From: an uncultured Gemmatimonadales bacterium
Lineage (GTDB): Bacteria > Gemmatimonadota > Gemmatimonadetes > Longimicrobiales > Gaopeijiaceae
Assembly: GCA_963809895.1 (NCBI GenBank)
Contig: CAWELD010000003.1
Span: 3,104,001-3,168,000 of the forward strand
Length of the DNA: 64,000 nt
Direction of reading: 5' to 3'
Part shown: one piece after another, positions 1 to 64,000 of the stretch
Layout of the letters: each line of letters starts with the position of its first letter
Numbering within the stretch: position 1 is the first letter of the stretch
Translations under genes and position numbers: made by a program
The notes under the pieces: model-generated
Databases searched by the model: none
Told to the model about the DNA's origin: nothing
The model's input: only the letters and a program-made list of their open reading frames with translations

Positions 1-243
1 CGGCCACGGTCTCGTCGCTGGTGCTCCAGGAGAGCGAGCGCCCAGTAAGGACCGTGCCGTCGGCGGCCCGCAGGGTGGCCTCGAGCTGCTCGGTGGCCGG
101 TACGGTGAGGGGAGCGGTCGACGGGGCCTCGACCGTCACGGTGGCCACCGGCTTGGTCTCGGGCATCGCCGGAGTGGTGGGATCCTTGTCCCCCCGCAGG
201 CGACGACGAGGAGAAGCAGCGTGACCGCAAGACGTCGAGACAT
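1..243 (-). CDS. Lipoprotein with Ig-like (Big_2-type) domain, 5' part only; runs off the window edge
   Basis: Manual translation from ATG at 243: MSRRLAVTLLLLVVACGGDKDPTTP...VATVTV...QLEATLRAADGTVLTGRSLSWSTSDETVA; lipobox VVAC; upstream AGGAG. Confidence 0.7.
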
Positions 244-431
244 GGTGGCCCTCCTGGAGCGCGTCTATTCTCTCACGCGCAAACCGCGGTCGGGAGGGAT
301 CACGGGGCTCGAAACGCTCTCGGGCGTCGGCGCACCTTCGCGACTTCCGTTATGTCTCAACGGGGCGTCGGCACCAACGATCGTCGCTCGCAACCGTGAA
401 GACCCGGGACTCTGGAACTGGAGCGTGGACG

Positions 432-1412
432 ATGACGAAAGACCAACGAAACGCACCGGAGCTCTTCGATGCCGGCGACATCGACACAGCATCGGAGAAG
501 CAGTTCGTTGAGCGGCTGGAGGGGGCGATCGTAGCAGCCCCTCGCCGAGGGCGGCCGGCACTGCTCCGGAAGCATCTCCTCCCGGAGCACTCGGAGTCGG
601 GCCAGAAGGCCTTGGCACGTTATTCGACCTACGTCGAGCGAAACGCGGAGGTGAGCTGCGATCCCGAGAACCTCTTCACAGCCGACGACTGCCCGACGCT
701 TCCGCCCCTCGATGCCATCGGGCAACGCTTCGTGCCCCCGTTCGCGGCTGGGCGCATGCTCTATCGCCGGGTCGACGGCAGCGGAACGATCTTCTCGAAG
801 GCGATCGTCACCGAGGCCTCGGCCTGCATCGACGCCATGTCGCCGAGCGGGGAGGAGCGTGCGGTCGCCGGTTTCGGCATCCCCTTCCTCCCTCGTTTCA
901 GGACACTACCCAACCACCGTCTGCGGATAACCGCCCATCTCCACGGCTTCTGGGAATGGGACAACTTCTGGAGCGGCGACGGCCCGGTACGTCGGTGCGG
1001 ATTCAAGAACCGCGGAGTGGTGAAGCTGATCGTGCCAGGTGTGGCAGGCGCACTGCGCGAGTGGGTCCTCTTCGATTCGGAGTGCGAGGGATCGCGGCAG
1101 GGAGCCCTGCCCGCGGCGCTGGATCTCGAACTCCCGGCGAGCCTGCCTGCGCGCGTGTACGTGGCCTGGCTCCTGATCGAGGCGCGCATCGAGCCCCCGA
1201 AGAGCGGATTCCTCCTCTGCCTCGACGCGCTCGCCGACGACAACCGGCCCCCGGGGGTGGCGCCCGAGGAGTGCGACGACGTGGCGCAGGCGAGCTCGGG
1301 AATCACCATGGCCGCGTGCGCCGTCGACTTCGTGTATCGGGAGCGGACCATCCAGGACATCGACCGGGATCGCCTCGCCCAGGAGCTGAAGGACCGGGTT
1401 CGCCGGCTGTGA
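432..1412 (+). CDS. Hypothetical protein
   Basis: Long ORF with GC3-biased codons; no motif recognised; start could be 396. Confidence 0.55.
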   Translation: MTKDQRNAPELFDAGDIDTASEKQFVERLEGAIVAAPRRGRPALLRKHLLPEHSESGQKALARYSTYVERNAEVSCDPENLFTADDCPTLPPLDAIGQRFVPPFAAGRMLYRRVDGSGTIFSKAIVTEASACIDAMSPSGEERAVAGFGIPFLPRFRTLPNHRLRITAHLHGFWEWDNFWSGDGPVRRCGFKNRGVVKLIVPGVAGALREWVLFDSECEGSRQGALPAALDLELPASLPARVYVAWLLIEARIEPPKSGFLLCLDALADDNRPPGVAPEECDDVAQASSGITMAACAVDFVYRERTIQDIDRDRLAQELKDRVRRL

Positions 1413-1430
1413 GGGGATCCCCGCCCTGCC

Positions 1431-2820
1431 TCAGAAGCGGATCACCCCCAGCCCGTCTTCGTAGTCGATCTCCGTCCCGAAGGGCGCGGACAGCTCCTGC
1501 AACCGCGTGATGATGTCCCGGGCCCGCTCACCTTTCGCCGCCAGGGGCCGGCCCCGTTGTGGACGGGCCAGTCCGAATCCGAGCGTGATGGGATGCAGGT
1601 CGATTCGGGTCAGTCGGCCATCTTCGAAGCGCGGCGCCGCGACCACCGCTTCCCAATAGGTGGCCCTGGCCGGAAAGCTCCCGTTCGACTGCTCGATGCG
1701 GGCGTCGTAGAACTCGCCCGGGCAGCGCGTCGTCGCCCAGGCCCACGCTCTCGTAGTTCTCCCACGGCTGCAACTCGACGGTCTCGTTCTCCATGAGGAA
1801 GTCGCCCAACGAATAGAAGATGGGCCGCCCCTTGTAGATCTCCACGCCCCGCAGCACGTGCGGACCGTGCGCCACGAACACGTCTGCGCCGGCGTCGATG
1901 ACCGCATGGGCGAACTGGACCAGGAAGGCCTCGGTGTTCGCGCCTCCCTGGTGGGTGTGGCTCGAGACGATCACCCAGTTCGCCTGCCGCTTCGCGTCGC
2001 GCACCGAGGCCGTGATCGCGTCGACGTCCACCGAGTCCGCGCTGTAGTCCGTCGCGTACGAATCCCCACGGAAAATCGTCGCTCCGAAGAGTCTCATGCG
2101 GGCGCCGGCTTGCGCCGGAACCACTCCCCCCGAACCCCAGGTCGCGTCGCAGGTCGACCAGCTGCTGGAAGCGATCGTCGGGAACCGTATAGGTCGTGCG
2201 GACGTGGAGGGGACTCAGCCCGGCCGGCCGCGCATGTCCTTGCGTTGGGGCCCGGCGGGGTTGAAGTCCGCGAACGTCGACGCCACCGACACGAGGGCCA
2301 CCCGGCCGCCGGGCGTATCCAGGTAGTGCGGCGCCCTCGCCGCCGCCAGGTTCTCGCCGGTTCCCGCAGCGACGAGCCCCGCTTCTCGAAGCCACTTCAG
2401 GTTCGCCCGCAGCCCTCCGTAGCTGTAGTCGAGGGAGTGGTTGTTCGCGGTGCTCACCAGATCGATGCCCATCCAGGTCAGCTCCCGGGCGAGCTCCGGC
2501 TCCGCCCGCATGTACGTGCCGCCGCTCTGTGAGGCCGGGATCACCTCGGGCTCGTCGTAGTCGAGGAAGAGCATCTCGGCGTTGACGTACGCGGCGGTGG
2601 CGCCGCGCAGGACGTCGCGGATCTCCAGGAACTCCGGCTCCGAGTACACCGAGAGCTTGCGCGTGATGATCGCATCGCCCGCGAGCGCGAAGGTGATGTT
2701 GCCGAGGGCGTCCTGGTGGGGCTGGGCCTGCTGCTGAGCGGGGAGTGGAGCCGCCAGCACGGCCAGAACGGTCAGGGCGAGGCTGACAGCAGGGGATACG
2801 CGTGGGCTGGACGGTGACAT
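1431..2820 (-). CDS. CapA/PGA_cap family metallophosphoesterase, secreted; split by about 3 indels
   Basis: Motifs LAGD, ANNHSLDY, SSHTHQ, AHGPHVLRGVEIYKGRPIFYSLGDF spread over ORFs 2215-2877, 1528-2124 and 1431-1907. Confidence 0.85.
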
Positions 2821-3037
2821 CGCAGCGCCTCCGGGGCGGAGTGGATCTGAGCCGAACAAGGGGTCGCGGGCGATCACGGCGCAAGGCGAGGTGCCGACAC
2901 GCCCGTGGACCGGAGGGACGCCGAGCGCCGCGTGGCGACGCCTGTAATCCCCCTGAGAGGTTTAGTCTCGATATTGCGGCGCGGATGTCCGCGCCGCTTC
3001 CGGCCCGGCGCCCGCGGCCTTCGCACCGAGGTGACGT

Positions 3038-4108
3038 ATGAAGACGGCTCGAATCCTCTTTCCGTCCCTGGTCCTGGGAGTGATCGCGTGCGGGTCCGGA
3101 AACCGCACGACGCCGGACGACGCCTCCTCCACGTCGGTACCGACCTACGGGCCCGTGGCGACCGTCGCGGTCGGCGGCGAAGGGGGCGGGTGGGACTACC
3201 TGTCGGAAGATCCGGCGGCGCGGCGCCTCTATGTGAGCAACGGAACCCGGGTGGTCGTCATCGACATGGACGCCGACTCCGTGGTGGGCGTCATCGACAA
3301 CCTGCCGGGCGTCCATGGCTTCGCCGTGGCTCCGGACCTCGGCCGTGGGTTCGCCAGCAATGGCCGCGAGAACACGGTGGCCGTGGTGGATCTGGCGACG
3401 CTTCAGATCCTGGCCCGGGTGCCGACCGGCGACAACCCGGACGGGATCCTCTTCGAGCCCGACTCACGCGAGGTCTACGCCTTCAACGGTCGCGGGCATT
3501 CGGCCACGGTCATCGACGCGGTGGCCGACACCGTCGTCGCCACCATCCCCCTGCCGGGCAAGCCCGAGTTCGCCGTCTACGACCCCACGGCCCGCCGCAT
3601 CTACAACAACATCGAGGACCAGAACGAGATCGTGGTCATCGATCCCTCGAGCCACGAGGTGGTCGCCACCTGGCCCATCGCGCCCGGTGAGGCGGCCTCC
3701 GGGCTGGCCATCGACGTCGCGCACCACAGGCTGTTCGCGGTCTGCGACAACGGCCTCATGGTGATGGTGGACAGCGAGACCGGAACCGTGGTGCACACGG
3801 TGGCCATCGGCGAGGGGCCCGACGCCGCGCGCTTCGATCCTGCGACCCAGCTCGCCTTCAGCTCCAACGGCGGCGACGGCACCGTCACCATCGCGCACGA
3901 GGACTCTCCCGACGAGTTGAGGGTGATCCAGACGCTGTCGACGGCGCGGTCCGCGCGGACGATGACGCTGGATCCGTCGACCCACCGTATCTACCTGTCC
4001 GCGGCCGACTTCGGCGAAGCGCCGCCTCCCGATTCCACCGGGAGGCGGCGGCGCGCACCCATGGTGCCCGGCTCGTTCAAAGTGCTGGTGTTCGGACCGG
4101 GCATGTAG
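3038..4108 (+). CDS. YncE/YVTN beta-propeller lipoprotein
   Basis: Lipobox VIAC; GGWDYL...RRLYVS, GVHGFAV, ARTMTLDP propeller repeats. Confidence 0.85.
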   Translation: MKTARILFPSLVLGVIACGSGNRTTPDDASSTSVPTYGPVATVAVGGEGGGWDYLSEDPAARRLYVSNGTRVVVIDMDADSVVGVIDNLPGVHGFAVAPDLGRGFASNGRENTVAVVDLATLQILARVPTGDNPDGILFEPDSREVYAFNGRGHSATVIDAVADTVVATIPLPGKPEFAVYDPTARRIYNNIEDQNEIVVIDPSSHEVVATWPIAPGEAASGLAIDVAHHRLFAVCDNGLMVMVDSETGTVVHTVAIGEGPDAARFDPATQLAFSSNGGDGTVTIAHEDSPDELRVIQTLSTARSARTMTLDPSTHRIYLSAADFGEAPPPDSTGRRRRAPMVPGSFKVLVFGPGM

Positions 4109-4120
4109 CCCCGGGAGGGG

Positions 4121-4658
4121 TCAGCCGTTCGGATCGACCCTCCGCCAGACGTCGTCGGCATGCCTGCGGACCATCCGGTCAATCCTGCTCCCACTGCCCC
4201 TGCTTCGCGTAGTCGATGAGGTAGGACGCTTCGTAGATCACCGGTGACGCCGACGCACCTTCGGGGATGTCGGTATCGCTGATCGCCCAGATCTCGTCGG
4301 TGTGTTCCTGGATCATGGAGAACCACGTCTCCCACACCTCCGGGTCCATGCGTTGGTACAGCGCCTGCTGGAAGTCGCCGAGCGCCGCCCAGTTCGGAGC
4401 GACGAAGTTGTAGCGCACGTTGTACTCGCCACCGGTGTCGTGCACCCAGAGATCGTAGGCTTGCAGGGTACCTTCGGCCACGAGCGAATCCAGGACCGGC
4501 ACCTCGTGCTGCCGGTAGTCCGCGATCCACGCCGGGATGTCGGGAAAGTCGATCTGGAAGTACATGGCGTAGACGCGGGGGCCGTCAGTCTGGGCCGCGG
4601 CCGGACTCGGCGCGAGAAGCAGAGCAGCGGCCACCAACAGCAGAGCGAGACGTCGCAT
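4121..4658 (-). pseudogene. Secreted two-repeat protein whose second repeat appears internally deleted
   Basis: ORF 4179-4658 has a signal peptide and stops just after the second repeat begins; an out-of-frame tail MVRRHADDVWRR (4174-4121) parallels MIQEHTDEIWA of repeat 1. Confidence 0.5.
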
Positions 4659-4779
4659 GGAGGATCTCCGGGTCAGGGGGGATGGCGACCCTGCCACGCT
4701 CGCACCGGATCGCCCCCCGAGCCCTATCCCCTCGTCTCGACTTCTTGTCTGAGCGTCCCGGAATACCGACCGGGCGGCC

Positions 4780-7700
4780 CTACTCCGCCGAATTGCGCTT
4801 CAGCACGAAGTACAGCGTCGGCGTGGCCAGAAGTGACAGCAGCACGGAGATCGCCAGGGCGCCGATGACGGCGATGGCCAGGGGCCTCAGCATGTCGGCG
4901 CCCGAGCCCACGCCCCATGCCAGGGGGAGCATACCCAGGGCGGCGGCCAGCGAGGTCATGAGCACCGGACGCAGGCGGCGCCGGCCCGACCGGACGAGGG
5001 CCTCCTCGAGGCTCAAGACCCTCCGCCCGTAGATGCTTGACGAAGTCGAGGACCAGGATCCCGTTCTTGGCCACGATACCGATGCCGATGATGGCGCCCA
5101 GGAACGACACCACGTTGAACGAGGTTCCGGTGAGCCACAGCGCCAGCACCGTGCCGAACAACGCCAGCACGGCGCCGAAGACGATGGCGACGGGCTCGTA
5201 GAAGGAGCCGAACTCCAGCATGAGCACGGTGAACACCAGGGTCACAGCCATGAGGAGCACGAAGACCAGGTTCAGGAAGGACTCGCGCTGCTGCTGATAG
5301 AGCCCTCCGTACTCGACGGCACGTGGCGGGAGTGACGCGTCCGAGCCGAGGACCTGTCGGATCTCCGCCATGGTGCTTCCCAGGTCTCGCCCCTCGAGCC
5401 TCGCGGTGACCGCGATGTCCTGGCGGCCGTCTTCCCGCCGGAGCTCCAACTGCCCGGGCTCCTGCACCACATCGACGACCTGGGACAGCTTCACGAGGGC
5501 CCCCGAGGGCGTGCGCACCGGGAGATCCTCGACATCGGCCATCTTCTCGAGGCGCGTGGAGTCGACCTTGACCCTCACGTCGACCACGCGGTCCCCCTCC
5601 AGCACCGACGAGGCCGTCTGTCCCAGCATGGCGGTGTTCGCCGCGTTGGCGACGTCATCGGCCGTGAGGCCGAACCGGCGCGCGTCGGCGGGACGCGTAT
5701 GGAGGCTGATGGTGGGCCCGGTGTAGGTCAGGCCGTCGAAGACGTCGACCACACCGGGCACCTGCTCGAGCTTCGCGGCGACCTCGGGCCCGTGCTGCTC
5801 CAGCCACGTCTGGTCCGTGGAGTAGAGCTTCACTTCGATGGGGCTCGGGGCCCACATGAGATCCCCGATGAGATCCGAGAGGATCCCGGGGAACTCCCAG
5901 CTCACCCCGGGAATCTCGGTGTTGAACCGGCTCCGCAACTCGGAGATGACGTCGTCCGTGGAGCGCTTTCGGTTGGTGCGGAGCTTGACCAGGAAGTCGC
6001 CGGTGTTCGGTTCGGCGATGGCCAGCGCCAGCCGCGCCCCCGTGCGGCGGGAGTAGCTCTCCACCTCGGGGATGGTCCCCAGGATGTTCTCCGCCAGGAG
6101 AAGCTGACGATTGGTCTCGGCGAGGCTCGTACCCGGCTGGGTGAAGTAGTCGATGACGAACCCGCCCTCGTCCATGGGCGGCAGGAACTCGCTGTCCAGC
6201 TGGCGATAGACCCCGATGCCCAGCACAAGCACCAGCCCGCAGGCTCCCAGCGTCAGCCCGGGATGGTGCAGCGCCGGCCGCAGCGCGCGCTCGTACACCT
6301 CGATGACGCGGCTCAGCACCGGCCCCGCCTGATCGTGGATCGAGCCCGTCTCCATCTCCTCACCCCGGCTGACGAACCAGCCGGCAAGCGACGGCGTCAG
6401 CGTCGCCGCCAGGACCAGCGAGGTGAGGAGGGACACCACCATGGTCAGGGCCAGGGCCCGGAAGAAGACACCCGTGATCCCGTCGAGAAACGCCAGCGGG
6501 AGGAACACCACCACCGGCGTGAGCGTGGAGCCCACCAGGGGCCGGAAGATCTCGGTGATGCCCGCCTCCACCGCTTCGGCCCGCGTGCGCCCTTCCATGA
6601 GCCGTGTGTGGATCGCCTCCACCACGACGATGGCGTCGTCGATGACGAGCCCCACCGCCGCCGCGATCCCCCCCAAGGTCATGAGGTTGAAGGTCAGGCC
6701 CGTGAGCCGCATGGACACCAGCGTGATGAGGATCGTCACCGGAATGACCGCGGTGGCCACCAGCGTCGTCCCCCAGCTCTTCAGGAAGAGGAAGAGGATG
6801 ACCACCGACAGGACCAGGCCGAAGAGGATGGCCTCCCACACGCTGTGCACGGACGAACGCACGATCTCCGACTGATCGTAGAAGAACGCCAGCTTCATGT
6901 CGGGAGGGAGCTCGGCGCGCAGCTGGGTGATCTGGCCGCGCAGCGCGTCGGCGATGTTCAGGGTGCTGCCGTCGGGCTGGCTGCGGACGTTCAGCAGGAC
7001 CGCCGAGTGTCCGTCGGCGGTGACCACGTTGAAGACGGGCTCGGGACCGCGCTGCACCCGGGCGAAGTCCCTGATGCGGACCGGTCGCTCGCCCGGCGCC
7101 GTCACCACGAAGTTCTCCAGGTCCTCGATGCCGTGGACACGACCGTCCACCACCGTCAGGTAGAGGGTGTGGTTCTCTTCGTGCATCCCCGCGGGCGCCA
7201 CCAGGTTGTTGCTGTTCAGGGCATCGGTGACGTCGTCGAGGCTCAGGTGCGCGTTCTGCAGGAGGAGTGGATCCACCACCACCTGGTACTCCGGCGCCTT
7301 CCCGCCCACGAGATCGACGCGGGCCACACCGGGAATCTGGAGGAAGCGGGGCTTCAGGTCGTAGCGCGCTTCCTCCCAGAGCTTCGTGATGTCCCGGGTG
7401 TCGCTGGTGAGGCTCACCCCCACGATGGGGAAGGCGGCGAAGGTCAGCCGATGAACCGTGGCCACCGCCGTGGAGGGAAGGGTGCTCCGGATCTGGGCCA
7501 GCCGGCTCAGCACGTAGAGCTCCGACCGGACCATGTCCACCTTCCAGTTGAAGAAGACGTTGATCTCGGCCGAGCCCCGTCCGGTGGCGGACTTCACCGT
7601 CACCGTGCCCGGGATGTCCTTCATCGCCTCCTCGATGGGGCGCGTGATGCGCGCCATCATCTCGTCTCCGGGCATGACCCCGTTGTCCACCAGAACGACC

Positions 7701-7840
7701 ACACGCGGGAAGTCGGTCTTCGGGAAGACCGACGATGAGATGCTGGTCGCGGCGTACACGCCCGCCAGGCACAACGCGATGCTGATGAACACGATGGACA
7801 TCGCCTGCCGGGTGGCGAACTTGCCGATCACGTCAGCCAC
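4780..7840 (-). CDS. RND efflux permease (AcrB/CzcA family); one indel near 5020
   Basis: About 1020 aa; GLVIDDAIVVVE, GIVAKNGILVLD; C-terminal RRRLRPVLMTSLAA in the adjacent frame. Confidence 0.95.
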
Positions 7841-8897
7841 CCACCACGCGGATCTGGGTATCCGTGGGCAGGCCGTAGGCCTCGTCGGTCACGATCACCA
7901 TGCCCGCGCTCACGCCGTCGCCGGAGACCTCGGCGAGGCCCCGGTCCCGGAATCCCACGGTCACGGGCACGTGAATCGCCCGCTCGCCCTGCACCGCCAC
8001 GATCCAGGTTCCTTCACCCGCCCGCGTGATCACGCTCTCCTCGGGAACGACCAGCACATCGGGGTGTTCGGCCGCGACGATGTGGATCTCCGTGAACTGG
8101 CCGGGCATGAAACCCGAGCCCGGAGGCACCGCGACCTGTACGCGATAGGTGCCGTCCGTCGGATCCACGTCTCTGCCCAGGATCTTCACGGTGCCCTCGG
8201 GCACCGAATCACCCACGCCGAGCAGGACTCGCTGACCCACGGAGACGCCCCCGATCTCCCTGGCCGGGACCCCTGCGGTGACGACCAGGCGATCCAGGTC
8301 CACGACCTCGGCGAGCACCGTGTTCGCGTCGACGTGCTGGCCCACCTTCGCGTTCACGTGAAGCACCGTGCCCGAGAGGGGCGCGGCGAGGTTGACCCAG
8401 GCCAGCCCGGTCTCGGCGTCGGCGAGGTCCGCCTGGGCGGCATCGCGCGCCGCCTTGGCGTCCAGATACGCCCTCTGGGACGTGCCGTTGGACGCCACCA
8501 GCAGCTCCTGTCGCTGGAATGCGCTGTCGGCCGCATCGGCCGTCGAGCGCGCGCGCGTCAAAGCCGCCCGGGCCATGCGATCGTCCAGACGGACCAGGAC
8601 GCTTCCCTTCGCGACGCGGTGTCCTTCGACGGCTTCGACCTGCGAGACCACACCGTCCACGAAGGGCGTGATCACGGCGCCCGCCGCCGGCTCACCATCG
8701 ACCGCCGGCGACGGCTCCACGGTCCCGTAGGCCGTCACCGTGCGCCGGAGCCTAGCGGTACGGACCGTATCGACGTGCACCGCGACGTTGGGGGTCACCT
8801 CCTCTTCGGGCGGCCCACCGCGGCGCAGCCACACGATGGCGAGCACGGCCACCAGGACGATGGCGACGAGCGTCACGAGCTGTCGGCGGCCGATCAT
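7833..8897 (-). CDS. RND periplasmic adaptor (membrane fusion protein)
   Basis: N-terminal TM; lipoyl-like VEGHRVAKGSVLVRLD; APLSGTV; lies between TolC and RND. Confidence 0.92.
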   Translation of the reverse strand: MIGRRQLVTLVAIVLVAVLAIVWLRRGGPPEEEVTPNVAVHVDTVRTARLRRTVTAYGTVEPSPAVDGEPAAGAVITPFVDGVVSQVEAVEGHRVAKGSVLVRLDDRMARAALTRARSTADAADSAFQRQELLVASNGTSQRAYLDAKAARDAAQADLADAETGLAWVNLAAPLSGTVLHVNAKVGQHVDANTVLAEVVDLDRLVVTAGVPAREIGGVSVGQRVLLGVGDSVPEGTVKILGRDVDPTDGTYRVQVAVPPGSGFMPGQFTEIHIVAAEHPDVLVVPEESVITRAGEGTWIVAVQGERAIHVPVTVGFRDRGLAEVSGDGVSAGMVIVTDEAYGLPTDTQIRVVGG

Positions 8898-10354
8898 CGG
8901 GCGCCTCCCGCGGAGCCGGCGTCGCGCCGCGGATCATCGAGGGTCCAGGTCTCCATGTCCAGCGGCGTCTGCATCGCGTCCTCCAGTGCTCCGACGGCGG
9001 TTTGCGCCCGGGAGAGGGCGTCCAATCTGGCCAGGGCCGTGGCGACCGCCTCGGCCTGGAGACCCAGAAGGTCCAGGCGGGAGATCTCGCCCACGGCGTA
9101 GGCGGACTGCGCAGTGGCTTCCTGCTGTCCCAGGACCTCCAACAGGGTGTCCGCGGCCTGCACCTGCGCCGCCGCCCCACGGGCAGCGGACACGGCACCC
9201 TCCACCTCACCGAGCACCCGCGACTGGAGCGCCAGGAAGCTGGAGGCCGCCTCCTCGCGCCGCGCGGCCGCTTCGGCGATGGGTCCCTGATTCCGGTTCA
9301 GCAGCGGCAGGCTCAGCCCGAGGAGCAGCGTCCACTTGGTGTCGGACTGATCGAGCTGGTAGCCGGGCCCCAGGCTGATGTCGGGATACTGCTTGCGGAC
9401 TTCGAGCTGCAGATCCTTCTGGGTCGCCTCGTACTCCGCCAGCGACGCCAGGATGTCGGAGCGGTGCAGCATCGCCCGGCGGCGTGCTTCCACGTCCGGC
9501 ACCCTCACGGTCACCCCTGCCAGATCCGAGAAGTCCAGGGCCACGGAATCGAGGGCGGTGGGAGGCACCCCGATGGCATCGGCCAGAGCGCTGCGAGCCC
9601 GCACAGCGGCCTGGGTGGCGTCGAGGGCAGCGACCCGACTCTGGGCCAGCGCCACCCTGGCCTGGGTCACCTCCGTCGGCGAGGCCTCGCCGACCGCCCG
9701 TCTCGCCTCGAGAATGTCGAGGGATTCCGTGCGGATCTCACGCTGACGGGCCAACAGAGAGTCGGACTGGCGCGCCACGAAGAGGCCGGTGAAGGCGTCT
9801 CGCACCCGGCTGCGCACCTGCCAGGCGGCCGTGAACAGGTTCAGTCGTGCCGCCTCCGAGCGCTGGCGGGCGGCGGCGACACGGATGCCGCGCTTGCCCG
9901 CGACCTCGATGGGCAGCTCGAGCGAGACCTCGGGAATCCAGGGGGTGACCTCGCTCGAGGAGGTGGTCACGTTGTAGCCCGTGCCCGCCGACAGGGTCGG
10001 GTTCGGTCGGCCGCCGGCCGTGAGGACGCCACCCCGCGCCACCGCCCAGCGGGCGCGAGCCACGTCCAGCGCCGGGCTGAAGTAGAACGCGGCCAGGGTG
10101 AGGTCGTTCAGCGTCCATGCCGCCGGCGGCCAGGATGCGGCCTCACCCCTGGACGCCAGGAACTCAGCCAGTCGGCCGTCGTCGAGACGCCGGGCCTCGA
10201 AGTCCTCCAGGTTCTCGGCGGGTGAGATGGGGCGTGCGTGGTAGTGCGCGCACCCCGCCATGGAGAGGACAACCCAGATCAGGAGAGCGGCGATACGGTG
10301 TGCGGGCCGTGGCCGCCATCCCCCGATCCTGACTGTTCGGCCGTTTGGAGTCAT
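8894..10354 (-). CDS. TolC-family outer membrane efflux lipoprotein
   Basis: Lipobox MAGC; helical OEP repeats (PNPTLS, YPDISLG, LSLPLLNRNQGPI); first gene of the operon. Confidence 0.9.
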   Translation of the reverse strand: MTPNGRTVRIGGWRPRPAHRIAALLIWVVLSMAGCAHYHARPISPAENLEDFEARRLDDGRLAEFLASRGEAASWPPAAWTLNDLTLAAFYFSPALDVARARWAVARGGVLTAGGRPNPTLSAGTGYNVTTSSSEVTPWIPEVSLELPIEVAGKRGIRVAAARQRSEAARLNLFTAAWQVRSRVRDAFTGLFVARQSDSLLARQREIRTESLDILEARRAVGEASPTEVTQARVALAQSRVAALDATQAAVRARSALADAIGVPPTALDSVALDFSDLAGVTVRVPDVEARRRAMLHRSDILASLAEYEATQKDLQLEVRKQYPDISLGPGYQLDQSDTKWTLLLGLSLPLLNRNQGPIAEAAARREEAASSFLALQSRVLGEVEGAVSAARGAAAQVQAADTLLEVLGQQEATAQSAYAVGEISRLDLLGLQAEAVATALARLDALSRAQTAVGALEDAMQTPLDMETWTLDDPRRDAGSAGGAR

Positions 10355-10388
10355 GATCCAATCTCGGACTTACGTCCTTGCATGCGGA

Positions 10389-12182
10389 TTACAGGAGCGG
10401 ATCGGACAGCGTCACACCCACCTTCGCGGCGAGCTCCCGGAAGGCGGGCTCGTCTCGCAACGGCGCGAAGGTGACGTCGTGGAAGACGAACGGGAGTCGC
10501 ACGTCGCCCTCTGCGTACGCCCGTTCGAGCCATGCCAGCGCCTTGTCGTGTTGCCCGACACGTACGTAGGCGGCGGCGATGGCGGTCGTCCGCAAGCGCC
10601 ACGAGGGCTGGGTGATCAGGTCCAGCATGGCGACGACCTCACCGCGCCTGGCGGGATCGCCGGCAGCGAGCGCCACGCGCTCCAGCACGCCCACCTCAGG
10701 GCCGACCAGTTCCGCGTATCGGTGATAACCGTCGGCGGCGTCACGAGAACGCCCGGCATCGAGATAGGCGGTGGCGAGGGCTACCTGCGCGGCGGGGTAG
10801 GTCGCGTCGAGGCGCGTCGCGCGCTCGAGTTGGGTGACGGCCTCCGCCGTCCGCCCGCTTTTCCGCAAGAGCTCGCCGTACCCCAGGTTGAATCGCGGGG
10901 CCAGGGGGTCGAGGTCCAGCGCCCGCCGCTCGGCGTCGAGCGCCTCTTCGATCTGTCCGCGGGCCCCGAGCGCCTCGGACAGCCAGTCCCACGCCTGAGC
11001 CAGAGACGGCTTGAGCCGGATCGCCTGCCGCAGCGCGGCCTCGGCGCCCTCGAAATCGTAGTCCACGTGGAAGCGCAGATCGCCCAGAGCGGCGTAGGCT
11101 TCCGCGACCGTGCTGTCCAGGGCCAGCGCCCGCTCGGCCGCGGCGACGCCGAGGGGCCCGCTGTCACGCGGAGAGACCTCGGCGTAGAAGGGGAGGACCG
11201 CGTAGGTCAGCGCCCGACCGGCGTACGCGAGCGCGTAGCTGGAGTCGATGGCGATGGCGCTTCCGAAGAGGTCGAGGGCACGACGCAGATCCGCTTCGCG
11301 GCGGCGGCTGAAGGCATCGATGCCGCGCAGGTAGAGGTCGTAGGCCTCCACGTCGTCGGTGGGAATCGACGCGATACGGCTCGCCTCCTCGGGCTGGATC
11401 GTCGCCTTCAGCGACGCCGCCACCCTGCGGGCCACCTGCGCCTGGAACGCGAGTAGTCCCTGGACGGTGAGGTCACCGTCGTAGACCTCGGCCCACACGT
11501 GGGCGTCGCTCGCGCTCTCGATGAGCTGGAGGTTGATGCGCACCTCCTGATCGATGCGCGCGACACTGCCCTCCACGATCCAGCGCGCCCCGAGCTCCCG
11601 ACCCAGGGTGCGCATCGGAGCACGCTCCGGACCCGGCGGAAAACGCATGGTGGAGGAACGCGAGATGACGTGGAGGTCGGAGATCTTCTCGAGCTGGGTG
11701 AGGATCTCGTCCTGCACCCCGATGGCGAAGAAGGCGTTGTCCGGGTCCGTGCTCAGGTTTTCCAACGGAACCACCGCGACCGTCCTGTCACCGACGCCGG
11801 AGGTGCCCCCCGAAGCGGCCGAGCGCGCGAGCCAGCCCGCGCCCACGCCGACCGCGAGCATCACCACGACGAGCACCGCCGTGCGCACCGGGATCCAGGC
11901 GGCCGGAGCGGCGGCGGCCACGACCTCCTCCTCGTCTCCGTCGGGCGAGCGCACGACTCCCTCGGGGGTGAGGTCGAAGACCCACGCCAGGCCGAGAGCA
12001 ACCGGGAGGCCGAGCGCCGCGAGGGCCAGCAGGACGGACAGCGCGCGATCCGGAAGCTGGAGAATCGGGAAGACGACATCCGCCGCCTGCAGGACCGCGA
12101 ACGCCGCGGCGACGTAGACCATCGCCGCCCGCACGACCCTGCGGCGCTTGAGCTCGCCGAAGAACGACGGTGGCGGCGTCAC
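10389..12182 (-). CDS. Membrane-anchored TolB-N-like/TPR protein
   Basis: FFGELKRRRVVRAA N-terminus, TM segments, VAVVPLENLS..D..FF, KISDLHVISRSS, EAYDLYLRG TPRs; start inferred. Confidence 0.85.
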   Translation of the reverse strand: MTPPPSFFGELKRRRVVRAAMVYVAAAFAVLQAADVVFPILQLPDRALSVLLALAALGLPVALGLAWVFDLTPEGVVRSPDGDEEEVVAAAAPAAWIPVRTAVLVVVMLAVGVGAGWLARSAASGGTSGVGDRTVAVVPLENLSTDPDNAFFAIGVQDEILTQLEKISDLHVISRSSTMRFPPGPERAPMRTLGRELGARWIVEGSVARIDQEVRINLQLIESASDAHVWAEVYDGDLTVQGLLAFQAQVARRVAASLKATIQPEEASRIASIPTDDVEAYDLYLRGIDAFSRRREADLRRALDLFGSAIAIDSSYALAYAGRALTYAVLPFYAEVSPRDSGPLGVAAAERALALDSTVAEAYAALGDLRFHVDYDFEGAEAALRQAIRLKPSLAQAWDWLSEALGARGQIEEALDAERRALDLDPLAPRFNLGYGELLRKSGRTAEAVTQLERATRLDATYPAAQVALATAYLDAGRSRDAADGYHRYAELVGPEVGVLERVALAAGDPARRGEVVAMLDLITQPSWRLRTTAIAAAYVRVGQHDKALAWLERAYAEGDVRLPFVFHDVTFAPLRDEPAFRELAAKVGVTLSDPLL

Positions 12183-12443
12183 GAACGGGTCGGCGGTGAG
12201 GGCGTGGAGAGCATCCGCGGAAGATGCCAGGGTCCCGGGGGACGCGCCATTGCCCTGGCGCTTCAGGACATCCATCCGTGCGGGGGCGGCTCCGTGAGCG
12301 CGCAGAATCAGGGGTGATGCCTGGACCTGCGCGAAATCCGCACGCATTCGCGCGAGATCTTCAATCGGGTCGGGGGGGATGGGAGCCATCGTCCAACCCC
12401 GACGACCGGTTCCGTCCTCGCCCCACGCAAAGGAGCGCGTCTC

Positions 12444-14123
12444 ATGTTCGGCCCCCTCGCCCTGCCCCAACGCGGTATCCCCCTCTCCATGGCCGTCGCG
12501 GCGACTCTCGTCGCTGCCGCCTGCGGCGGCGACAACGGCACCGAGCCGACACCCACCGAACAGAAGACCGGCACCGTCACGGTCTCCGTGACCACCGCCG
12601 GTGTCGAGCTGGACGTCGACGGATACCAGATCCGGATCGACGGGGCACTCAAGGGCAACATCGCCGTCGACGGCTCCCTCACCCTCAGCGACCTCTCCGT
12701 CGGAGCGCGCAGCGTGTCGCTGGAGGGGCTCGCCCGCAACTGTGCGGTCTCCGGTGCGAATCCGGCCACCGCCACGGTCGCCGCCGATCAGACCACGTCC
12801 GTGGCCTTCGAGGTGTTGTGCGCTGAGGACCTCGGCTCCCTCCACATCGTGACCAGCACCGAGGGGCGGGTCCTGGATCCCGACGGCTACTCGGTCACGG
12901 TGGACGGGGATGTCGAGGAGGCACTCGGCATCGACGACGAGGTCACCCTCCAGCTCAAGCCCGGCACCCACACGATCACCCTCCAGGGCCAGGCCGCGAA
13001 CTGTGCGCCCAGGGGATTGCCCGAGGCGACGGCGACGGTTCCGTTCGGCGACACGAAAGACGTGACCTTCGAGCTCGTCTGCTTCGAGGATCCCATCGTA
13101 TTCGAGCGGGAACGCAACTCCGATGGGCGGGATCTCTGGGTCGTGGACGCCAGCGGAGGGCCCGAGGTCCGTCTCACCGACGACCCCGTGAACCTCGACT
13201 ACAGCGGCCTCTCCATCAGCGGATCCGCCTGGAATCCCGGCCACACCCACGTGGTGTTCCAGAGCGCTCCCGTATCGAGCTTCACCGACTACGACATCTA
13301 CGTCCTGGCCCTCAACAAGAGCGAGATGTTCCACCTCCAGGAGGACGGTACCCAGGTCCAGCCCCAGTGGTCGCCCGACGGATCCAGGATCCTGTTCGGC
13401 GACTTCGGCCCCGGGCGTTTCGCCGACATCTTCGTGGCGGACCCCCAACTGACCGAGGTGACCAACATCACGCAGTCGGCGGTCTGGGAGAACGCTGCCA
13501 CCTGGTCGCCGGACGGATCCCGAATCCTGGCCGTGGCCGATCCGGCGAGCGGCCCACCCTCCGGTGCGCTGGTCGTCTTCAATGCCGACGGCTCCGGCCG
13601 CGTGGACCTCTCCGAGATCGTCGGCGGGCACGATGCAGGCGTGAACGATCAGGACCCGAGATGGTCGCCGGACGGCTCGAAGATCGCATTCCTCCGCTAT
13701 CGGGAGGAGAACCTGGAAGGTGACATCTGGGTGGCCGACGCGGACGGATCGAACGCGGTGCGGCTCACGGACACCCCGAACGACGGGAAGTTCGAGCTCT
13801 TGTGGAGCCCGGACGGGTCGACGCTGTACTACTCCCTCTGCCCCGACTGCACCACGTCATCCGGACCGGCGACGACGGACGTCTGGGCCATGGCAGTGGA
13901 TGGATCGAGCAACGTCCAGGTCACCGACTCTGGTGACGAGGCGCCAGGCGCGTTCAACGCCACGACGACGTTCGCCGGGGAGGTGCCGGCGGGGACGAGT
14001 CTGGTGACGGTCAACGGCATCCTGAGCATCGGCCTGCAACTCTACCGCATGGCTCCCGACGGGTCCGGGCGGGTGGCGATCACCTCCACCCAGGGCAGCG
14101 CCAACAACCCGCACTGGCGGTAG
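12444..14123 (+). CDS. Lipoprotein with Ig/PEGA-like repeats and TolB/PD40 propeller
   Basis: AAC lipobox; two D.DGY.V.VDG repeats; multiple WSPDGS motifs; AAGGAG RBS. Confidence 0.85.
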   Translation: MFGPLALPQRGIPLSMAVAATLVAAACGGDNGTEPTPTEQKTGTVTVSVTTAGVELDVDGYQIRIDGALKGNIAVDGSLTLSDLSVGARSVSLEGLARNCAVSGANPATATVAADQTTSVAFEVLCAEDLGSLHIVTSTEGRVLDPDGYSVTVDGDVEEALGIDDEVTLQLKPGTHTITLQGQAANCAPRGLPEATATVPFGDTKDVTFELVCFEDPIVFERERNSDGRDLWVVDASGGPEVRLTDDPVNLDYSGLSISGSAWNPGHTHVVFQSAPVSSFTDYDIYVLALNKSEMFHLQEDGTQVQPQWSPDGSRILFGDFGPGRFADIFVADPQLTEVTNITQSAVWENAATWSPDGSRILAVADPASGPPSGALVVFNADGSGRVDLSEIVGGHDAGVNDQDPRWSPDGSKIAFLRYREENLEGDIWVADADGSNAVRLTDTPNDGKFELLWSPDGSTLYYSLCPDCTTSSGPATTDVWAMAVDGSSNVQVTDSGDEAPGAFNATTTFAGEVPAGTSLVTVNGILSIGLQLYRMAPDGSGRVAITSTQGSANNPHWR

Positions 14124-14140
14124 GTCGCCGAACGTCGACC

Positions 14141-14196
14141 GGCGGCGGGCGCCGCTCGCCTCGTGAACCGCCCCCCCGGGCGGGGCGCCCGCCGCC
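14141..14196. terminator. GC-rich inverted repeat between convergent genes
   Basis: GGCGGCGGGCGCC (14141-14153) pairs with GGCGCCCGCCGCC (14184-14196); no U-tract. Confidence 0.4.
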
Positions 14197-14209
14197 TCGA
14201 AGCGAGGCT

Positions 14210-15913
14210 CTACTTCACTCCACCTCGGGCGACGACCAACGGCTTCAGGGGGATGGCCGTCGCCTGCATGGGGAATTCCAGCTCGGTGGCGCCCTCGGGT
14301 CCGACGGCGACGCGCACCTCGGACTGCGCGTAGCCGATGAGCTCGACCGCCACCGGACGCTCGCCCGCCGGAACCCCTTCGATGCGGAACCTGCCCTCGA
14401 TGTCGGCCAGGGTGCCCCGGCCGGTTCCCGGCACGTAGACCTGGGCGTTGGGCAGCGGACGCCCGGACGTCACGTCGCGGACCACGCCGGTGACGACGCC
14501 GGTTTCGCCGGCTGCGGCGGCCTCGTCCAACGCCGGGCTCGCGAGCACGCGGGGCGCCGGGCCGGAAGGAACAGCCGGCTTGTCCAACGCGCTGCCGTCA
14601 ACGCTCCCGAAGACCACCGGGAGCGAGACCCAGACGGGTATCTTCTGGTCGCGGTTCAGCGCCGGAGTGAAGGTCACGTCGGCCAGCGTCCTCAGGGCGA
14701 GCTGGTCCAGCTCCCGGGATCCACTGGAGTGGCTGACACGGGTATCCCGTACCCGACCGCCCTCGCCGATGAACAGCCAGACGGTGACCCGCCCCCGAGA
14801 GATCTCGGAGAGGGCAGCGTAGCGCGCTTCCAGGGCGCCGGTCACCTCATCGGCGTTCGTCGGCTGCGGCGACACCGTATAGGGCGTGAAGACCGGATAG
14901 GAGGAGTCGCCTGTCGGAGCGCCGGTCGCCGCGACGGAGCTGGACCCGGTCCGGCTCGCGTCGGCACTGCTCTCGGGCCCTGCGTCGGTGGGGGGTGGCG
15001 CGTTGCAGGCGAGGATTCCCAGAAGAACGGCGGTTCCCGTGAAGAGGCTGCCGCTGAGCCAGGGTCGCTTCGGGCCGGGCGTGGTCATGATGCGGATCCT
15101 CCGCTTGAGAGTCTGATACGGTTCGGAGAGGAGGGCGGCCAGGGGCGCGGGCACGGCCGGACGCCGCCCCATGGCCAGGAGAAGGTCGATGTAGGCGCGA
15201 GTCCCCGTGGGGTGCCGCCCGAGCACCCGCAGGTCGCAGTCCCCTTCCACCGCCGTGCGCAGGCGGGAGAGCTGCCACCACAGGGGCAGGTGCCAGGGCA
15301 CCAGGATGGGGAGGAGACCGGCGGTCAGCAGGAGCCGCAGGTCACCGGCTCGCAGATGCTCCACCTCGTGCTCCAGCACGAAGCCGAGCCTGTCCGGGTC
15401 CAGCTCCTCGCACCATCCCGGGAGCACGACCCGCGGCCGGAGGAATCCCACAACGGCGGGGCCCCATCCCCCTGAGACGAGGACCTCCCGACCCGCCACC
15501 CGGGCCGTGCGCCATCCTCTGCGCAGTCGCCGGGTGCGAAAGACCAGGACGAGAAGGAAGAGGCCGAGGGCGGCCGTGGCCAGCGCCCACGCCGTCAGGA
15601 TCGGGCGATCGAGGCTCCGGAGCGGCGAGTCCGGCGCCACCTGCAGGATCACCGGCTCCGGTGTCGGGCGCGGCCGCGTGCTTCGAGCCGCCGGCATCGG
15701 GGCCGTCGTCTGGACGAGTGTCGGTGACGGCGGGGCCGGGCGATTCGTCCAGGCCCACAGCGCCACCGGCCACCCCACCGAAGCAACGAGGGCCATCGTC
15801 CACACCCAACGTGCGGGACGCCGGTGGGCGCGCAGCACGTGCTCGAGGGCCAGCGCGCCGGCGCTCAAAAGGCAGCCCACGAGGAGGGCGTAAAGAATCC
15901 AGGCGGCGATCAT
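14210..15913 (-). CDS. M56 (BlaR1-like) peptidase fused to TonB-C and carboxypeptidase-regulatory-like domains
   Basis: GPAVVGFLRPRVVLP, HEVEH zinc motif, LKRRI; TonB-C (SSGSRELDQLAL..FTPA); VTGVVRD..GRPLPNAQV. Confidence 0.88.
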   Translation of the reverse strand: MIAAWILYALLVGCLLSAGALALEHVLRAHRRPARWVWTMALVASVGWPVALWAWTNRPAPPSPTLVQTTAPMPAARSTRPRPTPEPVILQVAPDSPLRSLDRPILTAWALATAALGLFLLVLVFRTRRLRRGWRTARVAGREVLVSGGWGPAVVGFLRPRVVLPGWCEELDPDRLGFVLEHEVEHLRAGDLRLLLTAGLLPILVPWHLPLWWQLSRLRTAVEGDCDLRVLGRHPTGTRAYIDLLLAMGRRPAVPAPLAALLSEPYQTLKRRIRIMTTPGPKRPWLSGSLFTGTAVLLGILACNAPPPTDAGPESSADASRTGSSSVAATGAPTGDSSYPVFTPYTVSPQPTNADEVTGALEARYAALSEISRGRVTVWLFIGEGGRVRDTRVSHSSGSRELDQLALRTLADVTFTPALNRDQKIPVWVSLPVVFGSVDGSALDKPAVPSGPAPRVLASPALDEAAAAGETGVVTGVVRDVTSGRPLPNAQVYVPGTGRGTLADIEGRFRIEGVPAGERPVAVELIGYAQSEVRVAVGPEGATELEFPMQATAIPLKPLVVARGGVK

Positions 15914-16281
15914 TCTTCCCCTCCTTCCTTCAGGCGCTCGTCCACCAGCGCCCGCAACTCCTCGAGCTCCTCCTGGGTGAGCTCGCCCCGGCCGAGGAGG
16001 TGGGCCATGAGCATCCTCGGCGAATCGCCGAAGAGCTCGTGCGTGAGCCGCCGCACCGTGCTGGTCCGCACCGCGCTGCGCTCCAGCACCGGCAGGTAGC
16101 GATGGGCCTTGCCCTCGGACTCGTGCTCCACGTGTCCCTTGTCCTCGAGGCGCTGCAGGATGGTGAGGACCGTGGTGTAGGCCAGCTCGTCGGAGAGGCG
16201 CTCCAGGACCTCGGCGACCGTGGCCGAGCCCCGATCCCAGAGCACGTTCATGACGTCGAGTTCGCGAGAGGAGAGGATCAT
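15910..16281 (-). CDS. BlaI/MecI/CopY family repressor
   Basis: LSSRELDVMNVLW..GSATVAEV...LAYTTVLTILQRLEDKG; coupled to the M56 gene. Confidence 0.93.
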   Translation of the reverse strand: MILSSRELDVMNVLWDRGSATVAEVLERLSDELAYTTVLTILQRLEDKGHVEHESEGKAHRYLPVLERSAVRTSTVRRLTHELFGDSPRMLMAHLLGRGELTQEELEELRALVDERLKEGGEE

Positions 16282-16396
16282 GGGATGCCTCGTGTGGGTG
16301 GCCTCGTGGGGAGGTTTGCTGGTGCGCCTGGCATGGGAGACCCTGGACTGGCGAGCCTGGCATGGGCCCGACAGGGGCGCCCCCTGGGGCGTTTGT

Positions 16397-16456
16397 TACT
16401 ACATGAGTAGTACGAACCTACGCCCGGCATCCCGCTAAGTCAACTACCTTTGTAGT
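16397..16456. promoter_or_regulatory. Two BlaI-type operator palindromes
   Basis: TACTAC-N4-GTAGTA (16397-16412) and ACTAC-N4-GTAGT (16443-16456) in an AT-rich patch upstream of the blaI-like gene. Confidence 0.7.
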
Positions 16457-16545
16457 AGGACGGCGGTCGAGGCGGGAGCCGGTTCGTCCCGCGACCGCCG
16501 TCTCCATGCGCCCTCGAGCCTTGGGCATCGCCGTCGCCCCCCCGA

Positions 16546-16719
16546 CATGGTCATCGCAGCCGTCGAGGGCCGGGCCGCCGGGGGATGGCTGCGAAGACCA
16601 GGATTGTCATGGTCTTCGCCGCCCGGGACCCCCGCGGCGCCCTCGGCGGCTGCAAACGCCAGGATAGTCATGGTCTTTGCAGCCGCCCCCATGGCCGGGC
16701 ACCGTCCCCGGCGGCAAAC
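16546..16719 (+). repeat. Palindromic 37-bp repeat mini-array, copy A
   Basis: Half unit 16546-16561; full units 16587-16623 and 16648-16684; half unit 16710-16719; linkers 25/24/25 nt. Confidence 0.9.
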
Positions 16720-16853
16720 CCCGCGCTCGGCGCGAGCCCTGTCCCGGCGGTTCGCGGTTCGCGGTTCGCGTGGGAGCCAGCCGCCCTCGCTTCAGGCGTC
16801 GCCTGATTGGTGGCGCCTCCTCACCTCGGAGGTCGGGCCGGCCGCCGTACCGC

Positions 16854-16885
16854 TGTCGATTCCAGCCCCGCCCGTTCGTAGCAGG
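16854..16885 (+). promoter_or_regulatory. Putative ECF42 promoter
   Basis: TGTCGA-N17-CGTAG; near-identical to 19469-19500. Confidence 0.6.
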
Positions 16886-16981
16886 AGTGGGAGGAGCATT
16901 CCTCTCGCCCGTGGCTCTTGACATCCCGCTCGCTGGAGAGCCTCTCTGTACCACCGCGGAGAGAGCCCTCTCGGCGAGCCA

Positions 16982-19438
16982 TTGAACCCTCCGATCCGGA
17001 CGACCCTCCCCATGCGGTACGCCCTCCGCTCGCTGCTGAAAGCGCCTGTCTTTTCCTTCCTGGTCATCCTCACGGTCTCGCTGGGGATCGGCGCCACCAC
17101 CGCGGTCTTCTGTGTCTTCCGTGGCGTGCTGCTACGACCACTTCCTCACGAGGGCGGCGACCGCATCGTCTACCTGAAACAGTCGGCGGCGAAGGCGGGG
17201 ACCGACGACGTGAAGTTCTCCGTCCCGGAGATCATCGACTTTCGCGAAGGGGTCGACGCGTTGGACGGGGTCGCCGAGTTCTCCGCCATGCCGTTCACCA
17301 TGCTCGGCGCCGGCACGCCGACCGAGGTGCGCACAGGCATCGTCAGCGCCAACTACTTCGAGGTGATGGGGCTGAGCCCGGTATTGGGCCGCGTCCTGGG
17401 GCCGGGAGACGCCGGCCCCACCGCCGATCCGGTCATGATCCTCACCTGGGAATATTGGCGTCGCGCCTTCGGCGAGGACCCGTCGGTGCTGGGCCGCACC
17501 GTGGAGATGAACGGCCGCTCGGCGACCATCGTCGGGGTGCTCGAGCCCGCGCCCCCGTTTCCAGGCGAGACGGACGTGTTCGTGAACATCGTGACGAGCC
17601 CCCACCACATGAGCGCGGAGATGGTGCACGGCCGTTCGCACCGCATGGACGACGCGTTCGCGCGTCTGGCGCCCGGCGCTACCATCGACGCGGCGCGCCG
17701 GGAGCTGGCACAGGTCACGAACCGGATGTACGCCGACTATCCGGAGAACTACGATCCGGCAGCGGGCTACGAGACGACGGTCGTGCCGCTACGAGAGGCG
17801 CTGGTGGCCAGAGCCCGCACGACGCTCTATCTGCTCATGGCCGCCGCGGGCCTCCTCCTCGTGGTGACCTGTGCGAACGCGGCGAACCTGGTGCTCACGC
17901 GCAATCTCCGCCGGGACCGGGAGTTCGCCGTGCGTTGGGCCCTGGGCGCCGGCCGGGCGGGACTGCGCCGCATCCTCCTGACGGAGTGCGGAATCCTGGC
18001 CGGCGTGGGCGCGCTGCTGGGGCTGGGTTTCGCGTACCTGGGCCTGGGCCTGCTGGTGCACTTCGCCGAGCGCTTCACGACCCGCGCCAGCGAGATCCAC
18101 ATGGATCCGGCGGTCCTGGCCTTCACGACGGCGGTGGCTTGCCTGGCAGCCGTGGCGTTCGCTTTCGCGCCGGGACTGCGCGATCAGGAGGGTACGGGCG
18201 CGGCCCTCACGCGCTCGGGCGCGCGCACGACCCGGAGCGGACGACGGCTGCAGCGAGGGCTCATCGTCGCCCAGGTGGGGGGTAGCGTCACCGTGCTGAC
18301 GGCAGCCGGCCTGCTGGGTCGCACGCTGCTGGCGCTCAACGCCGTGGACCCCGGGGTGCGGGTGGAGAACACGCTCACCCTGGAAGCTCCGGTCACGATG
18401 GAGGGTCGGATGCCCGACGAGGTCGTCGCCCTCCAGGAGGAGATGGCGCGTCGGATCGGGTCCCTCCCGGGCGTCGAGGACGTGGGCGTGGGGCTGAGCG
18501 TCCCGCTGCGCGGCAGCCTGGTCAAACTGGAGATCAAGGCGGAAGCGCGTCCGCTGGCCCCGGGCGAGCCGATCCCCCTCGCCGAGTACCGGACGGCGAC
18601 GCCGGAGTTCTTCGACGCGGCCGGGATGCGGATCCTCGCGGGCCGGGGGTTCGCCGCGACGGACGAGGCAGGCAGCGCCCGGGTGGCCGTCGTAAACCAG
18701 GCGCTGGCCGAGCGGCTCTTCGGCGATGAGGACCCCCTGGGCAGGCGGGTCACGTGGACGGGTCAGGTGCTGTCCGCCATCGGCATGAAGGAGGACTGGC
18801 GTACCATCGTGGGCGTGGTGAGCAACACGCGTGACGACGGCCCGGATCAGCCCCCGCCGCCGACGCTCTATCAGCCCCTCACGCAGAACGACCTGGCCTA
18901 CTATCCGGGCGCCTTCGTCATCCGCGGCGCGCAGGCGTCCGCGCTGGCCCCGCAGGTGCAGCGGATCATCAACGAGATGGCGCCGGAGCAACCGGTGCTC
19001 CGGGTCGCCACGCTGGAGCAGATCCGCCAGGAGAAGATCGCCGCCGAGCGGCTCAACACGTTCCTGGTGGGGACGCTGGGGATGCTGGCCCTCGTCATCG
19101 CGGCGGTGGGGCTCGCCGGCGTGCTCTCCTTCCTGGTGAGCGAGCGTACCGCGGAGATCGGCATCCGCATGAGCCTTGGTGCGGACGCACGCACGGTTCT
19201 GCGGATGGTTCTGGGAGACGGAGTGCGCCTTCTGGCAGCCGGCAGCGTGCTTGGCTTGCTGGGTTCGCTGGCAGTGGCGCGACTCCTCCAGGGACTGCTC
19301 TACGGGACCCAGGCCACCGACCCCCGCACCCTGGCGGTCGTGCTCCTTGTGATGACCACCGTCGGCCTGGGGGCGACGGCGGGTCCCGCCATGCGAGCCG
19401 CCAGGGTTGATCCCCTGGAGGCGATCCGCAAGGAGTGA
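16982..19438 (+). CDS. ADOP-family duplicated ABC permease (MacB-PCD/FtsX x2)
   Basis: RYALRSLLKAPVFS..LGIGATTAVF; CANAANL; ERTAEIGIRMSLGA; RAARVDPLEAIRKE. Confidence 0.93.
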   Translation: MNPPIRTTLPMRYALRSLLKAPVFSFLVILTVSLGIGATTAVFCVFRGVLLRPLPHEGGDRIVYLKQSAAKAGTDDVKFSVPEIIDFREGVDALDGVAEFSAMPFTMLGAGTPTEVRTGIVSANYFEVMGLSPVLGRVLGPGDAGPTADPVMILTWEYWRRAFGEDPSVLGRTVEMNGRSATIVGVLEPAPPFPGETDVFVNIVTSPHHMSAEMVHGRSHRMDDAFARLAPGATIDAARRELAQVTNRMYADYPENYDPAAGYETTVVPLREALVARARTTLYLLMAAAGLLLVVTCANAANLVLTRNLRRDREFAVRWALGAGRAGLRRILLTECGILAGVGALLGLGFAYLGLGLLVHFAERFTTRASEIHMDPAVLAFTTAVACLAAVAFAFAPGLRDQEGTGAALTRSGARTTRSGRRLQRGLIVAQVGGSVTVLTAAGLLGRTLLALNAVDPGVRVENTLTLEAPVTMEGRMPDEVVALQEEMARRIGSLPGVEDVGVGLSVPLRGSLVKLEIKAEARPLAPGEPIPLAEYRTATPEFFDAAGMRILAGRGFAATDEAGSARVAVVNQALAERLFGDEDPLGRRVTWTGQVLSAIGMKEDWRTIVGVVSNTRDDGPDQPPPPTLYQPLTQNDLAYYPGAFVIRGAQASALAPQVQRIINEMAPEQPVLRVATLEQIRQEKIAAERLNTFLVGTLGMLALVIAAVGLAGVLSFLVSERTAEIGIRMSLGADARTVLRMVLGDGVRLLAAGSVLGLLGSLAVARLLQGLLYGTQATDPRTLAVVLLVMTTVGLGATAGPAMRAARVDPLEAIRKE

Positions 19439-19468
19439 CATCCGGAACGCGCTCGCCGGCCGTGCCTT

Positions 19469-19500
19469 TGTCGAATCCGGCGTCGCCCGTTCGTAGCAGG
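19469..19500 (+). promoter_or_regulatory. Putative ECF42 promoter of the yciI-sigma-yciI operon
   Basis: TGTCGA-N17-CGTAG about 50 nt upstream of the DGPF gene; TGTCGA is the -35 element described for ECF42. Confidence 0.7.
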
Positions 19501-19552
19501 GGTGAACGGCTGCCCATCCGGCGGCCACCCACGCGAGAGGAGATATTCCGAG

Positions 19553-19882
19553 ATGCACTACCTGGTTTCCGTGATCGATGACGGTACCGGCGCCGCCACT
19601 TCCGCCGAGATGGAGGCCATCGACGTATTCAACGAGCGGCTCCAGGCCGACGGTCACTGGGTCTACGCCAACGGCCTCGCAGCGCCCGACGCCGCCACCG
19701 TCGTCGATGGTCGCGGTGAGGAGCCCATCTTCACCGACGGTCCGTTCGTGGAAACCAAGGAGTACCTCGCCGGCTTCTGGATCCTCGAGGCGCCCGATCT
19801 CGATGCGGCGCTCGAGCTCGCCGCCGAGGGTTCGAAGGCCTGCAATCGCAGGGTCGAGGTCCGGCCAGTCCTGAGCGAGTAG
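19553..19882 (+). CDS. YciI/DGPF family protein
   Basis: TDGPFVETKEYLAGFW...VEVRP. Confidence 0.92.
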   Translation: MHYLVSVIDDGTGAATSAEMEAIDVFNERLQADGHWVYANGLAAPDAATVVDGRGEEPIFTDGPFVETKEYLAGFWILEAPDLDAALELAAEGSKACNRRVEVRPVLSE

Positions 19883-19884
19883 GC

Positions 19885-21153
19885 GTGCCTGACGTCGGCG
19901 AGGCGGTCACGCGGGCGCACCGGGACGAGTGGGCGCGGGTGGTCGCCGCGGTGGCCCGGCGCTTCGGCGATCTCGACATCGCAGAGGATGCCGCGGCCGA
20001 AGCGTTCGCAACCGCCGTGGAACGGTGGCGGGCCGACGGCGTCCCCCCCAATCCCGGTGCATGGCTCACCACCACCGCCATCCGCAAGGCCATCGACTGG
20101 GTCCGGCGTGAGAGCAAGCGCGACGACAGGCAGAAGACGGCCCACATGCTGTATGCACCGGACGCACCCGTGCCGGCGCCGCGCGAGGTGATCGAAGACG
20201 AGCGACTGCGTCTGATCTTCACCTGCTGTCACCCGGCGCTGGCCATGGAGGCGCGGGTGGCGTTGACGCTGCGCCTGGTGGGCGGTCTCACCGTTCCCGA
20301 GATCGCCCGGGCCTTTCTGGTACGCGAGACCACCATGGGGCAACGGATCACACGGGCCAAGGCCAAGATCAGGGCGGCTCGGATCCCCTTCCGGACGCCA
20401 CCCGCGAAGGATCTGCCGGCGCGTGTCTCCGGCGTGCTCGCCGTGCTCTTCCTGGTGTTCAACGAGGGATACCTGGCGAGCGGCGCCGACACGGATCCGA
20501 TCCGCGAGGACCTTACCGGCGAGGCGATCCGGCTCACCCGACTGATCCGCTTGCTCCTGCCCGACGACGGCGAAGTGGCCGGCCTGCTGGCGCTGATGCT
20601 CCTTACCGAGGCTCGGCGCGCCACCCGGGTGTCGCCAGAGGGCGAACTGGTCACCCTCGCCGAGCAGGATCGCAGCCGGTGGGACGCGTCGCTGATCGCC
20701 GAGGGTCACGCGCTGGTGCGCGAGCGACTGGCCAAGGGCGTCGCGCCAGGTCGATATCAGATTCTCGCGGCGATCAACGCCGTGCACACCGACGCCCAGC
20801 ACGTCCGCGACACCGACTGGCAGCAGGTCGTCGCGCTCTACGACCAACTGGTCGCGCTGGATCCGTCGCCGATCGTCGCCCTCAACCGGGCGGTGGCGGT
20901 CGCGGAGGTGGACGGCCCGGGCGCGGGACTCGCTGCGGTCGAGCCACTCGGAGATGCCCTGGCCGATTATCACGCCTACCACGCCACCCGGGCCGATCTG
21001 CTGCGCCGGCTGGGACGCACTCAGGCGTCGCGGGCCGCGTACGACAGGGCCATCGAGCTGACCGCCAACCGCGCCGAGGTTGCGTACCTCATACGACAGC
21101 GCGATCGGCTCGAGCGGGTCGAGCACGCATCTCACACGAAACGAGGAGACTGA
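19885..21153 (+). CDS. ECF42-type sigma factor with C-terminal TPR (DUF6596)
   Basis: AEDAAAEAF, LRLIFTCCHPAL, LVFNEGY, EQDRSRWD, ALNRAVA; flanked by DGPF genes. Confidence 0.93.
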   Translation: MPDVGEAVTRAHRDEWARVVAAVARRFGDLDIAEDAAAEAFATAVERWRADGVPPNPGAWLTTTAIRKAIDWVRRESKRDDRQKTAHMLYAPDAPVPAPREVIEDERLRLIFTCCHPALAMEARVALTLRLVGGLTVPEIARAFLVRETTMGQRITRAKAKIRAARIPFRTPPAKDLPARVSGVLAVLFLVFNEGYLASGADTDPIREDLTGEAIRLTRLIRLLLPDDGEVAGLLALMLLTEARRATRVSPEGELVTLAEQDRSRWDASLIAEGHALVRERLAKGVAPGRYQILAAINAVHTDAQHVRDTDWQQVVALYDQLVALDPSPIVALNRAVAVAEVDGPGAGLAAVEPLGDALADYHAYHATRADLLRRLGRTQASRAAYDRAIELTANRAEVAYLIRQRDRLERVEHASHTKRGD

Positions 21154-21156
21154 ATC

Positions 21157-21525
21157 ATGCCAAGGTATCTGGTAGCGGCGTACCTCCCCGACGACTACGA
21201 CCGGTCGGGCGAGAGCGAGGGGACGGCGGCGGCGATCCACGCGCTCAATGCCGACATGGAAGCGGCCGGCGCGCTGAAGTTCGCGTGTGGCGTGTCACCG
21301 GCCAGCGCCGCCAAGACGCTGAGAAAGGAGCCCGACGGCGAGGTGCTCGTCACCGACGGACCCTACATCGAGACGAAGGAACACATCGCTGGCTTCCTGC
21401 TGCTGGAGGCGGCGGACATGGACGAGGTGCTCGCGTGGGCACGGAAGGGTGCCGGGGTCCTGGCGGGACCGGTCGAGGTGCGGGAGCTCTACTTCCAGCC
21501 GGACCCGGGAGAAGCGACGGGGTGA
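21157..21525 (+). CDS. YciI/DGPF family protein
   Basis: VTDGPYIETKEHIAGF...VEVREL. Confidence 0.9.
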   Translation: MPRYLVAAYLPDDYDRSGESEGTAAAIHALNADMEAAGALKFACGVSPASAAKTLRKEPDGEVLVTDGPYIETKEHIAGFLLLEAADMDEVLAWARKGAGVLAGPVEVRELYFQPDPGEATG

Positions 21526-21596
21526 CGCCCGTCGGAGGCCTCCCGGGCCGGAGGCCTTCGCAGGACTCGCCGATCGCTGGCGCCCCGGGGTGGAGG

Positions 21597-21669
21597 CCCG
21601 GACATCCGGATCCTGGAGATCGCCGCGCGGCATCACCACAGCGGTGTGCGACTCTCGGGACCAGAACGC
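21597..21669 (+). pseudogene. Internally deleted remnant of the AbiEi-DUF559 gene (5' end joined to 3' end)
   Basis: 21597-21632 matches 26352-26387 at 35/36 nt; 21637-21669 matches 27209-27241 at 26/33 nt (manual alignment). Confidence 0.8.
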
Positions 21670-21805
21670 ACAGGTGCCGGGTTCCGCCGGACCCGAGACC
21701 GCCGGACCCGACGCCCGTGCGCGCGGGACACGGGAGACGCGCGGAACCCGTGAAACGCGCGAGGCTTCCCGGTCGAAGGCACGGGGGCAGAGGCCGCGGC
21801 GCGCG

Positions 21806-22053
21806 CATGATCGTCACCGCCGCGGGGGGCATGATCTTGGCGGCTGTGGACGACCATGGTCATGGCACTGCCAGGCGGACATGGTCTTTGCAGCCATCAA
21901 CCGTGAGGCCACCACCGGTCGGCTGCGAACGCCAGGATTATCATGGTGTCCGCCGCCCGGAACCTCTGCCACTCCCCCCGTGGCTGCGAACGCCAGGATA
22001 GTCATGGTCTCTGCAGCCATCCCCCCGGCCTTCCAGCGTCGCTGGCTGCGAAC
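21806..22053 (+). repeat. Palindromic 37-bp repeat mini-array, copy B, with upstream half-repeats
   Basis: Half units start at 21806, 21830, 21855 and 21880; full units 21921-21957 and 21982-22018; half unit 22044-22053. Confidence 0.9.
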
Positions 22054-22205
22054 CCCGCGCCGCGCGCGCCCGGCTACCGTCTGACACCCCGTCGTCCGCC
22101 ATCCCGGAGCCGACAGTGTCGGCGAGAGTGGCAGGGGTGTCCTGCGTTGCTTGGTGCCGGCGCATGAAGCTCTCCAGGCAGGTGCTCACGGAACCTGTCC
22201 GTCCG

Positions 22206-23702
22206 CTACACGCGCTCCGCCCAGGCCACGATGCCGCGGATCATGCCCTTGAAGATGAGGGCGTGGAGGGGATAGACGGCGTACCAGTACAGCAGCCCGG
22301 GAAGGCCGACGGGGTCGAAGATGGCGGTCTGACGTATGTTCGACCCTTCGGCGGTCGCGTTGACCTCGAACTGAAGCCAGGCGCGACCGGGTAGCTTCAT
22401 TTCGGCGTGCAGGCGGAGCAGTCGATCCTCCTCGACGGCCTCGACCCGCCAGAAGTCGACGGCGTCTCCGGGGCGGAGCCGGTCGGGATCGCGGCGGCCA
22501 CGGCGTGAGCCGACACCACCCACGAGGAGATCGAGGAAGCCCCGCAGCCGCCACAGCCAGTCGGCGTAGTAGTAGCCGTGGTCGCCGCCGATTCGCCGCA
22601 CGGCTGCGAACGCGCGGGCTGGGGGAACGGGCACCGACGCCGTGCGCGAGTCGACTCTCCGTAGCCCGAACGCGGCACCGCCGTACGGATGATCCGGTGG
22701 GGTCGACGGGAAGGCGTCGTTCCAGCGCGTCTCCGCAAGCTCGCGGTCCTCGTTGGCCAGGGCGCGGGCGATGGCCTCCGCGACCGGGCGCGGTGCGATC
22801 CCGGGAAAGAGCCGGCCCGCCGCGTCCGAGTCCACCACGGTCTCGTTGCGCAGGCTGTCGATGAGCTTGCGCCCGACCCGGGCGTAGAGCGGGGTCACCA
22901 GACCGAGCCAGAGGCTGGAGAGCCAGGGAGTCAGGACCGGAACGGGGATCATGAAACGGCGCAGGCCCCGCTGACGCGCGTACTCGAGCATGAGCTCGCG
23001 ATACGACAGCCGGTCCGGCCCCCCGACCTCCACCACGCGGCCACCGTCGGGGAGGGGGACCTCCAGCGCCGCGACCAGATAGGCGAGCACGTCTTCGATG
23101 GCGATGGGCTGCGCCCGCGTCGCGACCCAACGCGGCGTGATCATGATCGGGAGCTTCTCCACCAGCGACCGGAGCATCTCGAAGGACAGGCTCCCCGAGC
23201 CGAGGATGATGGACGCTCGAAACTCGAGGGTCGGGATGCCCGACGCCCGCAGGATCCTTCCCACCTCCTGACGGCTCTCCAGGTGCGACGACAGGCCGTC
23301 GCCCTCCCCCAGCCCGCCCAGGTAGACGATCCTGCGCACCCCTGCCGAGAGGGCCGCCGCCGCGAACCCCTCCGCCGCCCGGCGATCCCGCTCCCGGAAG
23401 TCGTCACCGGCGTTCATCGAGTGGATGAGGTAGTAGGCCGCGTCGACGTCCCGGAGCGGCTCGGCCAGCGAGCGCGGATCCAGCGCGTCACCCGCTGTGA
23501 CCTCGACACCGGCGGGCACCCGCGCCTGGAGGAACTGGGGGCGCCGAGAGATGCAGCGCACCGTGTGGCCTGCGTCCAGAAGCGGCCGCAGAAGCCGCCC
23601 GCCGACGTAGCCGCTGCCCCCCGTCACGAGAACCCGTAGGCGGCCGTCAGCGGGTGCCCGGTCCGGGAGGCGCTCCGGGGCCTCCATCGTGTCAGAGCTC
23701 AT
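22206..23702 (-). CDS. SDR-like NAD(P)-binding protein with DUF2867
   Basis: VLVTGGSGYVGGRL, AYYLIHSM, SSHLESRQEVG, GDAVDFWRVE, AEMKLPGRAWL. Confidence 0.92.
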   Translation of the reverse strand: MSSDTMEAPERLPDRAPADGRLRVLVTGGSGYVGGRLLRPLLDAGHTVRCISRRPQFLQARVPAGVEVTAGDALDPRSLAEPLRDVDAAYYLIHSMNAGDDFRERDRRAAEGFAAAALSAGVRRIVYLGGLGEGDGLSSHLESRQEVGRILRASGIPTLEFRASIILGSGSLSFEMLRSLVEKLPIMITPRWVATRAQPIAIEDVLAYLVAALEVPLPDGGRVVEVGGPDRLSYRELMLEYARQRGLRRFMIPVPVLTPWLSSLWLGLVTPLYARVGRKLIDSLRNETVVDSDAAGRLFPGIAPRPVAEAIARALANEDRELAETRWNDAFPSTPPDHPYGGAAFGLRRVDSRTASVPVPPARAFAAVRRIGGDHGYYYADWLWRLRGFLDLLVGGVGSRRGRRDPDRLRPGDAVDFWRVEAVEEDRLLRLHAEMKLPGRAWLQFEVNATAEGSNIRQTAIFDPVGLPGLLYWYAVYPLHALIFKGMIRGIVAWAERV

Positions 23703-24580
23703 CCCTTCCAGCCGGGCCGTCGCAACACCAACACCGGCGTCCGGTCCCGATATTCTCGATATTCCGGGTCGTCTCCCCACTTCATCCGGGCTCGTTCTTC
23801 CAGAGGGGGGATGCCGCTGATGCGGGTCAGCAGGAGAAGGACGAAGACCGGCGACACGAGCGTCACGTATCGCCAGCCTTCGAGCTCAGGAAGGGCGATC
23901 AGCGCCACACCGAACCAGAGCACGATTTCTCCGAAGTAGTTGGGGTGGCGTGACCACGCCCACAGGCCGCTCTGAATGAAACGCCCTCTGTTTTCCGGCT
24001 CTTCGCGGAATCGTCTCTTCTGGCGGTCGGCAACGACCTCGATGGAAAAGCCGATGGCCCAGATCAGGATACCGAACGCCGCAGCGACTCCCAGAGGCTG
24101 CGCGCCCTCGCCCGTAATGGCGGCCAGCGCGCACGCCAGGGTCAGGAAGACCCACAATCCCTGAAGGGTCCATGCCGCGAGGAAACGCGAAAAGCTGGAC
24201 CGCATTTCGTCGAAGCGAGCATCCTTCCCCTCACGGTTGATGCGCGCGAACAAGAAGGCACCGAGCCGAACCGCCCAGACCAGCACGAGCGCGCCCAGAA
24301 GGAGCGATCGGGCATCTTCCGCGTCTGACGCCACGAGCGCAGACACGATGACGGCCACGTACGTGAGGCTTCCGGTGAGGTCGAAGAAGCGCTCGGTGCG
24401 GGCTCGATACGACGGCACGAACACGATCCAGTTGATCGTGAACGCGAGCACCCCGCAGACGGTGAAGACCGGCAGTCGGCCCACCCTGACGCCCCCCTGG
24501 CTTCCCGCCCACGCGACCGCCGCCCCCACGGCCAAGACGACGGGGATGACGGCCAAAGCTCGTTGTTCGGGCCGATTCAT
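23699..24580 (-). CDS. DUF1295 (steroid 5-alpha reductase-like) membrane protein
   Basis: FFDLTGSLTY, DARFD, ADRQK, GLWAWSRHPNYFGE, SGIPPLE. Confidence 0.92.
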   Translation of the reverse strand: MNRPEQRALAVIPVVLAVGAAVAWAGSQGGVRVGRLPVFTVCGVLAFTINWIVFVPSYRARTERFFDLTGSLTYVAVIVSALVASDAEDARSLLLGALVLVWAVRLGAFLFARINREGKDARFDEMRSSFSRFLAAWTLQGLWVFLTLACALAAITGEGAQPLGVAAAFGILIWAIGFSIEVVADRQKRRFREEPENRGRFIQSGLWAWSRHPNYFGEIVLWFGVALIALPELEGWRYVTLVSPVFVLLLLTRISGIPPLEERARMKWGDDPEYREYRDRTPVLVLRRPGWKG

Positions 24581-25080
24581 GGTGCAGGCCTCACGTCCTG
24601 GACAGCGATAGGGTGCATCCACGAAGGGAGCGCAGCCGTTCTCCAGCGGACGCCGGGGACTTCGCCCGGTGCGCGGCCGCAGCCGTGCGCAACCCACAAT
24701 GGCGCAGCCGCGCGCCGGCACGCCACCGCTCCGGCCCTGGGGACCACGGCCATGGTCGCCGGCCCTCGCCGCGGTTAGACTCCGTTACGCCCTCGTCGGC
24801 GACCCGCTGGTTCCCCGCCCCGGAGAACGACGTGCCGAACGCCTTCACGATCTCCCGCTCCCACCTCTTCTCCACCTCGGACGTCGACCTCCGAAACGAG
24901 ATCACCGGCCACACGGGGAGCGAGACGGAGACCTCGAGCATTCTTCGGTCCATCGACCGCTTCGGTAGCGACACGTCGATCACCGGCTACCAGGTCCACC
25001 CCAGTCCGGCGCGAGCCACGCGTGTGGTTCCGGCCCGCGTCGCCTGGACGGTGCACGCACTGAGGGTATGAAGCGCGCGA

Positions 25081-25263
25081 TCAGCGCTCCGGGCGGCGGC
25101 GGATCCGGTTCTTCACCGAGTCGAAGCGGACGCCACGCATCCGCTTGACGCCGCTGCTCGTATCCTTGTAGACCCTTTTTCGGGTCGGGGGGCTTCCGTC
25201 CTCGTCGGACCAGAAGTAGGGGCTCGGTACGCCGTTCTTTCGGTCGATCTTCTTCCTGGCCAT
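25081..25263 (-). CDS. Small basic hypothetical protein (60 aa)
   Basis: MARKKIDRKNGVPSPYFWSD...; GGAG RBS; GC3-biased codons. Confidence 0.55.
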   Translation of the reverse strand: MARKKIDRKNGVPSPYFWSDEDGSPPTRKRVYKDTSSGVKRMRGVRFDSVKNRIRRRPER

Positions 25264-25325
25264 GGCTCGGCTCCGCTGTGCGGTGAGAAGGCTCCGTCGA
25301 TCGGTCGACCGGCGAAGATGGAGCA

Positions 25326-25655
25326 CTACCCTGCTTCGTCCGCGTCCGGATCGAGGTGGCCGTCCGTGGTGGACCTGCGCAGCTTCGCCACCTTGAGAGC
25401 CCAGTCGAGCTCACTTTCCGGACGATGATCCGGCATCCGGCCATCGGTCACGGCCCGGAGGAGATCCTCGGTCCTGTGGCGAAGCCCCTGATGATCCACG
25501 TGGGCGTGGCAGGCGTTCAGCAGATGGATGAGGCGGGCGATTTCGGCCTGATCGAGCCTGTGCGCCAGCGCCAGCGGCTCGATCCCGAGCTCTTCCGCTG
25601 CCGTCTGGATCGCCAGGACGGCGAACTGAGCGAGTTGGCCGTCGAGATCGTTCAT
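25326..25655 (-). CDS. Hypothetical protein
   Basis: ORF coupled (ATGA overlap) to the upstream gene. Confidence 0.6.
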   Translation of the reverse strand: MNDLDGQLAQFAVLAIQTAAEELGIEPLALAHRLDQAEIARLIHLLNACHAHVDHQGLRHRTEDLLRAVTDGRMPDHRPESELDWALKVAKLRRSTTDGHLDPDADEAG

Positions 25656-25951
25656 GGCACGTCCCACATCACAGGGGAAATCGGGCTGCTCCCGAGGGGG
25701 GATACCCGGATGTTGGCCGCAGATGCGAAGAACGGTGCCTTGCGCCCGTCGTCCATCGACAGCTCGAGCAGGCGCCCGCCCGAGCCCGTCCGGCCGAGGT
25801 GGCGCACCACCACGGCCGTCCCTTCGTGGGTCAGGACCCGCTCACCCGGCGAAGGCAGCCTGTCGGCGCCGCTCACCGATCCCGGGCAGCGCGCCGGGTC
25901 GACGCGCAGGGCGTTGATACCGCGGGGCCGCTCGATCATCGCGTCCTGCAT
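25652..25951 (-). CDS. Hypothetical protein
   Basis: MQDAMIERPRG...; GGAG RBS. Confidence 0.6.
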   Translation of the reverse strand: MQDAMIERPRGINALRVDPARCPGSVSGADRLPSPGERVLTHEGTAVVVRHLGRTGSGGRLLELSMDDGRKAPFFASAANIRVSPLGSSPISPVMWDVP

Positions 25952-26000
25952 CTCCAACTCTCCCGGGCCCGGGGGCCTCGTGTGCGGGCCAGGGAGAAAC

Positions 26001-26072
26001 AAAAAAAAACCCGGGCATCAGCGCCCAGGTTCGTTTCCTTTCTGGCATCCGGACCTTGCCGGATCGATTGCC
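26001..26072 (-). ncRNA. Candidate about 70-nt sRNA or attenuator leader ending in an intrinsic terminator
   Basis: Hairpin 26072-26044, then stem AACCUGGGC/GCCCGGGUU plus U-tract (26031-26001); upstream TTGACG-N17-GAGCTT (26108-26080). Confidence 0.45.
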
Positions 26073-26337
26073 GCTCTTGAAGCTCGCGGGACCCTCGGGG
26101 AGCGTCAAGGCACGGTCACGCCCGCATCGTCTCGAGGAAGACGCCCGTTCGGGCAGCCGTGCCGAGGACGGCCGCGGCGGTGGCTCTGCGAGCGACTCCG
26201 CCGGCCGATACCCGAAGGGGGCAGCGCCGCTGCCGAGCCGGCGCGTCCGAGTCGCCGCGGCCACGCTGCGGGCTCGGGCGGTTCCCCATGTCGCATCCCG
26301 CCATGGCTTCGCCCTGGAGAGCCGATGATTCTCCGGT

Positions 26338-27252
26338 GTGAGTGCCATCCACCCGGACGTCCGGATCCTGGAGATCGCCGCGCGGCAGCATGGCGTGGTC
26401 GCCCGCAAGCAGCTGCGTGAGGCGGGGCTGTCGCGAGGTGCCGTAGAGTATCGGCTCCGGAAGGGGGTCCTTCGAGCCCTGCACCGAGGTGTCTACCGCA
26501 CCGGACCGACGACGCCGCAGTACCAGGCGGAAGCCGCCGCGCTGCTGGCGTGTGGCGAAGATGCCGTGCTCACCCACAGGACGGCAGCCGGCATCCTGGG
26601 CATCATTCCCGAGCCCCGGCCCGAGCAGCCCATCGATGTCTCCGGCCCCCGCAGCCTGCGCGGTCCGCGCTCCGGTGTCCGGCTCCACCGCGTCGGACGG
26701 CTGCCCGACGACGAGGTCGAGCGCCGGCACGGGCTGGTCGTCGCCGCTGGGCCGCGGACGATCCTGGACCTCGCCTCCTGTCTCGGGCCCTACGACCTCG
26801 AGCGCGCCCTGGCGCGGGCCGAGCGGCGGGATCTGGTCACCCTCGATCGGGTCCGGGCCATCGCCGACCGGCATCCCCGCCGACCAGGCCGCGGAAGGCT
26901 ACAGGCCCTCCTCGACGACATCGCGGAACCGGCGCTCACCCGCTCGCCACCGGAGCGCCTGCTCCTGAAGAGGCTGCGCAGGGCGGGCGTCCCGCGGCCC
27001 AGGGCCAACGCCAGGATCCACGGCATGGAGGTGGATCTGCTGTTTCCGGACTACCGGCTGGCCGTGGAGATCGACGGCTACGCTTTCCACCGCCAGCGGC
27101 CGGCCTTCGAAGACGATCGCGGCCGCGGCGCCGCTCTCGCAGCCCGGGGGATCATGGTCCTGCGCTTCACCCCACGACAGCTCAAGACGGAACCCGACAA
27201 GGTGCTCGCACAGCTGTGTCTGGCTCTCGGTGCCAGGACGCCGACGCGCTGA
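26338..27252 (+). CDS. AbiEi_4-like wHTH plus DUF559 (Vsr-like PD-(D/E)xK) nuclease
   Basis: AARQHGVVARKQL..LHRGVY; THRTAA; RTILDLA; TRSPPER; EVDLLF...LAVEIDGYAFH...DRGR...VLRFT. Confidence 0.9.
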   Translation: MSAIHPDVRILEIAARQHGVVARKQLREAGLSRGAVEYRLRKGVLRALHRGVYRTGPTTPQYQAEAAALLACGEDAVLTHRTAAGILGIIPEPRPEQPIDVSGPRSLRGPRSGVRLHRVGRLPDDEVERRHGLVVAAGPRTILDLASCLGPYDLERALARAERRDLVTLDRVRAIADRHPRRPGRGRLQALLDDIAEPALTRSPPERLLLKRLRRAGVPRPRANARIHGMEVDLLFPDYRLAVEIDGYAFHRQRPAFEDDRGRGAALAARGIMVLRFTPRQLKTEPDKVLAQLCLALGARTPTR

Positions 27253-27380
27253 AGTCCCGCCTGCCAGGGACCGTGGCGCGCGGGGCCCGTGAGACGCAGA
27301 GATCCGACCGACGCGAGGGGCAGGTGAGACACGAGTCGCTTCTCGGTCGGCCGGGATAAGGACTGCGGCCGAAGTGCGAA

Positions 27381-27518
27381 CATGGCCGTCACAGCCGCCA
27401 GGCGGACGTGGTCTTCGCAGCCTTCAACACTCGGACCACTACCCGAGGGCTGCGAACGCCAGGATTATCATGGTGTCCGCCGCCCGAGACCTCCAGCGCT
27501 CCCCCCGCGGCTGCGAAC
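27381..27518 (+). repeat. Palindromic repeat mini-array, copy C, truncated
   Basis: Half units at 27381 and 27407; full unit 27448-27484; next unit stops after GGCTGCGAAC (27509-27518). Confidence 0.9.
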
Positions 27519-27595
27519 AACAATGTAATATATTTTGGACATCTAGTCGTAAATATCTTACTATTCGTTTGGACCAACCTCAACTGGAGAACGCC

Positions 27596-28153
27596 ATGAG
27601 CAGCATCCTCTGGTCGGTGGGAGCGCTGGTGGCGGGCAGCCTGATACTCTGGATCGTCGCCCGCTCCGTGATGTCCCGCGTTCCCGACTTCTCCGACGGC
27701 GGGAAGCCGCCGTCTACGCACCTTCAACGGGCGGCCCGCTGGAGCCTGTTTCTGGCGGGGACACCGGTCCTTGCCGTCGCGCTCATGCTCGCCGTGTTCG
27801 GTCTGGAGCGAGCAACAGAAGACGCAGGCCTTCGCTTCACACTGTACGGGCTCATCCTGGTGTCCCTCCTTGCCGCCGGCGGCGGAGCGTGGTGGGTCGC
27901 AAGACGCGGCCGGGCGCCTGCGGGCGGTATCGTACTGGATGAACGGGACCGCGCGATCCTCGAGCGCGCCCCGGCCGTGCAGTCGGTTACCACTATCCTC
28001 GTGCTGGCTGCTTGGACGGTCCTTCTCACCGAGCACTTTTCGGCCACCGGAGCGGTACCCCTGGTCTGGCTCCAGCTCGTCTTCTGGTCGTGTGTGACGG
28101 TGAACGCGCTCGGGCTGCCAGCGGGGGTGCTCATGGGGTACCGGAAGGGGTGA
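27596..28153 (+). CDS. Multi-pass membrane protein (DUF2178-like DERD motif)
   Basis: About 5 TM segments; VLDERDRAI motif; paired with XRE HTH. Confidence 0.75.
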   Translation: MSSILWSVGALVAGSLILWIVARSVMSRVPDFSDGGKPPSTHLQRAARWSLFLAGTPVLAVALMLAVFGLERATEDAGLRFTLYGLILVSLLAAGGGAWWVARRGRAPAGGIVLDERDRAILERAPAVQSVTTILVLAAWTVLLTEHFSATGAVPLVWLQLVFWSCVTVNALGLPAGVLMGYRKG

Positions 28154-28154
28154 G

Positions 28155-28379
28155 ATGGACACCGATCAGCTCAGAAACGACATCCGTCGACATCGCTTCG
28201 AGCGCAACGAGATGACGCAGCAGGAGCTGGCCGATGCCGCCGGTTGTTCACGGCAAACCATCGTGATGCTGGAAAAGGAGCGCTACAGTCCCTCGCTCGG
28301 ATTGGCCATGAAGATCGCCCGCGTCTTCGATGTGAGGGTGGACGATCTCTTCTGGCTCGACGGGGACGAAGACACATGA
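28155..28379 (+). CDS. XRE-family HTH regulator
   Basis: MTQQELADAAGCSRQTIVMLEKERYSPSLGLAMKIARVF. Confidence 0.93.
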   Translation: MDTDQLRNDIRRHRFERNEMTQQELADAAGCSRQTIVMLEKERYSPSLGLAMKIARVFDVRVDDLFWLDGDEDT

Positions 28380-28401
28380 TCAACCATGGCCGGAAGGCGG
28401 A

Positions 28402-28602
28402 CCTGGCCGTCACAGCCGCCAGTGCGAACATGGTCTTCGCAGCCGCCAACCGTCGGGCCACCACCCGATGGCGGCGAATCCCAGGATTATCATGGTGTCC
28501 GCCGCCCGCGACTCCCGCCGCACCCTCCGCGGCTGCAAACGACAGGATAGTCATGGCCTTCGCAGCCTTCGCCCTTCCCCACTTCCATCTCTGGCTGCGA
28601 AC
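28402..28602 (+). repeat. Palindromic repeat mini-array, copy D
   Basis: Half units at 28402 and 28429; full units 28470-28506 and 28531-28567; half unit 28593-28602. Confidence 0.9.
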
Positions 28603-28686
28603 CCCACGCCGGGCACGACCATATTGTGGAACCGGGACGACCTGAAGTCCTGGCACGATCGGGGTCGGGTCTCTCATTCTTCTCGG

Positions 28687-31374
28687 ATGTCTGACCCCAT
28701 TACCCGTCTCAACCTCGCCCTCTCCGACCGCTACCGCATCGAGCGCGAGCTCGGCGAGGGCGGTATGGCCACGGTCTATCTCGCCCAGGACCTCAAGCAC
28801 AAGCGCTCGGTCGCCCTCAAGGTGCTCAAGCCCGAGCTCGCCGCCGTGGTGGGAGCAGAGCGGTTCCTGGCCGAGATCGAAACCACGGCGAACCTGCAAC
28901 ATCCCCACATCCTCCCGCTGTTCGATTCGGGCGAGGCCGACGGTTTCCTCTATTACGTCATGCCGTATATCGAGGGTGAGTCGCTCCGAGAACGGCTGGA
29001 TCGGGAGGGGCAGCTCCCGGTGGAGGAGGCAGTCCGACACGTCTCGGACGTGGCAGAAGCCCTGGGCCACGCTCACCGCCGAGATGTGGTCCACCGCGAC
29101 ATCAAGCCGGCCAACATCCTCATCCAGGACGGTCGGCCCGTGGTCGCCGACTTCGGGATCGCGCTCGCCGTGGGGAGCGCCGGAGGCGCACGCCTGACCG
29201 AGACCGGTCTCAGCGTCGGCACGCCGTACTACATGAGCCCCGAACAGGCCATGGGCGACGCCCCGGTGAGCGCCGCCAGCGACATCTACGCCCTGGCGTG
29301 CGTCCTCTACGAGCTCCTCGCCGGCGAGCCACCCTTCACGGGCGGCACCGCCCAGGCCGTCCTGGCCAAGATCATCACGGGGGGACCACCCTCGATCCTC
29401 GAGGTGCGGTCCGCGGTGCCGCGAAACGTGGACGCAGCGATCCGTCGCGCCCTCGAGCGGGTCCCCGCCGACCGCTTCCCTTCCGCGAAGGCGTTCCGGG
29501 AGGCGCTGGCCGATCCTTCCTTCCGCTATGGCGAGGATCCTGAGGCGACCGCTGGGCATCCCTCGCGTCGTCTTCGACTCGTCACCGCCGGCGCTCTCGC
29601 CCTCTCGGTGGCTACGACCGCGGTAGCGGTGGGGGCTTTCACCCGGCTGTCGGAATCACGAGGTCCCACGCGGGTGTTGACCCAGGAGCTGACCCTCGGG
29701 ATCGGCGCGCCCCGGACCAGCTTGAATATCGCCGAAGTGTCCGACGACGGCCGCTGGATTGCGTACAACGGCAGCGACCAGAGGGGCGTCGCCTCGATCT
29801 ACGTCCGGAACGTGACGGAGCAGGCGGCGAGGCTGCTGCCCGGTACGCGAGACGCGCGCCGTATGGCCATTTCGCGGACGAGCGACGAAGTCGCGTTCAC
29901 ACAGATATCCCTCGGACCGTTGAAGGTCGTATCTCTCGAGGGCGGGCCGGTACGGGTCCTGGCCGAGGGCGCCCAGGCGCGACCCGTCTGGGGGGACGAG
30001 CACATCTACTTCGTCAACGCCGAGCTCGGGATCAGCCGCGTACCCATCGAGGGCGGGGCGGTGGAACGGGTGACACCGGTCACGGACGACGGCGTGGTCC
30101 GAGCTCCCACCGACGTGTTGCCCGGGCGCGACGTCGTGATCTTCACCGAGTTCTCCCGCGGAGGGGGGGACGAAACGGTCCGGGCCCTTTCGCTCGCTTC
30201 GGGGGAGATGAAGACGCTCGCCGACGGAGCCGGAGGTGTCGTGAGAGACGGCGTCCTCCTCTTCGCCGCCGCATCGCAGGACGGCCTCGAGGCCGTCCCG
30301 ATCGACCCTGAGACCCTGGATGTAGCGGGCAAGCCGGTCACGGTGGCCACCGGGCTCGTCTCCGTCGGCCCCCTCTTCGGCGGGTTGCTGTTTCGCGTGA
30401 GCCAGTCTGGCGACCTGATCTACGGCATGGCCGGGCAACGCGAGGAGAGCGTGACTCATCCGGTGTGGGTCGATCGGTTGGGAAACGTCACCACCATCGC
30501 GACCGAGTGGCGCGTCTCGCCCGTGATCTCCGTGTCCTCGCTCGCTCTGTCACACGACGGCACCCGTCTCGCGGCGTCCAGCGGAGGAGCGGGCCAGAAC
30601 GACCTGGAGCTCTTCATACAGGATCTGCAGGGAGGACCTCTCCGGCGAATCGCCTTCGACGAGCCGATCAGCACCCGTCCCTTCTGGAGCCCGGACGACC
30701 AGGAAGTCTACTACTTCGAGGACCCCAGCGGGTCGTTCCTCGAAGGGAACCTCGTGGCCCGGCGGGCCGATGGAAGTGGTGATGCCCGCATCATCGTGCC
30801 CGACGTGGGCATCGGAGACGGGGCGTGGAGCCGGGACGGCGCCTGGATGGTCTTCCGGGTCGGTGTGCCGGCCCGCCCGAGCCGGGACATCTTCGCGCTC
30901 CGGGCGGGCACCACCGAGCCCATCGAGCTGGTGGCCACCGACGCCACCGAGCAGGCCCCGTCCCTGTCGCCGGACGGAAGGTGGCTCCTCTACCAGTCCG
31001 ACCGGACCGGGCAGCACGAGGTCTACGTGCGCCCCTTCCCCGAGGTCGACGACGGCCTCCAGCAGATCTCGCTCGACGGAGGGACCGAGCCGCGCTGGGC
31101 CCACTCCGGTCGGGAGATCTTCTATCGGGACGATGAGGGACGCATGGTGGCGGTACAGGTGGAGGCGGGCGACCGAGAGCTGCAGACGTTGGATCACGAC
31201 GTGCTCTTCGATGCCACCCCCTTCTGGTCGGACCCTGCTTCGCAGCAGTACGATGTCGCGCCCGACGACCAGAGGTTCCTGATGCTGCGAGGCGAAGCCG
31301 GTCGCAACAATCTCGTCGTGAGCTGGAACTGGTTCGAGCGGACCAGGCACTTGATCCAGGAGGCGAACCGGTAG
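28687..31374 (+). CDS. Hanks-type Ser/Thr kinase with TM and TolB/PD40 propeller
   Basis: GEGGMATVY, VALK, HRDIKPANIL, DFG, GTPYYMSPE; SPDGRW repeats. Confidence 0.95.
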   Translation: MSDPITRLNLALSDRYRIERELGEGGMATVYLAQDLKHKRSVALKVLKPELAAVVGAERFLAEIETTANLQHPHILPLFDSGEADGFLYYVMPYIEGESLRERLDREGQLPVEEAVRHVSDVAEALGHAHRRDVVHRDIKPANILIQDGRPVVADFGIALAVGSAGGARLTETGLSVGTPYYMSPEQAMGDAPVSAASDIYALACVLYELLAGEPPFTGGTAQAVLAKIITGGPPSILEVRSAVPRNVDAAIRRALERVPADRFPSAKAFREALADPSFRYGEDPEATAGHPSRRLRLVTAGALALSVATTAVAVGAFTRLSESRGPTRVLTQELTLGIGAPRTSLNIAEVSDDGRWIAYNGSDQRGVASIYVRNVTEQAARLLPGTRDARRMAISRTSDEVAFTQISLGPLKVVSLEGGPVRVLAEGAQARPVWGDEHIYFVNAELGISRVPIEGGAVERVTPVTDDGVVRAPTDVLPGRDVVIFTEFSRGGGDETVRALSLASGEMKTLADGAGGVVRDGVLLFAAASQDGLEAVPIDPETLDVAGKPVTVATGLVSVGPLFGGLLFRVSQSGDLIYGMAGQREESVTHPVWVDRLGNVTTIATEWRVSPVISVSSLALSHDGTRLAASSGGAGQNDLELFIQDLQGGPLRRIAFDEPISTRPFWSPDDQEVYYFEDPSGSFLEGNLVARRADGSGDARIIVPDVGIGDGAWSRDGAWMVFRVGVPARPSRDIFALRAGTTEPIELVATDATEQAPSLSPDGRWLLYQSDRTGQHEVYVRPFPEVDDGLQQISLDGGTEPRWAHSGREIFYRDDEGRMVAVQVEAGDRELQTLDHDVLFDATPFWSDPASQQYDVAPDDQRFLMLRGEAGRNNLVVSWNWFERTRHLIQEANR

Positions 31375-31491
31375 GTCGCGGCGGGGAGGTTCTTCCCCCC
31401 CGCTGCCCCGGGTGCGACGTGGCGGATCGGAGAAGAGGCGTCCAGATTGCGCGGCGGACTCCTCCCTGCCCCCCAGCCGCGATGAACCGCC

Positions 31492-32241
31492 ATGAGTGAC
31501 GGGCCGAGCCGACAGCCCCGCAGTCTACGTGCCTACGCCGCGGAGATCGCCGTCATCGTGTTCTCCATCCTGCTGGCGTTCACCCTCGACCGGGGGTGGG
31601 ACGCCTGGCAGGCACGGGGGGAGGAGCGGGTGGCCCTGGAGGGTCTCCGGGCGGACTTCCTCAAGAATCGGGAGGAGGTACGGACACAACTCTCCGCCGT
31701 CGAAGGCACCGCCGAGGCGTTCGTAACGGTGTTGGCCATCGTCGCCGCTCCGGAGACGTCCGGGGACACGCTCTCCCGGCCTACGCTCGGGGGCCTCTTC
31801 ACTGGGAACTCCCTGGACCCCTACACGGCCACGCTGGACCAACTGGAGTCGTCGGGGCAGATGGACCTCCTGCGCGACCCGGAGTTGCGGACGCTCCTGG
31901 CCCAGTGGCGCGCCGAGACCCAGGACGCGCGGAACGAGCAGGTGCGTTTCGTGGATCTCATCAGCGCGGTCCTGTGGCCGGCTCTGGTCGACGCGGGCTA
32001 TGCGTACCCCCTGGATTCCGTGAACTGGCCCGGCGTGCCCGCCGCCGCGCCCCAGCGCCCCGCGGGCGCCACGCTCGGAAGCCCGAGGATGGACGCACTG
32101 CTTCGGCAATTGGCCCTCCGGAACTTCTTCGTGCGCCAGGATCTGGATGAGGCCCGCGACGCCACCGAGGCCGTGCTGGCCCGGCTGGACCAGTTGCTGG
32201 GCACCTCGACCCCTCCCCCGTCGACCCTACCGACGCCATGA
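31492..32241 (+). CDS. Hypothetical membrane-anchored helical protein
   Basis: EIAVIVFSILLAF.LD..W N-terminal anchor; L.SSG.MDLLRDPELR motif. Confidence 0.75.
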   Translation: MSDGPSRQPRSLRAYAAEIAVIVFSILLAFTLDRGWDAWQARGEERVALEGLRADFLKNREEVRTQLSAVEGTAEAFVTVLAIVAAPETSGDTLSRPTLGGLFTGNSLDPYTATLDQLESSGQMDLLRDPELRTLLAQWRAETQDARNEQVRFVDLISAVLWPALVDAGYAYPLDSVNWPGVPAAAPQRPAGATLGSPRMDALLRQLALRNFFVRQDLDEARDATEAVLARLDQLLGTSTPPPSTLPTP

Positions 32242-32630
32242 CCGATGTGGACCGCAGGAGGTCCAGGCTGTGCGGATCCCGCACCTGCCCCCCACACAGC
32301 ATGCAGCACTGCTTCGTGGAGCTCCGGGAGGACGTGGACCCACCCGTCCTGTTACGCGCGCCCCAAAGCCCACGCCACATGCTCCCGCACCAGAGACTCC
32401 GGATCCTCCAGCGCCTCCCGCAACACCTCCACCGCCTCCTCCGGCGGCTCGTCCACCGAAGCCAGCCAGTTCCCCATGGCCACCGCGACGTTGCGCTTGA
32501 ACCCGGCGTAGCCCGCCCGCCGAATCGCCGAGCCACGCGAGAACGCGTCCCAGTCCTCGCGGGTCATCCGCATCAGCTCCACCAGCGACGGCGCATAAGT
32601 CCCCGGATGCGGGGGATTACCGACACCCGA

Positions 32631-32707
32631 CGTTTCAACTGAAAGATTCTCTTCGGTCAGCCCGGGATCGGCCCGGCCTCTACCATCGCGCGTTTCAGCT
32701 GAAACGC
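32631..32707. promoter_or_regulatory. Two parS-like palindromes 60 bp apart
   Basis: GCGTTTCAGCTGAAACGC (32690-32707, perfect) and CGTTTCAACTGAAAG (32631-32645). Confidence 0.4.
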
Positions 32708-32803
32708 TCCTCCGCCGGGAACCCCTCCACCCAGAAGGGCAGCTCCCCCGCCCCCCGCGCCGCATACCCCGGCTCCGCGCTCACCTCCGCGAAGCGCACG
32801 TTG

Positions 32804-32821
32804 AACGGACACACCTCCTGG
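32804..32821 (+). repeat. att core, left copy (AACGGACACACCTCCTGG)
   Basis: Identical to 41997-42014; flanking bases differ on both sides. Confidence 0.92.
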
Positions 32822-32904
32822 GAGGATTGCCCACTTCCGCGTTACGGGATTTCGCTGAGTACGGGCGATTCAAACAGGGATCGGGCGAATGCTGATCCTG
32901 ACGC

Positions 32905-34024
32905 TCATTCGTGAAGAAGGAGTTCTCGGGCTTCCTGCATTGCCAGGGCTGCTTCCTCTTCACTCAGTCGGATGACGAGATTCCCGGAGGGCTGATCCCC
33001 CAGCCATGGACGCATGTGTTTCCGCCACAGGTCGTAGAGTACAGGCGGGTCAACCGGCACCGGATAGGATCCAAGCGCGAAGGAGCGTCGCGTTCTCGCA
33101 TCATCGTCGAGCTGTTCCCAGTCTTCGGCTGTCGCCCGAAGGCCTGCCTTCAGATCCTGACCGGTGACGAAGGACTGCTCCGCTCCGGTCAGTTGCGGAG
33201 CAAGAAGGCGGTGAACTCGGTCGTCGGAAGCGAGCACATGGGCAAAGGGCATGTAGAAGAGGTACTGCAGGTCGATGAGGTGGGTAGCTCGATCAGAAAG
33301 GAACCGGTGACGTACGGCGATCGCGAGTGAGAGCAGGCACCGAATGCAATGGGCAGCGTACGGGGCGTACTCCTGAGCGTAGGTGAAACCAGAGGCCTGC
33401 CATTGCCGTCTTGCTTGTACCCGTTCAGGCTCGCGAGTTATCAGGGTCTGGAGGGCCCACTCGAACCACACGTCCTGAAGCGCCGTCACCGCCAGCAGGT
33501 CATCCGCGATCAGAACGATTCGAGATTCAGAGTCTGGACGGGGGAGAACGACACGGTTCTCGTTCAGGTACCGCGAAAGAGACGCGACGGAGGCCGAGCG
33601 CAGTGAGCCGCCGCCAGTACGCCGACATCTCAGCCTCTGATTCCGTGAACTGCCCCTGCGACCAGCGGAGGATCGCCTCGTTGAGCGGCGACAAGTCGAT
33701 GTGGACGCCACCTGAGCTGCTCTGGAAGAAGTTGTCGGGAAGGATCTGCCCCGTCATGGGAACCACTCCGCCCAGGAGATCGACGCGGGCGAGTTCCCGA
33801 TACGGGGCGTTCACGGGCCCTCCACTCCCACCGAACTTCCTTGCGAGCGTGGCGACCGCATCGGCGGGCCGTTTGCCGGCTGCCACATCCTTCGTGAGGT
33901 CTCCCAGCACCTCGTAGACGAGCACTGGCGTGATGTTCGGGTACAGATGCTGGAACACCACCACGTGCTCCCTCGCAGAGAGAGCCTGGAACGCTGACTT
34001 GTCGAAGATCGTGATCGGCCCCAT
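32905..34024 (-). CDS. Hypothetical, possibly PIN-like nuclease; one indel near 33600
   Basis: N-terminal TIFDKS and VYEVLGD; C-terminal IDLQYLFY...VLASDDRVH; joins ORFs 33527-34039 and 32905-33711. Confidence 0.6.
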
Positions 34025-34119
34025 GGGCCTTACCTCCACCTCGGGGCCGGTTGAGCTGGCCGATCACTTCCGTGTGGGTTTGCCGCCGCCGGTCAGCCAG
34101 TCAGGGTAGGCCCATCCAG

Positions 34120-36639
34120 TCACGGCAGTCGCGATTCGATCTCTACCTGGGCGGCGGATCGCACCTGCGCTTCTATCTCGGCTTCAACAGCAGTGTATAG
34201 GTCGATCTCCTCCTCGGGAGCGCGGATGCTCACGACGAGCGAGTACCGGGCGGGGAGGTGGTAGCGGTCCATGGCCACGTCGTCCTTCCACCATCCGCCA
34301 ACGGGGTAAATGCCAATGGCGTTTCGGTGAGCCAGGTCGGCTGCGGTCCCTCGCCAGACGTCCGAGTGGATTGAGCCGGAGTTCCTGACGCGCGTGTGGA
34401 GGTCCCAGCGGTCCGAATCTGCCGGACGTACCACGTCGACGTCATCCGACCGCTCAGCTCCACTCAATCGAGCCCGGAACTCGTCGTCCGTCTCGAGCGG
34501 ATGCTTAGCCTCGAACCTGAGGCCGTGCGAAGCATACTGATACCGTCGCTTCCAGCCCCTGTCACCGGGCCTTGGTTCGATGAAGTAGCTGAGCGTGACG
34601 CGCATTTCTACCTCGACCTCCCCGAGGTCGAGCATGAGGTCTTGCGGCCACGGCAGCGGATGAATGTGCATCTCTCGCGTACGCGCGGCTGCGCCGTTCC
34701 GCTCATACGGGCGAAGTTCATCTTGCGCCACGAGGGTGAGGTCATTCCTGGCGCTGTAGAGCGCCCTTTCGAGACTCGGCACGCCATACCCGAAGCGCCT
34801 GAGCAGCGTCTGCTTGTCGAGCAGCCTCAGGGTGCGCACGTCCGCACGCGACCTGGCTCCGGCGCGCCGTAACATGGCTGGTGTCCACTCGGCCGAGTGC
34901 ACAATGAGCGCCCGGATAGTTTCCGGCCATGCATTTGGAAGCTCGGCCGTCAGGTGGCCCGCGAGCTGCGCCGCAAGCGCGGAGGCCGCGCTCGTGGCCC
35001 CGAAGGGGCGATACAGCGCGAGCGCGAGCTGGTTGTTGGTTGTCAGCAGGCTCAGGTCATCGTGTGAGACGGCATGCCGACCGTTCACGATGAGGTTGCC
35101 ACCTTCAAGGACAACGTCCGGCTTGCTCGGCCATGACCTGTCCCACGGGACGGCAGTGCGACTCGTCGGGCACAGGTCTCCCGCGTCGGCCAATGGGGTT
35201 GCGTGCTGGACGGCCGGGTCCACGATGTTGACCCGTTCAGTGAACGCCCCCACGGTGAGAGCGTTCCACGCTTGGGCGGGGCTCTGGATGCCCGCGATGT
35301 CGTTCGCGTCAAGGTAGCCGGCCGGCGTGATCTGGTCCTCGTGCAGGTTACCGGCGGCGACGACGATAAGCCGCCGCGGCTCTCCGTCACCTCCGAAGGC
35401 CATTTGATCCAGTGCCGCCGACCACGAAGACGGCGTACCCCCGTCGTTCGCCGTTTCGGTCGTGGCAAGACAGACAACGCGGCGTCTATGCGGGGCCTGA
35501 GCCTCGGCGCGTGCAACACCCTCCTGCGTGATCGCACCGTAGAGTTCCGGCGGGTTCTGGCCAGATGGAGGGAGGATCTTGACGGCCTCGAGGCGATGCG
35601 TTCGGCGGACGGCGCCAGCCCCAGCAAGCACCCCCGTGAGATCACCGAACGCAGCGAGACCGGCCATGCCCGTGCCGTGTCCGCGCCATCGCGCTGCGTC
35701 ATCGGCCACGCCCCAACCCGGTTCGACCGTGTGTTGGTCGGCGGCCGCCAGAATATCTTCGAGGAGCGGATGCTCACGATTCGCCCCGCTGTCGAGCACC
35801 GTCACAGCTGTTTCGGATTCGACCGGACCGAGGCGCTCCCGCAGGTCCTCGGCCCACGCGGCTTGCTCGCGTGCGGGGAGGTCCAGAAAGAACGTCGGGA
35901 CATCGCCCGCGAGCCTGACCTCAGCGAAGGCAAGCGACTCATGCATGAGCGCAGATAGCCGCTCTGGCGTCGCCAGAGCCAACACCACCTCGCGACCTGG
36001 AAACGTGAGGAAGTGGGGCCGAACCGTGATCTCCAGAGTTCCGGCTGCCGCGAGGAAGACGTCTCGGCGCCCACTCCGGAGCCAGACTTCCCACCACGCT
36101 TCCTGATGAGGCGGTGGGAATGATTCCTGATCCCCCACGTAGATGGAGCGAAGCTCGGCCAGTCGAGCCGTTTCCATCCGCGTAACGAGCCGCTCGTTCC
36201 TTGGGCGTCCGCTACGGCTGTCCTCTCTGGTTCGGTATGCCTCTACCTTGCGGATGATCCGGTCTCCAGAGTCCTGAGGCACGAACAGCGTCGCGACAAG
36301 CTGGTCCTGTTCTTCGTCCGCTCGCGCCGACAGGAGTTCGATATTTCGGACCCGGTGTTCCAAGCTCTGCAGGACCGCTTCCTCACCCGACGGCAACCTG
36401 ACTTCCAAGTAGTATCCGAGTTCGTCGTTCGCGAACTCCGTCCTACGGTTCTCGAGAACCACGTCCCCCTCGGCGAACGCCTCTCGCAGTGCAGTCTCGA
36501 GCGCACGAGCGTGCGCCTCACGATTCCGAGCGGGGTTCGGGGGGTGCTCTATGGGTGGGCCGGGCGGGCGGGTGTACGGAGCAGGTTCGCCGCCGCCTTC
36601 GCGGTAGAAATGCGGAAGGTCGCGAGGGTACACAAGCAC
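34120..36639 (-). CDS. S8 subtilisin-like peptidase (IetS-like)
   Basis: Catalytic triad motifs VLDSG, HGTGMAG, GATSAASA; AAGN; KPDVVLEGGN; directly downstream of AAA ATPase. Confidence 0.93.
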   Translation of the reverse strand: MLVYPRDLPHFYREGGGEPAPYTRPPGPPIEHPPNPARNREAHARALETALREAFAEGDVVLENRRTEFANDELGYYLEVRLPSGEEAVLQSLEHRVRNIELLSARADEEQDQLVATLFVPQDSGDRIIRKVEAYRTREDSRSGRPRNERLVTRMETARLAELRSIYVGDQESFPPPHQEAWWEVWLRSGRRDVFLAAAGTLEITVRPHFLTFPGREVVLALATPERLSALMHESLAFAEVRLAGDVPTFFLDLPAREQAAWAEDLRERLGPVESETAVTVLDSGANREHPLLEDILAAADQHTVEPGWGVADDAARWRGHGTGMAGLAAFGDLTGVLAGAGAVRRTHRLEAVKILPPSGQNPPELYGAITQEGVARAEAQAPHRRRVVCLATTETANDGGTPSSWSAALDQMAFGGDGEPRRLIVVAAGNLHEDQITPAGYLDANDIAGIQSPAQAWNALTVGAFTERVNIVDPAVQHATPLADAGDLCPTSRTAVPWDRSWPSKPDVVLEGGNLIVNGRHAVSHDDLSLLTTNNQLALALYRPFGATSAASALAAQLAGHLTAELPNAWPETIRALIVHSAEWTPAMLRRAGARSRADVRTLRLLDKQTLLRRFGYGVPSLERALYSARNDLTLVAQDELRPYERNGAAARTREMHIHPLPWPQDLMLDLGEVEVEMRVTLSYFIEPRPGDRGWKRRYQYASHGLRFEAKHPLETDDEFRARLSGAERSDDVDVVRPADSDRWDLHTRVRNSGSIHSDVWRGTAADLAHRNAIGIYPVGGWWKDDVAMDRYHLPARYSLVVSIRAPEEEIDLYTAVEAEIEAQVRSAAQVEIESRLP

Positions 36640-36651
36640 GTCAGCCGATCG

Positions 36652-37629
36652 TCACCGGTGTGAGGATTTTCGTTCTGCGATCGCAGAAAGGAGGGTATCG
36701 AGGTCGATCTGGGGCTTCCGCTCGAGAATCGCCGTCTTCGCTGCCTCGTCCGCGGCTCGGGCGACATCGGCTTGGCTCATTCCGGAGGCGGCGCCAGCAA
36801 CTGTCTCCCAGTCGACGGCGCTCGTATCGAACGTCGCAAGCCGCGCATGCATAATCCCGATGGCCACTTCCGCACCTGGCAGAGAGTATTCGATCACATC
36901 GTCGAACCTGCGAAACAGAGCGGGATCGAGTAGTTCCAGATGGTTCGTCGCTGCGATGACAAGCCCTTCGGATTCGTCCTGTTCGAGGAACTGCAGGAAT
37001 GAGTTGAGTACTAGGCGTATTTCTCCGACATCGTTGCCGGCGGACCGCCGGGAGCCGATAGCGTCGAACTCGTCGAAGAAGTAGACGCCTCGCGTCTGTG
37101 CCATGGCGTCGAACACGAGCCGGAACTTGGCGGCAGTCTCTCCCAGGAACTTCGTCAGGACACCCTCCAACCGGATTGTGAAGAGAGGGAGTTTCAATTC
37201 GCCGGCGAGGGCTGCCGCCGTCATCGTCTTGCCCGACCCGGAGGGGCCTACCAGCAACAGCTTTCTCCGTGGCATAAGCCCGTGGGAGCGAAGCTTCAAC
37301 TGTTGCTTCTGCTCATTCAGAACCCGTTTGAGCCGAAGGGCGACCTCATCGGTCAAGACCATGTTGCCGAGCCGAAGGTCCGGGTAGATGACCGAGAGCA
37401 GGTTCGCGATGTCGCCCTGAGGCGGCGTGAGCGGAATCGCGCCCTTGCGCTCGACGGCTGACCGCTTCGCCTTCGCTTCGTCGATGAGCTCACGAAGCTC
37501 CTGTGCGATCTTGGAGTGACCCCGACGAGCCTCATGAGCGGCGGCTTGCATGGCCACGGCCATGAACTGTGCATCATACCCCTCGATGTGGCTCCGCAGC
37601 AGAGCGATGATGTGGCGAGCTGTGCTCAT
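36652..37629 (-). CDS. AAA+ ATPase (IetA-like)
   Basis: Walker A GPSGSGKT, Walker B FFDEFD, SRH AATNH..LLDPALFRRFD. Confidence 0.95.
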   Translation of the reverse strand: MSTARHIIALLRSHIEGYDAQFMAVAMQAAAHEARRGHSKIAQELRELIDEAKAKRSAVERKGAIPLTPPQGDIANLLSVIYPDLRLGNMVLTDEVALRLKRVLNEQKQQLKLRSHGLMPRRKLLLVGPSGSGKTMTAAALAGELKLPLFTIRLEGVLTKFLGETAAKFRLVFDAMAQTRGVYFFDEFDAIGSRRSAGNDVGEIRLVLNSFLQFLEQDESEGLVIAATNHLELLDPALFRRFDDVIEYSLPGAEVAIGIMHARLATFDTSAVDWETVAGAASGMSQADVARAADEAAKTAILERKPQIDLDTLLSAIAERKSSHR

Positions 37630-37774
37630 CGTCGAGGAGTCCGAATCTTCTGGTGGGACCGGTGTGCCGTCGTGTGCCGTACGCGCGAGTAAAATGGTTC
37701 GGGATCAAAGGGGAATATATCCTGGCCCTCGATTCTGGCCCGGCCGCTTTGATGGTAGGATGTAAGCGGCCTCG

Positions 37775-38757
<983 letters not shown>

Positions 38758-39193
38758 GTCTCTGGCGGCGAGATTCACCCTTCTCAATCTGGCCTCCGGG
38801 AGGCGGCACCGCCACCGGATGACCCACCGCCTGCCCGGCAAGGGGGCATGTATCGTGTTGGTGAGCACCAAGCCTTGACGACGACGTTCCCCGACCGCGC
38901 CTCACATCACGTCAGCCCGCCTGAATGGAGGTGGTGCATAGTTGCCGCACCTGACCCCGTCGCAGTCTGCAACCCTTGCGGGCGGATAGCGCCGGCCGGC
39001 CGGCCGGTGTAGGCATCCGCGTTCACGTGTTGTCGAAAGGGCCTTCCTCCAACGACGCTATCCCTTCCCTGGCGCGGTGGCCGCTCCAACTCGAATCCGT
39101 GAATCCCCTCACCACCGGTACAGTGGCATCCAACAGACCAGCCCGCCTCCGGGAAAGGCGATCCCACACGAATCGAAGACCGGGAGACGCGCA

Positions 39194-39571
39194 ATGTCGC
39201 AAGCTCTGAATGCCATCGCGAAGGACTGGCGCCAGGAGGCCGATAATCTCAGCAGCCGCTACGCAGATGGCCGTCTCGCTGCGCTCTGCGAGACCCACGC
39301 CGGAGAGTTGGACGCACTCCTCAGGACCCAGCTCGACGAGGAACTGACTTTGAAGCAGGCAGCTCGGATCAGCGGATACAGCTATTCGCACCTGCGTCGC
39401 CTCCTGGACGCGGGGGAACTGGCCAACATGGGGATCGAAGGGCGCCCCCGCGTGCGCCTTGGTGATCTGCCGTTCAAGGCTGGGCGGGCCGTGCCCCTCG
39501 GAGCGCTGAGTGCCGCGAAGCGGGCGCAGAGCCGTGTGAAGGCCAAGGGTCGGGTACGCCCGATCGGGTGA
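39194..39571 (+). CDS. HTH_17/excisionase-like DNA-binding protein
   Basis: LTLKQAARISGYSYSHLRRLLDAGEL; immediately upstream of the recombinase. Confidence 0.8.
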   Translation: MSQALNAIAKDWRQEADNLSSRYADGRLAALCETHAGELDALLRTQLDEELTLKQAARISGYSYSHLRRLLDAGELANMGIEGRPRVRLGDLPFKAGRAVPLGALSAAKRAQSRVKAKGRVRPIG

Positions 39572-39652
39572 CGAAGGGGGAGTGCCCGCCGGTGGGGCGG
39601 GATCGCAACTACGAAGGGCACACACTCACACGAACACAGACCCCTCAGATCC

Positions 39653-41709
39653 ATGAGCAAGAAGAACGTCATCATCGTCGAGGAAAGGAAGCCCGACCTG
39701 CACGGGGATTCGGTCTTCGAGGTAGAGCTGGAGCCTGGCGTCGAGGCCTCCCCGATTCGCTGGAGCGGTCAGAGCGAGCCGAGGCTCTGGTCCCTCACGC
39801 TGACGCATGTCAGCGGTCTGCAGGTGGTGGTGAGGGAGCGGGTTCGCGGCACTATCGAACTCGAATCGGAGTTCATCGACAGACGCGGAGGTGTTCTCAC
39901 GGTCAAGCCCCTGGTGGGGTTCTTCCCGATCGGATTCGTGTCACACGGAAGAGCTCGCGCGAGGATGAGAAACAGAAGTTCTCGCATGATCAGCAGAACG
40001 ACGACATGACAGCCGAATGGGGGGCGATCGACCCGGTCTGGTGGTGGAAGGAGAGCCGGAGCGGAACCAGCTTCGATCGTCCCTCCTTCCAGGACGTGCT
40101 CGACTTCTGTCGGTCCAATCCTCGCCCTGTCGGGGAGCCCGGCAGAGTGGAATGGTGGGCACCCCACCGGTTCGGGCGTAGCCTGGACGTGAACGGCCAG
40201 CCGGACATCATGAAGTTCATGGCCATGTACAACGAGTTCCAGAACCCGGAGTGGCACCTCCACTTCCTCAAGGTCCCCGGGTGAACCATCCCCTGGGGGA
40301 CGTGTTGAACATCGCTGTCTATGCCTACGCCGCGGCGGTGTACTCCAAGGACCTCTCGGAAAACGCCACCCGCGGTCGGCGTAGCGAGGGCGAGAAGGGT
40401 TGGTGGGTGAACGGCCAGGCTCCGTGGGGGACGAAACGCAAGGACACCCTTGAGGACCGAATTCTCGAGCCTGGCGAGAAGTCGAAGCCGGGTGGCGGGG
40501 GGACGATCCTGGTTGAGGACCCGGACATCCTACCGCATTGGAGGCCGTCCGCGGAGTCGTTCCTGGCGGGCGCCTCGTACAAAGGCATCGGCGAGGACCT
40601 CTACGACGTCGGCTTGCGCGGTCCTCAGGGCGGCGCCTTGGGACACCGACACATCCGGAACTTCCTCACGAACCGGCACCTGATCGGCGAGGTGAAGGTC
40701 CGAGACGCGGATGGCAACGTACAGTGGCCCCCGCCAAGTGGGATGCGCTGGTCGATCGCGCACTGTTCGAGAAGGTCGTGCAGGAGGCGGAGCGGCGGAA
40801 GTCACAGCCCCGGGACAAGAAGCGCACGTCGAAGGGGACCTTCCTCCTGCGGCCCGCATGCGCCCACTGCGGGATCGAGTACCACGGCGGACGTAACGGA
40901 AAGAAGCAGGGGAGTGCATGCACATACGTCCACCCGAAACCCCACAAGGTCCATCACCCCGAGATCTACGACGCCTATGTGGAGCACGAGTGCCGCGGGT
41001 GGACTGTACTCGCGGACGAGCTCGAAGGGGCGGTCAAGGACCTCATTCTCCGTGAGCGGACGTCTGTAGGCTACGAAGAGGAGATCCGGGCGCTGATCCT
41101 GGAGAAGGAGCAGTTCGAGCAGGGCGCCGCCGCCGCGGTGAAGGCGGCTGAGCAGAAGGTTGAAGACCTGGAGACCCAGCATCGGAGCCAAAGCCGGAGG
41201 TTGGCTCGTCTTCAGGAGAGGGAGATCGATGAGGACGCGCCCCTCGACGAACTGCGAGGCGACCCAGCAGAAGCTCAACGCCGCCCGATCAGAGGTCGAG
41301 AAGGCGCACGAGTTCCGACGCTCCCGAAGAGGTGGCCTGGGACCGCCTATCGAAGGTCATCGACGAGACGCGCAACCTTGCCGAGACGTGGGACAAGGTC
41401 GGGCTCGATGAGCGTAGGCTCCTACTCGACTGGTGGGTCCTGGACGTCCAGATCGTCGTGGAGCCGATCGAAGGGATGAAGAAGGCCAACGAAAAGACGG
41501 CCATCGTGACGCTCCGAAGTGACCCGAACGCCTCCCGCTACTTCGGGCTCGGTAACCGCCTCTCCAAGGCCGACTCGAGTTCGCCCCGGACGAACGCGTC
41601 GTCTTCTGATTCCGACGCCGCCGACAGCACGTCGGCGGCGTCTGCCGAGTCGATGCACCGCAAGCGCCCCGGCGGCGTGCCCGCGAACCAATGGATCAGG
41701 GTCTTGTAG
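39653..41709 (+). CDS. Large serine recombinase; several indels; 3' end uncertain
   Basis: Reconstructed VYTRKSS catalytic motif, SGTSFDRPSF, HRFGRS, LSENATRG..G.W.NGQAPWG, WDALVDRALFEKV, CAHCG zinc ribbon, coiled coil. Confidence 0.9.
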
Positions 41710-42895
41710 CGCCGACGCCAGCACGGGAACCGCCGCGTCCAAGCCCCAGTTGCCGAGTGCCACGCAGACGTTGCGGGCGAACCCGGAGCGTCCTGCACGT
41801 CGGATGGCGGAGCCGCGGGAGAACGATCCCCAGGAGGACTCGTCGAGAGCGGTCGTCAGCAGGTCGATCAGCGACGGCGAGGAGGTGCCGGGGTACCAGA
41901 CGTCCGACGGGAGCGGGCTCCACGCCGAACGGTGGTTGTCCTGGCGATCGGGCAGAGTATGCGGGCTCGGAGGAGGGGGTTGAGAACTTACGGGTAAACG
42001 GACACACCTCCTGGCAGATGTCGCAGCCGAACACCCGGTTCCCCATGAGGGGGCGGAGCTCTTCGGGAATCGCGCCACGGTGCTCGATGGTCAGGTAGGA
42101 GATGCACCGGGTTGCGTCCATGACCGGCGCGCCGTCCTCGTCGCGTCCCAGGAGCGCGCCCGTGGGGCAGGCGTCGAGGCACGCCCGGCACGAGCCGCAG
42201 TGGTCCGCCTCGAAGGGCTCGTCGGGGGGCAACTCCACATCCAGCAGCAGCACGCCCAGGAAGAACCACGAGCCTCGCCGGGGATGGATGAGCATGGTGT
42301 TCCGGCCGAACCAGCCGAGGCCGGCGCGCTGTGCCAAGTCCCGCTCGAGAATCGGGCCGGTGTCGACGTAGGCGCGGCCCGCGACTGCGGCGGGCGCCTC
42401 GGCGCCCTCTCTCCGCGCACCACCACCCGCGCCATCCGCGCCGCCGCCCGGCGGCCCGCCGACCCGCTCGTCTCCACCAGCACGCGCCCCCACTTCTCCC
42501 TCCAGCCACCGCAGCAATCCGAACAGCTTCTTCTTCACCACCTTGTGGTAGTCCCGTCCGCGCGCGTAGCGGGCGATGACGCCCACCCCGGGATCCCCCG
42601 GGACTCCGGGTGCGTCCTCCTGGAAGTACTCGTGGGCCACCACCAGCACCGAACGGACGTCCTCGAAGGTGCCGCGCAGATCCTCGCGGCGAGCCACCGC
42701 CTCGGGGCGGGCGAGGTAGTCCATGTCGCCGTGGCGACCCTCGGCCAGCCAGCGGCGGAAGAACGCCCCGTGCCTCGACGCGTCCGGCCGCGCGATGCCG
42801 GCAAGCGAGAACCCGCGCCGCCGGGCCTCCTCCTTCAGGTCGTCCGCGAGCCTTCGCGCCAGCACCCGCCGCCGCGCCGCACCTTCGTCCGTCAC
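41538..42895 (-). CDS. queG: Epoxyqueuosine reductase; hybrid of host 5' part and island-supplied 3' end; two indels in the 3' part
   Basis: ARYARGRDYH, YVDTGPILERDLAQRAGLGWFGRN, CGSCRACLDACP, CISYLTIE, GCDICQEVCP, ARNVCVALGNW. Confidence 0.95.
41997..42014 (+). repeat. att core, right copy
   Basis: Identical to 32804-32821; encodes QEVCP of QueG on the minus strand. Confidence 0.92.
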
Positions 42896-43992
42896 GCCGC
42901 CCGACCCCTCCGGTTGCGGGCCACCACGTCGAGAATGCGCTCGTGCTGCGCGAAGATCACGAGCTCGTCGCCCGCCGCCACGCGCTCGTCGGGCTCGGGG
43001 TCCACGGTGACGCTGCCGTGCCGGCACACCAGGACGATTTCCATGGTGTTGTCACGCTCCAGGTCGCCCACCGCTGCCCCAGCCAGGAACGAGCGCTCCC
43101 CGACCGTGAGCCGGATGGTCGAGTACTCCTCGCCGCCGATCTCCAGCGTCTGGGTGATCTCGATACCCAGCGCGGCCCCGGCGAAGGCGGGGGCCGACAG
43201 GTCGGCGGCGCTCATGACCGTGTCCACCATGCCGAAGCGCTGCATCTGATCGCCGATGGCCCGGTCCCACACCCGGGCCACCACCCGCACCTGACCGTTC
43301 AGCTCCCGCACCTTCATGACGGTCTCGAGGTTCACGCGGTCGTCGCCGGTGCACGCCACGAACACCTCCGCATGGGGCAGACCGGCGCGCTCGAGCGTGA
43401 TCGCCCGGCGGCCATCCCCCATAACCACGGGCACGTTCAAGCTCTCCAGCACCTCCTGCACTTCTTCGTTGGGACTGTGGTCCACCACCACCACCGGCAG
43501 TCCCATGTCCCGCAGGTCCCTCACCACACGCAGGCCCACGTGCCCGGCGCCGAAGACGATGGCGTGATTGCGATAGGTCATGGCCAGGGCCTCCCCCCAG
43601 CGGTCGCGGTTGTCGTCGCGGTTGAAGAACAGATCGAGAAAGTCCGCCGCGCCCAGGCCCACCAGCACGATGAACGTCACGGGCATGAGGTACCAGAACA
43701 GCGCCAGGTACCACGCCGACGGCACGTCTTCCGGGGCCTCCAGCAGCATGAGCTGCACGATGACGTAGGGGCGGTCGAACAGCGGGATCGCGGCGCCGCC
43801 GGCCAACCGGTGCAGCTCGCCGTAGACCAACCCCCCGATCGCCGTCACGAGCACGAATCCCCAGATCGAGACCCGGAACTCGCGCAGCAGCGCCAGGAAG
43901 TGGTAGCGCACCGCACTCACCCGTTGCACCGCACGGCGCAGGGCGGACACGCGCCGGGGCGCAGCCAGGCGACTGCCGACGACGCTGGACAC
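42892..43992 (-). CDS. TrkA-family (RCK N/C) potassium channel-like protein
   Basis: N-terminal TMs; HAIVFGAGHVG; CTGDDRVNL; TrkA_C tail; GTGA overlap with queG. Confidence 0.85.
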   Translation of the reverse strand: MSSVVGSRLAAPRRVSALRRAVQRVSAVRYHFLALLREFRVSIWGFVLVTAIGGLVYGELHRLAGGAAIPLFDRPYVIVQLMLLEAPEDVPSAWYLALFWYLMPVTFIVLVGLGAADFLDLFFNRDDNRDRWGEALAMTYRNHAIVFGAGHVGLRVVRDLRDMGLPVVVVDHSPNEEVQEVLESLNVPVVMGDGRRAITLERAGLPHAEVFVACTGDDRVNLETVMKVRELNGQVRVVARVWDRAIGDQMQRFGMVDTVMSAADLSAPAFAGAALGIEITQTLEIGGEEYSTIRLTVGERSFLAGAAVGDLERDNTMEIVLVCRHGSVTVDPEPDERVAAGDELVIFAQHERILDVVARNRRGRAA

Positions 43993-44159
43993 GGGTGGAG
44001 CCTCCCGGATGAAGGAAATGCCACCGCGGCGACACCCGGTGACGCGGCCCGCCGCGCGTGAAGGGTAGTCAACCCGACCCCGGACCGCACGGAACGTGTC
44101 TTGCTCTAGAGGAACTGGGGACCGCGGGATGGTTCGCATCCCCGATAGAGGAGGAAAAG

Positions 44160-44534
44160 ATGGAGGCAATTGGAGCAGCAGGTGGGCCATCGCCGAGGGC
44201 TACATCCCCGAGGAGAGCACGGGTCCCGAGCCCGCGATGACGAGCCACGAGACCGGCGTGCCTCCTCAACACCTCGGATCGGGACGCCCACGTGCGACAT
44301 CACGGTCTACTTCGCGCGACCGCGAGCCCGTCGGGCCCGTATCGCGTCACGGTCCCGCCCCGGCGCACCCGCCACGTCCGCTTCAACGACCTCGACGACC
44401 CGGAGCCGATCCCGCGGGGGACCGACTACGCCAGCGTGATCGAGTCCGACGTGCCCGTCGTGGTGCAGCACACGCGGCTGGACTCGCGGCAGGCGGAGAA
44501 CGCGCTCCTGACGACGATCGCCTATCACGAATGA
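44160..44534 (+). CDS. Sensory rhodopsin transducer (ASRT) family protein; frameshifted
   Basis: WAIAEGYIP..SHET; RRTRHVRFNDLDDPEPIP; IESDVPVVVQHTRLDSRQAENAL. Confidence 0.85.
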
Positions 44535-44563
44535 CGATCCAGCCTGACGCCGGAGGAGGACCC

Positions 44564-46382
44564 ATGAGCCAGACCGTCGCCGACTATCTCGTGCACCGCC
44601 TCCGCGAGTGGGGCGTCGACCCGCATCTTCGGCTATCCCGGGCGACGGCATCAACGGGATCATGGGCGCCCTCAACCGCGCCGAGGACGAGGTCGAGTTC
44701 GTCCAGGCCCGGCACGAGGAGCTGGCCGCCTTCATGGCCTGCGCCCACGCCAAGTTCACCGGCGAGGTGGGCGTCTGCCTCGCCACCTCCGGGCCCGGCG
44801 CCATCCACCTGCTGAACGGCCTCTACGACGCCAAGATGGACCACCAGCCGGTGGTGGCCATCGTCGGCCAGCAGGCGCGCGCCGCGCTGGGCGGCGACTA
44901 CCAGCAGGAGGTGGACCTCGATCTCCCTGTTCAAGGACGTGGCGCACCACTACGTGCCACATGGCCACGACGCCGGAGCAGACGCGGCACCTGGTGGACC
45001 GCGCCGTGCGCATCGCGAAGGCCGAGCGCGACGTCACCTGCATCATCTTCCCCAACGACGTCCAGGAGCATCGACCACCGAGGAGCCCGCCCCGCGCGCA
45101 CGGCACGGTGCACTCCGGCGTCGGCTACACGGCCGCCGCGCGTGGTCCCGCACGACGAGCGACCTGCGAGCGCGCCGCCGACGTCCTCAACGAGGGCGAG
45201 CGGGTCGCGATGCTGGTCGGGCCAGGGCGCGCTCGGCGCCACGCGAGGAGGTGATGGAGGTCGCCGACCTGCTGGGCGCCGGCGTGGCCAAGGCCATGCT
45301 CGGCAAGGCGGTCCTCGACGACGACCTGCCCTACTGCACCGGCGCGCATCGGCCTGCTGGGCACCAAGCCGTCCTGGAACCTCATGCAGGACTGCGACAC
45401 GCTCCTCATGGTCGGCACGAGCTTCCCGTACTCGGAGTTCCTGCCCGCCCGAAGGCCAGGCGCGCGGCGTCCAGATCGACATCGAGCCCCCGCATGCTCG
45501 GCATCCGCTACCCGACCGAGGTGCAACCTGGTCGGGCGACGCGCAGGAGACGTTGCGCGCGCTGATGCCCCACCTGGACCGCAAGGCGGACCGCCGCTGG
45601 CGCGAGGACGATCGAGGAGGACGTGGCCGAGTGGTGGACAGCTGCTCGAGGCGCGCGCCATGAACGACGCCGATCCCGATCAACCCGCAGCGGGTCTTCT
45701 GGGAGCTCTCGCCGCGCCTTGCCCGACGACGTGCATCCTGGCGTCGGACTCGGGCTCGGCGGCCAACTGGTACATGCGCGACCTGAAGGTGCGGCCGGGC
45801 ATGATGGCGTCGCTCTCGGGCAACCTCGCCACCATGGGTCCGGGCGTGCCCTACGTCATCGCGGCCAAGTTCGCCCATCCCGACCGGCCCGGCGATCGCC
45901 CTGGTCGGCGACGGCGCGATGCAGATGAACGGCATCAACGGCCTGATCACCATCGCCAAGTACTGGAAGCGACTGGGAGGATCCCGCGCCTGATCGATGT
46001 GCGTGCTCAACAACCAGCGACCTGAACCAGGTGACCTGGGAGCAGCGCGTCATGGAGGGCGACCCCGAGTTCGAGGCGTCCCAGAACGTCCCCGGGCTTC
46101 CGCTACGCGCGACTACGCCGAGCGGCTCGGCCTCAAGGGCATCCGCGTCGAGGACCCGGAGGCGCTGGGCCGGCGCGTGGGACGCGGCGCTCTCCGCCGA
46201 CCGGCCCACCGTGCTCGACGTGCGAGACCGACCCGAACGTCCCGCCGCTGCCGCCCCACATCAGCTTCGAACAGGCGCGCAAGTTCGCCCGCTCCATGCT
46301 GGAGGGCGACCCGCACCGGCGGGGCGTGATCGAAGCAGAGGGTCAAGGAGATGGTCGAGACCCTCGTTCCGCGAGCAGCTGA
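44564..46382 (+). CDS. Thiamine-pyrophosphate-requiring enzyme (pyruvate oxidase-like); many indels
   Basis: PGDGING, QARHEELAAF, TSGPGAIHLLNGLYDAK, SGNLATMG, GDGAMQMNG. Confidence 0.88.
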
Positions 46383-46392
46383 GGACGGCGCC

Positions 46393-47514
46393 GTGGGCTC
46401 CCCCGACCATCTCCCGGTGCCGGCGGTGGAGACCGAGGGCGTACTCGGTTCCCACCGACGCCCCGGAGTCGGACGGCACGCTGACCTGGGACGCCACGGG
46501 CCTGGTGGTGGTCCACGCCCGGGCCGGCGACGAGACCGGGCTCGGCTTCGCCTACACCATCGCCGGCCGCCGCCAGGCTCGTCGAGCAGCACGCTGGCGC
46601 CGGCGTTGGCGGGCGAGGACGCGCTGGCGCCGCGGGCGGCCTGGCATCGCATGTGGCACGCAGGTCCGCAACCTGGGTCGACCGGGGGTCGCGTCGTCGG
46701 CCATCGCGGCGGTGGACATCGCGCTGTGGGATCTGAAGGCCCGCCTCCTGGGCGTCCCGCTGGTGGACCTCTTCGGGGCGCTGCGCGCAGGCGATCCCGG
46801 CCTACGGAAGCGGGGGATTCACCTCGTACTCCGCTCGACCGGCTCCGGACGCAACTGGCCGGCTGGGCCGAAGCAGGGCTTCGCGCATGTGAAGATGAAG
46901 GTGGGGCGCGACCCCGACTGCCGACCCCGAGCGGGTGGCGGCCGCCCGCGAAGCCATGGGCGACGACGTGGCGCTCTTCGTGGACGCCAACGGCGCGCTA
47001 CGACCGCAAGCAGGCCCTGGCCTGCGACCGTCAGCTTCCGCGAGGAGTGGGGCGTCACGTGGATGGAGGAGCCGGTCTCCTCGGACGACCATGAAGGGCC
47101 TGCGGCTGCTCCGCGACCAGGGCCCCGCCGGGCATGGCACATCGCGGCCGGGGAGTACGGTGGGACCTGTTCGACTTCCGCGCGCTGCTGGAGGCGCGGC
47201 GCGGTCGACGTCGCTGCAGGCGGACGTCGGACCGCTGCGGCGGCTACACCGCCGTTCCTGCGGGTCGCCGCGCTGTGCGACGCCCACTGCGTCCCGCTGT
47301 CCGCCCACACGGCGCCGGCCTCCACACACCGGCCATGTGCGCCGTCCACCGCGCTATCCACGTCGAGTACTTCCACGACCACGCGCGCATCGAGTCCCTG
47401 CTCTTCGACGGAGCGCCTCGGCCCGAGGACGGCATGCTGCGCCCCCGCCGCGATCGGCCCGGGCATGGCCTGACCTTCAAACGATCGGATGCAGAGGACT
47501 ACCGTGTCACATGA
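46393..47514 (+). CDS. Mandelate racemase/enolase superfamily protein; many indels
   Basis: PTDAPESDGTLTW, VDIALWDLKAR, KMKVGR, VDANG, EEPVSSDD, EYFHDHARIE. Confidence 0.85.
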
Positions 47515-50500
47515 TGCCGAGGAGCGAGGAGAGGGCGGATCGAGATCGAGGGCGGTCGTGCTGCCCGTCGCAGGGCCGCGAGGCTTCAGCGGCGAGACCG
47601 CGGACGCGCGGCGCCTGGCCTCGGCGCTGACGGAGCCGCTGGAGGGAGACGTCCGCTTCGACGCAGGTCATCGGGCGGCGTACAGCCACCGATGCCTCCA
47701 ACTACCGCCAGCCACCGATGGGGGTGGTGCTGCCCCGGAGCAAGGAGGACGTGGAGCGCACGGTGGCGCATGTGCCGCGAGCACGGGGCGCCCGATCCTC
47801 GGCCGCGGAGGCGGCACGAGCCTGGCGGGCCAGTGCTGCAACGTGGCGGTGGTGCTGGATTTCACGCCGCTACATGAACCGGGTCCTGGAGATCGACCCG
47901 GAGCGCCGCATCGCCCGGGTGCAGCCGGGCTGCGTGCTGGACGACCTGCGCGAGGCGGCCGCCGAAGCACGGGCTGACCTTCGGGCCCGACCCGGCGACG
48001 CACGACCGCTGCACCCTCGGCGGAATGATCGGCAACAACTCGTGCGGCATCCACTCGGTCCATGGCGCACTGGCACCACGGCCCGCGCACCTCGGACAAC
48101 GTCTCGCGCCTCGAGGTCCTCACCTACGACGGCGCGCGCTTCTGGACCGGGCCGACCGACGACGAGGCTACCGGGCGCATCCAGGAGGCCGGCGGACGCC
48201 GGGCGGAGATCTACCGCGGACTGCGCGAGCTGCGTGAGCGACCACGCAGAGGAGATCCGCGCGCGCTATCCCGGACATCCCGCGGCGGGTGAGCGGCTAC
48301 AACCTGGACGAGCTGCTGCCGGAGAACGGCTTCAACGTGGCCCGGGCGCTGGTGGGCAGCGAGTGCACGCTGCGCTGATGGTCCTGGAAGCGGAGCTGCA
48401 CCTGATCCCCAAGCCCGCCGCCGACGCCCTGGTGCTGGTGGGCTACCGGGACGTCTACGAGGCCGCGGAGGACGTGCCCGACGATCATGGAGCTGCGAGC
48501 CCATCGGGCTGGAGGCGATCGACGAGCGGCTGATCGACTACATGAAGCGCAAAGGGCCTCAACGTCGAGGACCTGCGGGCTGCTGCCGGAGGGCAGCGCC
48601 TACCTGCTGGTGGAGTTCGGCGGCGACAGATCGCGAGGAGGCCGAGCGCGCGCGCCCAGGAATTCCGCGACGCCTTCGCGAGGACCGCGACGCGTCCCGT
48701 GGCGGTGAAGCTCTACGACGACCCCGAGGCCGAAGCGAAGGTCTGGGAGGTGCGCGAGTCGGGCCTGGGCGCGACGGCCTTCGTCCCGGGCATGCGCGCG
48801 ACACCTGGCCGGGTTGGGAGGACTCGGCGGTGCCGCCCGAACGGCTCGGGCGACTATCTGCGGGACTTCCGGCGCCTACTGGACGACCACGGCTACGACT
48901 GCTCCTTCTACGGCCACTTCGGCCAGGGCCTGCTGCACACCCGCATCGACTTCGCAGCTCGACCACCAGCCGCGGCATCCGCGCAGTTCATGCACTTCCT
49001 GAGGGACGCCGCCGGACCTGGTGACGTGCGCTACGGAGGCTCCCTCTCCGGCGAGCACGGCGACGGGCAGGCCCGCGGCGGCGCTGCTGTCGAAGATGTA
49101 CGGGCCGAGCCTCGACGGAGGCCTTCCGGACGTTCAAGCGCCTATGGGACCCCGAGTGGTAGGATGAACCCCGGGAAGGTCGTCGACGCCTGGCTCCCCG
49201 ACGAGAACCTGCGGGTCGGTGCCGGACTGGGAGCCCGAAGAGAACGCGGACACGTGGTTCGCCTTCCCGGACGACCACGGCAGCTTCGCCGCGGGCCACG
49301 CTCCGGTGCGTGGGCGTGGGGAAGTGTCGCCGTCACGGCGGCGGGACCATGTGTCCCAGCTACATGGCCACCCATGAGGAGCGGCACGCCACCCGGGGAC
49401 GGCGCGCATCCTGAACGAGATGATGCGCGGGCGAAGTCGTCACGCGACGGCTGGAGGAGCGAGGAGGCCCGGGAGGCCCTCGACCTGTGCCTGGCGTGCA
49501 AGGGATGCAAGGGCGACTGCCCCGTGAACGTCGACATGGCCACGTACAAGGCCGAGTTCATGGCGCACCATTACGAAGGTCGCCTCCGACCCCGCGCTCG
49601 CACTATGCCTTCGGGGGGATCTACTGGTGGTCGCGTTTGGCCTCTCACGCGCCCCGCCTGGTGAACTGGCTCGGGCGGACGCGCCCCCTTCTCGCGGCTC
49701 GCGAAGTGGGCGGCGGACGTGCATCCCCGCCGCACCATGCCGACCTTCGCGGAGCGGACCTTCAAGGACCTCTTCTTCTCCGAGCTCGCAGGGCGCGAAC
49801 CCCGACGGCCCGAAGGTCCTCTTCTGGGCCGACACCTTCAAGAACTACCTGCACCCCGAGCCCGCCATCGCCGCGGTGCGGGTGCTGCAGGCCCTCGGAT
49901 ATCAGCGTGGTCGGTCCCCGGCGCCGTCCCTGTGCTGCGGCCGCCCCCTCTACGACTTCGGCTTCCTGGGAAGGGCGAAGAAGCTGCTGCGGCAGACGAT
50001 GGAGGAGCTCCACGACGACATCGTCGATGGGCGTCCCCGTCGTCGGCGTCGAGCCGAGCTGCGTGGCCGCCTTCCGCGACGAGCTGCGTCGCAGCTCTTC
50101 CCGGAGGACCACGGTGGCCAGGCGGATGTCCCGCCAGACCTGGCTCTTCGGGGAGTTCCTCGATCGCTACGCGGCCGACGTCGATCTCCCGCGCCTGGGC
50201 GGCACCGCCCTGCTACACGGCCACTGCCACCAGAGGGCCGTGCTGGACTTCGACGCCGACCGCCGGGTCCTGGACCGGCTGGGGATCGAGGCCGAGCGTG
50301 CCCGAGTCCGGATGCTGCGGGATGGCCGGCCCCTTCGGCTTCGAGCGCGACCACTTCGATGTGAGCCAGGCGTGCGCGGAGCGGGTGCTCCTGCCCGCGG
50401 TACGCGACCGCGAAGACGGCGCGATGGTGGTCACCGACGGCTTCAGCTGCCGGACGCAGATCGAGCAGAACCATCGAAGGTGTGCGCCCGCTCAACCTGG

Positions 50501-50596
50501 CAGAGGTGGTATGGCGAGCCATGGAACGAGCACGGCATGACCGAGGAGGTCGGCCGGCCCCGACGGGCCTACCCGCAGGCCATGGGAACCCGATGA
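47511..50596 (+). CDS. FAD-binding, Fe-S oxidoreductase (GlcD/GlcF-like fusion); many indels
   Basis: GRGGGTSLAGQC, MIGNNSCG, GEHGDG, MNPGKVV, DLCLACKGCKGDCP, HGHCHQ, CCGMAG. Confidence 0.88.
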
Positions 50597-50618
50597 AGCG
50601 AAGCTGGAGGAGGAATCG

Positions 50619-51630
50619 ATGATCGGTGACAACGGACTGAAGAGGACGGGACGCGTGGTGGTGGTCACGGGTGGCACAGCCGGGGTGGGCCGGGCCACGG
50701 TGCAGGGCCTTCGCCGCCAACGGCGACGACGTGGCGATCCTGGCGCGGGGCGAGGACGGGCTGCGTGGGACGCGAGGGAGGACGTGGAGGCGCTCGGGAC
50801 GCCGCTGCCTCACGATCCCCACCGACGTCGCGGACGCCCGATCAGGTCGAGGCCGCCGCGGCGCGCATCGAGGAGGAGCTGGGGCCCATCGACGTCTGGG
50901 TGAACAACGCGATGACCACGGTGTTCGCGCCGCTGAAGGACATCGAGCCCGGACGAATACCGACGCGACCACGGAGGTCACCTACCTCGGCACGGTGTAC
51001 GGGACGATGGCGGCGCTGAGGCGCTTCCTGCCCCGCGACGGCGGCGTGATCGTCAGGTGGGCTCGGCCCTGGCCTACCGGGCCATCCCCCTGCAGGCGCC
51101 CTACTGCGGGGCGAAGCACGCGATCCGGGCCATGACCGACTCGCTCCGCTCCGAGCTGATCCACGACGGGAGCCGGGTGCACATCACCATGGTGCAACTC
51201 CCCGGGCTGAACACGCCGCAGTTCAACTGGTGCAGGACGAAGCTGCCCAACCACCCCCAGCCCGTGCCCCCGATCTATCCAGCCGGAGGTGGCGGCGGAG
51301 GGGATCGTGTGGGCGTCGAAGCACCGGCGGCGCGAGCTTGAGGGTGGGGATGCCGTTCGGTGAAGACCATCTGGGGCCAGAAGGTGGCGCCGGCATACAT
51401 GGACGAGTACCTGGCGGACGACACGTGGGAGAGGCCAGCAGATCGACGACGGATCCGGTGCGACGCGGACCGCCCGAGCAACCTGTTCGAGCCGGTGCCC
51501 GGCGACCATGGCGCGCACGGGCACCTTCGACGACCGCTCCGGAGCGAGAGCCCCAGCTGGAGCTGAACGAGCACGCTCTGGGCGGCGGTAGCGGTGGCAC
51601 TGGCGGCGGCGGGCTCGCGAGGTTGAGTTT
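50619..51630 (+). CDS. SDR family oxidoreductase; many indels; end approximate
   Basis: VTGGTAGVGRA, IDVWVNNA, YCGAKHA, LPGLNTPQF. Confidence 0.85.
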
Positions 51631-51781
51631 ATCGATCGGTGGCGGCGGCCGGGGATCTTTTGCCCGACAGAGGGAACACTACGTGGGAGAAGACGTCGAT
51701 CGAGGCCCGGCCGGTACGTGGACCGGGACCGAGGAGAAGGAGCGCCTGGATGGCGAACGATTCGATGAGCGAGTGCTGGAC

Positions 51782-53668
51782 ATGACCCGTGAATATCCTC
51801 CTATCGAAGACCACGCGATCATCGGGGACTGTCGAACGGCGGCCCTGGTGGACCGGGAAGGCACCATCGACTGGTTGTGCCTGCCGCGCTTCGATTCCCC
51901 CTCCGTCTTCGGATCGCTCCTCGACCACCGCCACGGCGGCTGCTTTCAGATCCGTCCCGCCGGGGCCTTCTCTGCCCACCGCCGCTACGAGGACGGCACC
52001 GCGGTCCTGGAGACCACCTTCGCGCAAGAACGCGGCGAGGTGATCCTCACGGACTGCATGCCGGTGGGCCCGGAGCACGAGACACACGGTGCGCCCCGGC
52101 CGTATCACCATCTGCTCCGGCGGGTGGAATGCACCCGGGGCGAGATGGCGCTGGAGATCGACTACCGTCCCCGGCCTGGGTACGGCGAGCGACAGGTGCC
52201 CCTGGACGACCGGGACAAGCTGGGACTCTGGTGCCAGTGGGACGCCGGCTCGCTGGTGCTCCACGCCGACGTGCCGCTGCAGGTGGAGGAGGACGGGCGA
52301 ACCGCCAGCGAGACGATCCTCCTGCAAGAGGGAGACGTCCGCTACTTCTCGCTCACCTACCAGAAGGGCGAACCCGCCCTGATCCTGCCGCTCGGCGAGT
52401 GGGCCGAGGCCCGCCTGGAGACTACGCGCGACTGGTGGCGGGACTGGTCGGCGCACATGCGCTACGACGGGCCTTACCGCGACATGGTGCTACGCAGCGC
52501 GCTCACCCTGAAGCTCCTCACCTACGCCCCCTCGGGAGCGGTGGTGGCGGCGGTGACGACGTCGCTCCCGGAAGTGGTGGGCGGCGAGCGCAACTGGGAC
52601 TACCGCTATTGCTGGCTCCGGGATGCGTCGTGGACCGTGCGCGCCCTCCACGAGCTCGGGTTCTCGGAAGAGGCGGCGGCGTTCCACAACTGGGTTCTCT
52701 ACGCCACGCGTCTCACGGCCCCCAAGCTGCGCGCGCTCTACGACATCCACGGGCATTCCGATCTCGCGGAACGCAGTCTCGAGCATCTGGAGGGGTACGA
52801 GGGCTCCAGCCCGGTGCGCGTGGGCAACGGCGCACACTCGCAGCTTCAGCTCGACGTCTACGGCGAGGTGGTGGCGGCGGCCTACGAGCACGCGCTCCGG
52901 GGAGGGCGCCTGGACGAGGCCCACCTGCACTTCCTGGTCGGCGTCGGTGAGGAGATCTGCAGGATCTGGCGCGAGCCCGACGAAGGGATCTGGGAGATCC
53001 GGGGACCGAGGCGGCACCACGTCTACTCGAAGGTCATGTGCTGGACCGCACTGGACCGGCTGGTGCACATGCACGAGTTGGGCTGGATCGAGGACATGCC
53101 GGTGGAGGAGTTCCGGGAGAACATGCGGGCCATCCGGGACGAGATCGAGACCCGGGGCGCCTCCGGCGAGCCGGGCCACTACGTGGCGGTCTACGACGAC
53201 GACGACATGGTGGACTCGGCGCTGCTGCGCATGCCCGCCACCGGTTACGTGCAGGCCTCCGACGAGCGCTTCCGGCGAACCTTCGACCACATCGTGACCG
53301 CCCTGGACCGGGGACACGGGCTGTTCGCTCGCTACACCCTCGACTTCGACGACCTGCCGGGCAAGGAGGGGGCCTTCGACCTGTGCGCCTTCTGGGTCGT
53401 GGAGTGCGAGGCGCTGGCGGGCAATCTGGCAGCCGCCCGCCGCCGGTTCCAAGACATCCTGGAGCGAGCAAACGACGTGGGGCTCTTCGCCGAGGAGACC
53501 GATCCGAAGACCCTGCGCTTTCTGGGGAACTTCCCCCAGGGCTTCGCCCACATCGGGCTCATCAACGCGGCGCTGACCCTGGCGGCCTGCCAGCCCGGGA
53601 GCGGCACCGCGGAACCGTGGGGCCACGAGGAGGCTCCCACCGGCGACGAGGCCCGGAGGGGTGCATGA
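51782..53668 (+). CDS. Glycoside hydrolase family 15 (trehalase/glucoamylase-like)
   Basis: IGDCRTAALV, TTSLPE, NWDYRYCWLRD, QLDVYGE, GIWEIR, LGNFPQ. Confidence 0.95.
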   Translation: MTREYPPIEDHAIIGDCRTAALVDREGTIDWLCLPRFDSPSVFGSLLDHRHGGCFQIRPAGAFSAHRRYEDGTAVLETTFAQERGEVILTDCMPVGPEHETHGAPRPYHHLLRRVECTRGEMALEIDYRPRPGYGERQVPLDDRDKLGLWCQWDAGSLVLHADVPLQVEEDGRTASETILLQEGDVRYFSLTYQKGEPALILPLGEWAEARLETTRDWWRDWSAHMRYDGPYRDMVLRSALTLKLLTYAPSGAVVAAVTTSLPEVVGGERNWDYRYCWLRDASWTVRALHELGFSEEAAAFHNWVLYATRLTAPKLRALYDIHGHSDLAERSLEHLEGYEGSSPVRVGNGAHSQLQLDVYGEVVAAAYEHALRGGRLDEAHLHFLVGVGEEICRIWREPDEGIWEIRGPRRHHVYSKVMCWTALDRLVHMHELGWIEDMPVEEFRENMRAIRDEIETRGASGEPGHYVAVYDDDDMVDSALLRMPATGYVQASDERFRRTFDHIVTALDRGHGLFARYTLDFDDLPGKEGAFDLCAFWVVECEALAGNLAAARRRFQDILERANDVGLFAEETDPKTLRFLGNFPQGFAHIGLINAALTLAACQPGSGTAEPWGHEEAPTGDEARRGA

Positions 53669-54146
53669 ACGTCGTCAGCTATCTGGTCTGGGGCAGCGTC
53701 GCCTCGCTGGTCATGGTGGGAGGCATGCGCACCGCGCAGGGTATCGGACTCTCACGCATGAGCCTGACCTTCATCCTGGGAACCGCATGGAGCGCCGACC
53801 GCTCCCGGGCGGCTGTGGCGGGCCTCGTCATCCACGTGCTCAGCGGCCTCGCCTTCGGACTCGTCTACGTGTCTCGCCTTCGAGTCGATCGGGAAGAGCC
53901 AATTGGTGGATCGGCGCGCTGGGCGGGGTGGGTCACGCCTTCCTGGTGCTCACCGTCCTGATCCCGGTACTGCCTTACGTGCACCCCCGCATGGCCTATC
54001 CACAGCAGGGGCCCACGCCCACCCGCTGGCTCCAGCCACCGGGCCTGCTGGCCCTCAACTACGGGCGGCGCACTCCTTTCGTCATCCTCGTCACCCACGC
54101 GATGTACGGAGCGATCCTCGGAGGATTCTATGAGCTCGCTCACTGA
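53665..54146 (+). CDS. Small membrane protein; one indel
   Basis: Hydrophobic segments; HPRMA..PPGLLALNYGRRTP; coupled to both neighbours. Confidence 0.7.
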
Positions 54147-55627
54147 CGGCGGCCTGCTGGTCGCCTCCAACCGTCTTCCTCTCACGCTGGAACGGCAACC
54201 CGACGGCACCTGGGTTCGAGAACCGGGAAGCGGGGGATTGGTTACCGCCCTGGGGCCCGTACTCGCCAAGGAGGGCGGCGTGTGGGTGGGGTGGCCCGGT
54301 GTCCTCGCGGAGGAGGTCGACGATGTCGAGGCACTGGTGCGGGACATCTGCGCCGACGAACCGTACCGAGTAGAGCCGGTGGCGCTCACGGAAGAGGAGC
54401 GGTCGGACTTCTACCTGGGATTCTCCAACGAGATTCTGTGGCCGCTGTGCCACGGCTTCCCGGGCCGCTGCCGCTTCGAGCCGCGCTACTGGCGCGTGTA
54501 TCGCCGGGTCAACCAGAAGTTCGCCGAAGCCATCCTCTCCGCGAGCTCGAACAGCCGCCTCGTCTGGGTCCACGACTACCACCTCATGGCCGTGGCCGAG
54601 TACCTGCGCGCCGAGGGCTTCGACAAGCGCTGCGGCTACTTCCATCACATCCCCTTTCCGCCTCGGGACATCTTCGGACACCTGCCCTGGGCCGACGAGG
54701 TGCTGCGCTCCCTGCTGGATTACGACTTGTTGGGATTCCAGACCAATCGCGACCGGCAGAACTTCTTCGACTGCCTGGAGCTTCTGGGCGACGACGTCAC
54801 GGCGCCGGACGAGGAGTCCGTGATCGGTCCTTCCGGGCGCCGCACCCGAGTCGGCGTGTTCCCCATCTCGGTGGACTGGCAGGTCTTCCACGGCGGGGCC
54901 CTCCAGGAGACGGTGGCGCATCGGGCGAGGCGGTTCCGCGAGGAGTTCGGCGGCAATCGCATCCTCATCGGCGTGGACCGCCTCGACTACACCAAGGGGA
55001 TTCCGGAGCGGCTGGCCGGCATGGAGCGGGCGCTGGAGCGCTTCCCCGACCTCCGGGAGCGCATCACCCTCGTGCAGCTCGTGGTGCCCGAGCCGGGAGA
55101 GCATTCCCGAGTACGAGCGCATGAAGTCCGAGATCGAGGAGACGGTGGGCCGCATCAACGGCCGCTTCACCCGAGGCGCCTGGGTGCCCATCGTCTACCG
55201 CTTCGACTCGCTGGAGCGACGTGACCTGCTGGCGCTCTACCGTGCCGCGGACGTGGCGCTCGTGACGCCGCTGAACGACGGCATGAACCTGGTCGCCAAG
55301 GAGTTCGTCGCCGCCAGCGTCGACGGGCGGGGCGTGCTGGTCCTCAGCACCTTCGCCGGCGCCGCCGAGGAGCTGTCCACCGGCGCCATCGAGGTGAATC
55401 CCAACGACATCGAGGCCGTCGCTGAGGCCATCCACCAGGCCGCGACCATGCCCGCCGATGAGCAGCGGGCGCGGCTTCAGCGCATGCAGGACCGGGTGCG
55501 CGAGTACGACGTGCACGCCTGGGTGCGGGCGTACCTGGCGCCGCCGAGACGGCGAGGCCCGAGCCGCCGAGCCCGACCCGGTGGCACCTCACCCGCCGTG
55601 TCGTCGTCAGGCGCGGAGTACGGGTAG
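54130..55627 (+). CDS. otsA: Trehalose-6-phosphate synthase; indel near 55100; end approximate
   Basis: SNRLP, GGLVTAL, WVHDYHL, FHHIPFP, GVDRLDYTKGI, DGMNLVAKEF. Confidence 0.93.
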
Positions 55628-57978
55628 AATTCGGTCCACTTCAGCTTGAACTCGACGTCCTCGTTCGTGGCGCTGCGGTCGCCGCTGTCGATGACGAAGG
55701 TGTCGTCGTCGAGATCGGCGTCGAAGCATCCCAGCAGGCCCTTCATGCGGTCGGCCAGATCCGGGAAGATCAGCGCCGGGAAGCCCGTGGACTCCTGGGT
55801 GCCCTGCGACGTCGTGACGCGGATTCCGACCTGCCCCCAGACCGCGAGGCAGATCTCGGCCTTCCCGGCGTCGGGGTCCAGGCGCACGCTTCCCCCCATG
55901 GCCGAGCTGGTCAGCGGAAAGATCCCCTGGTCCACCTCCGCTTTGGGGATCATCTGCATGTCGTAGGAGCCGTACCAGGTCTCGGTGGCTCCGCTGGGCG
56001 CGGTGTAGGTGCCCGATCCCACGCTGGTGCCGGTGGAGGCCGGGTTCACGTACACGGGCACCTCGCGGAAACGCGGGTCGTCGGTGATGTCGTCGCGGAA
56101 CGCATGCACGTCGGCGCGGAAGCGGATCTCCATGGTGGCGGTCGCCTTCAGGCTGCCCAGGGCTTCGGTGGTGACCGTGACCGTGCCCCGCCATTCGGTG
56201 AGCGGCGTCTCGTTGCTTTTCACCGCGCCCGGCTTCTTGACCACCACCGCCCCCGCCGACCCTGTGCCCTCGAAGGGGACGCGCGCCTCGATGGTCTCGT
56301 TGGACCAGCTGTCGATGGACACCGACGAGCCCTCGACCTCGACGGTACCCTGCTCATCACCGAAGAGCCCCTGGAGGGTGAGTTTGCCCGTGCCTTCGGC
56401 CACGTCGTCCACCACGTCCATGTAGCGGATGCTGGGGGCCAGCGTCGCGCGATCTCCCACGTCGTCGAAGACCACGTTGACCTCGTTGCCCCCGAAGCCG
56501 ATGCCCAGCACGCTCATGCTGGGCCGCGTGAACTGGAGCAGCCCCTCTTCCTGCATGGCCTGGTGGACCTTCTGGATGTCGAAGGGCCGGAGCGGCGGAT
56601 CCTCCTTCTCGTACTGGTTCGCACCCAGGATGCGGTCGAAGAAGTAGAGCACGCTGGGCTCGGCGTAGGACCACCAGGTGAGGTTGTCGAAGGCCACCAC
56701 GATCCTGGCGCCGGCACCGAGCATGGTGAGCCGCAGAATGCTGGGGTCCACGATGTCCCCTCCGTTTTTGGAGGCGGGCATGGGACCCGCGCCGCCATAA
56801 CAGGCGTGCAGGAGCACGACGCCCTGATCGAAGGTCCAGTATTTGGCGATGAAGTTCTCCGTGATGGCGAACTTGGTCTGGACCTGGCCGTTCTGGTCCT
56901 GCGCGGTGGAGATCACCAACGAGCCGTCGAGGAGCTCGTCCCTGTAGGCGCTCAGGTCGGAGCCGGCGGTGGTGGAGCTCATGAGGCCGAAGGCATCGCT
57001 CTCGTCCAACGAGCCGTCCTCCTTGCGGCTGAGGCGCTTGTAGGCCACCCCGTGGGTGTCCAGGTGCAGCACGCCCAGATTCTTGTAGTTGCGGTAGTCG
57101 TCCAACGACGTGCCCAGGGAGAGGATGTCGTAGCCGGCGTTGGCCAGCATCTGCCGCACCTTGGACGCCATCTCGGCCCCGCCGTCGAACGCGGTGACCA
57201 CGGCGCGCTTGGAGCCGGGAGGTCCGTCCACCCGGGCCGGCGCCGCGGCGACCGGCGGAGCGACGGGTGCTGCCGTGAGGGTTTCGCTCTCTCCGGGGCC
57301 CGGCGCAGCGCTCGGCGACGCGCCGAAGCTCTCCGAGCCCTCGGGCCGACTGTTGATGAAGAGGTGCATGACCCCGCTGTCCATGAGCGTCTCCACCGAG
57401 AGCTCGGACTCCAGCACGATGACGGTGTCCACCCCGGGCAGCGCACGGATGCCGTCGGCTACGGCCAGCACCTCGTCCAGGAGATTGCGCTGCTCCAGGG
57501 GCGTGCCGGCGGGCGGAAGCACGTCGCCGATGACCTCCTCCACGGAGGCCACGGTCTCGGCCGTCCCCGACAGGGGCGCCGACTGCACCTCCAGGGCCGC
57601 GGTTCCCGACACGCCCTGCACGGTCGCGGTCACGGTGGCCTCGCCGGCGGTGAGGCCCGTCACCAGACCGCTCGTGGAGACCGACGCCACCGACGTCGGC
57701 GCTACGGACCACGTGACCGTGCCCGAGACCGTGCCTCCTGATGCATCGCGGGCCGTGGCGTTCAATTGGACCTGCTCCCCCACCTCGACGCTGGCCGAGC
57801 TCGGTGACACGGTGACCGAAGCCACGCCGCCCCCACCACCTCCGCCGCCCCCACCGCCCCCGCCATCACCACCGCCGTCGGGACCCGTGCCCGAGTCGCC
57901 TCCACAGGTGGCGAGGCCGGCAGCGAGGAGCGAGAAGAAGCACAGCTTGATGGCGCGGCGGACGGATGAATGCGGCAT
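55477..57978 (-). CDS. Lipoprotein with Big_2 and IPT/TIG-like domains; true stop probably near 55590
   Basis: LATC lipobox, Gly linker, VASVTVSP..QLNATARD..VASVSTSGLVTG, FGDEQGTV..IDSWSNETI. Confidence 0.8.
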   Translation of the reverse strand: MPHSSVRRAIKLCFFSLLAAGLATCGGDSGTGPDGGGDGGGGGGGGGGGGGVASVTVSPSSASVEVGEQVQLNATARDASGGTVSGTVTWSVAPTSVASVSTSGLVTGLTAGEATVTATVQGVSGTAALEVQSAPLSGTAETVASVEEVIGDVLPPAGTPLEQRNLLDEVLAVADGIRALPGVDTVIVLESELSVETLMDSGVMHLFINSRPEGSESFGASPSAAPGPGESETLTAAPVAPPVAAAPARVDGPPGSKRAVVTAFDGGAEMASKVRQMLANAGYDILSLGTSLDDYRNYKNLGVLHLDTHGVAYKRLSRKEDGSLDESDAFGLMSSTTAGSDLSAYRDELLDGSLVISTAQDQNGQVQTKFAITENFIAKYWTFDQGVVLLHACYGGAGPMPASKNGGDIVDPSILRLTMLGAGARIVVAFDNLTWWSYAEPSVLYFFDRILGANQYEKEDPPLRPFDIQKVHQAMQEEGLLQFTRPSMSVLGIGFGGNEVNVVFDDVGDRATLAPSIRYMDVVDDVAEGTGKLTLQGLFGDEQGTVEVEGSSVSIDSWSNETIEARVPFEGTGSAGAVVVKKPGAVKSNETPLTEWRGTVTVTTEALGSLKATATMEIRFRADVHAFRDDITDDPRFREVPVYVNPASTGTSVGSGTYTAPSGATETWYGSYDMQMIPKAEVDQGIFPLTSSAMGGSVRLDPDAGKAEICLAVWGQVGIRVTTSQGTQESTGFPALIFPDLADRMKGLLGCFDADLDDDTFVIDSGDRSATNEDVEFKLKWTEFYPYSAPDDDTAGEVPPGRARRLGPRRLGGARYARTQACTSYSRTRSCMR

Positions 57979-58086
57979 GGATGGCGTGGCTGGGGGCTGG
58001 ATGCGTCTGGTGGGGGGCGACAGCGGTCCTACGATCCTCGAACGGGAAAGGGCGCGCCACCCCGACACGCCCCCGCCGCGGTGTGG

Positions 58087-60081
58087 CTACCCGCCCTCCT
58101 CCACCAGCTCGGCGAGCCGCTCCAGGAACGCCCGCACCTCGCCGGGATCCCGCAGCGAGTACCGAGCAGCCGTGGGCCGCGGATCTCGAAGCACGACGAT
58201 GCCCACGCCCGAGTCGCCGAGGGCGAGAAACGCGTCCTCGTCGGTGACGTCGTCGCCGATGTAGAGGGGGATCCGGGGCCGATCTCCGGGCTCGACGGCA
58301 TCCAGGAGCCAGCGCACCGCCCGGCCCTTGTCCCAGTCCACCGTCGGCCGCACCTCGAAGACCTTCTTGCCCTCGGTCATGCGGAGCTCGTCGCTCCCGG
58401 CCGCGGCCGCTCTCACAGCCGCCTCCACCTCGGGCACCCGCGCCGGGTCGACCTGGCGGTAGTGGACCGCCACCGCCCAACCCTTGTCCTCCACGCGCAC
58501 CCCGGAAATCGCCGCGGTCGCGGTGCGCAGCGTCTCGGCCGTGCGGGCGATGAGCGGCTCGATCCGGCCTCCCCCCACCTGCAGCGAGGGTCCGTCGCCC
58601 GGCGCGAGGCCATCGATGTCGAACCCGTGGCTGCCGGCGTAGACCACGCCCTCCACTCCGACCCGGGCCGCCACGTCCGACCGCTCCCTGCCGCTGACGA
58701 CGGCGGTGGGCACCCGGGCGGCGAGCCGACGGAGAACGTTCAGCATGGCGGCGCCGGGGCGGGCCTCGTCCGGGTCCTCCACGATGGGCGCGAGGGTGCC
58801 GTCGAAGTCCAGAAAGACCATGGGGGCACCCCGGGCGAATCGGCTCGCCAGCTCCGGCCAGCGCTCCAGGGCGTTGGCAAGGACGGGCGAGGCGTGGGGG
58901 GCCGCTCCGTCCGCGTCCGACGCGCCCACCCGGTAGCTGCGGCCCTTCCACTCCACGCGCGACCCGCGCATCCAGGCGCGGGCCACGATGACCGCCAGCA
59001 CCAGGTGACCCAGCGGGTAGAGCGTCCCGTAGAGGGGCGAGGCCCCGAAGCGCCAGGTGATCCCGGCCCAGAACGCCATGCTCACGCCGGTGGCGGTGGC
59101 GGCCCAGGGCAGGAGCCCCGCCGGCCCCCAGCCGGCCAGAGCCGCCGCCAGCAGCACGGGCGGCGCCACCCAGAACGCCAATCCCCCGAAGAGCATGGCA
59201 ACGGGCGTCACGGCGCGCAGGAGACCCGGCGGCAGCGTGTCGAGCCCACCGAGGAGGAGGTTCTTGGACCAACCGGCCACCAGCTCACCCAGCGACCGAT
59301 ACATGCGGGTGCCCAGATCGTCCTCGGCCCTCCGCAGGCTGAGGCACATGCCCGCGCCCACGACGCGCTGCGCCAGCTTGAGATCCTCGGCCACCGCTCC
59401 GCGCACCGCCTCGTGTCCGCCCACCGCCTCGTAGGCCTCGCGCCGGAAGAGCAGGAACTGGCCGTTGGCGATGGCGCCCCGCCAGCGCTCCCGTGGCAGC
59501 GGTCGCCGACGATCCGGGTAGCGGAGCAGCATGCTCACGAAGACCTGAGGCTGGACCAACCGCTCCCAGAACGACCCCAGGATCTGACGGCCCACCACGG
59601 TCAGGAGGTCGGCCTCGTCGTCGGCCATACCCGCCACGGCGCGGGTCAGAAGGTCGGGCCCGTGTACCGTGTCGGCGTCGGTGAAGAGCAGGAGGTCTCC
59701 CTCGGCCTCCGACGCTCCCTGATGGCACGCCCAGGGTTTTCCCAGCCAGCCTTCGGGCAGCTCCCGGCCGTCGAGCACCGCCAGGCGGCGGGCGTTGCCC
59801 GGGGGCAGCCCGCGAGCGAGATCCGCCGTGTCGTCCTCGCTGCGGTCGTCCACCACCAGGATCTCGAAATCCGGATAGCGGGCGCGCGTGAGCGATTCGA
59901 GCACCCGCACGATGTTGTGGGATTCGTTGCGGGCGGGAACCACCACCGAGACCAGCGGAAGCGCACCGTCCTCCGCGGCCTCACCACGAGCCGGCGGCAG
60001 CGGCCAAGGCAGCCGGACCAGGAGCACGAAGGCCACCCCGAACAGGAGCCAGGGCAGCGCCAGCAGCAGCGGGGTGGTCAT
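58087..60081 (-). CDS. otsB: GT2 glycosyltransferase read in frame into trehalose-6-phosphate phosphatase
   Basis: VVPARNE, GWLGKPWAC, FTDADT, WKGRSY; then FLDFDGTL, VSGR, AGSHG, WDKG, IGDDVTDEDAF. Confidence 0.85.
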   Translation of the reverse strand: MTTPLLLALPWLLFGVAFVLLVRLPWPLPPARGEAAEDGALPLVSVVVPARNESHNIVRVLESLTRARYPDFEILVVDDRSEDDTADLARGLPPGNARRLAVLDGRELPEGWLGKPWACHQGASEAEGDLLLFTDADTVHGPDLLTRAVAGMADDEADLLTVVGRQILGSFWERLVQPQVFVSMLLRYPDRRRPLPRERWRGAIANGQFLLFRREAYEAVGGHEAVRGAVAEDLKLAQRVVGAGMCLSLRRAEDDLGTRMYRSLGELVAGWSKNLLLGGLDTLPPGLLRAVTPVAMLFGGLAFWVAPPVLLAAALAGWGPAGLLPWAATATGVSMAFWAGITWRFGASPLYGTLYPLGHLVLAVIVARAWMRGSRVEWKGRSYRVGASDADGAAPHASPVLANALERWPELASRFARGAPMVFLDFDGTLAPIVEDPDEARPGAAMLNVLRRLAARVPTAVVSGRERSDVAARVGVEGVVYAGSHGFDIDGLAPGDGPSLQVGGGRIEPLIARTAETLRTATAAISGVRVEDKGWAVAVHYRQVDPARVPEVEAAVRAAAAGSDELRMTEGKKVFEVRPTVDWDKGRAVRWLLDAVEPGDRPRIPLYIGDDVTDEDAFLALGDSGVGIVVLRDPRPTAARYSLRDPGEVRAFLERLAELVEEGG

Positions 60082-60164
60082 GGCCGCCCGTACCCGTCAG
60101 GACAGGCCGGGTGCCGGCGGCGGACGTCCCCCGACACCCCTTCGACCGCGCCCCCGGTCGCCCC

Positions 60165-61448
60165 TCAGTCGCCGCCGGCCGGCAACCGCTCCACCACCAC
60201 CGTGGGCACGTCCAGCTCGTCGGTCTCGATGCGGGCCGTGAGCCCGTCCGGCCCGAAGGCGTCGGGAATGCGGAGGCCGTCGGGAGGCAGCGTGCCCAGG
60301 TAGCGGCCGTCGGCCGTGACGAGGTCCGTGGGACCGTCCTCGCCCGGCACCCCCGAGCTCCGCTGGACCCAGATCCGCCCCTGGCTGTCGGCCGCGATCG
60401 CTTCGATGACCGGAATCGCCGGGGCGAAGACCATGCTCTCGAGCCGGCCACGCATGAACTCCTTCGCCATCTCCGGATCCACCTCGCCCCCTCCACCGTC
60501 GCTGGTGCTGATCATGAAGCGGGGGCCGTCGCCGGCCTCCACCTCGGCGAGGCGCCGCTCACGCTCCTGGTCCTGGATGGCGTCGGTGACGGGCGTGGGC
60601 TGCACGGGCCGCTCCAGCGTCTCCACCTCGGCTCCGCTTCCGTCCAGGAGCTTGATGCGATAGCCGAACGAATCGGCCACGGCGACGCGCCCGTCGCCCA
60701 GCGCCGCCAGCGCCAGCGGGGGCTCGAAGGCGCGATCCCGGGGGATACGAACCGTGATGCTCCCGCCCAGCGATCCCGGCGCGTCGTCGGTGGGCGGCAG
60801 GTTGAAGGCCCGGTAGAAGGTGGCGGCCGGTGTCTCGCCGTCCAGCGAAACCCGGACCAGCGGACGGGCCGGGGGCAGGGTGTCGGCGCCCTCGTCCTGG
60901 CCCGGTATGACGATGCGCCCCGTGATCGGCGCCAGCAGACTGCCGTCGGGCATGGGCAGGAGGGGCCGCCCGGGCACGCCCAGTTCCTGAAAGCTCAGGC
61001 GCACGTTGCGCAGGTACGCGCCCGTGGTGTCGTAGACCACGAAGCCCTGATGGCCCACGTCGAGGACCGCCACCTCGCCCCCGGTGGTGAGCGCGAAGGA
61101 GACGGGCGACGCCAGCTCTCCGGGCCCCTGGCCCGGCGTGCCGATGGTGCGCAGGAAGCTCCCGTCCGGCGCCACCACGGTGATGACGCTGGTCTGCGCG
61201 TCCAGGATGTAGAGGTTGCCCCGGGGGTCGAAAGCCACCCCCGAGATGCGGCCGAACCCGGCCCACTCCGGCGCCTCCATCCCCCCGATGCGGTAGACCG
61301 GCGTCGGCGCGAGCGTGAGCGGGTGATCCGGCGTGTCCATGCCCGAGGCAGGACCCGACGCGACGGACTCATTTCCGGCGCAGGCCACGGTCAGGGCGAG
61401 GACGACGAGGGTGGCGCCCAGGGCGAGGCGTCGACGAGATGGGGCCAT
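60165..61448 (-). CDS. 6-bladed beta-propeller (NHL-like) lipoprotein
   Basis: TVAC lipobox; FGRISGV, GTPGQGPGEL, DGRYLG, ETDELDVP. Confidence 0.82.
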   Translation of the reverse strand: MAPSRRRLALGATLVVLALTVACAGNESVASGPASGMDTPDHPLTLAPTPVYRIGGMEAPEWAGFGRISGVAFDPRGNLYILDAQTSVITVVAPDGSFLRTIGTPGQGPGELASPVSFALTTGGEVAVLDVGHQGFVVYDTTGAYLRNVRLSFQELGVPGRPLLPMPDGSLLAPITGRIVIPGQDEGADTLPPARPLVRVSLDGETPAATFYRAFNLPPTDDAPGSLGGSITVRIPRDRAFEPPLALAALGDGRVAVADSFGYRIKLLDGSGAEVETLERPVQPTPVTDAIQDQERERRLAEVEAGDGPRFMISTSDGGGGEVDPEMAKEFMRGRLESMVFAPAIPVIEAIAADSQGRIWVQRSSGVPGEDGPTDLVTADGRYLGTLPPDGLRIPDAFGPDGLTARIETDELDVPTVVVERLPAGGD

Positions 61449-61605
61449 GGTGTATGCGCCTGGCTGGGGGGAGCGTCTGCCGATGGGAACGCGGTGGCTT
61501 CGAGAGGGTTTGGTGAGCCACGGAGCCCCGGGGTTGCCCGAGCCACCCTCCGGGTCCCGGTTCACCGGTGTCGATTCTCACCCCACATCCGCGGGAACGC
61601 CAGCC

Positions 61606-62757
61606 ATGGCCGCAAGCGCCGGTCCGCTCCTGGACGTCGACGCCCTCCGGGCCCACTACCCCATCCTGGGGCGCTCCGTCTACCTGAATTCGTGCTCGCT
61701 GGGCGCCCTCTCGGACCGGGCGGAGCAGTATCTGGACGACTTCCGCGAGCGCTGGCACGCCATGGGCGCCTCGGCCTGGTACGAGGACTGGCTCGCGCGG
61801 CTGGACCTGCTGCGAGGTCGGGTGGCCGCGCTGCACGGGGCGGGCACCGACGAGGTGGCGCTCCTGCCCTCGACCTCGGCGGCGCTCTCGGTGCTGGCCG
61901 AGTCCGTCGAGCCCGGCGGGCGCAACCGGGTCGTCTGTACCGAGCTGGACTTCCCCACCCTGGCCTACCAGTGGGCGGTGAAGCCCGAGATGGAGCTGGT
62001 GGTGCTCCGGAGCGCCGACGGGATCGGCATCGACCCCGAGCAGTTCGAGGCGGCGGTGGACGAGCGCACCCTCTTCGTGGCCACCTCGCACGTCTTCTTC
62101 TCCACCGGCTACGTGCAGGACATCGGTCGGTTGGCCGCCATCGCCCACCGCGCCGGTGCCTACTGCGTCATCGACGGCTACCAGGCCGCCGGACAGATCC
62201 CGGTGGACGTGGCCACGGCCGGCGTCGACGCCTACACCTCGGGACCCCTCAAGTGGCTGTGCGGCGGGCCTGGCCTGGCGTACCTGTACGTGCGGGGCGA
62301 TCGCATCCCCGAGCTTCAGCCCCGCATCACGAGCTGGTTCGCCACCCAGGGCCAGTTCGGCTTCGAGCTGGAGGGATTCCGCTTCCGCGACGACGCCCGC
62401 CGCTTCGAGCTGGGCACCCCGGCGCTCCCCACGGTCCACACGGCGCTGGGCGGTCAGGAGCTGCTGGAGGAGGTGGGATGGGATGCGGTATTCGCCCGCA
62501 ACCGTGCGTTGACCCGATGCCTGGTAGAGCGCGCGCGGGGGGCCGGCTTCGAGCTGCGTACCGCCGACGACGAAGCGCGGCGCTCGGCCATCGTCATGGT
62601 GGCCCACGACGATCCCGCGGGTGCGGTGACGCACCTGGCGAGCCAGGGCATCATCGTCGATCACCGGCCCGGACACGTGCGCATCAGCCCCCACGTCTAC
62701 AACACCGAAGACGAGATCGACCAGGCCGTCGAGGTGCTGGCGGCCTTCGGGCGCTGA
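61606..62757 (+). CDS. Class V PLP aminotransferase (kynureninase/cysteine desulfurase-like)
   Basis: YLNSCSLG, DGYQAAG, LKWLCGGPG, RFELGTP, RISPHVYN. Confidence 0.92.
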   Translation: MAASAGPLLDVDALRAHYPILGRSVYLNSCSLGALSDRAEQYLDDFRERWHAMGASAWYEDWLARLDLLRGRVAALHGAGTDEVALLPSTSAALSVLAESVEPGGRNRVVCTELDFPTLAYQWAVKPEMELVVLRSADGIGIDPEQFEAAVDERTLFVATSHVFFSTGYVQDIGRLAAIAHRAGAYCVIDGYQAAGQIPVDVATAGVDAYTSGPLKWLCGGPGLAYLYVRGDRIPELQPRITSWFATQGQFGFELEGFRFRDDARRFELGTPALPTVHTALGGQELLEEVGWDAVFARNRALTRCLVERARGAGFELRTADDEARRSAIVMVAHDDPAGAVTHLASQGIIVDHRPGHVRISPHVYNTEDEIDQAVEVLAAFGR

Positions 62758-62834
62758 CGGCCGCCTGGACGAAGGAGCTTCTCCCGCCGGCCCCACCCGG
62801 TGTAGCGTTCAGGAAACCATCCCCGTCTCGCCTC

Positions 62835-63497
62835 ATGGGAGCGCCCGTGCGCCCACATCTCCTCACCGTCGCCCTCCTCCCCCTGCTCGCGGCCTCGCCG
62901 GTGGCCGCCCAGGGGTCGCGCCTCGTCTTCAAGGCCGGAACCACCGGGCTCGGAGCCGATGTGGCCATTCCCATGTCGCCGCGCACCGTCTTCCGCGCCG
63001 GAATCGGTTTCCTGCCCTTCGATTACCACGGCACGCTCAACGACACCGAATACACCATCGATCCGCCGGGCCGTTTTCTCACGGCGCAGCTCGACGTGTC
63101 GTTGGCCGGGCCGCTCCGCGTCATGGGGGGATTCCTGAAGCGCTCCGATCCCATCCGCATGAAGGCCGACGTGAAGGCGGGCGACCAGGTCGGTGACGCC
63201 ACCTTCGCTGCCGACGGCACCCTGAAGGGATCGTTGGACAGCCGCGGCACGGCGCCCTTCCTGGGGATCGGGTTCGGGCGGGTGACCGCGGCCGGCAGCG
63301 GGTTCTTCCTGGACCTGGCCGTGGCGTTCACCGGGGAGCCCACGCTGGAGCTCAGCGGCGAGGGCCCCATCACCGAGGAGCCGGACTTCGACGAGGAGCT
63401 GGAGAAGGAGCGTGCGCGGGCGCAGGACGACCTGAGCCGCTACTACCGCTACTGGCCCATCCTGAGCGTGGGATTCCGACTGGGCGTGGGGCGGTAG
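62835..63497 (+). CDS. Putative outer-membrane beta-barrel protein
   Basis: Signal peptide; AGTTGLGAD; PFLGIGFG; C-terminal WPILSVGFRL. Confidence 0.75.
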   Translation: MGAPVRPHLLTVALLPLLAASPVAAQGSRLVFKAGTTGLGADVAIPMSPRTVFRAGIGFLPFDYHGTLNDTEYTIDPPGRFLTAQLDVSLAGPLRVMGGFLKRSDPIRMKADVKAGDQVGDATFAADGTLKGSLDSRGTAPFLGIGFGRVTAAGSGFFLDLAVAFTGEPTLELSGEGPITEEPDFDEELEKERARAQDDLSRYYRYWPILSVGFRLGVGR

Positions 63498-63528
63498 CTC
63501 GGGGCGGACGCGGCCTCGGACGGAGGCC

Positions 63529-63876
63529 TCAGGCAGGAGGGTCGTGAGCGTCGGGCGTCTCGTCCTTGCGGGCCCAGCGCTCCGAATCCCGCAGCCGGTA
63601 TTTCTCCAGCGTCCGCTCCAGCGCGTCCTGGAGGTCGATCTCCTGCTCGTTGGCCAGCACCAGCAGGACGAAGAGCACGTCGGCCAGCTCCAGCGCCAGG
63701 TCCTGCTCGGGCTCGTCGGGCTTCTTGGTCTTGGGGCCGTAGCGGTGGTTCAGGATGCGGGCCAGCTCGCCCACCTCTTCGGTGAGTCGGGCCAGGTTCA
63801 CCAGCGGCGGCCAGTAGCCCTCCTCGAACTGCCCGATCCAGGCATCGACCCGGGCCTGGGCGTCTCTCAGGTCCAT
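63529..63876 (-). CDS. MazG-like nucleotide pyrophosphohydrolase (YpjD-type)
   Basis: LARLTEEVGELAR...ELADVLFVL..LAN; KYRLRD. Confidence 0.9.
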   Translation of the reverse strand: MDLRDAQARVDAWIGQFEEGYWPPLVNLARLTEEVGELARILNHRYGPKTKKPDEPEQDLALELADVLFVLLVLANEQEIDLQDALERTLEKYRLRDSERWARKDETPDAHDPPA

Positions 63877-64000
63877 GGATGCGCCCGGGATGTGAGGGCA
63901 GATTCCCACCCAGGGGTAGGCCCGGCGTCGCAATGGACTGTCCCGGTGTCGCAACCCGTCATCGCTCCGCCCCCTGGATCTCCACCCGCCCCACCGCCAA

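Follow-up and report, generated by a model that had tools for sequence, protein, structure and literature searches.

The window, a stretch of 64,000 nucleotides from an uncultured Gemmatimonadales bacterium, carries four arrays (A to D) of a 37-bp palindromic repeat and a gene for an AbiEi_4-DUF559 protein upstream of array C (Table 1). The arrays were confirmed as genuine copies of a dispersed 180-bp element. All four + strand loci described in a first-pass annotation were recovered. With a scoring matrix built solely from 11 arrays outside the window, the seven window palindromes scored 40.5–59.0 bits; the next-best site scored −4.1, and 200 shuffles reached at most 7.0. The starts formerly given for arrays B, C and D were too early, as they took in degenerate 27-nt leader units (family D2) that precede these arrays.

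Array A is gene-less and lies between genes for a BlaI-like protein and an ABC permease. Array C ends early, as had been noticed, and its second palindrome is interrupted after approx. 10 nt. The segment listed for array C with its leader units is a direct repeat of positions 28388–28544 in array D. A cargo of two genes lies between both repeats; its predicted membrane protein had no match in Pfam and NCBIfam.

Table 1. Features of the repeat arrays and the associated genes in the window.
Feature	Position	Strand	Remarks
Array A	16548..16723	+	half / 25 / 37-bp palindrome / 24 / palindrome / 25 / half
Parts of array A	16548–16561, 16587–16623, 16648–16684, 16710–16723	+	half, full, full, terminal half
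Internally deleted gene remnant with trailer	21597..21841	+	z 11.4 against shuffles
Array B, complete	21882..22057	+	21882–21895, 21921–21957, 21982–22018, 22044–22057
Conserved upstream segment	26290..26337	+	CCATG motif approx. 35 nt before the start codon
Cognate gene	26338..27252	+	304 aa; predicted AbiEi-like antitoxin fold and Vsr/DUF559 nuclease fold
Array C with leader units	27367..27522	+	immediately 3' of the nuclease gene
Parts of array C	27409–27422, 27448–27484, 27509–27518	+	half, full, broken second palindrome
Cargo flanked by direct repeats C and D	27596..28379	+	predicted membrane protein gene, HTH_3 gene
Array D with leader units, complete	28388..28606	+	two full palindromes, two half-sites
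Parts of array D	28431–28444, 28470–28506, 28531–28567, 28593–28606	+	half, full, full, terminal half

The AbiEi_4-DUF559 gene and its remnant

The gene ends approx. 160 nt before array C. It lies within the coordinates of the first-pass annotation, yet it was not mentioned there. The AlphaFold model of its product (pLDDT 88.9) predicts an AbiEi-like fold over residues 3–196 and a Vsr/DUF559 fold over residues 201–302; an earlier model from five sequences (pLDDT 54.9) was set aside. The model resembled the AbiEi structure 6y8q (Z 12.9, rmsd 4.4, 183 aligned), 3hrl (Z 14.2), the I-Bth0305I structure 3r3p (Z 13.7, rmsd 2.2, 95 aligned) and the Vsr structure 1cw0 (Z 11.4). A sequence search of solved structures gave 3hrl as sole match (E 0.033). 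Residues D144, S203, E206, D233, D246, G247 and D260 were invariant in 120 homologues, and H251 was conserved in at least 90%. Judging from the spacing, E206, D233, H251 and D260 would correspond to the Vsr-like E, D, H, D set. The modelled product combines both folds with a conserved catalytic set, and its gene is under purifying selection (dN/dS 0.16–0.21). The gene is free-standing, outside an intron or intein. No AbiEii toxin gene was found beside it (C3:3.13 Mb); the only AbiEii matches were located at C3:1.88 Mb and 3.61 Mb. The protein family is common in the order, with matches in 86 of 401 genomes and often several per genome. The conserved segment ahead of the start codon probably serves as a leaderless promoter or marks where the gene-bearing unit has its left edge.

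In the remnant upstream of array B, positions 21597–21635 match 26352–26390 of the gene (37/39) and abut 21637–21841, which matches 27209–27418. Among the gene-less arrays with full-length flanks, array B was the only one with such a remnant.

Geometry and distribution of the arrays

The element is symmetrical, with inverted outer half-sites. Its unit is palindromic through the centre (18+1+18). The central positions 16 and 17 pair in 53/60 and 54/60 units, in place of the 14-bp stem with a 9-nt loop that had been described. The aligned units start with GGC and end with GCC and have variable flanks. Of 30 arrays, 15 had a 24-nt and 14 a 25-nt linker 1; linker 3 measured 25 nt in 14, 24 nt in 13 and 23 nt in two. 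Each of these linkers was not found in one array. All arrays detected in other genomes had a central period of 61, as did 13 of the 14 complete arrays of the own genome; the one at C10:325032 had 62. Of the invariant linker lengths claimed before, the near-constant central period stood, while the outer linkers, 25 nt in the window, ranged from 23 to 25 nt. The selection on spacing that had been proposed is supported; the spacing is kept while the sequence differs between relatives of the enzyme. Linkers at the same position do resemble each other between loci and are homologous by position. The central ones are 50% alike in one orientation and 28% in the other, i.e. the arrays are polar.

The scan of the whole genome and its relatives revealed 15 intergenic copies, four of them in the window, as well as arrays in other genomes. 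The comparison with REP/BIME elements made in the first-pass annotation is appropriate in that 20–40-bp extragenic palindromes occur here in regular groups. A sequence-blind scan of the own genome for periods of 45–80 gave 32 matches, all at 61–63. They include two families of 14, each having one member that adjoins its own DUF559 gene. The second family was absent from all others of 151 genomes, and three of the five paralogues in the own genome have no large repeat family.

An array upstream of mraZ was missing in 8/8 aligned congeners, in which the gap is 172–276 nt shorter. This is a comparison between species that does not resolve the insertion edges. At locus C10:535330, the flanks were not syntenic in congeners. 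Low-depth metagenome contigs contained no clean empty allele and no excision joint.

Pairing of gene and array and comparison with known systems

Gene and array are almost certainly partners. They travel together and share their history, to which the deleted gene copy at array B belongs. All eight intact orthologues with at least 77% identity (own gene included) have an array 76–637 nt downstream and occupy several different gene contexts. In a survey of 401 genomes of the order, the close gene was present in six, all with the array. Three further genomes (G029, G170 and G391, 86–95% complete, 190–650 contigs) showed the array only, the close gene not being seen. Several close loci adjoin queG, and therefore part of the pairing may be due to shared descent at one locus. 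A metagenome scan with the close-clade alignment yielded 31 loci, all distant (best full-length identity 50%), and added no close orthologue.

A clade with 57–60% identity has tandem arrays of a related, diverged palindrome with a 61/62 period at 3/3 loci. Distant relatives keep 37-bp odd palindromes and a period of 60–63 with a different sequence. Such periods were detected in 30/114 downstream and 32/116 upstream flanks of homologues, compared to 2/300 control windows, both being such arrays. An array was detected at 39 of the 99 homologues having long flanks on both sides. Half-site similarity was 0.35 below 45% protein identity and 0.68–0.73 above 65% (Mantel rho 0.49 over 47 loci, a correlation which kinship alone can yield), and no single protein domain predicted the repeat better (rho 0.36–0.38). 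By sequence comparison, gene and array diverge jointly and the 37-bp/61–63-bp geometry is kept. The protein tree is a quick version with many open forks; from it, no more was taken than the clade that carries the window repeat, which is well supported.

According to PMC7319586, AbiEi antitoxins are repressors that bind as monomers to inverted repeats of 23 bp and bend the DNA. From the figures given there for the Rv2827c operator, a period of 63 bp can be calculated (23+13+23+4). A 37-nt odd palindrome was present upstream of all four nuclease-less AbiEi genes inspected, at a loose cut-off of 12/18 paired positions. An AbiEi_4 and AbiEii operon (L030) has two upstream palindromes 63 bp apart; those at L029 are 146 bp apart and not 62. 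The window protein shares with AbiEi/Rv2827c antitoxins the predicted fold over residues 3–196, the paired inverted-repeat sites and the 63-bp period, which is calculated for Rv2827c and also occurs at L030. It differs in that no AbiEii toxin adjoins, the nuclease is fused and the sites lie downstream of the gene and dispersed genome-wide. A derivation of the repeat-enzyme partnership from toxin-antitoxin operators is suggested.

REP/BIME/REPIN-RAYT systems are described as dispersed intergenic palindromes in groups of fixed spacing with gene-less copies (PMC3116915, PMC3733652) and, like here, as several families per genome, each clustering beside its own enzyme gene. However, the enzyme in the window is an AbiEi-Vsr fusion and not a HUH tyrosine transposase. 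In line with the first-pass annotation, which saw no RAYT and no cas gene, PF01797 (Y1_Tnp) and Cas1 had no match in the whole 95%-complete genome (controls matched in 6/14 and 7/14, respectively). The missing Cas1 and the likeness of the central linkers between loci also distinguish the arrays from CRISPR. In contrast to REP, the window repeat has no GTAG or CGTC tag, there are 15–18 loci per family and the geometry is conserved across families; hairpin compensation was not clear. In Ssn/SRM-NTS (Chenal et al. 2025, PMC11893778), a nuclease gene that encodes no transposase is likewise associated with a dispersed palindromic repeat of its own, and each homologue has its repeat variant. Ssn is reported as a 94-aa GIY-YIG enzyme cutting single strands, whereas the 304-aa protein has a separate DNA-binding module and a predicted PD-(D/E)XK fold. 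The main text of that paper mentions neither DUF559 nor Vsr. The EDxHD enzyme I-Bth0305I, a dimer reported to cut pseudo-palindromic duplex (PMC3239194), is similar in its Vsr-like catalytic fold, its Asp-His-Asp spacing (17/9 compared to 18/9 here), its separate N-terminal DNA-binding region and its symmetric sites. Here, an AbiEi module replaces NUMOD and the gene is free-standing. The presumed site is part of the element and multiplies with it; in homing, by contrast, insertion disrupts the site.

No description of an AbiEi/DUF559-repeat pairing was found in the openly accessible literature. Besides RAYT and Ssn, the fusion would be a third type of enzyme in repeat-plus-enzyme partnerships. 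The locus contributes a sequence-independent fixed geometry, the link to AbiEi operators and a deleted-gene derivative. A very common orphan protein family thereby gains a predicted DNA substrate that the flanking sequence reveals, and its function becomes directly testable.

Proposed mechanism and alternative explanations

The palindromes are probably recognised as double-stranded DNA. The AbiEi-Vsr protein would bind them in this form, each AbiEi moiety reading one 18-bp half-site by analogy with AbiEi antitoxins on their operators. Six half-sites, repeating every approx. six helical turns, would assemble one phased, bent complex, and the Vsr-type domain would nick or cut at the array. Recombinational repair, and not precise cut-and-paste, would then copy the element into new intergenic sites; such copying would account for the ragged edges, the missing target duplications, the local clustering and the cargo capture between C and D. 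We infer that the protein binds and cuts and that the element is mobile. Nuclease-driven spread of the arrays appears fairly probable; in keeping with spread, congeners lack the array upstream of mraZ, and a 365-nt unit recurs with 95% identity at two unrelated loci. The complete scheme, with gene-less 180-bp copies paired with an AbiEi-Vsr fusion that binds the palindromes, cuts and is followed by repair that spreads the element, is slightly favoured. If such proteins each cut at the 37-bp site of their own array, the family would offer ready-made, mutually orthogonal binders and nucleases for long sites. More tentatively, and with some doubt, the locus may represent an undescribed class of mobile DNA in which, through the fusion of a repressor to a Vsr-type nuclease, a toxin-antitoxin operator became an element that copies itself. 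The members of the family would each recognise a 37-bp site of their own within an array phased at six turns, gene-less copies would spread and cargo would be captured between copies. If true, nature would provide many long-site nucleases that share one architecture and differ in specificity.

It is unlikely that the same pair acts through single-stranded hairpins, the nuclease cutting folded strands during replication or DNA uptake, as reported for RAYT-REP and Ssn (PMC3116915, PMC11893778). In favour of it, Vsr is described to recognise mismatches (PMC3424549), and 780 of 1080 arm positions (72%) pair. Compensation was assessed by a permutation test on within-palindrome complementarity, which was barely above permutation for the first palindrome (z 2.2–2.6, p 0.017) but not for the second (z −0.3). 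Direct-repeat similarity controls (z 2.2 and 2.9) were not below it. A wobble bias was absent, with 73 G.T and 78 A.C mismatches among 1080 pairs, and C.C and G.A mismatches recurred in 26/60 and 25/60 units. At the supposed compensatory change in the unit at 16648, the position was Watson-Crick paired in 25/60 units compared to 24.2 expected under independent arms. Selection on the hairpin, as formerly proposed, found no support. Because the stems lack clear compensation, the arrays are likely double-stranded protein sites and not RNA hairpins. Furthermore, the DNA-binding part is predicted to fold like a double-strand operator binder, and the near-constant 61–63 period suits helical phasing better than independent hairpins.

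A further alternative is a domesticated regulator or chromosome organiser, for which the arrays would be expanded operators with a host function, either gene control or DNA looping, and would not be spread by the nuclease. In its favour, AbiEi antitoxins repress (PMC7319586), selection on the gene is purifying with a single gene per family, 26 of 47 homologue arrays lie solely upstream of the gene, and the mraZ-upstream array takes the place of a motif conserved in congeners. This explanation is improbable given that the array lies downstream in the clade of the window gene, the nuclease residues are invariant and the families are either patchy, with six genes among 401 genomes, or confined to a single genome. 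Moreover, the 15 copies lie in eight tandem, four divergent and three convergent contexts, against a background of 55/27/18% (crude gene calls).

Processed structured-RNA or guide-RNA arrays, as suggested in the first-pass annotation, are very improbable. The arrays are polar and can fold, the reverse strand being more stable as folded RNA in 21/30 arrays, but three window copies adopt three different predicted RNA folds. Covariation was not clear, and orientation was independent of the flanking genes (four with and four against in eight tandem contexts). Rfam gave no match in the window at gathering score and none for array B at E up to 1, and a tRNA/tmRNA search found none. Homology among the linkers follows their position, and blastn of array B against phage and plasmid records gave no match.

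A MITE-like element that owes its movement to an unrelated transposase, the nuclease gene being a mere passenger, would fit the symmetrical ~180-bp element with inverted outer half-sites and the near-identical twins at unrelated loci (a 365-nt unit, 95% identical at two of them), but it is equally improbable, since target duplications are absent at the twin edges, shared edges vary from pair to pair, unlike in IS-derived MITEs, and the repeat sequence follows the nuclease clade with a family-wide geometry.

Arrays and their partner gene

The four palindrome arrays reported in the first-pass annotation were found in the window, and their seven palindromes scored 40.5–59.0 bits with a position matrix trained on 11 array copies outside the window only; the next-best site reached −4.1, and 200 shuffles gave at most 7.0. 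The genome scan proposed with the annotation yielded 15 loci on both strands of the own genome (5.33 Mb, 11 contigs, 95% complete), every one intergenic and without orientation or context bias towards flanking genes. A locus of ~176 bp consists of half-site, linker, palindrome, 24 nt, palindrome, linker and half-site. Exceptions are the C10:325032 array with period 62 and the mraZ-locus array with a third palindrome; in other genomes, the central period was 61 in every array found. The palindromic 37-mer described earlier was retained, but its symmetry is odd (18+1+18) and leaves no stem of up to 14 bp with a 9-nt loop. Similarly, the central 24 nt of the supposedly fixed 25/24/25 linkers held, while the outer linkers measured 24 or 25 nt, and 23 nt in 2 of 30 arrays.

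Coordinates of features in the window and elsewhere in the genome
Feature	Position	Strand
Array A	16548-16723	+
Array B	21882-22057	+
Array C	27367-27522	+
Array D	28388-28606	+
AbiEi_4-DUF559 gene	26338-27252	+
Its middle domain	26512-26931	+
51-nt repeat, two copies	16839-16889; 19454-19504	
ECF sigma factor	19885-21153	
Full queG and duplicated 3′ piece	32390-32850; 41696-43027	−
Apparently split frames	44600-49700	
mraZ-locus array	C3:1536742 (L202:2300-2560)	
365-nt twin units	C10:764768; C3:1196412	
Second-family array	C5:21345	
Frameshifted DUF559 paralogue	C10:855720-856640	

The earlier reading had overlooked a partner gene. Its 304-aa product matched the profiles AbiEi_4 (E 4e-9), MTES_1575 and DUF559, and array C starts ~160 nt behind its stop codon. 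An array lies 76–637 nt downstream in 8/8 intact orthologues with at least 77% identity (L001=L009, L002, L003, L008, L087, L088, L089 and the own gene, L007). It is also present at a partial duplicate (L004), and none was found at a frameshifted copy (L005). Among 401 genomes of the order, the strict 37-mer pattern matched in eight and a close orthologue was detected in six (five candidates scored per genome), with both in five. In the sixth genome with the gene (G346), the matrix recognised a degenerate array; in the fragmented assemblies G029, G170 and G391, arrays were present and the close gene was not found. In a clade of 57–60% identity, a related palindrome is recognisable in tandem 61/62-period arrays at three loci. 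Upstream of array B, the first codons of the window gene (37/39 nt) run straight into its final 44 nt and the trailer; this remnant indicates that a unit of gene, trailer and array was once copied and that ~820 nt were then lost internally. The partnership of gene and array is held to be close to certain. Separately, behind the gene in L090, L091 and L119 of the 57–60% clade, near-identical 61/62-nt units follow one another in longer tandem arrays, in place of the half/full/full/half layout.

The protein was modelled with AlphaFold from 120 sequences (pLDDT 88.9). Residues 3–196 resembled AbiEi (6y8q, Z 12.9) and Rv2827c (Z 10.1), and residues 201–302 resembled 3hrl (Z 14.2), the I-Bth0305I catalytic domain (Z 13.7) and Vsr (Z 11.4). 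E206, D233, D246, G247 and D260 are invariant in homologues and H251 nearly so, with a D-H-D spacing close to D196/H213/D222 of I-Bth0305I (PMC3239194). The dN/dS values of the three protein parts were 0.19, 0.21 and 0.16 (21 pairs). The middle domain (residues 59–198), which holds the invariant D144, aligns also with nucleotidyltransferase folds (MenT1 8an4, Z 7.9, below kinship level). No AbiEii gene was found near the window gene. AbiEi antitoxin and EDxHD/Vsr nuclease are building blocks of the system, which itself does not belong to the toxin-antitoxin pairs or to the homing endonucleases. It works like the REP/RAYT (PMC3733652, PMC3116915) and Ssn/SRM (PMC11893778) partnerships, without being a member of either. 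Further comparison literature comprised PMC1189080, PMC3424549, PMC3710099 and PMC11375011, and a literature search, supplements being outside its scope, found no published account of an AbiEi-DUF559 gene paired with repeats. The arrays are real and belong to an apparently unpublished nuclease-plus-repeat system.

Array geometry and proposed operator origin

In the flanks of 121 homologous genes, a sequence-blind detector looked for pairs of similar and self-complementary windows 40–90 bp apart, with the 97.5th percentile of 300 control windows as cut-off. It passed 46/114 downstream and 49/116 upstream flanks, 30 and 32 of them with period 60–63; many at other periods were simple tandem repeats. 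Eight of the 300 controls passed, two with period 60–63, both arrays of the same type. After stricter filtering, 47 loci were left, and an array stood at 39/99 genes for which both flanks were long. Half-site similarity was 0.35 below 45% protein identity, 0.45 at 50–55% and 0.68–0.73 above 65% (Mantel rho 0.49, the sample including non-independent kin); no one domain stood out when tested separately. GC-rich simple tandem repeats of assorted periods were commoner beside homologous genes than in controls.

A blind scan of the own genome for paired 37-nt palindromes with periods 45–80 gave 32 matches, exclusively with periods 61 (17), 62 (5) and 63 (10), compared to three scattered matches in a 36-nt control scan. 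They comprise two families of 14 and four others, and one member of each large family adjoins one of the five DUF559 genes. Among 151 genomes, the second family (18 loci) was found in the own genome only. Its core sequence is unrelated, but it shares 37-bp palindromes, period 61–63 and equally distant inverted outer motifs; one array sits upstream of the C5 paralogue. Judged from these comparisons, array geometry is conserved across homologues and repeat sequence is not. Two gene-less second-family copies have 230–240 nt in common with the gene-linked one, beginning near a CCATG motif also found before the window gene. No array family was detected at the frameshifted paralogue.

AbiEi occupies inverted repeats as a pair of monomers and bends the DNA, and in the Rv2827c operator 23-bp repeats occur in two pairs, with gaps of 13 and 4 bp (PMC7319586); by our arithmetic, these lengths sum to a 63-bp period. 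A 37-nt odd palindrome lies upstream of 4/4 nuclease-less AbiEi genes inspected (12–13/18 pairs, loose cut-off). Two such palindromes are 63 bp apart at a confirmed AbiEi_4 + AbiEii operon (L030) and 146 bp apart at L029. We infer that the arrays probably descend from AbiEi-type operators.

Hairpin reading and signs of spread

Processed structured RNA, REP/BIME-like elements and selection on a hairpin with a compensatory stem change had been proposed. Sixty oriented palindromes (1080 pairs) contained 780 Watson-Crick, 73 G.T, 78 A.C and 149 other pairs. Arms were permuted in 30 arrays, the truncated array C and one member of the 95%-identical twin pair being left out. The first palindrome had z 2.2, the second −0.3 and the comparison across the central linker −1.2, against 2.2 and 2.9 for direct-repeat pairs. 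These values point to relatedness or local homogenisation rather than compensation, and the hairpin claim is not supported. The RNA fold of the reverse strand was more stable in 21/30 arrays, which runs counter to a duplex site. Rfam gave no match to the window or array B, and with neither clear compensation nor orientation bias the processed-RNA reading is improbable. As noted previously for the window, no RAYT or Cas1 match was obtained in the own genome (95% complete), and array B matched no phage or plasmid record.

The array upstream of mraZ is absent in 8/8 aligned congeners, whose gap is 172–276 nt shorter, and none of 19 congener mraZ loci gave a matrix match. The 365-nt twin units are 95% identical and lie in unrelated genes; no target duplication was found, and the common edges of array copies differ from pair to pair. 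Copies are clustered, with 4/15 at most 12 kb from the window gene and three within 13 kb in genome G058. C and D (28388-28544) are direct repeats flanking two cargo genes, and C is broken within its second palindrome. New copies would arise by cut-and-repair copying with nearby sites preferred. The signs fit this, while leaving the nuclease unproven as agent; the full mechanism is considered slightly more probable than not. The mraZ-locus array stands in place of CCCAC repeats, which six inspected congeners have, which are absent here and which are presumably similar to MraZ operator boxes; its left junction has a short inverted duplication.

Other features of the window

The queG copies, ~9.3 kb apart, bracket lower-GC genes (subtilase, AAA ATPase, Mrr nuclease). 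This stretch resembles an island that inserted into queG, and no integrase was identified in it; the nuclease gene or an array also lies near queG in L003, L181, L182 and L184. The split frames (thiamine-pyrophosphate enzyme, enolase-family dehydratase, FAD-linked dehydrogenase) would be frameshifts or assembly errors. The 51-nt repeat, whose two copies are 80% alike and lie upstream of two operons, might act as a common promoter for an ECF sigma factor, for example the one encoded nearby.

Follow-up and report, generated by a model that had tools for sequence, protein, structure and literature searches.

An intact gene for a 304-aa protein, in which an AbiEi-like DNA-binding part is fused to a predicted nuclease domain (DUF559), is paired with its own family of dispersed, palindromic, noncoding repeats in the genome of an uncultured Gemmatimonadales bacterium. 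The linkage of the gene to the repeat family and a code relating residues of the protein to bases of the repeat are well supported, and we further infer that the system involves binding, cutting, regulation, and spread. The gene-repeat feature is real, lies outside the known families, and is undescribed in the searchable literature. The window (the whole stretch of DNA analyzed, 64,000 nucleotides) carries the following features of the system:

16546-16722, plus strand: array A, a full element that stands alone (palindromes at 16587 and 16648)
21597-21775, plus strand: decayed, internally deleted copy of the gene, in which 39 nt from the 5' end run directly into the 3' end and linker
21880-22056, plus strand: array B, a full element with palindromes at 21921 and 21982
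26293-26337, plus strand: promoter-like motif, CCATCC.GCCATGG...GCCC followed by a -10-like hexamer (nAnnnT) whose end is ~5 nt upstream of the start codon
26338-27252, plus strand: AbiEi-DUF559 gene, an intact ORF with a GTG start (304 aa; predicted domain order, winged helix-turn-helix [wHTH] with recognition helix H3 at residues 33-42, AbiEi C-terminal domain, Vsr/EDxHD nuclease domain)
27367-27406, plus strand: degenerate leader of array C, common to array D and partly to array B
27407-27518, plus strand: array C, gene-linked and truncated, consisting of a half-site, a 24- to 25-nt spacer, a 37-bp palindrome (27448-27484), a spacer, and a half-site
27519-28387, plus strand: two-gene cargo (185-aa membrane-like protein and 74-aa HTH_3 regulator) between the direct copies C and D
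27536-27564: sigma-70-like promoter of the cargo pair
28429-28605, plus strand: array D, a full element with palindromes at 28470 and 28531

A reading of this DNA from its sequence alone had described an intact wHTH-nuclease (DUF559) gene followed by array C, a deleted recurrence of the gene-linker-array unit at 21597-22053, arrays A and D standing alone, and the lack of an adjacent AbiEii toxin partner, and our analysis bears out each of these descriptions. The leader of array C begins ~115 to 125 nt past the gene stop (27367/27377), and the first clear arm is at 27407. The deleted copy matches the intact unit in three segments, namely, 21597-21635 with 26352-26390 (95% over 39 nt), 21637-21775, comprising the 3' end and linker, with 27209-27349 (68%), and the array part, 21851-21991, with 27377-27518 (82%). 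A BLAST search of the gene region against the genome gave only this copy at 21597 nearby, with no gene remnant near array A or D. No AbiEii gene adjoins the AbiEi-DUF559 gene; its downstream neighbors are the ORFs for the 185-aa protein (membrane-like by eye) and the 74-aa HTH_3 protein, and the AbiEii matches of the genome sit on C3 at 1.88 and 3.61 Mb. All four arrays, A, B, C, and D, are in one orientation.

The protein is a predicted sequence-specific nuclease

Pfam searches placed AbiEi_4 at residues 9 to 54 and DUF559 at residues 220 to 295, together with an MTES_1575 match at residues 208 to 296 that falls under the Pfam curated cutoff. A two-domain AbiEi fold is predicted across the first ~195 residues: an AlphaFold2 model built from 95 sequences (pLDDT 90.4, pTM 0.69) matched full-length AbiEi (PDB code 6y8q; E = 3.9e-6) in Foldseek, as well as the nuclease domain of I-Bth0305I (3r3p; E = 2.5e-4). 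A profile search recovered 3hrl and 3r3p, and neither the Pfam nor the profile and fold searches gave a match to Y1 (HUH). In the alignment of 95 homologs, E244, D246, H251, and D260 are invariant, a pattern that fits the EDxHD motif (PMC3239194). The closest homologs come from sources named as Gemmatimonadota, which places the organism in that phylum. The sequence-only reading had suspected that the motif DRGRG, where DRxRD is more typical, could affect activity. This concern is not upheld: position 264 varies freely among 29 close orthologs (G in 13, D in 12, S in 3, and A in 1 by eye count) and D260 is invariant, and we therefore do not regard DRGRG as a lesion. The dN/dS values of 0.13 to 0.27 (28 pairs among 8 orthologs) indicate purifying selection. 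We predict that the protein is a sequence-specific DNA nuclease.

The repeat element has a fixed geometry

The repeat is an imperfect 37-bp palindrome (18+1+18), with spacers of ~24 nt giving a period of 61 bp. The usual element, of ~180 bp, reads half-site, spacer, palindrome, spacer, palindrome, spacer, half-site. It occurs at 15 loci in the genome, with two full palindromes in 13 of them, three in one, and a single one in array C; the arrays begin and finish in half-palindromes, and 13 of the 15 comprise three arm-spacer-arm units. None of the 15 copies overlaps a gene called by our own codon-bias caller. Identity between copies is 81% in the palindromes, a value inflated by the choice of copies for their likeness to the consensus, 43 to 52% in the spacers, and 30% in the flanks. 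The palindrome pattern has 28 matches in the genome versus 0 for a reversed control, which is beyond chance, and 398 of 401 genomes of the class are without any match to it.

The same geometry recurs in other subfamilies of AbiEi-DUF559 proteins with different repeat sequences. We scanned the flanks of family genes for palindromes flanked by half-sites at various periods and recovered a period of 58 to 65 at 30/83 Gemmatimonadota loci, versus 2 to 6/83 for neighboring periods, and at 21/107 other loci (mostly actinobacterial where named); for control genes, the count was 3/250. When the scan was repeated on 105 new loci, leaving out those with a match of <700 nt, this period was found at 28/80 Gemmatimonadota loci, against 1 to 3/80 for other periods, and at 3 of 25 other loci, against 0 to 1 of 25. 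The spacers measure 23 to 26 nt in 152 of 156 cases and share no common sequence; a conserved base at the spacer center, sought across families, was not found. A link to Dcm/CCWGG sites was considered and dropped, since other subfamilies are without a CCWGG sequence.

Two variants of this organization deserve mention. The repeat family of a paralog on C5 (G000:C5:21300-22576 and 17 further loci) has terminal inverted repeats unlike its internal palindromes and a period of 62 to 63 bp. Downstream of the sister-subfamily genes L308 and L310, 61-bp units that are almost identical are repeated in tandem over long stretches, which suggests that they were amplified recently.

Gene and repeat family are linked

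The same array is found 60 to 570 nt downstream of the gene in 7/7 close orthologs (78 to 83% identity) with fetched DNA. These seven are the ones with DNA context out of roughly 30 close proteins; six were linked by BLAST and the seventh (L103/L002) by the scan, and L003 and L163, which are one locus, were counted once. The array is on the downstream side of the gene in all eight genomes of the clade. Among the 401 genomes of the class, a close ortholog is present in two and the palindrome in three, including both of these, and no palindrome match was seen in the 26 class genomes that have distant paralogs only. The third genome, G029 (95% complete, 250 contigs), has one array and no cognate gene that we could find. 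Palindrome matches are few in the genomes of the orthologs, numbering 0 to 4 versus 28 here.

The genome encodes three other intact paralogs, each with its own repeat family by BLAST: that of the C5 paralog has 18 loci, that of the paralog at C3:3.02 Mb has 8 matches, of which 3 are in tandem, and that of the paralog at C3:3.056 Mb consists of 3 weakly similar loci. A frameshifted paralog on C10 has no repeat family that BLAST could find in the genome. In the sister subfamily L308-L310 (57 to 60% identity), the outer arm is kept and the inner arm is changed. Across loci, likeness of the palindromes declines with protein distance (Mantel rho = -0.30, P = 0.0005, n = 42), also with the window's own clade collapsed (rho = -0.22, P = 0.0015); as neighbors are coinherited, this result is by itself no proof of function. 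Pairwise BLAST of flanks was not relied on as evidence, since many diverged arrays escape it and simple synteny also gives matches; its matches fall on 13/31 pairs at ≥70% protein identity, 2/10 at 60 to 70%, and 8/3279 below.

It had been proposed that the gene and the hairpins may form a REPtron-like system built on a different nuclease fold, with co-occurrence of close homologs and the repeat across Gemmatimonadota as a check. The pairing itself is supported by the linkage in the close orthologs and the covariation of protein and repeat described below; the suggestion that the hairpins guide the protein is not supported. Co-occurrence is borne out in all seven close orthologs. The strict scans detected no array at 53/83 and 52/80 Gemmatimonadota loci, about two-thirds of the homologs. 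Counting against the linkage are G029, with an array but no cognate gene that we could find, and the small number of palindrome matches in the genomes of the orthologs.

Helix-3 residues predict the bases of the palindrome arms

Residues in helix 3 of the protein covary with arm bases across two phyla. In a comparison of all residue columns with all arm positions over 62 loci, four helix-3 pairs were among the top seven. The helix-3 window, which was picked after the column scan had been seen, was the best of all windows at identity cutoffs of 70% and 60% (P = 0.003 and 0.007), and its signal in this training set fades at 55% and 50% (P = 0.05 and 0.57). Seven candidate residue-base rules were carried into a test on new loci, for which we used 27 of 31 array-bearing new proteins, sharing <70% identity with the training set and among themselves. 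Here, D/E37 went with C(-7) in 35/36 half-sites versus 5/18 (P = 0.0004), Y/H38 with A(-2) in 9/14 versus 7/40 (P = 0.01), and R38 with C/G(-2) in 25/32 versus 9/22 (P = 0.02). These three rules also hold at a 60% cutoff, and a K/G37 rule holds at 70% only; the R34, R33, and R164 rules did not repeat in the independent set. Over the merged set (78), the E37:-7 pair ranks first out of 289 × 18 (z = 11.1; maximum over 100 shuffles, 10.7), and it keeps this rank at cutoffs of 60% and 55%, though inside the shuffle range. In the protein encoded in the window, residues 37 and 38 are E and Y, and the corresponding bases in its arms are C(-7) and A(-2).

In AbiEi, helix 3 of the wHTH is reported to be the DNA recognition helix, and the protein binds inverted repeats (PMC7319586). 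That helix-3 residues predict arm bases points to direct reading of DNA by the protein. Thus, judging from sequence covariation, the 304-aa protein likely reads its own 18-bp palindrome arms in duplex DNA directly, via its winged-helix domain.

A promoter-like motif is shared with competence and recombination genes

The motif at 26293-26337 begins 45 nt before the start codon; its -10-like hexamer has A in 88% and T in 87% of the 81 training loci. It was trained on copies of the AbiEi-DUF559 gene in other genomes only, and a search of this genome gave 61 sites scoring ≥13 bits, with all five paralogs among the 45 sites listed. We picked, from the listed sites (e.g., C3:474013, C3:442540, C3:1503042, and C3:264748), 20 downstream genes for Pfam searches. 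Nine of these encode ComEC, a ComEA-like protein, ComM, YraN, a PilB-like protein, RadC, SSB, RecQ, and RecX, where we take Mg_chelatase to be ComM, UPF0102 to be YraN, and HHH_3 to be ComEA; one of the 20 heads a run ending in dprA, and the remainder include two integrases, one Uma2 protein, and seven unrelated or unassigned genes. At the eight top motif sites examined, most had no sense gene close behind.

In other genomes, the motif precedes comM in 4/4 and 16/28 cases, often at exactly -45, versus 0/28 inside the gene and 3/500 background genes; it exceeds the threshold at radC in two of four genomes and at comEC in none of the four. It is present at 101 of 146 Gemmatimonadota loci of the AbiEi-DUF559 family, which are partly the training set, and at 0/121 loci outside this set. 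As comM itself is found in 342/401 genomes (a tally that includes the unpublished G473), its co-occurrence with the AbiEi-DUF559 gene is uninformative. In the single-contig genome G024, scored as 100% complete, comM, radC, comEC, and the AbiEi-DUF559 gene were all unmatched at the thresholds used. ComM and YraN act as a helicase and nuclease pair in transformation, and genes of this kind are commonly coregulated (PMC13663708).

The sharing of this motif between the gene and com/rec genes suggests, at the sequence level, that the AbiEi-DUF559 gene is under competence control, and the motif is predicted to be a leaderless, competence-type promoter. A DNA damage regulon would also fit, as radC, ssb, recQ, recX, and the integrases are compatible with it too. 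The literature search returned no description of a competence promoter in Gemmatimonadota, for which the motif is itself a candidate.

Distribution of the element and array-free junctions

The AbiEi-DUF559 family is patchy across genera, occurring in 86/401 genomes of the order, with one intact gene copy per subfamily in this genome; it was found on 1 of 72,556 plasmid records and on 0 of 50,697 phage records. The gene is free-standing and intergenic in 8/8 genomes, and in 5/8 it lies near queG or a queG 3' remnant (queG, guaA, and the RidA-like neighbor of guaA were named by eye). Arrays within 12 kb of the gene number 4 of the 15 here, and such clustering is also seen in G058.

Empty sites in sister genomes had been proposed as a check. 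At the junction of guaA and the RidA-like gene, this genome has a 1.4-kb insertion made up of an array, a second-family array, and a cargo gene. The array is absent in 7/7 congeners matched, and in four of them the two genes adjoin each other. This is no clean empty site that would define the ends of the element, because the insertion also holds the cargo gene and the second repeat family. No congener keeps both flanks of the array at C10:535290 together, no array-free paralog of any flank pair was detected in the genome or the fetched loci, and no target-site duplication was evident by eye in the flanks of the copies. In one pair of copies, the flanks are alike over 135 + 43 nt (94 to 95%), and two copies of the repeat of a paralog carry 47 to 54 nt of gene-adjacent flank, including the promoter motif.

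Thirteen sequencing runs contain part of the window at 20500-30000, none of them half of its words, and their contigs gave no trustworthy joint that skips an array. A metagenome scan with the single AbiEi-DUF559 protein returned nothing, and one with the protein alignment returned distant relatives only (27 to 45% identity).

Several rearrangements were noted on the way. The cargo gene and second-family array are duplicated as a unit at 80% identity (L050:1425-2850 and G000:C3:3081791-3082700), and at guaA this unit is in tandem with a first-family array. L168:5914-7170 holds a further copy of the gene and array together with the 3' end of queG; it is truncated, lies ~10 kb from the intact copy in L166, and has an integrase-like and IS-like segment in place of its 5' half. 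Fragments of the queG 3' end are also repeated in L168, so that queG looks like an integration hot spot.

Proposed mechanism and competing explanations

The account that we favor, to which we give slightly better than an even chance, is that the gene encodes a sequence-specific nuclease made during competence, which cuts at the arrays and so causes them to be copied through repair and recombination. The protein would read the 18-bp palindrome arms in double-stranded DNA through its winged-helix domain, and its gene would be switched on alongside DNA uptake (competence) genes. The nuclease would nick or cut at the arrays, and repair and recombination would then copy the ~180-bp noncoding element to new intergenic sites, sometimes with flanking DNA. 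The covariation of helix 3 near the palindrome center and the ending of arrays in half-sites make arm-spacer-arm a possible unit; this working unit, of ~60 bp, would allow the nuclease domains of two monomers to meet over a spacer of fixed length and free sequence. This dimer geometry is an inference on our part. I-Bth0305I is reported to act as a dimer, contact up to 60 bp, and cut a pseudopalindrome (PMC3239194). A bolder version, which we hold to be doubtful, would see selfish or domesticated elements of this kind across phyla, in which a competence-wired AbiEi-Vsr nuclease acts as a zinc finger nuclease-like dimer, with two decodable winged-helix readers bound to 18-bp arms and nuclease domains that cut across a fixed 24-bp spacer; transformation would then spread the arrays and capture cargo between them.

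The strongest competitor, still an unlikely one, is a domesticated recombination aid, in which the array-bound protein would serve the host by processing DNA in the course of natural transformation, e.g., by marking integration sites, with the arrays spreading as a by-product and adjoining captured cargo. It would account for the motif common to comM, yraN, comEC, and comEA, the near absence from mobile elements, the proximity to queG, the purifying selection on the gene, the bracketing of variable cargo by arrays in the same orientation (C-cargo-D), and the clustering of arrays near the gene. Such an aid is harder to square with a family so patchy beside the near-universal comM and with several paralogs with different repeats in one genome, plus decayed copies; patchiness, coexisting paralogs, and decayed copies suggest a selfish element instead. 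We think it improbable that the arrays are operators only, that is, AbiEi-type autoregulatory sites of a fused antitoxin-nuclease or defense protein whose nuclease acts on another substrate, with the dispersed copies arising by ordinary duplication. AbiEi and Rv2827c do bind inverted repeats in their own promoters (PMC7319586), the array lies between motif and gene in 11/16 loci with both an upstream array and the motif, and the flank shared by one pair of copies would suit duplication. Against this weigh the downstream position of the array throughout the clade, the 15 and 18 copies of fixed size at a distance from the genes, and the better conservation of arms than of spacers and flanks.

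The least probable of the explanations, to which we give very little weight, is an RNA-associated system, where RNA made from the array, either by itself or together with the gene, would supply units serving as guides or scaffolds for the nuclease. The repeat-spacer anatomy with its fixed spacer length recalls such systems, and in both gene layouts the promoter motif mostly lies ahead of the array, which makes cotranscription with the gene possible. As a single strand, array C folds modestly better than shuffles (z = -2.7), but the full array B does no better than they do (z = -1.4), and Rfam gave no match up to an E of 1 in the window at 16000-29000. The spacers are homologous by position across genomes (0.38 to 0.51 at the same position versus 0.27 to 0.37 at other positions, in a table where array D was parsed wrongly), implying divergence by mutation, and 42 spacers searched against their own genome gave just 4 off-array matches at ≤3 mismatches, none exact. 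A CRISPR- or TIGR-like guide array was set aside on these grounds. The RNA run X12 (contigs of a long-RNA library) had none over the gene or arrays C and D, which we do not count as evidence. The proposal that the protein is guided by these hairpins thus finds no backing in the spacers, and helix-3 residues of a DNA-binding fold predict the repeat bases.

Comparison with known systems

Bacterial miniature inverted-repeat transposable elements (MITEs) are short, fixed-size, noncoding elements with dyad symmetry. The repeats resemble them in being fixed-size noncoding dyad elements and in the presence of an internally deleted derivative of the gene unit; they differ in that there is no linked DDE transposase, no target-site duplication was seen, and the palindromes are internal and periodic. 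There is also a likeness to REPIN-RAYT systems (Bertels & Rainey 2011, PMC3116915; Bertels et al. 2017, PMC5581495), which have one chromosomal enzyme gene per repeat family with a cognate copy beside it. Their inverted-repeat units contain a spacer and are scattered through extragenic DNA, a genome may hold several families, and the enzyme is rare on plasmids or phages. Despite this REPIN-like pairing, we do not assign the system to REPIN-RAYT, whose defining enzyme is an HUH/Y1 tyrosine transposase; here an AbiEi fold with a Vsr/EDxHD nuclease is predicted instead. Further differences are the geometry, which is fixed (18+1+18, 61-bp period) across two phyla, evidence that points to helix-turn-helix reading, presumably of duplex DNA, low copy numbers (15 to 18 at most in this genome), and the competence-type promoter motif.

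With EDxHD homing endonucleases (I-Bth0305I, 3r3p), the protein shares the nuclease fold and the E-x-D..H..D motif, and the contact of up to 60 bp reported for the I-Bth0305I dimer matches the arm-spacer-arm length. There is, however, no intron or intein around the gene, an AbiEi DNA-binding part takes the place of their NUMOD repeats, and the sites seem to belong to the element itself and not to an empty allele; the free-standing, intergenic position of the gene in all eight genomes likewise led us to reject a homing endonuclease gene. The type IV antitoxins AbiEi and Rv2827c (6y8q; PMC7319586) have the two-domain fold predicted here and bind paired inverted repeats via their wHTH, whereas our protein has a nuclease fusion, and its repeats are downstream and genome-wide. 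A type IV AbiE pair was rejected, as the AbiEi fold is there and an adjacent AbiEii is not.

Our literature search found no work naming both AbiEi and DUF559, and no description of the pairing of an AbiEi-DUF559 gene with repeats in the titles and abstract openings searched. No function has been assigned to the large family of AbiEi-DUF559 proteins; the locus gives each of them a predicted substrate and so opens the family to direct testing. Hundreds of natural protein-repeat pairs with one geometry would provide a recognition code and possibly a source of long-site nucleases. The system would mean that the REP/RAYT pattern, whose role has long been in question, has been arrived at a second time by unrelated means, and it would tie the spread of repeats to natural transformation.

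Other observations in the window

On the minus strand at 25998-26330, an intrinsic terminator-like hairpin and U-run (26032-26007) precede three small ORFs (25951-25081), a leader/attenuator-like arrangement without an Rfam match; exact RNA contigs of run X12 cover these ORFs at 25209-25665 and 25705-25938. A full queG-like gene (41696-42895) and a duplicated 3' fragment of it (32352-32820) flank an island (32352-42895) in which a recombinase, an AAA ATPase, and an S8 peptidase were recognized by eye. A 51-nt direct repeat (80%) occurs at 16839-16889 and 19454-19504, upstream of an ABC-permease gene and of the next operon.

What the first reader, a model, noticed from the sequence alone, without database searches (positions are those of the whole stretch)
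32352..42895. Serine-recombinase island integrates in the Fe-S motif of queG and supplies a divergent replacement C-terminus
Seen: an exact 18-bp direct repeat (32804-32821 and 41997-42014) encodes QEVCP of the CDICQEVCP cluster-binding motif. queG continues into about 460 nt of island DNA encoding a complete but divergent C-terminus (FSRGSAIRRAGRSGFARNVCVALGNW plus a longer HEAT-like tail). The original end (FSRGSAIRRAGYAGFKRNVAVAMGNW) is stranded 9.2 kb away. A short dyad CCTCC-TG-GGAGG (32814-32825) may mark the crossover dinucleotide. Known: gene-restoring integration is described for tRNA genes and some protein genes such as icd and prfC; I do not recall queG as a described target. Inference: integration and excision would switch the queuosine enzyme between two alleles.
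Basis: partly seen in the sequence, partly recalled or inferred. Interest (0 to 1): 0.8.

Follow-up and report, generated by a model that had tools for sequence, protein, structure and literature searches.

The report
Integrase hotspot that rebuilds queG
A family of mobile elements in Gemmatimonadota bacteria inserts into the middle of the tRNA-modifying gene queG and brings a replacement gene end. The opposite strand of that same DNA is kept readable as part of the element's own integrase gene, and in some genomes the site has collected long rows of gene cassettes.

Summary
The island is real: 9,193 bp, bounded by an exact 18-bp repeat, inserted at the CA of the Gln codon in queG's CQEVCP motif. 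Its serine recombinase (LSR) belongs to a queG-specific Gemmatimonadota clade: 26 of 28 LSR 3' ends abut an antisense queG 3' part. This copy is decayed. As assembled, both queG ends and the LSR are frameshifted, and the LSR lacks its start and partner ORF, so allele switching here is unlikely.

Relatives add two features. (1) The LSR has no stop of its own. It reads antisense through ~140 replacement codons (0 stops in 2,858 codons, about 20 expected) to the crossover, and gains a conserved 25-residue tail only at attP-type junctions. This resembles Mx8 and the rumA integrases. (2) The site accumulates units mostly without a recombinase, at least 19 in one genome, each carrying a queG end under purifying selection and cargo rich in toxin-antitoxin pairs.

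No activity was shown. My paper searches found no queG target. The scan noted similar tricks at miaB, spoIVB, comEC and ettA, none at queG. Verdict: new variant of a known kind.

The parts
42014..42895 (-). Host queG 5' part (cobalamin-binding and ferredoxin domains up to the Cys equivalent to B. subtilis C243); only copy in the genome
   Evidence: Pfam QueG_DUF1730 and Fer4_16; single tblastn hit; homology of relative L031 QueG to PDB 5d08
41997..42014 (.). Right copy of the 18-bp repeat; attL with crossover dinucleotide at 42012-42013 (CA of the Gln codon on the minus strand)
41538..42013 (-). Element-supplied queG 3' part (last Fe-S Cys plus HEAT-like tRNA-binding domain); two extra bases near 41917 and 41660 as assembled. 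Its opposite strand is the LSR read-through region
   Evidence: 85% identity to the G038 island allele
39910..41553 (+). Large serine recombinase core, decayed: first ~14 profile positions and start missing, single-base indels near 40275, 40728, 41255 and 41327
   Evidence: Pfam Resolvase and Recombinase; 53-73% identity to intact L031 LSR
39653..40009 (+). ORF of unknown function lying where relatives have the conserved ~75-aa partner ORF and the LSR start
   Evidence: no Pfam match; partner ORF not found in G000
39194..39571 (+). HTH_17 (excisionase-like) protein; not found next to other LSRs of the clade
   Evidence: Pfam E 1e-4; no homologue in fetched loci other than the window's own
37786..38724 (-). 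Mrr-like restriction endonuclease cargo; its 3' end runs through a 41-nt poly-T (37872-37912) that is probably an assembly artefact
   Evidence: Pfam Mrr_cat; related contigs skip 37846-37979
36652..37629 (-). IetA AAA ATPase (IetAS defence / toxin-antitoxin pair)
   Evidence: PADLOC E 1.5e-68
34120..36639 (-). IetS subtilase-family protease
   Evidence: PADLOC E 1.6e-34; Pfam Peptidase_S8
32905..34039 (-). Cargo ORF of unknown function, split by an extra base at 33602 that related contigs lack
32819..32914 (+). Element arm that encodes the conserved integrase tail (31 codons here, 25 in the commonest form); in frame with the LSR only at an attP-type junction
32804..32821 (.). Left copy of the 18-bp repeat; attR with crossover dinucleotide at 32819-32820 inside the dyad 32814-32825
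32352..32820 (-). Stranded, genus-type queG 3' part; frame shifts near 32710 as assembled
   Evidence: starred clade with same-genus intact ends
42892..44190 (-). TrkA-domain gene upstream of queG; host context conserved in same-genus genomes

Best explanation
The window holds a decayed member of a Gemmatimonadota family of integrative elements whose large serine recombinase targets queG. Shown by sequence comparison: (1) crossover at the CA of the Gln codon between the last two Fe-S cysteines; (2) attP is an imperfect ~45-bp palindrome whose one arm doubles as queG coding sequence, so integration restores a full QueG with an element-type tRNA-binding domain and strands the old end; (3) the LSR gene has no stop of its own, reads antisense through the whole replacement end, and ends at or shortly after the crossover when integrated, while at attP-type junctions it gains a conserved 25-residue tail; (4) the rebuilt site is reused, giving rows of stranded queG ends that separate cargo blocks, most without an LSR. 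Inferred: the tail is a functional part of the integrase, so integration truncates the enzyme and damps further recombination, as reported for Mx8. A conserved ~75-aa helical ORF coupled to the LSR start is the likely directionality factor or partner. LSR-less units arise by accretion followed by loss of the recombinase, or by mobilisation in trans. In this genome the element is immobile in cis.
For: Architecture repeated in independent genomes and metagenome contigs: 26 of 28 LSR 3' ends, and 33 of 43 homologous proteins carry the antisense-queG tail up to the crossover motif, the other 10 being 326-624-aa fragments. Arm symmetry is highest for the attP pairing (15.3 of 25, against 8.3-11.8). 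Antisense frame: 0 stops in 2,858 codons, 20 of 20 open, against 13 in 1,539 (3 of 12 open) for intact LSR-less queG and 19 in 3,101 (13 of 30 open) for stranded ends. Tail: stop after 25 codons in 16 of 35 sites, and pN/pS 0.65 in the LSR frame against 1.06 and 1.24 in the other two; 12 of 23 further sites stop at the same place. Seven natural ORF fragments carry linker and tail in one frame. Sister LSRs lack the antisense extension. Partner ORF in 21 loci, and in 3 of 401 genomes, the three with a full-length LSR in one frame. Precedent for att sites inside integrase genes: PMC4701971, passages.
Against: No recombination, excision or expression was observed, and no free circle or full-length LSR with the tail was found. 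The loci are related and several are near-duplicates, so the stop-codon counts overstate independence. Codons 2-9 of the tail overlap the DNA-binding arm. The AlphaFold model of an attP-form fragment is low-confidence (mean pLDDT 52). Two of 28 LSR ends (L105 and L113, near-identical) keep only a short queG remnant. Whether the window's single-base indels are real or sequencing errors is unresolved.
Confidence: 0.72

Rival explanations
1. Integron-like cassette system: LSR-less units of the form [queG 3' end - cargo - element arm] circularise between neighbouring attR-type sites and are re-inserted at the head of the array (the queG crossover) by an LSR supplied in trans; each must carry a functional queG end.
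For: The tail-plus-att profile matches 31 of 401 genomes, the LSR only 11. G315 has 19 hits (only 19 candidates scored), G288 7, G375 6 and G298 6. Fourteen G315 units show dN/dS 0.30-0.33 with open frames through the RN motif. Units of 790-1,141 bp are present, and two such intervals hold just a toxin-antitoxin-like pair. In G375, G057, G113 and G396 the intact queG itself carries the short 75-84-aa unit-type end with no LSR beside it. 15 of 31 stranded ends match their own genome's intact end best, and all 14 G315 units match that of same-genus G375 (76-89%).
Against: Host-type arms are less symmetric with the element arm (11.8 of 25) than element-type arms (15.3). No circles were seen. Purifying selection may predate stranding. 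RecA-type exchange between the ~300-bp repeats, or accretion with later LSR deletion (known: PMC5357655, passages), explains the same maps. G298 C8 has units in both orientations.
Confidence: 0.3
2. One reading: excision and re-integration toggle QueG between two functional alleles as a regulated host benefit.
For: Two divergent ends (41% identical) that replace the whole tRNA-binding domain (PMC5175355, passages). Many stranded ends in relatives stay open-framed.
Against: The window's LSR lacks its start and partner ORF and has four indels; both alleles are frameshifted as assembled. Both alleles keep the same conserved motifs, so no functional difference is shown. Excision would also remove the defence cargo.
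Confidence: 0.12
3. The open antisense frame and the tail are by-products: a GC-rich shadow frame plus DNA-level conservation of an extended att arm, with no role for the extra protein.
For: The wobble-aligned antisense frame is often open by chance (16 of 42 control copies open). The linker is predicted disordered.
Against: 0 stops where about 20 were expected. Synonymous variation at Leu13, Thr15 and Gly16 beyond the palindrome, and a fixed stop position after variable codons.
Confidence: 0.15
4. Assembly artefact joining two queG alleles from different strains.
For: The region has several indels and a 41-nt poly-T, and no reads of this genome were available.
Against: The same architecture occurs in many independent assemblies. 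Related soil contigs of the cargo end exactly at the crossover, 32821. The junctions match the clade's att consensus.
Confidence: 0.02

Closest known systems
rumA-targeting single serine integrases of streptococcal ICEs (Ambroset et al. 2016, PMC4701971; passages read)
   Same: Serine integrase; att site inside the integrase gene; integration changes the integrase C-terminus; target is an RNA-modification gene.
   Different: There the two genes swap 3' parts with a change of frame and the target is disrupted. Here the genes are convergent, the target is restored, and ~140 codons are coding on both strands.
Myxococcus phage Mx8 integrase (as described in PMC4701971; original paper not read)
   Same: attP within int; the integrated form has a shortened C-terminus, reported as less active.
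   Different: Tyrosine integrase. The reduced activity is only inferred here, and no antisense host-gene replacement lies inside Mx8 int as far as I recall.
Gene-restoring elements such as e14 and phage 21 at icd, SXT at prfC, dusA-associated islands (recalled, not read)
   Same: The element carries a replacement end of a protein-coding target gene.
   Different: Those are tyrosine-integrase systems as I recall. Here about 140-165 codons including an Fe-S ligand and the whole tRNA-binding domain are replaced, and the replacement lies inside the LSR reading frame.
Tandem accretion of ICEs/IMEs and decayed islands (Coluzzi et al. 2017, PMC5357655; passages read) and SCC composite islands at rlmH (recalled)
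   Same: Repeated integration at attL or attR of a resident element, followed by module loss, builds arrays at one gene.
   Different: Arrays here reach at least 19 units, some under 1.2 kb, each with a coding queG end under purifying selection and an integrase-tail fragment.
Chromosomal integrons (recalled; PMC8618304 seen only in a search listing)
   Same: Rows of recombinase-less units bounded by repeated sites, with many toxin-antitoxin pairs.
   Different: Serine rather than IntI tyrosine recombinase; double-stranded att-type sites with a CA core rather than attC; units often multi-gene and up to 30 kb.

Membership tests
Large serine recombinase | N-terminal resolvase-type catalytic domain with Y-x-R-x-S serine motif | tested here: met
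   Pfam Resolvase on homologues, weak in the window (E 0.003); clade consensus RYTRKST with R, K and S nearly invariant
Large serine recombinase | Recombinase domain PF07508 and zinc-ribbon cysteines | tested here: met
   PF07508; invariant C331, C334, H355, C375
Large serine recombinase | att sites as ~40-50-bp imperfect palindromes around a 2-bp crossover | tested here: met
   Consensus arms around CA; attP pairing 15.3 of 25 symmetric, window 16 of 25
Large serine recombinase | Intact reading frame in this genome | tested here: not met
   Four indels and missing 5' end; intact in L031 and others
Large serine recombinase | Catalyses attP x attB recombination, reversed by a directionality factor | not testable with these tools
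   Candidate partner ORF only; no Pfam or PDB match
Gene-restoring integrative element (e14/icd type) | Element supplies an in-frame replacement end of the target | tested here: met
   18 attL loci with open queG frames of 134-165 codons after the crossover; frameshifted in the window as assembled
Mx8/rumA-type split integrase | att site inside the integrase ORF, so the C-terminus differs between integrated and excised forms | tested here: met
Mx8/rumA-type split integrase | Integrated form is less active | not testable with these tools
   No assay possible
Integron | IntI tyrosine recombinase with attI | tested here: not met
   The linked recombinase is a serine enzyme; the site is a queG coding motif
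Integron | Array of recombinase-less units bounded by repeated sites in one orientation | tested here: inconclusive
   Met on each G315 contig and in G375, G288 and G311; mixed orientation in G298 C8
Integron | attC hairpin sites and a cassette promoter | not tested
   Sites were not folded as single strands; promoters were not scanned

The most novel reading that the evidence does not exclude
queG is the anchor of a serine-recombinase analogue of the integron in Gemmatimonadota. A mobile integrase that is complete only in the circular state (its last 25 residues lie across attP, behind a 140-codon linker that is a queG domain on the other strand) loads and shuffles recombinase-less cassettes. 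Each cassette must carry a working QueG tRNA-binding end to take first position, and each donates an integrase tail when excised with the LSR.
Probability: 0.28. Interest if true: 0.88.

Novelty: new variant of a known kind. Interest (0 to 1): 0.66.

Why it matters
It adds an unreported, phylum-level integration hotspot and a conserved att consensus for a new LSR clade, which are directly testable and could serve as a genetic entry site in Gemmatimonadota. It gives an unusually clean natural case of long double-strand coding under selection (host enzyme domain on one strand, integrase linker on the other) and a precise prediction of how integration could switch an LSR off. If the LSR-less units are mobilised in trans, serine recombinases run an integron-like gene-capture array. 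It also means that the QueG tRNA-binding domain is repeatedly exchanged by mobile elements, and that the 700-820-aa 'recombinases' annotated in these genomes are truncated, state-specific forms.

Tried and rejected
Reads: no run holds this genome (best share of words 0.16). Laid contigs were relatives and no piece spans the stretch, so junctions and indels were not verified directly, and no habitat is claimed. Viral collection: no LSR relative and no att-pattern match, so there is no support for a phage carrier. Complex prediction of the LSR core with the tail peptide gave no answer (score 0.02), which is neither support nor counter-evidence. AlphaFold of an attP-form fragment puts a tail strand at 230-234 but at pLDDT about 57; a lead only. 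The partner ORF has no Pfam match (0 of 18), no PDB match below E 0.47, only sub-0.9 Atlas hits, and folds as one long helix, so no fold search was run. The HTH_17 gene was rejected as the clade's directionality factor because it is not found beside other LSRs. The genome-wide frameshift screen was too insensitive to decide between error and decay; one search timed out and crashed. A tail-like motif directly after the core in sister LSR P0088 scored only 4 bits and is not used. In the tree the last ~39 residues of the window's island allele were entered off-frame, which lengthens that branch; its grouping with G038 is 86/31 and not starred, so I rely on the BLAST identities. Of the 31 profile hits, G256 is just intact queG, and the hits in G111, G031 and a second G288 site had no queG piece at my threshold; G116 was not examined. 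No QueH was found in G000 (95% complete). Literature: queG with integration terms gave 0 papers in four searches, and Gemmatimonadota with serine recombinase and genomic island gave 0. Searches returned nothing on this architecture in their listings. Durrant et al. PMC10083194 has no queG in the main text or in 8 supplements held as text, and PMC12884075 has none in 1 supplement. Subscription papers and external island databases could not be searched and may list queG.
Full report
Observation. The repeat at 32804-32821 and 41997-42014 is an exact 18-mer that does not extend and occurs only twice in the 5.33-Mb genome G000. It encodes QEVCP of the motif GCDICQEVCP. The 9,193 bp between the crossovers have GC 0.632 against 0.686 and 0.709 in the flanks. 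They carry an IetAS pair (PADLOC E 1.5e-68 and 1.6e-34), an Mrr-like nuclease, an HTH_17 protein and a serine recombinase. G000 has one queG 5' part and two 3' parts. QueA is present and QueH was not found.

As assembled, neither queG allele is in frame. Against relatives, the island-borne end has single extra bases near 41917 and 41660, the stranded end shifts near 32710, and the LSR has indels near 40275, 40728, 41255 and 41327. Related contigs lack the extra base at 33602, and two of them differ from the window by one gap in 40342-40977 and in 41756-42025 at 97-98% identity. Elsewhere, 87 proteins of relatives covering 26,641 bases of G000 showed one frameshift, the island-borne queG one. 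A TPP-enzyme gene just outside the island also appears in pieces, and a cruder screen was inconclusive, so error versus decay is open for the indels. A larger lesion is not a single-base error: the LSR matches its clade profile only from position 15, and the ~75-aa ORF that abuts the LSR start in 21 other loci has no match in G000. I therefore treat this copy as decayed.

The clade targets queG. A relative in a Gemmatimonadota MAG (L031) has an intact 708-codon LSR convergent with an intact queG, and further stranded ends lie on the same contig. The LSR matched 11 of 401 phylum genomes, two of them only through distant LSRs, and 28 metagenome loci. Of 28 LSR 3' ends with downstream sequence, 26 have an antisense queG 3' part within 150 nt. 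The other two are near-identical loci that keep only its last ~40 codons. Several loci are near-duplicates.

Crossover and att sites. Across 36 element arms and 31 host arms, similarity to queG starts at the CA of the Gln codon. The element arm and the element-type queG arm form an imperfect palindrome around it: 15.3 of 25 positions on average and 16 in the window, against 8.3 for attL, 9.4 for attB and 11.8 for attR pairings. In B. subtilis QueG the motif is Cys240-X2-Cys243-X3-Cys247, Cys247 binds the distal cluster, and residues 257-385 form the HEAT-like RNA-binding domain (PMC5175355, passages; homology to 5d08). The element therefore replaces one cluster ligand and the whole tRNA-binding domain. 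The window's island allele is 85% identical over 117 aa to that of G038 (another family) and 41% to its own stranded allele. The stranded allele sits in a 98/92 clade with intact ends of four same-family genomes, three of them of the same genus. In that 65-row tree, element-type ends need at least 5 changes, so they were probably recaptured from host lineages more than once.

The integrase gene is split by its own attP. 33 of 43 homologous proteins run on for 140-170 residues that are the antisense translation of the queG end. They stop 0 (16 proteins), 6 (10), 28 (5), 58 or 114 residues after the crossover motif; the other 10 are fragments. This frame has 0 stops in 2,858 codons in 20 LSR-adjacent copies, against 13 in 1,539 in 12 intact LSR-less queG genes and 19 in 3,101 in 30 stranded ends; the window's copies were left out. 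About 20 stops were expected, although kin are not independent. Read on across the crossover into the element arm, the frame gives a peptide of consensus WExCRYNRFEIxLxTGxRTL that stops after 25 codons in 16 of 35 sites. Its pN/pS is 0.65 against 1.06 and 1.24 in the other frames, 0.69 for codons 10-20 beyond most of the palindrome, and about 1 past the stop. Of 23 further sites found with the profile, 12 stop at the same place; the profile does not score the stop. Seven natural ORF fragments (P0116, P0119, P0137, P0146, P0147, P0163, P0169) run through the linker into the tail in one frame, while sister LSRs lack the antisense extension. No full-length tailed LSR was found. I infer that the tail is part of the active integrase and is lost on integration. 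Precedents are the streptococcal rumA serine integrases and Mx8 (PMC4701971, passages). A low-confidence model shows a disordered linker and a short tail strand.

Arrays. The tail-plus-att profile matched 31 of 401 genomes: 19 hits in G315 (the number of candidates scored), 7 in G288, 6 in G375, 6 in G298 and 4 in G295; at least one weak hit is plain queG. Some inner junctions are attP-type with LSR remnants (G288), as expected from integration at attL. Most units have host-type arms and no LSR. Fourteen G315 units, spaced 790 bp to 30 kb, keep an open frame of at least 76 codons through the RN motif with dN/dS 0.30. Their cargo includes MazEF, PIN, Fic, DUF4160/DUF2442 and BrnA genes and many Ser/Thr kinase-propeller proteins. 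In G375, G057, G113 and G396 the intact queG itself ends in this short form with no LSR beside it. 15 of 31 stranded ends match their own genome's intact end best among 12 genomes, and the 14 G315 units match that of same-genus G375. This fits LSR-less cassettes entering at the head of the array. It also fits accretion with later deletion (PMC5357655, passages) or homologous exchange between repeats; I could not separate these.

Comparison and novelty. The enzyme meets the sequence tests for a large serine recombinase. The element works like e14/icd-type gene-restoring elements (recalled) and like the Mx8 and rumA split integrases, and its arrays resemble accretion islands and, loosely, integrons, though the integron membership test fails on the recombinase. 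Searches for queG as an integration site gave no paper, and Durrant et al. list none in text or held supplements; unseen supplements and subscription papers may. The scan's own notes describe similar tricks at miaB, spoIVB, comEC and ettA, unchecked by me, and none at queG or for this LSR. Each ingredient has a precedent. The combination of a new target, ~140 codons coding on both strands, a state-specific integrase tail and long LSR-less arrays is a new variant. Interest 0.66.

Noticed in passing
L031:9358-9582 (+) and 20 other loci: Conserved ~75-aa single-helix ORF whose stop abuts the LSR start; found only with this LSR clade; no Pfam, PDB or Atlas match; candidate new directionality-factor family.
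   Followed up: partly
window 44608-46300 (+): Thiamine-pyrophosphate enzyme gene that appears broken into several frames, outside the island; only the N-terminal piece matched Pfam.
   Followed up: partly
window 37872-37912: 41-nt poly-T inside the Mrr-like gene; related contigs skip this stretch; probably an assembly artefact.
   Followed up: partly
window 32821-38838: The same cargo block (IetAS, Mrr-like gene, unknown ORF) occurs at about 89-96% identity in 6.7-6.9-kb contigs of runs X2 and X3 that end at the crossover and diverge before the LSR.
   Followed up: partly
window 28468-31374 (+): Ser/Thr kinase with a propeller-like C-terminal part just beyond the stranded queG end; the same gene type is abundant inside the G315 and G288 arrays, so this flank may be older cargo.
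   Followed up: no
G288:C1:330139-330228 (L209), G111 (L214), G031 (L194): Tail/att-arm matches without an adjacent queG piece; possible secondary integration sites.
   Followed up: no
G235:C41 (L215) and G027:C14 (L219): Sites with AA instead of CA at the crossover (Asn for Gln); in G235 both the intact and the stranded copy have it, suggesting a changed core dinucleotide.
   Followed up: no
G298:C8 (L216-L217): queG-end units in both orientations on one contig; possible inversion between att sites.
   Followed up: no
window 32634-32649 and 32693-32707: Two short palindromic motifs (GTTTCAACTGAAA and GTTTCAGCTGAAAC) inside the variable insert of the stranded queG end, near its frameshift; a similar motif appears in loose ends of related contigs.
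   Followed up: no
P0051, P0053, P0059-P0085: Sister LSR clade without the antisense queG extension; target sites unknown.
   Followed up: no
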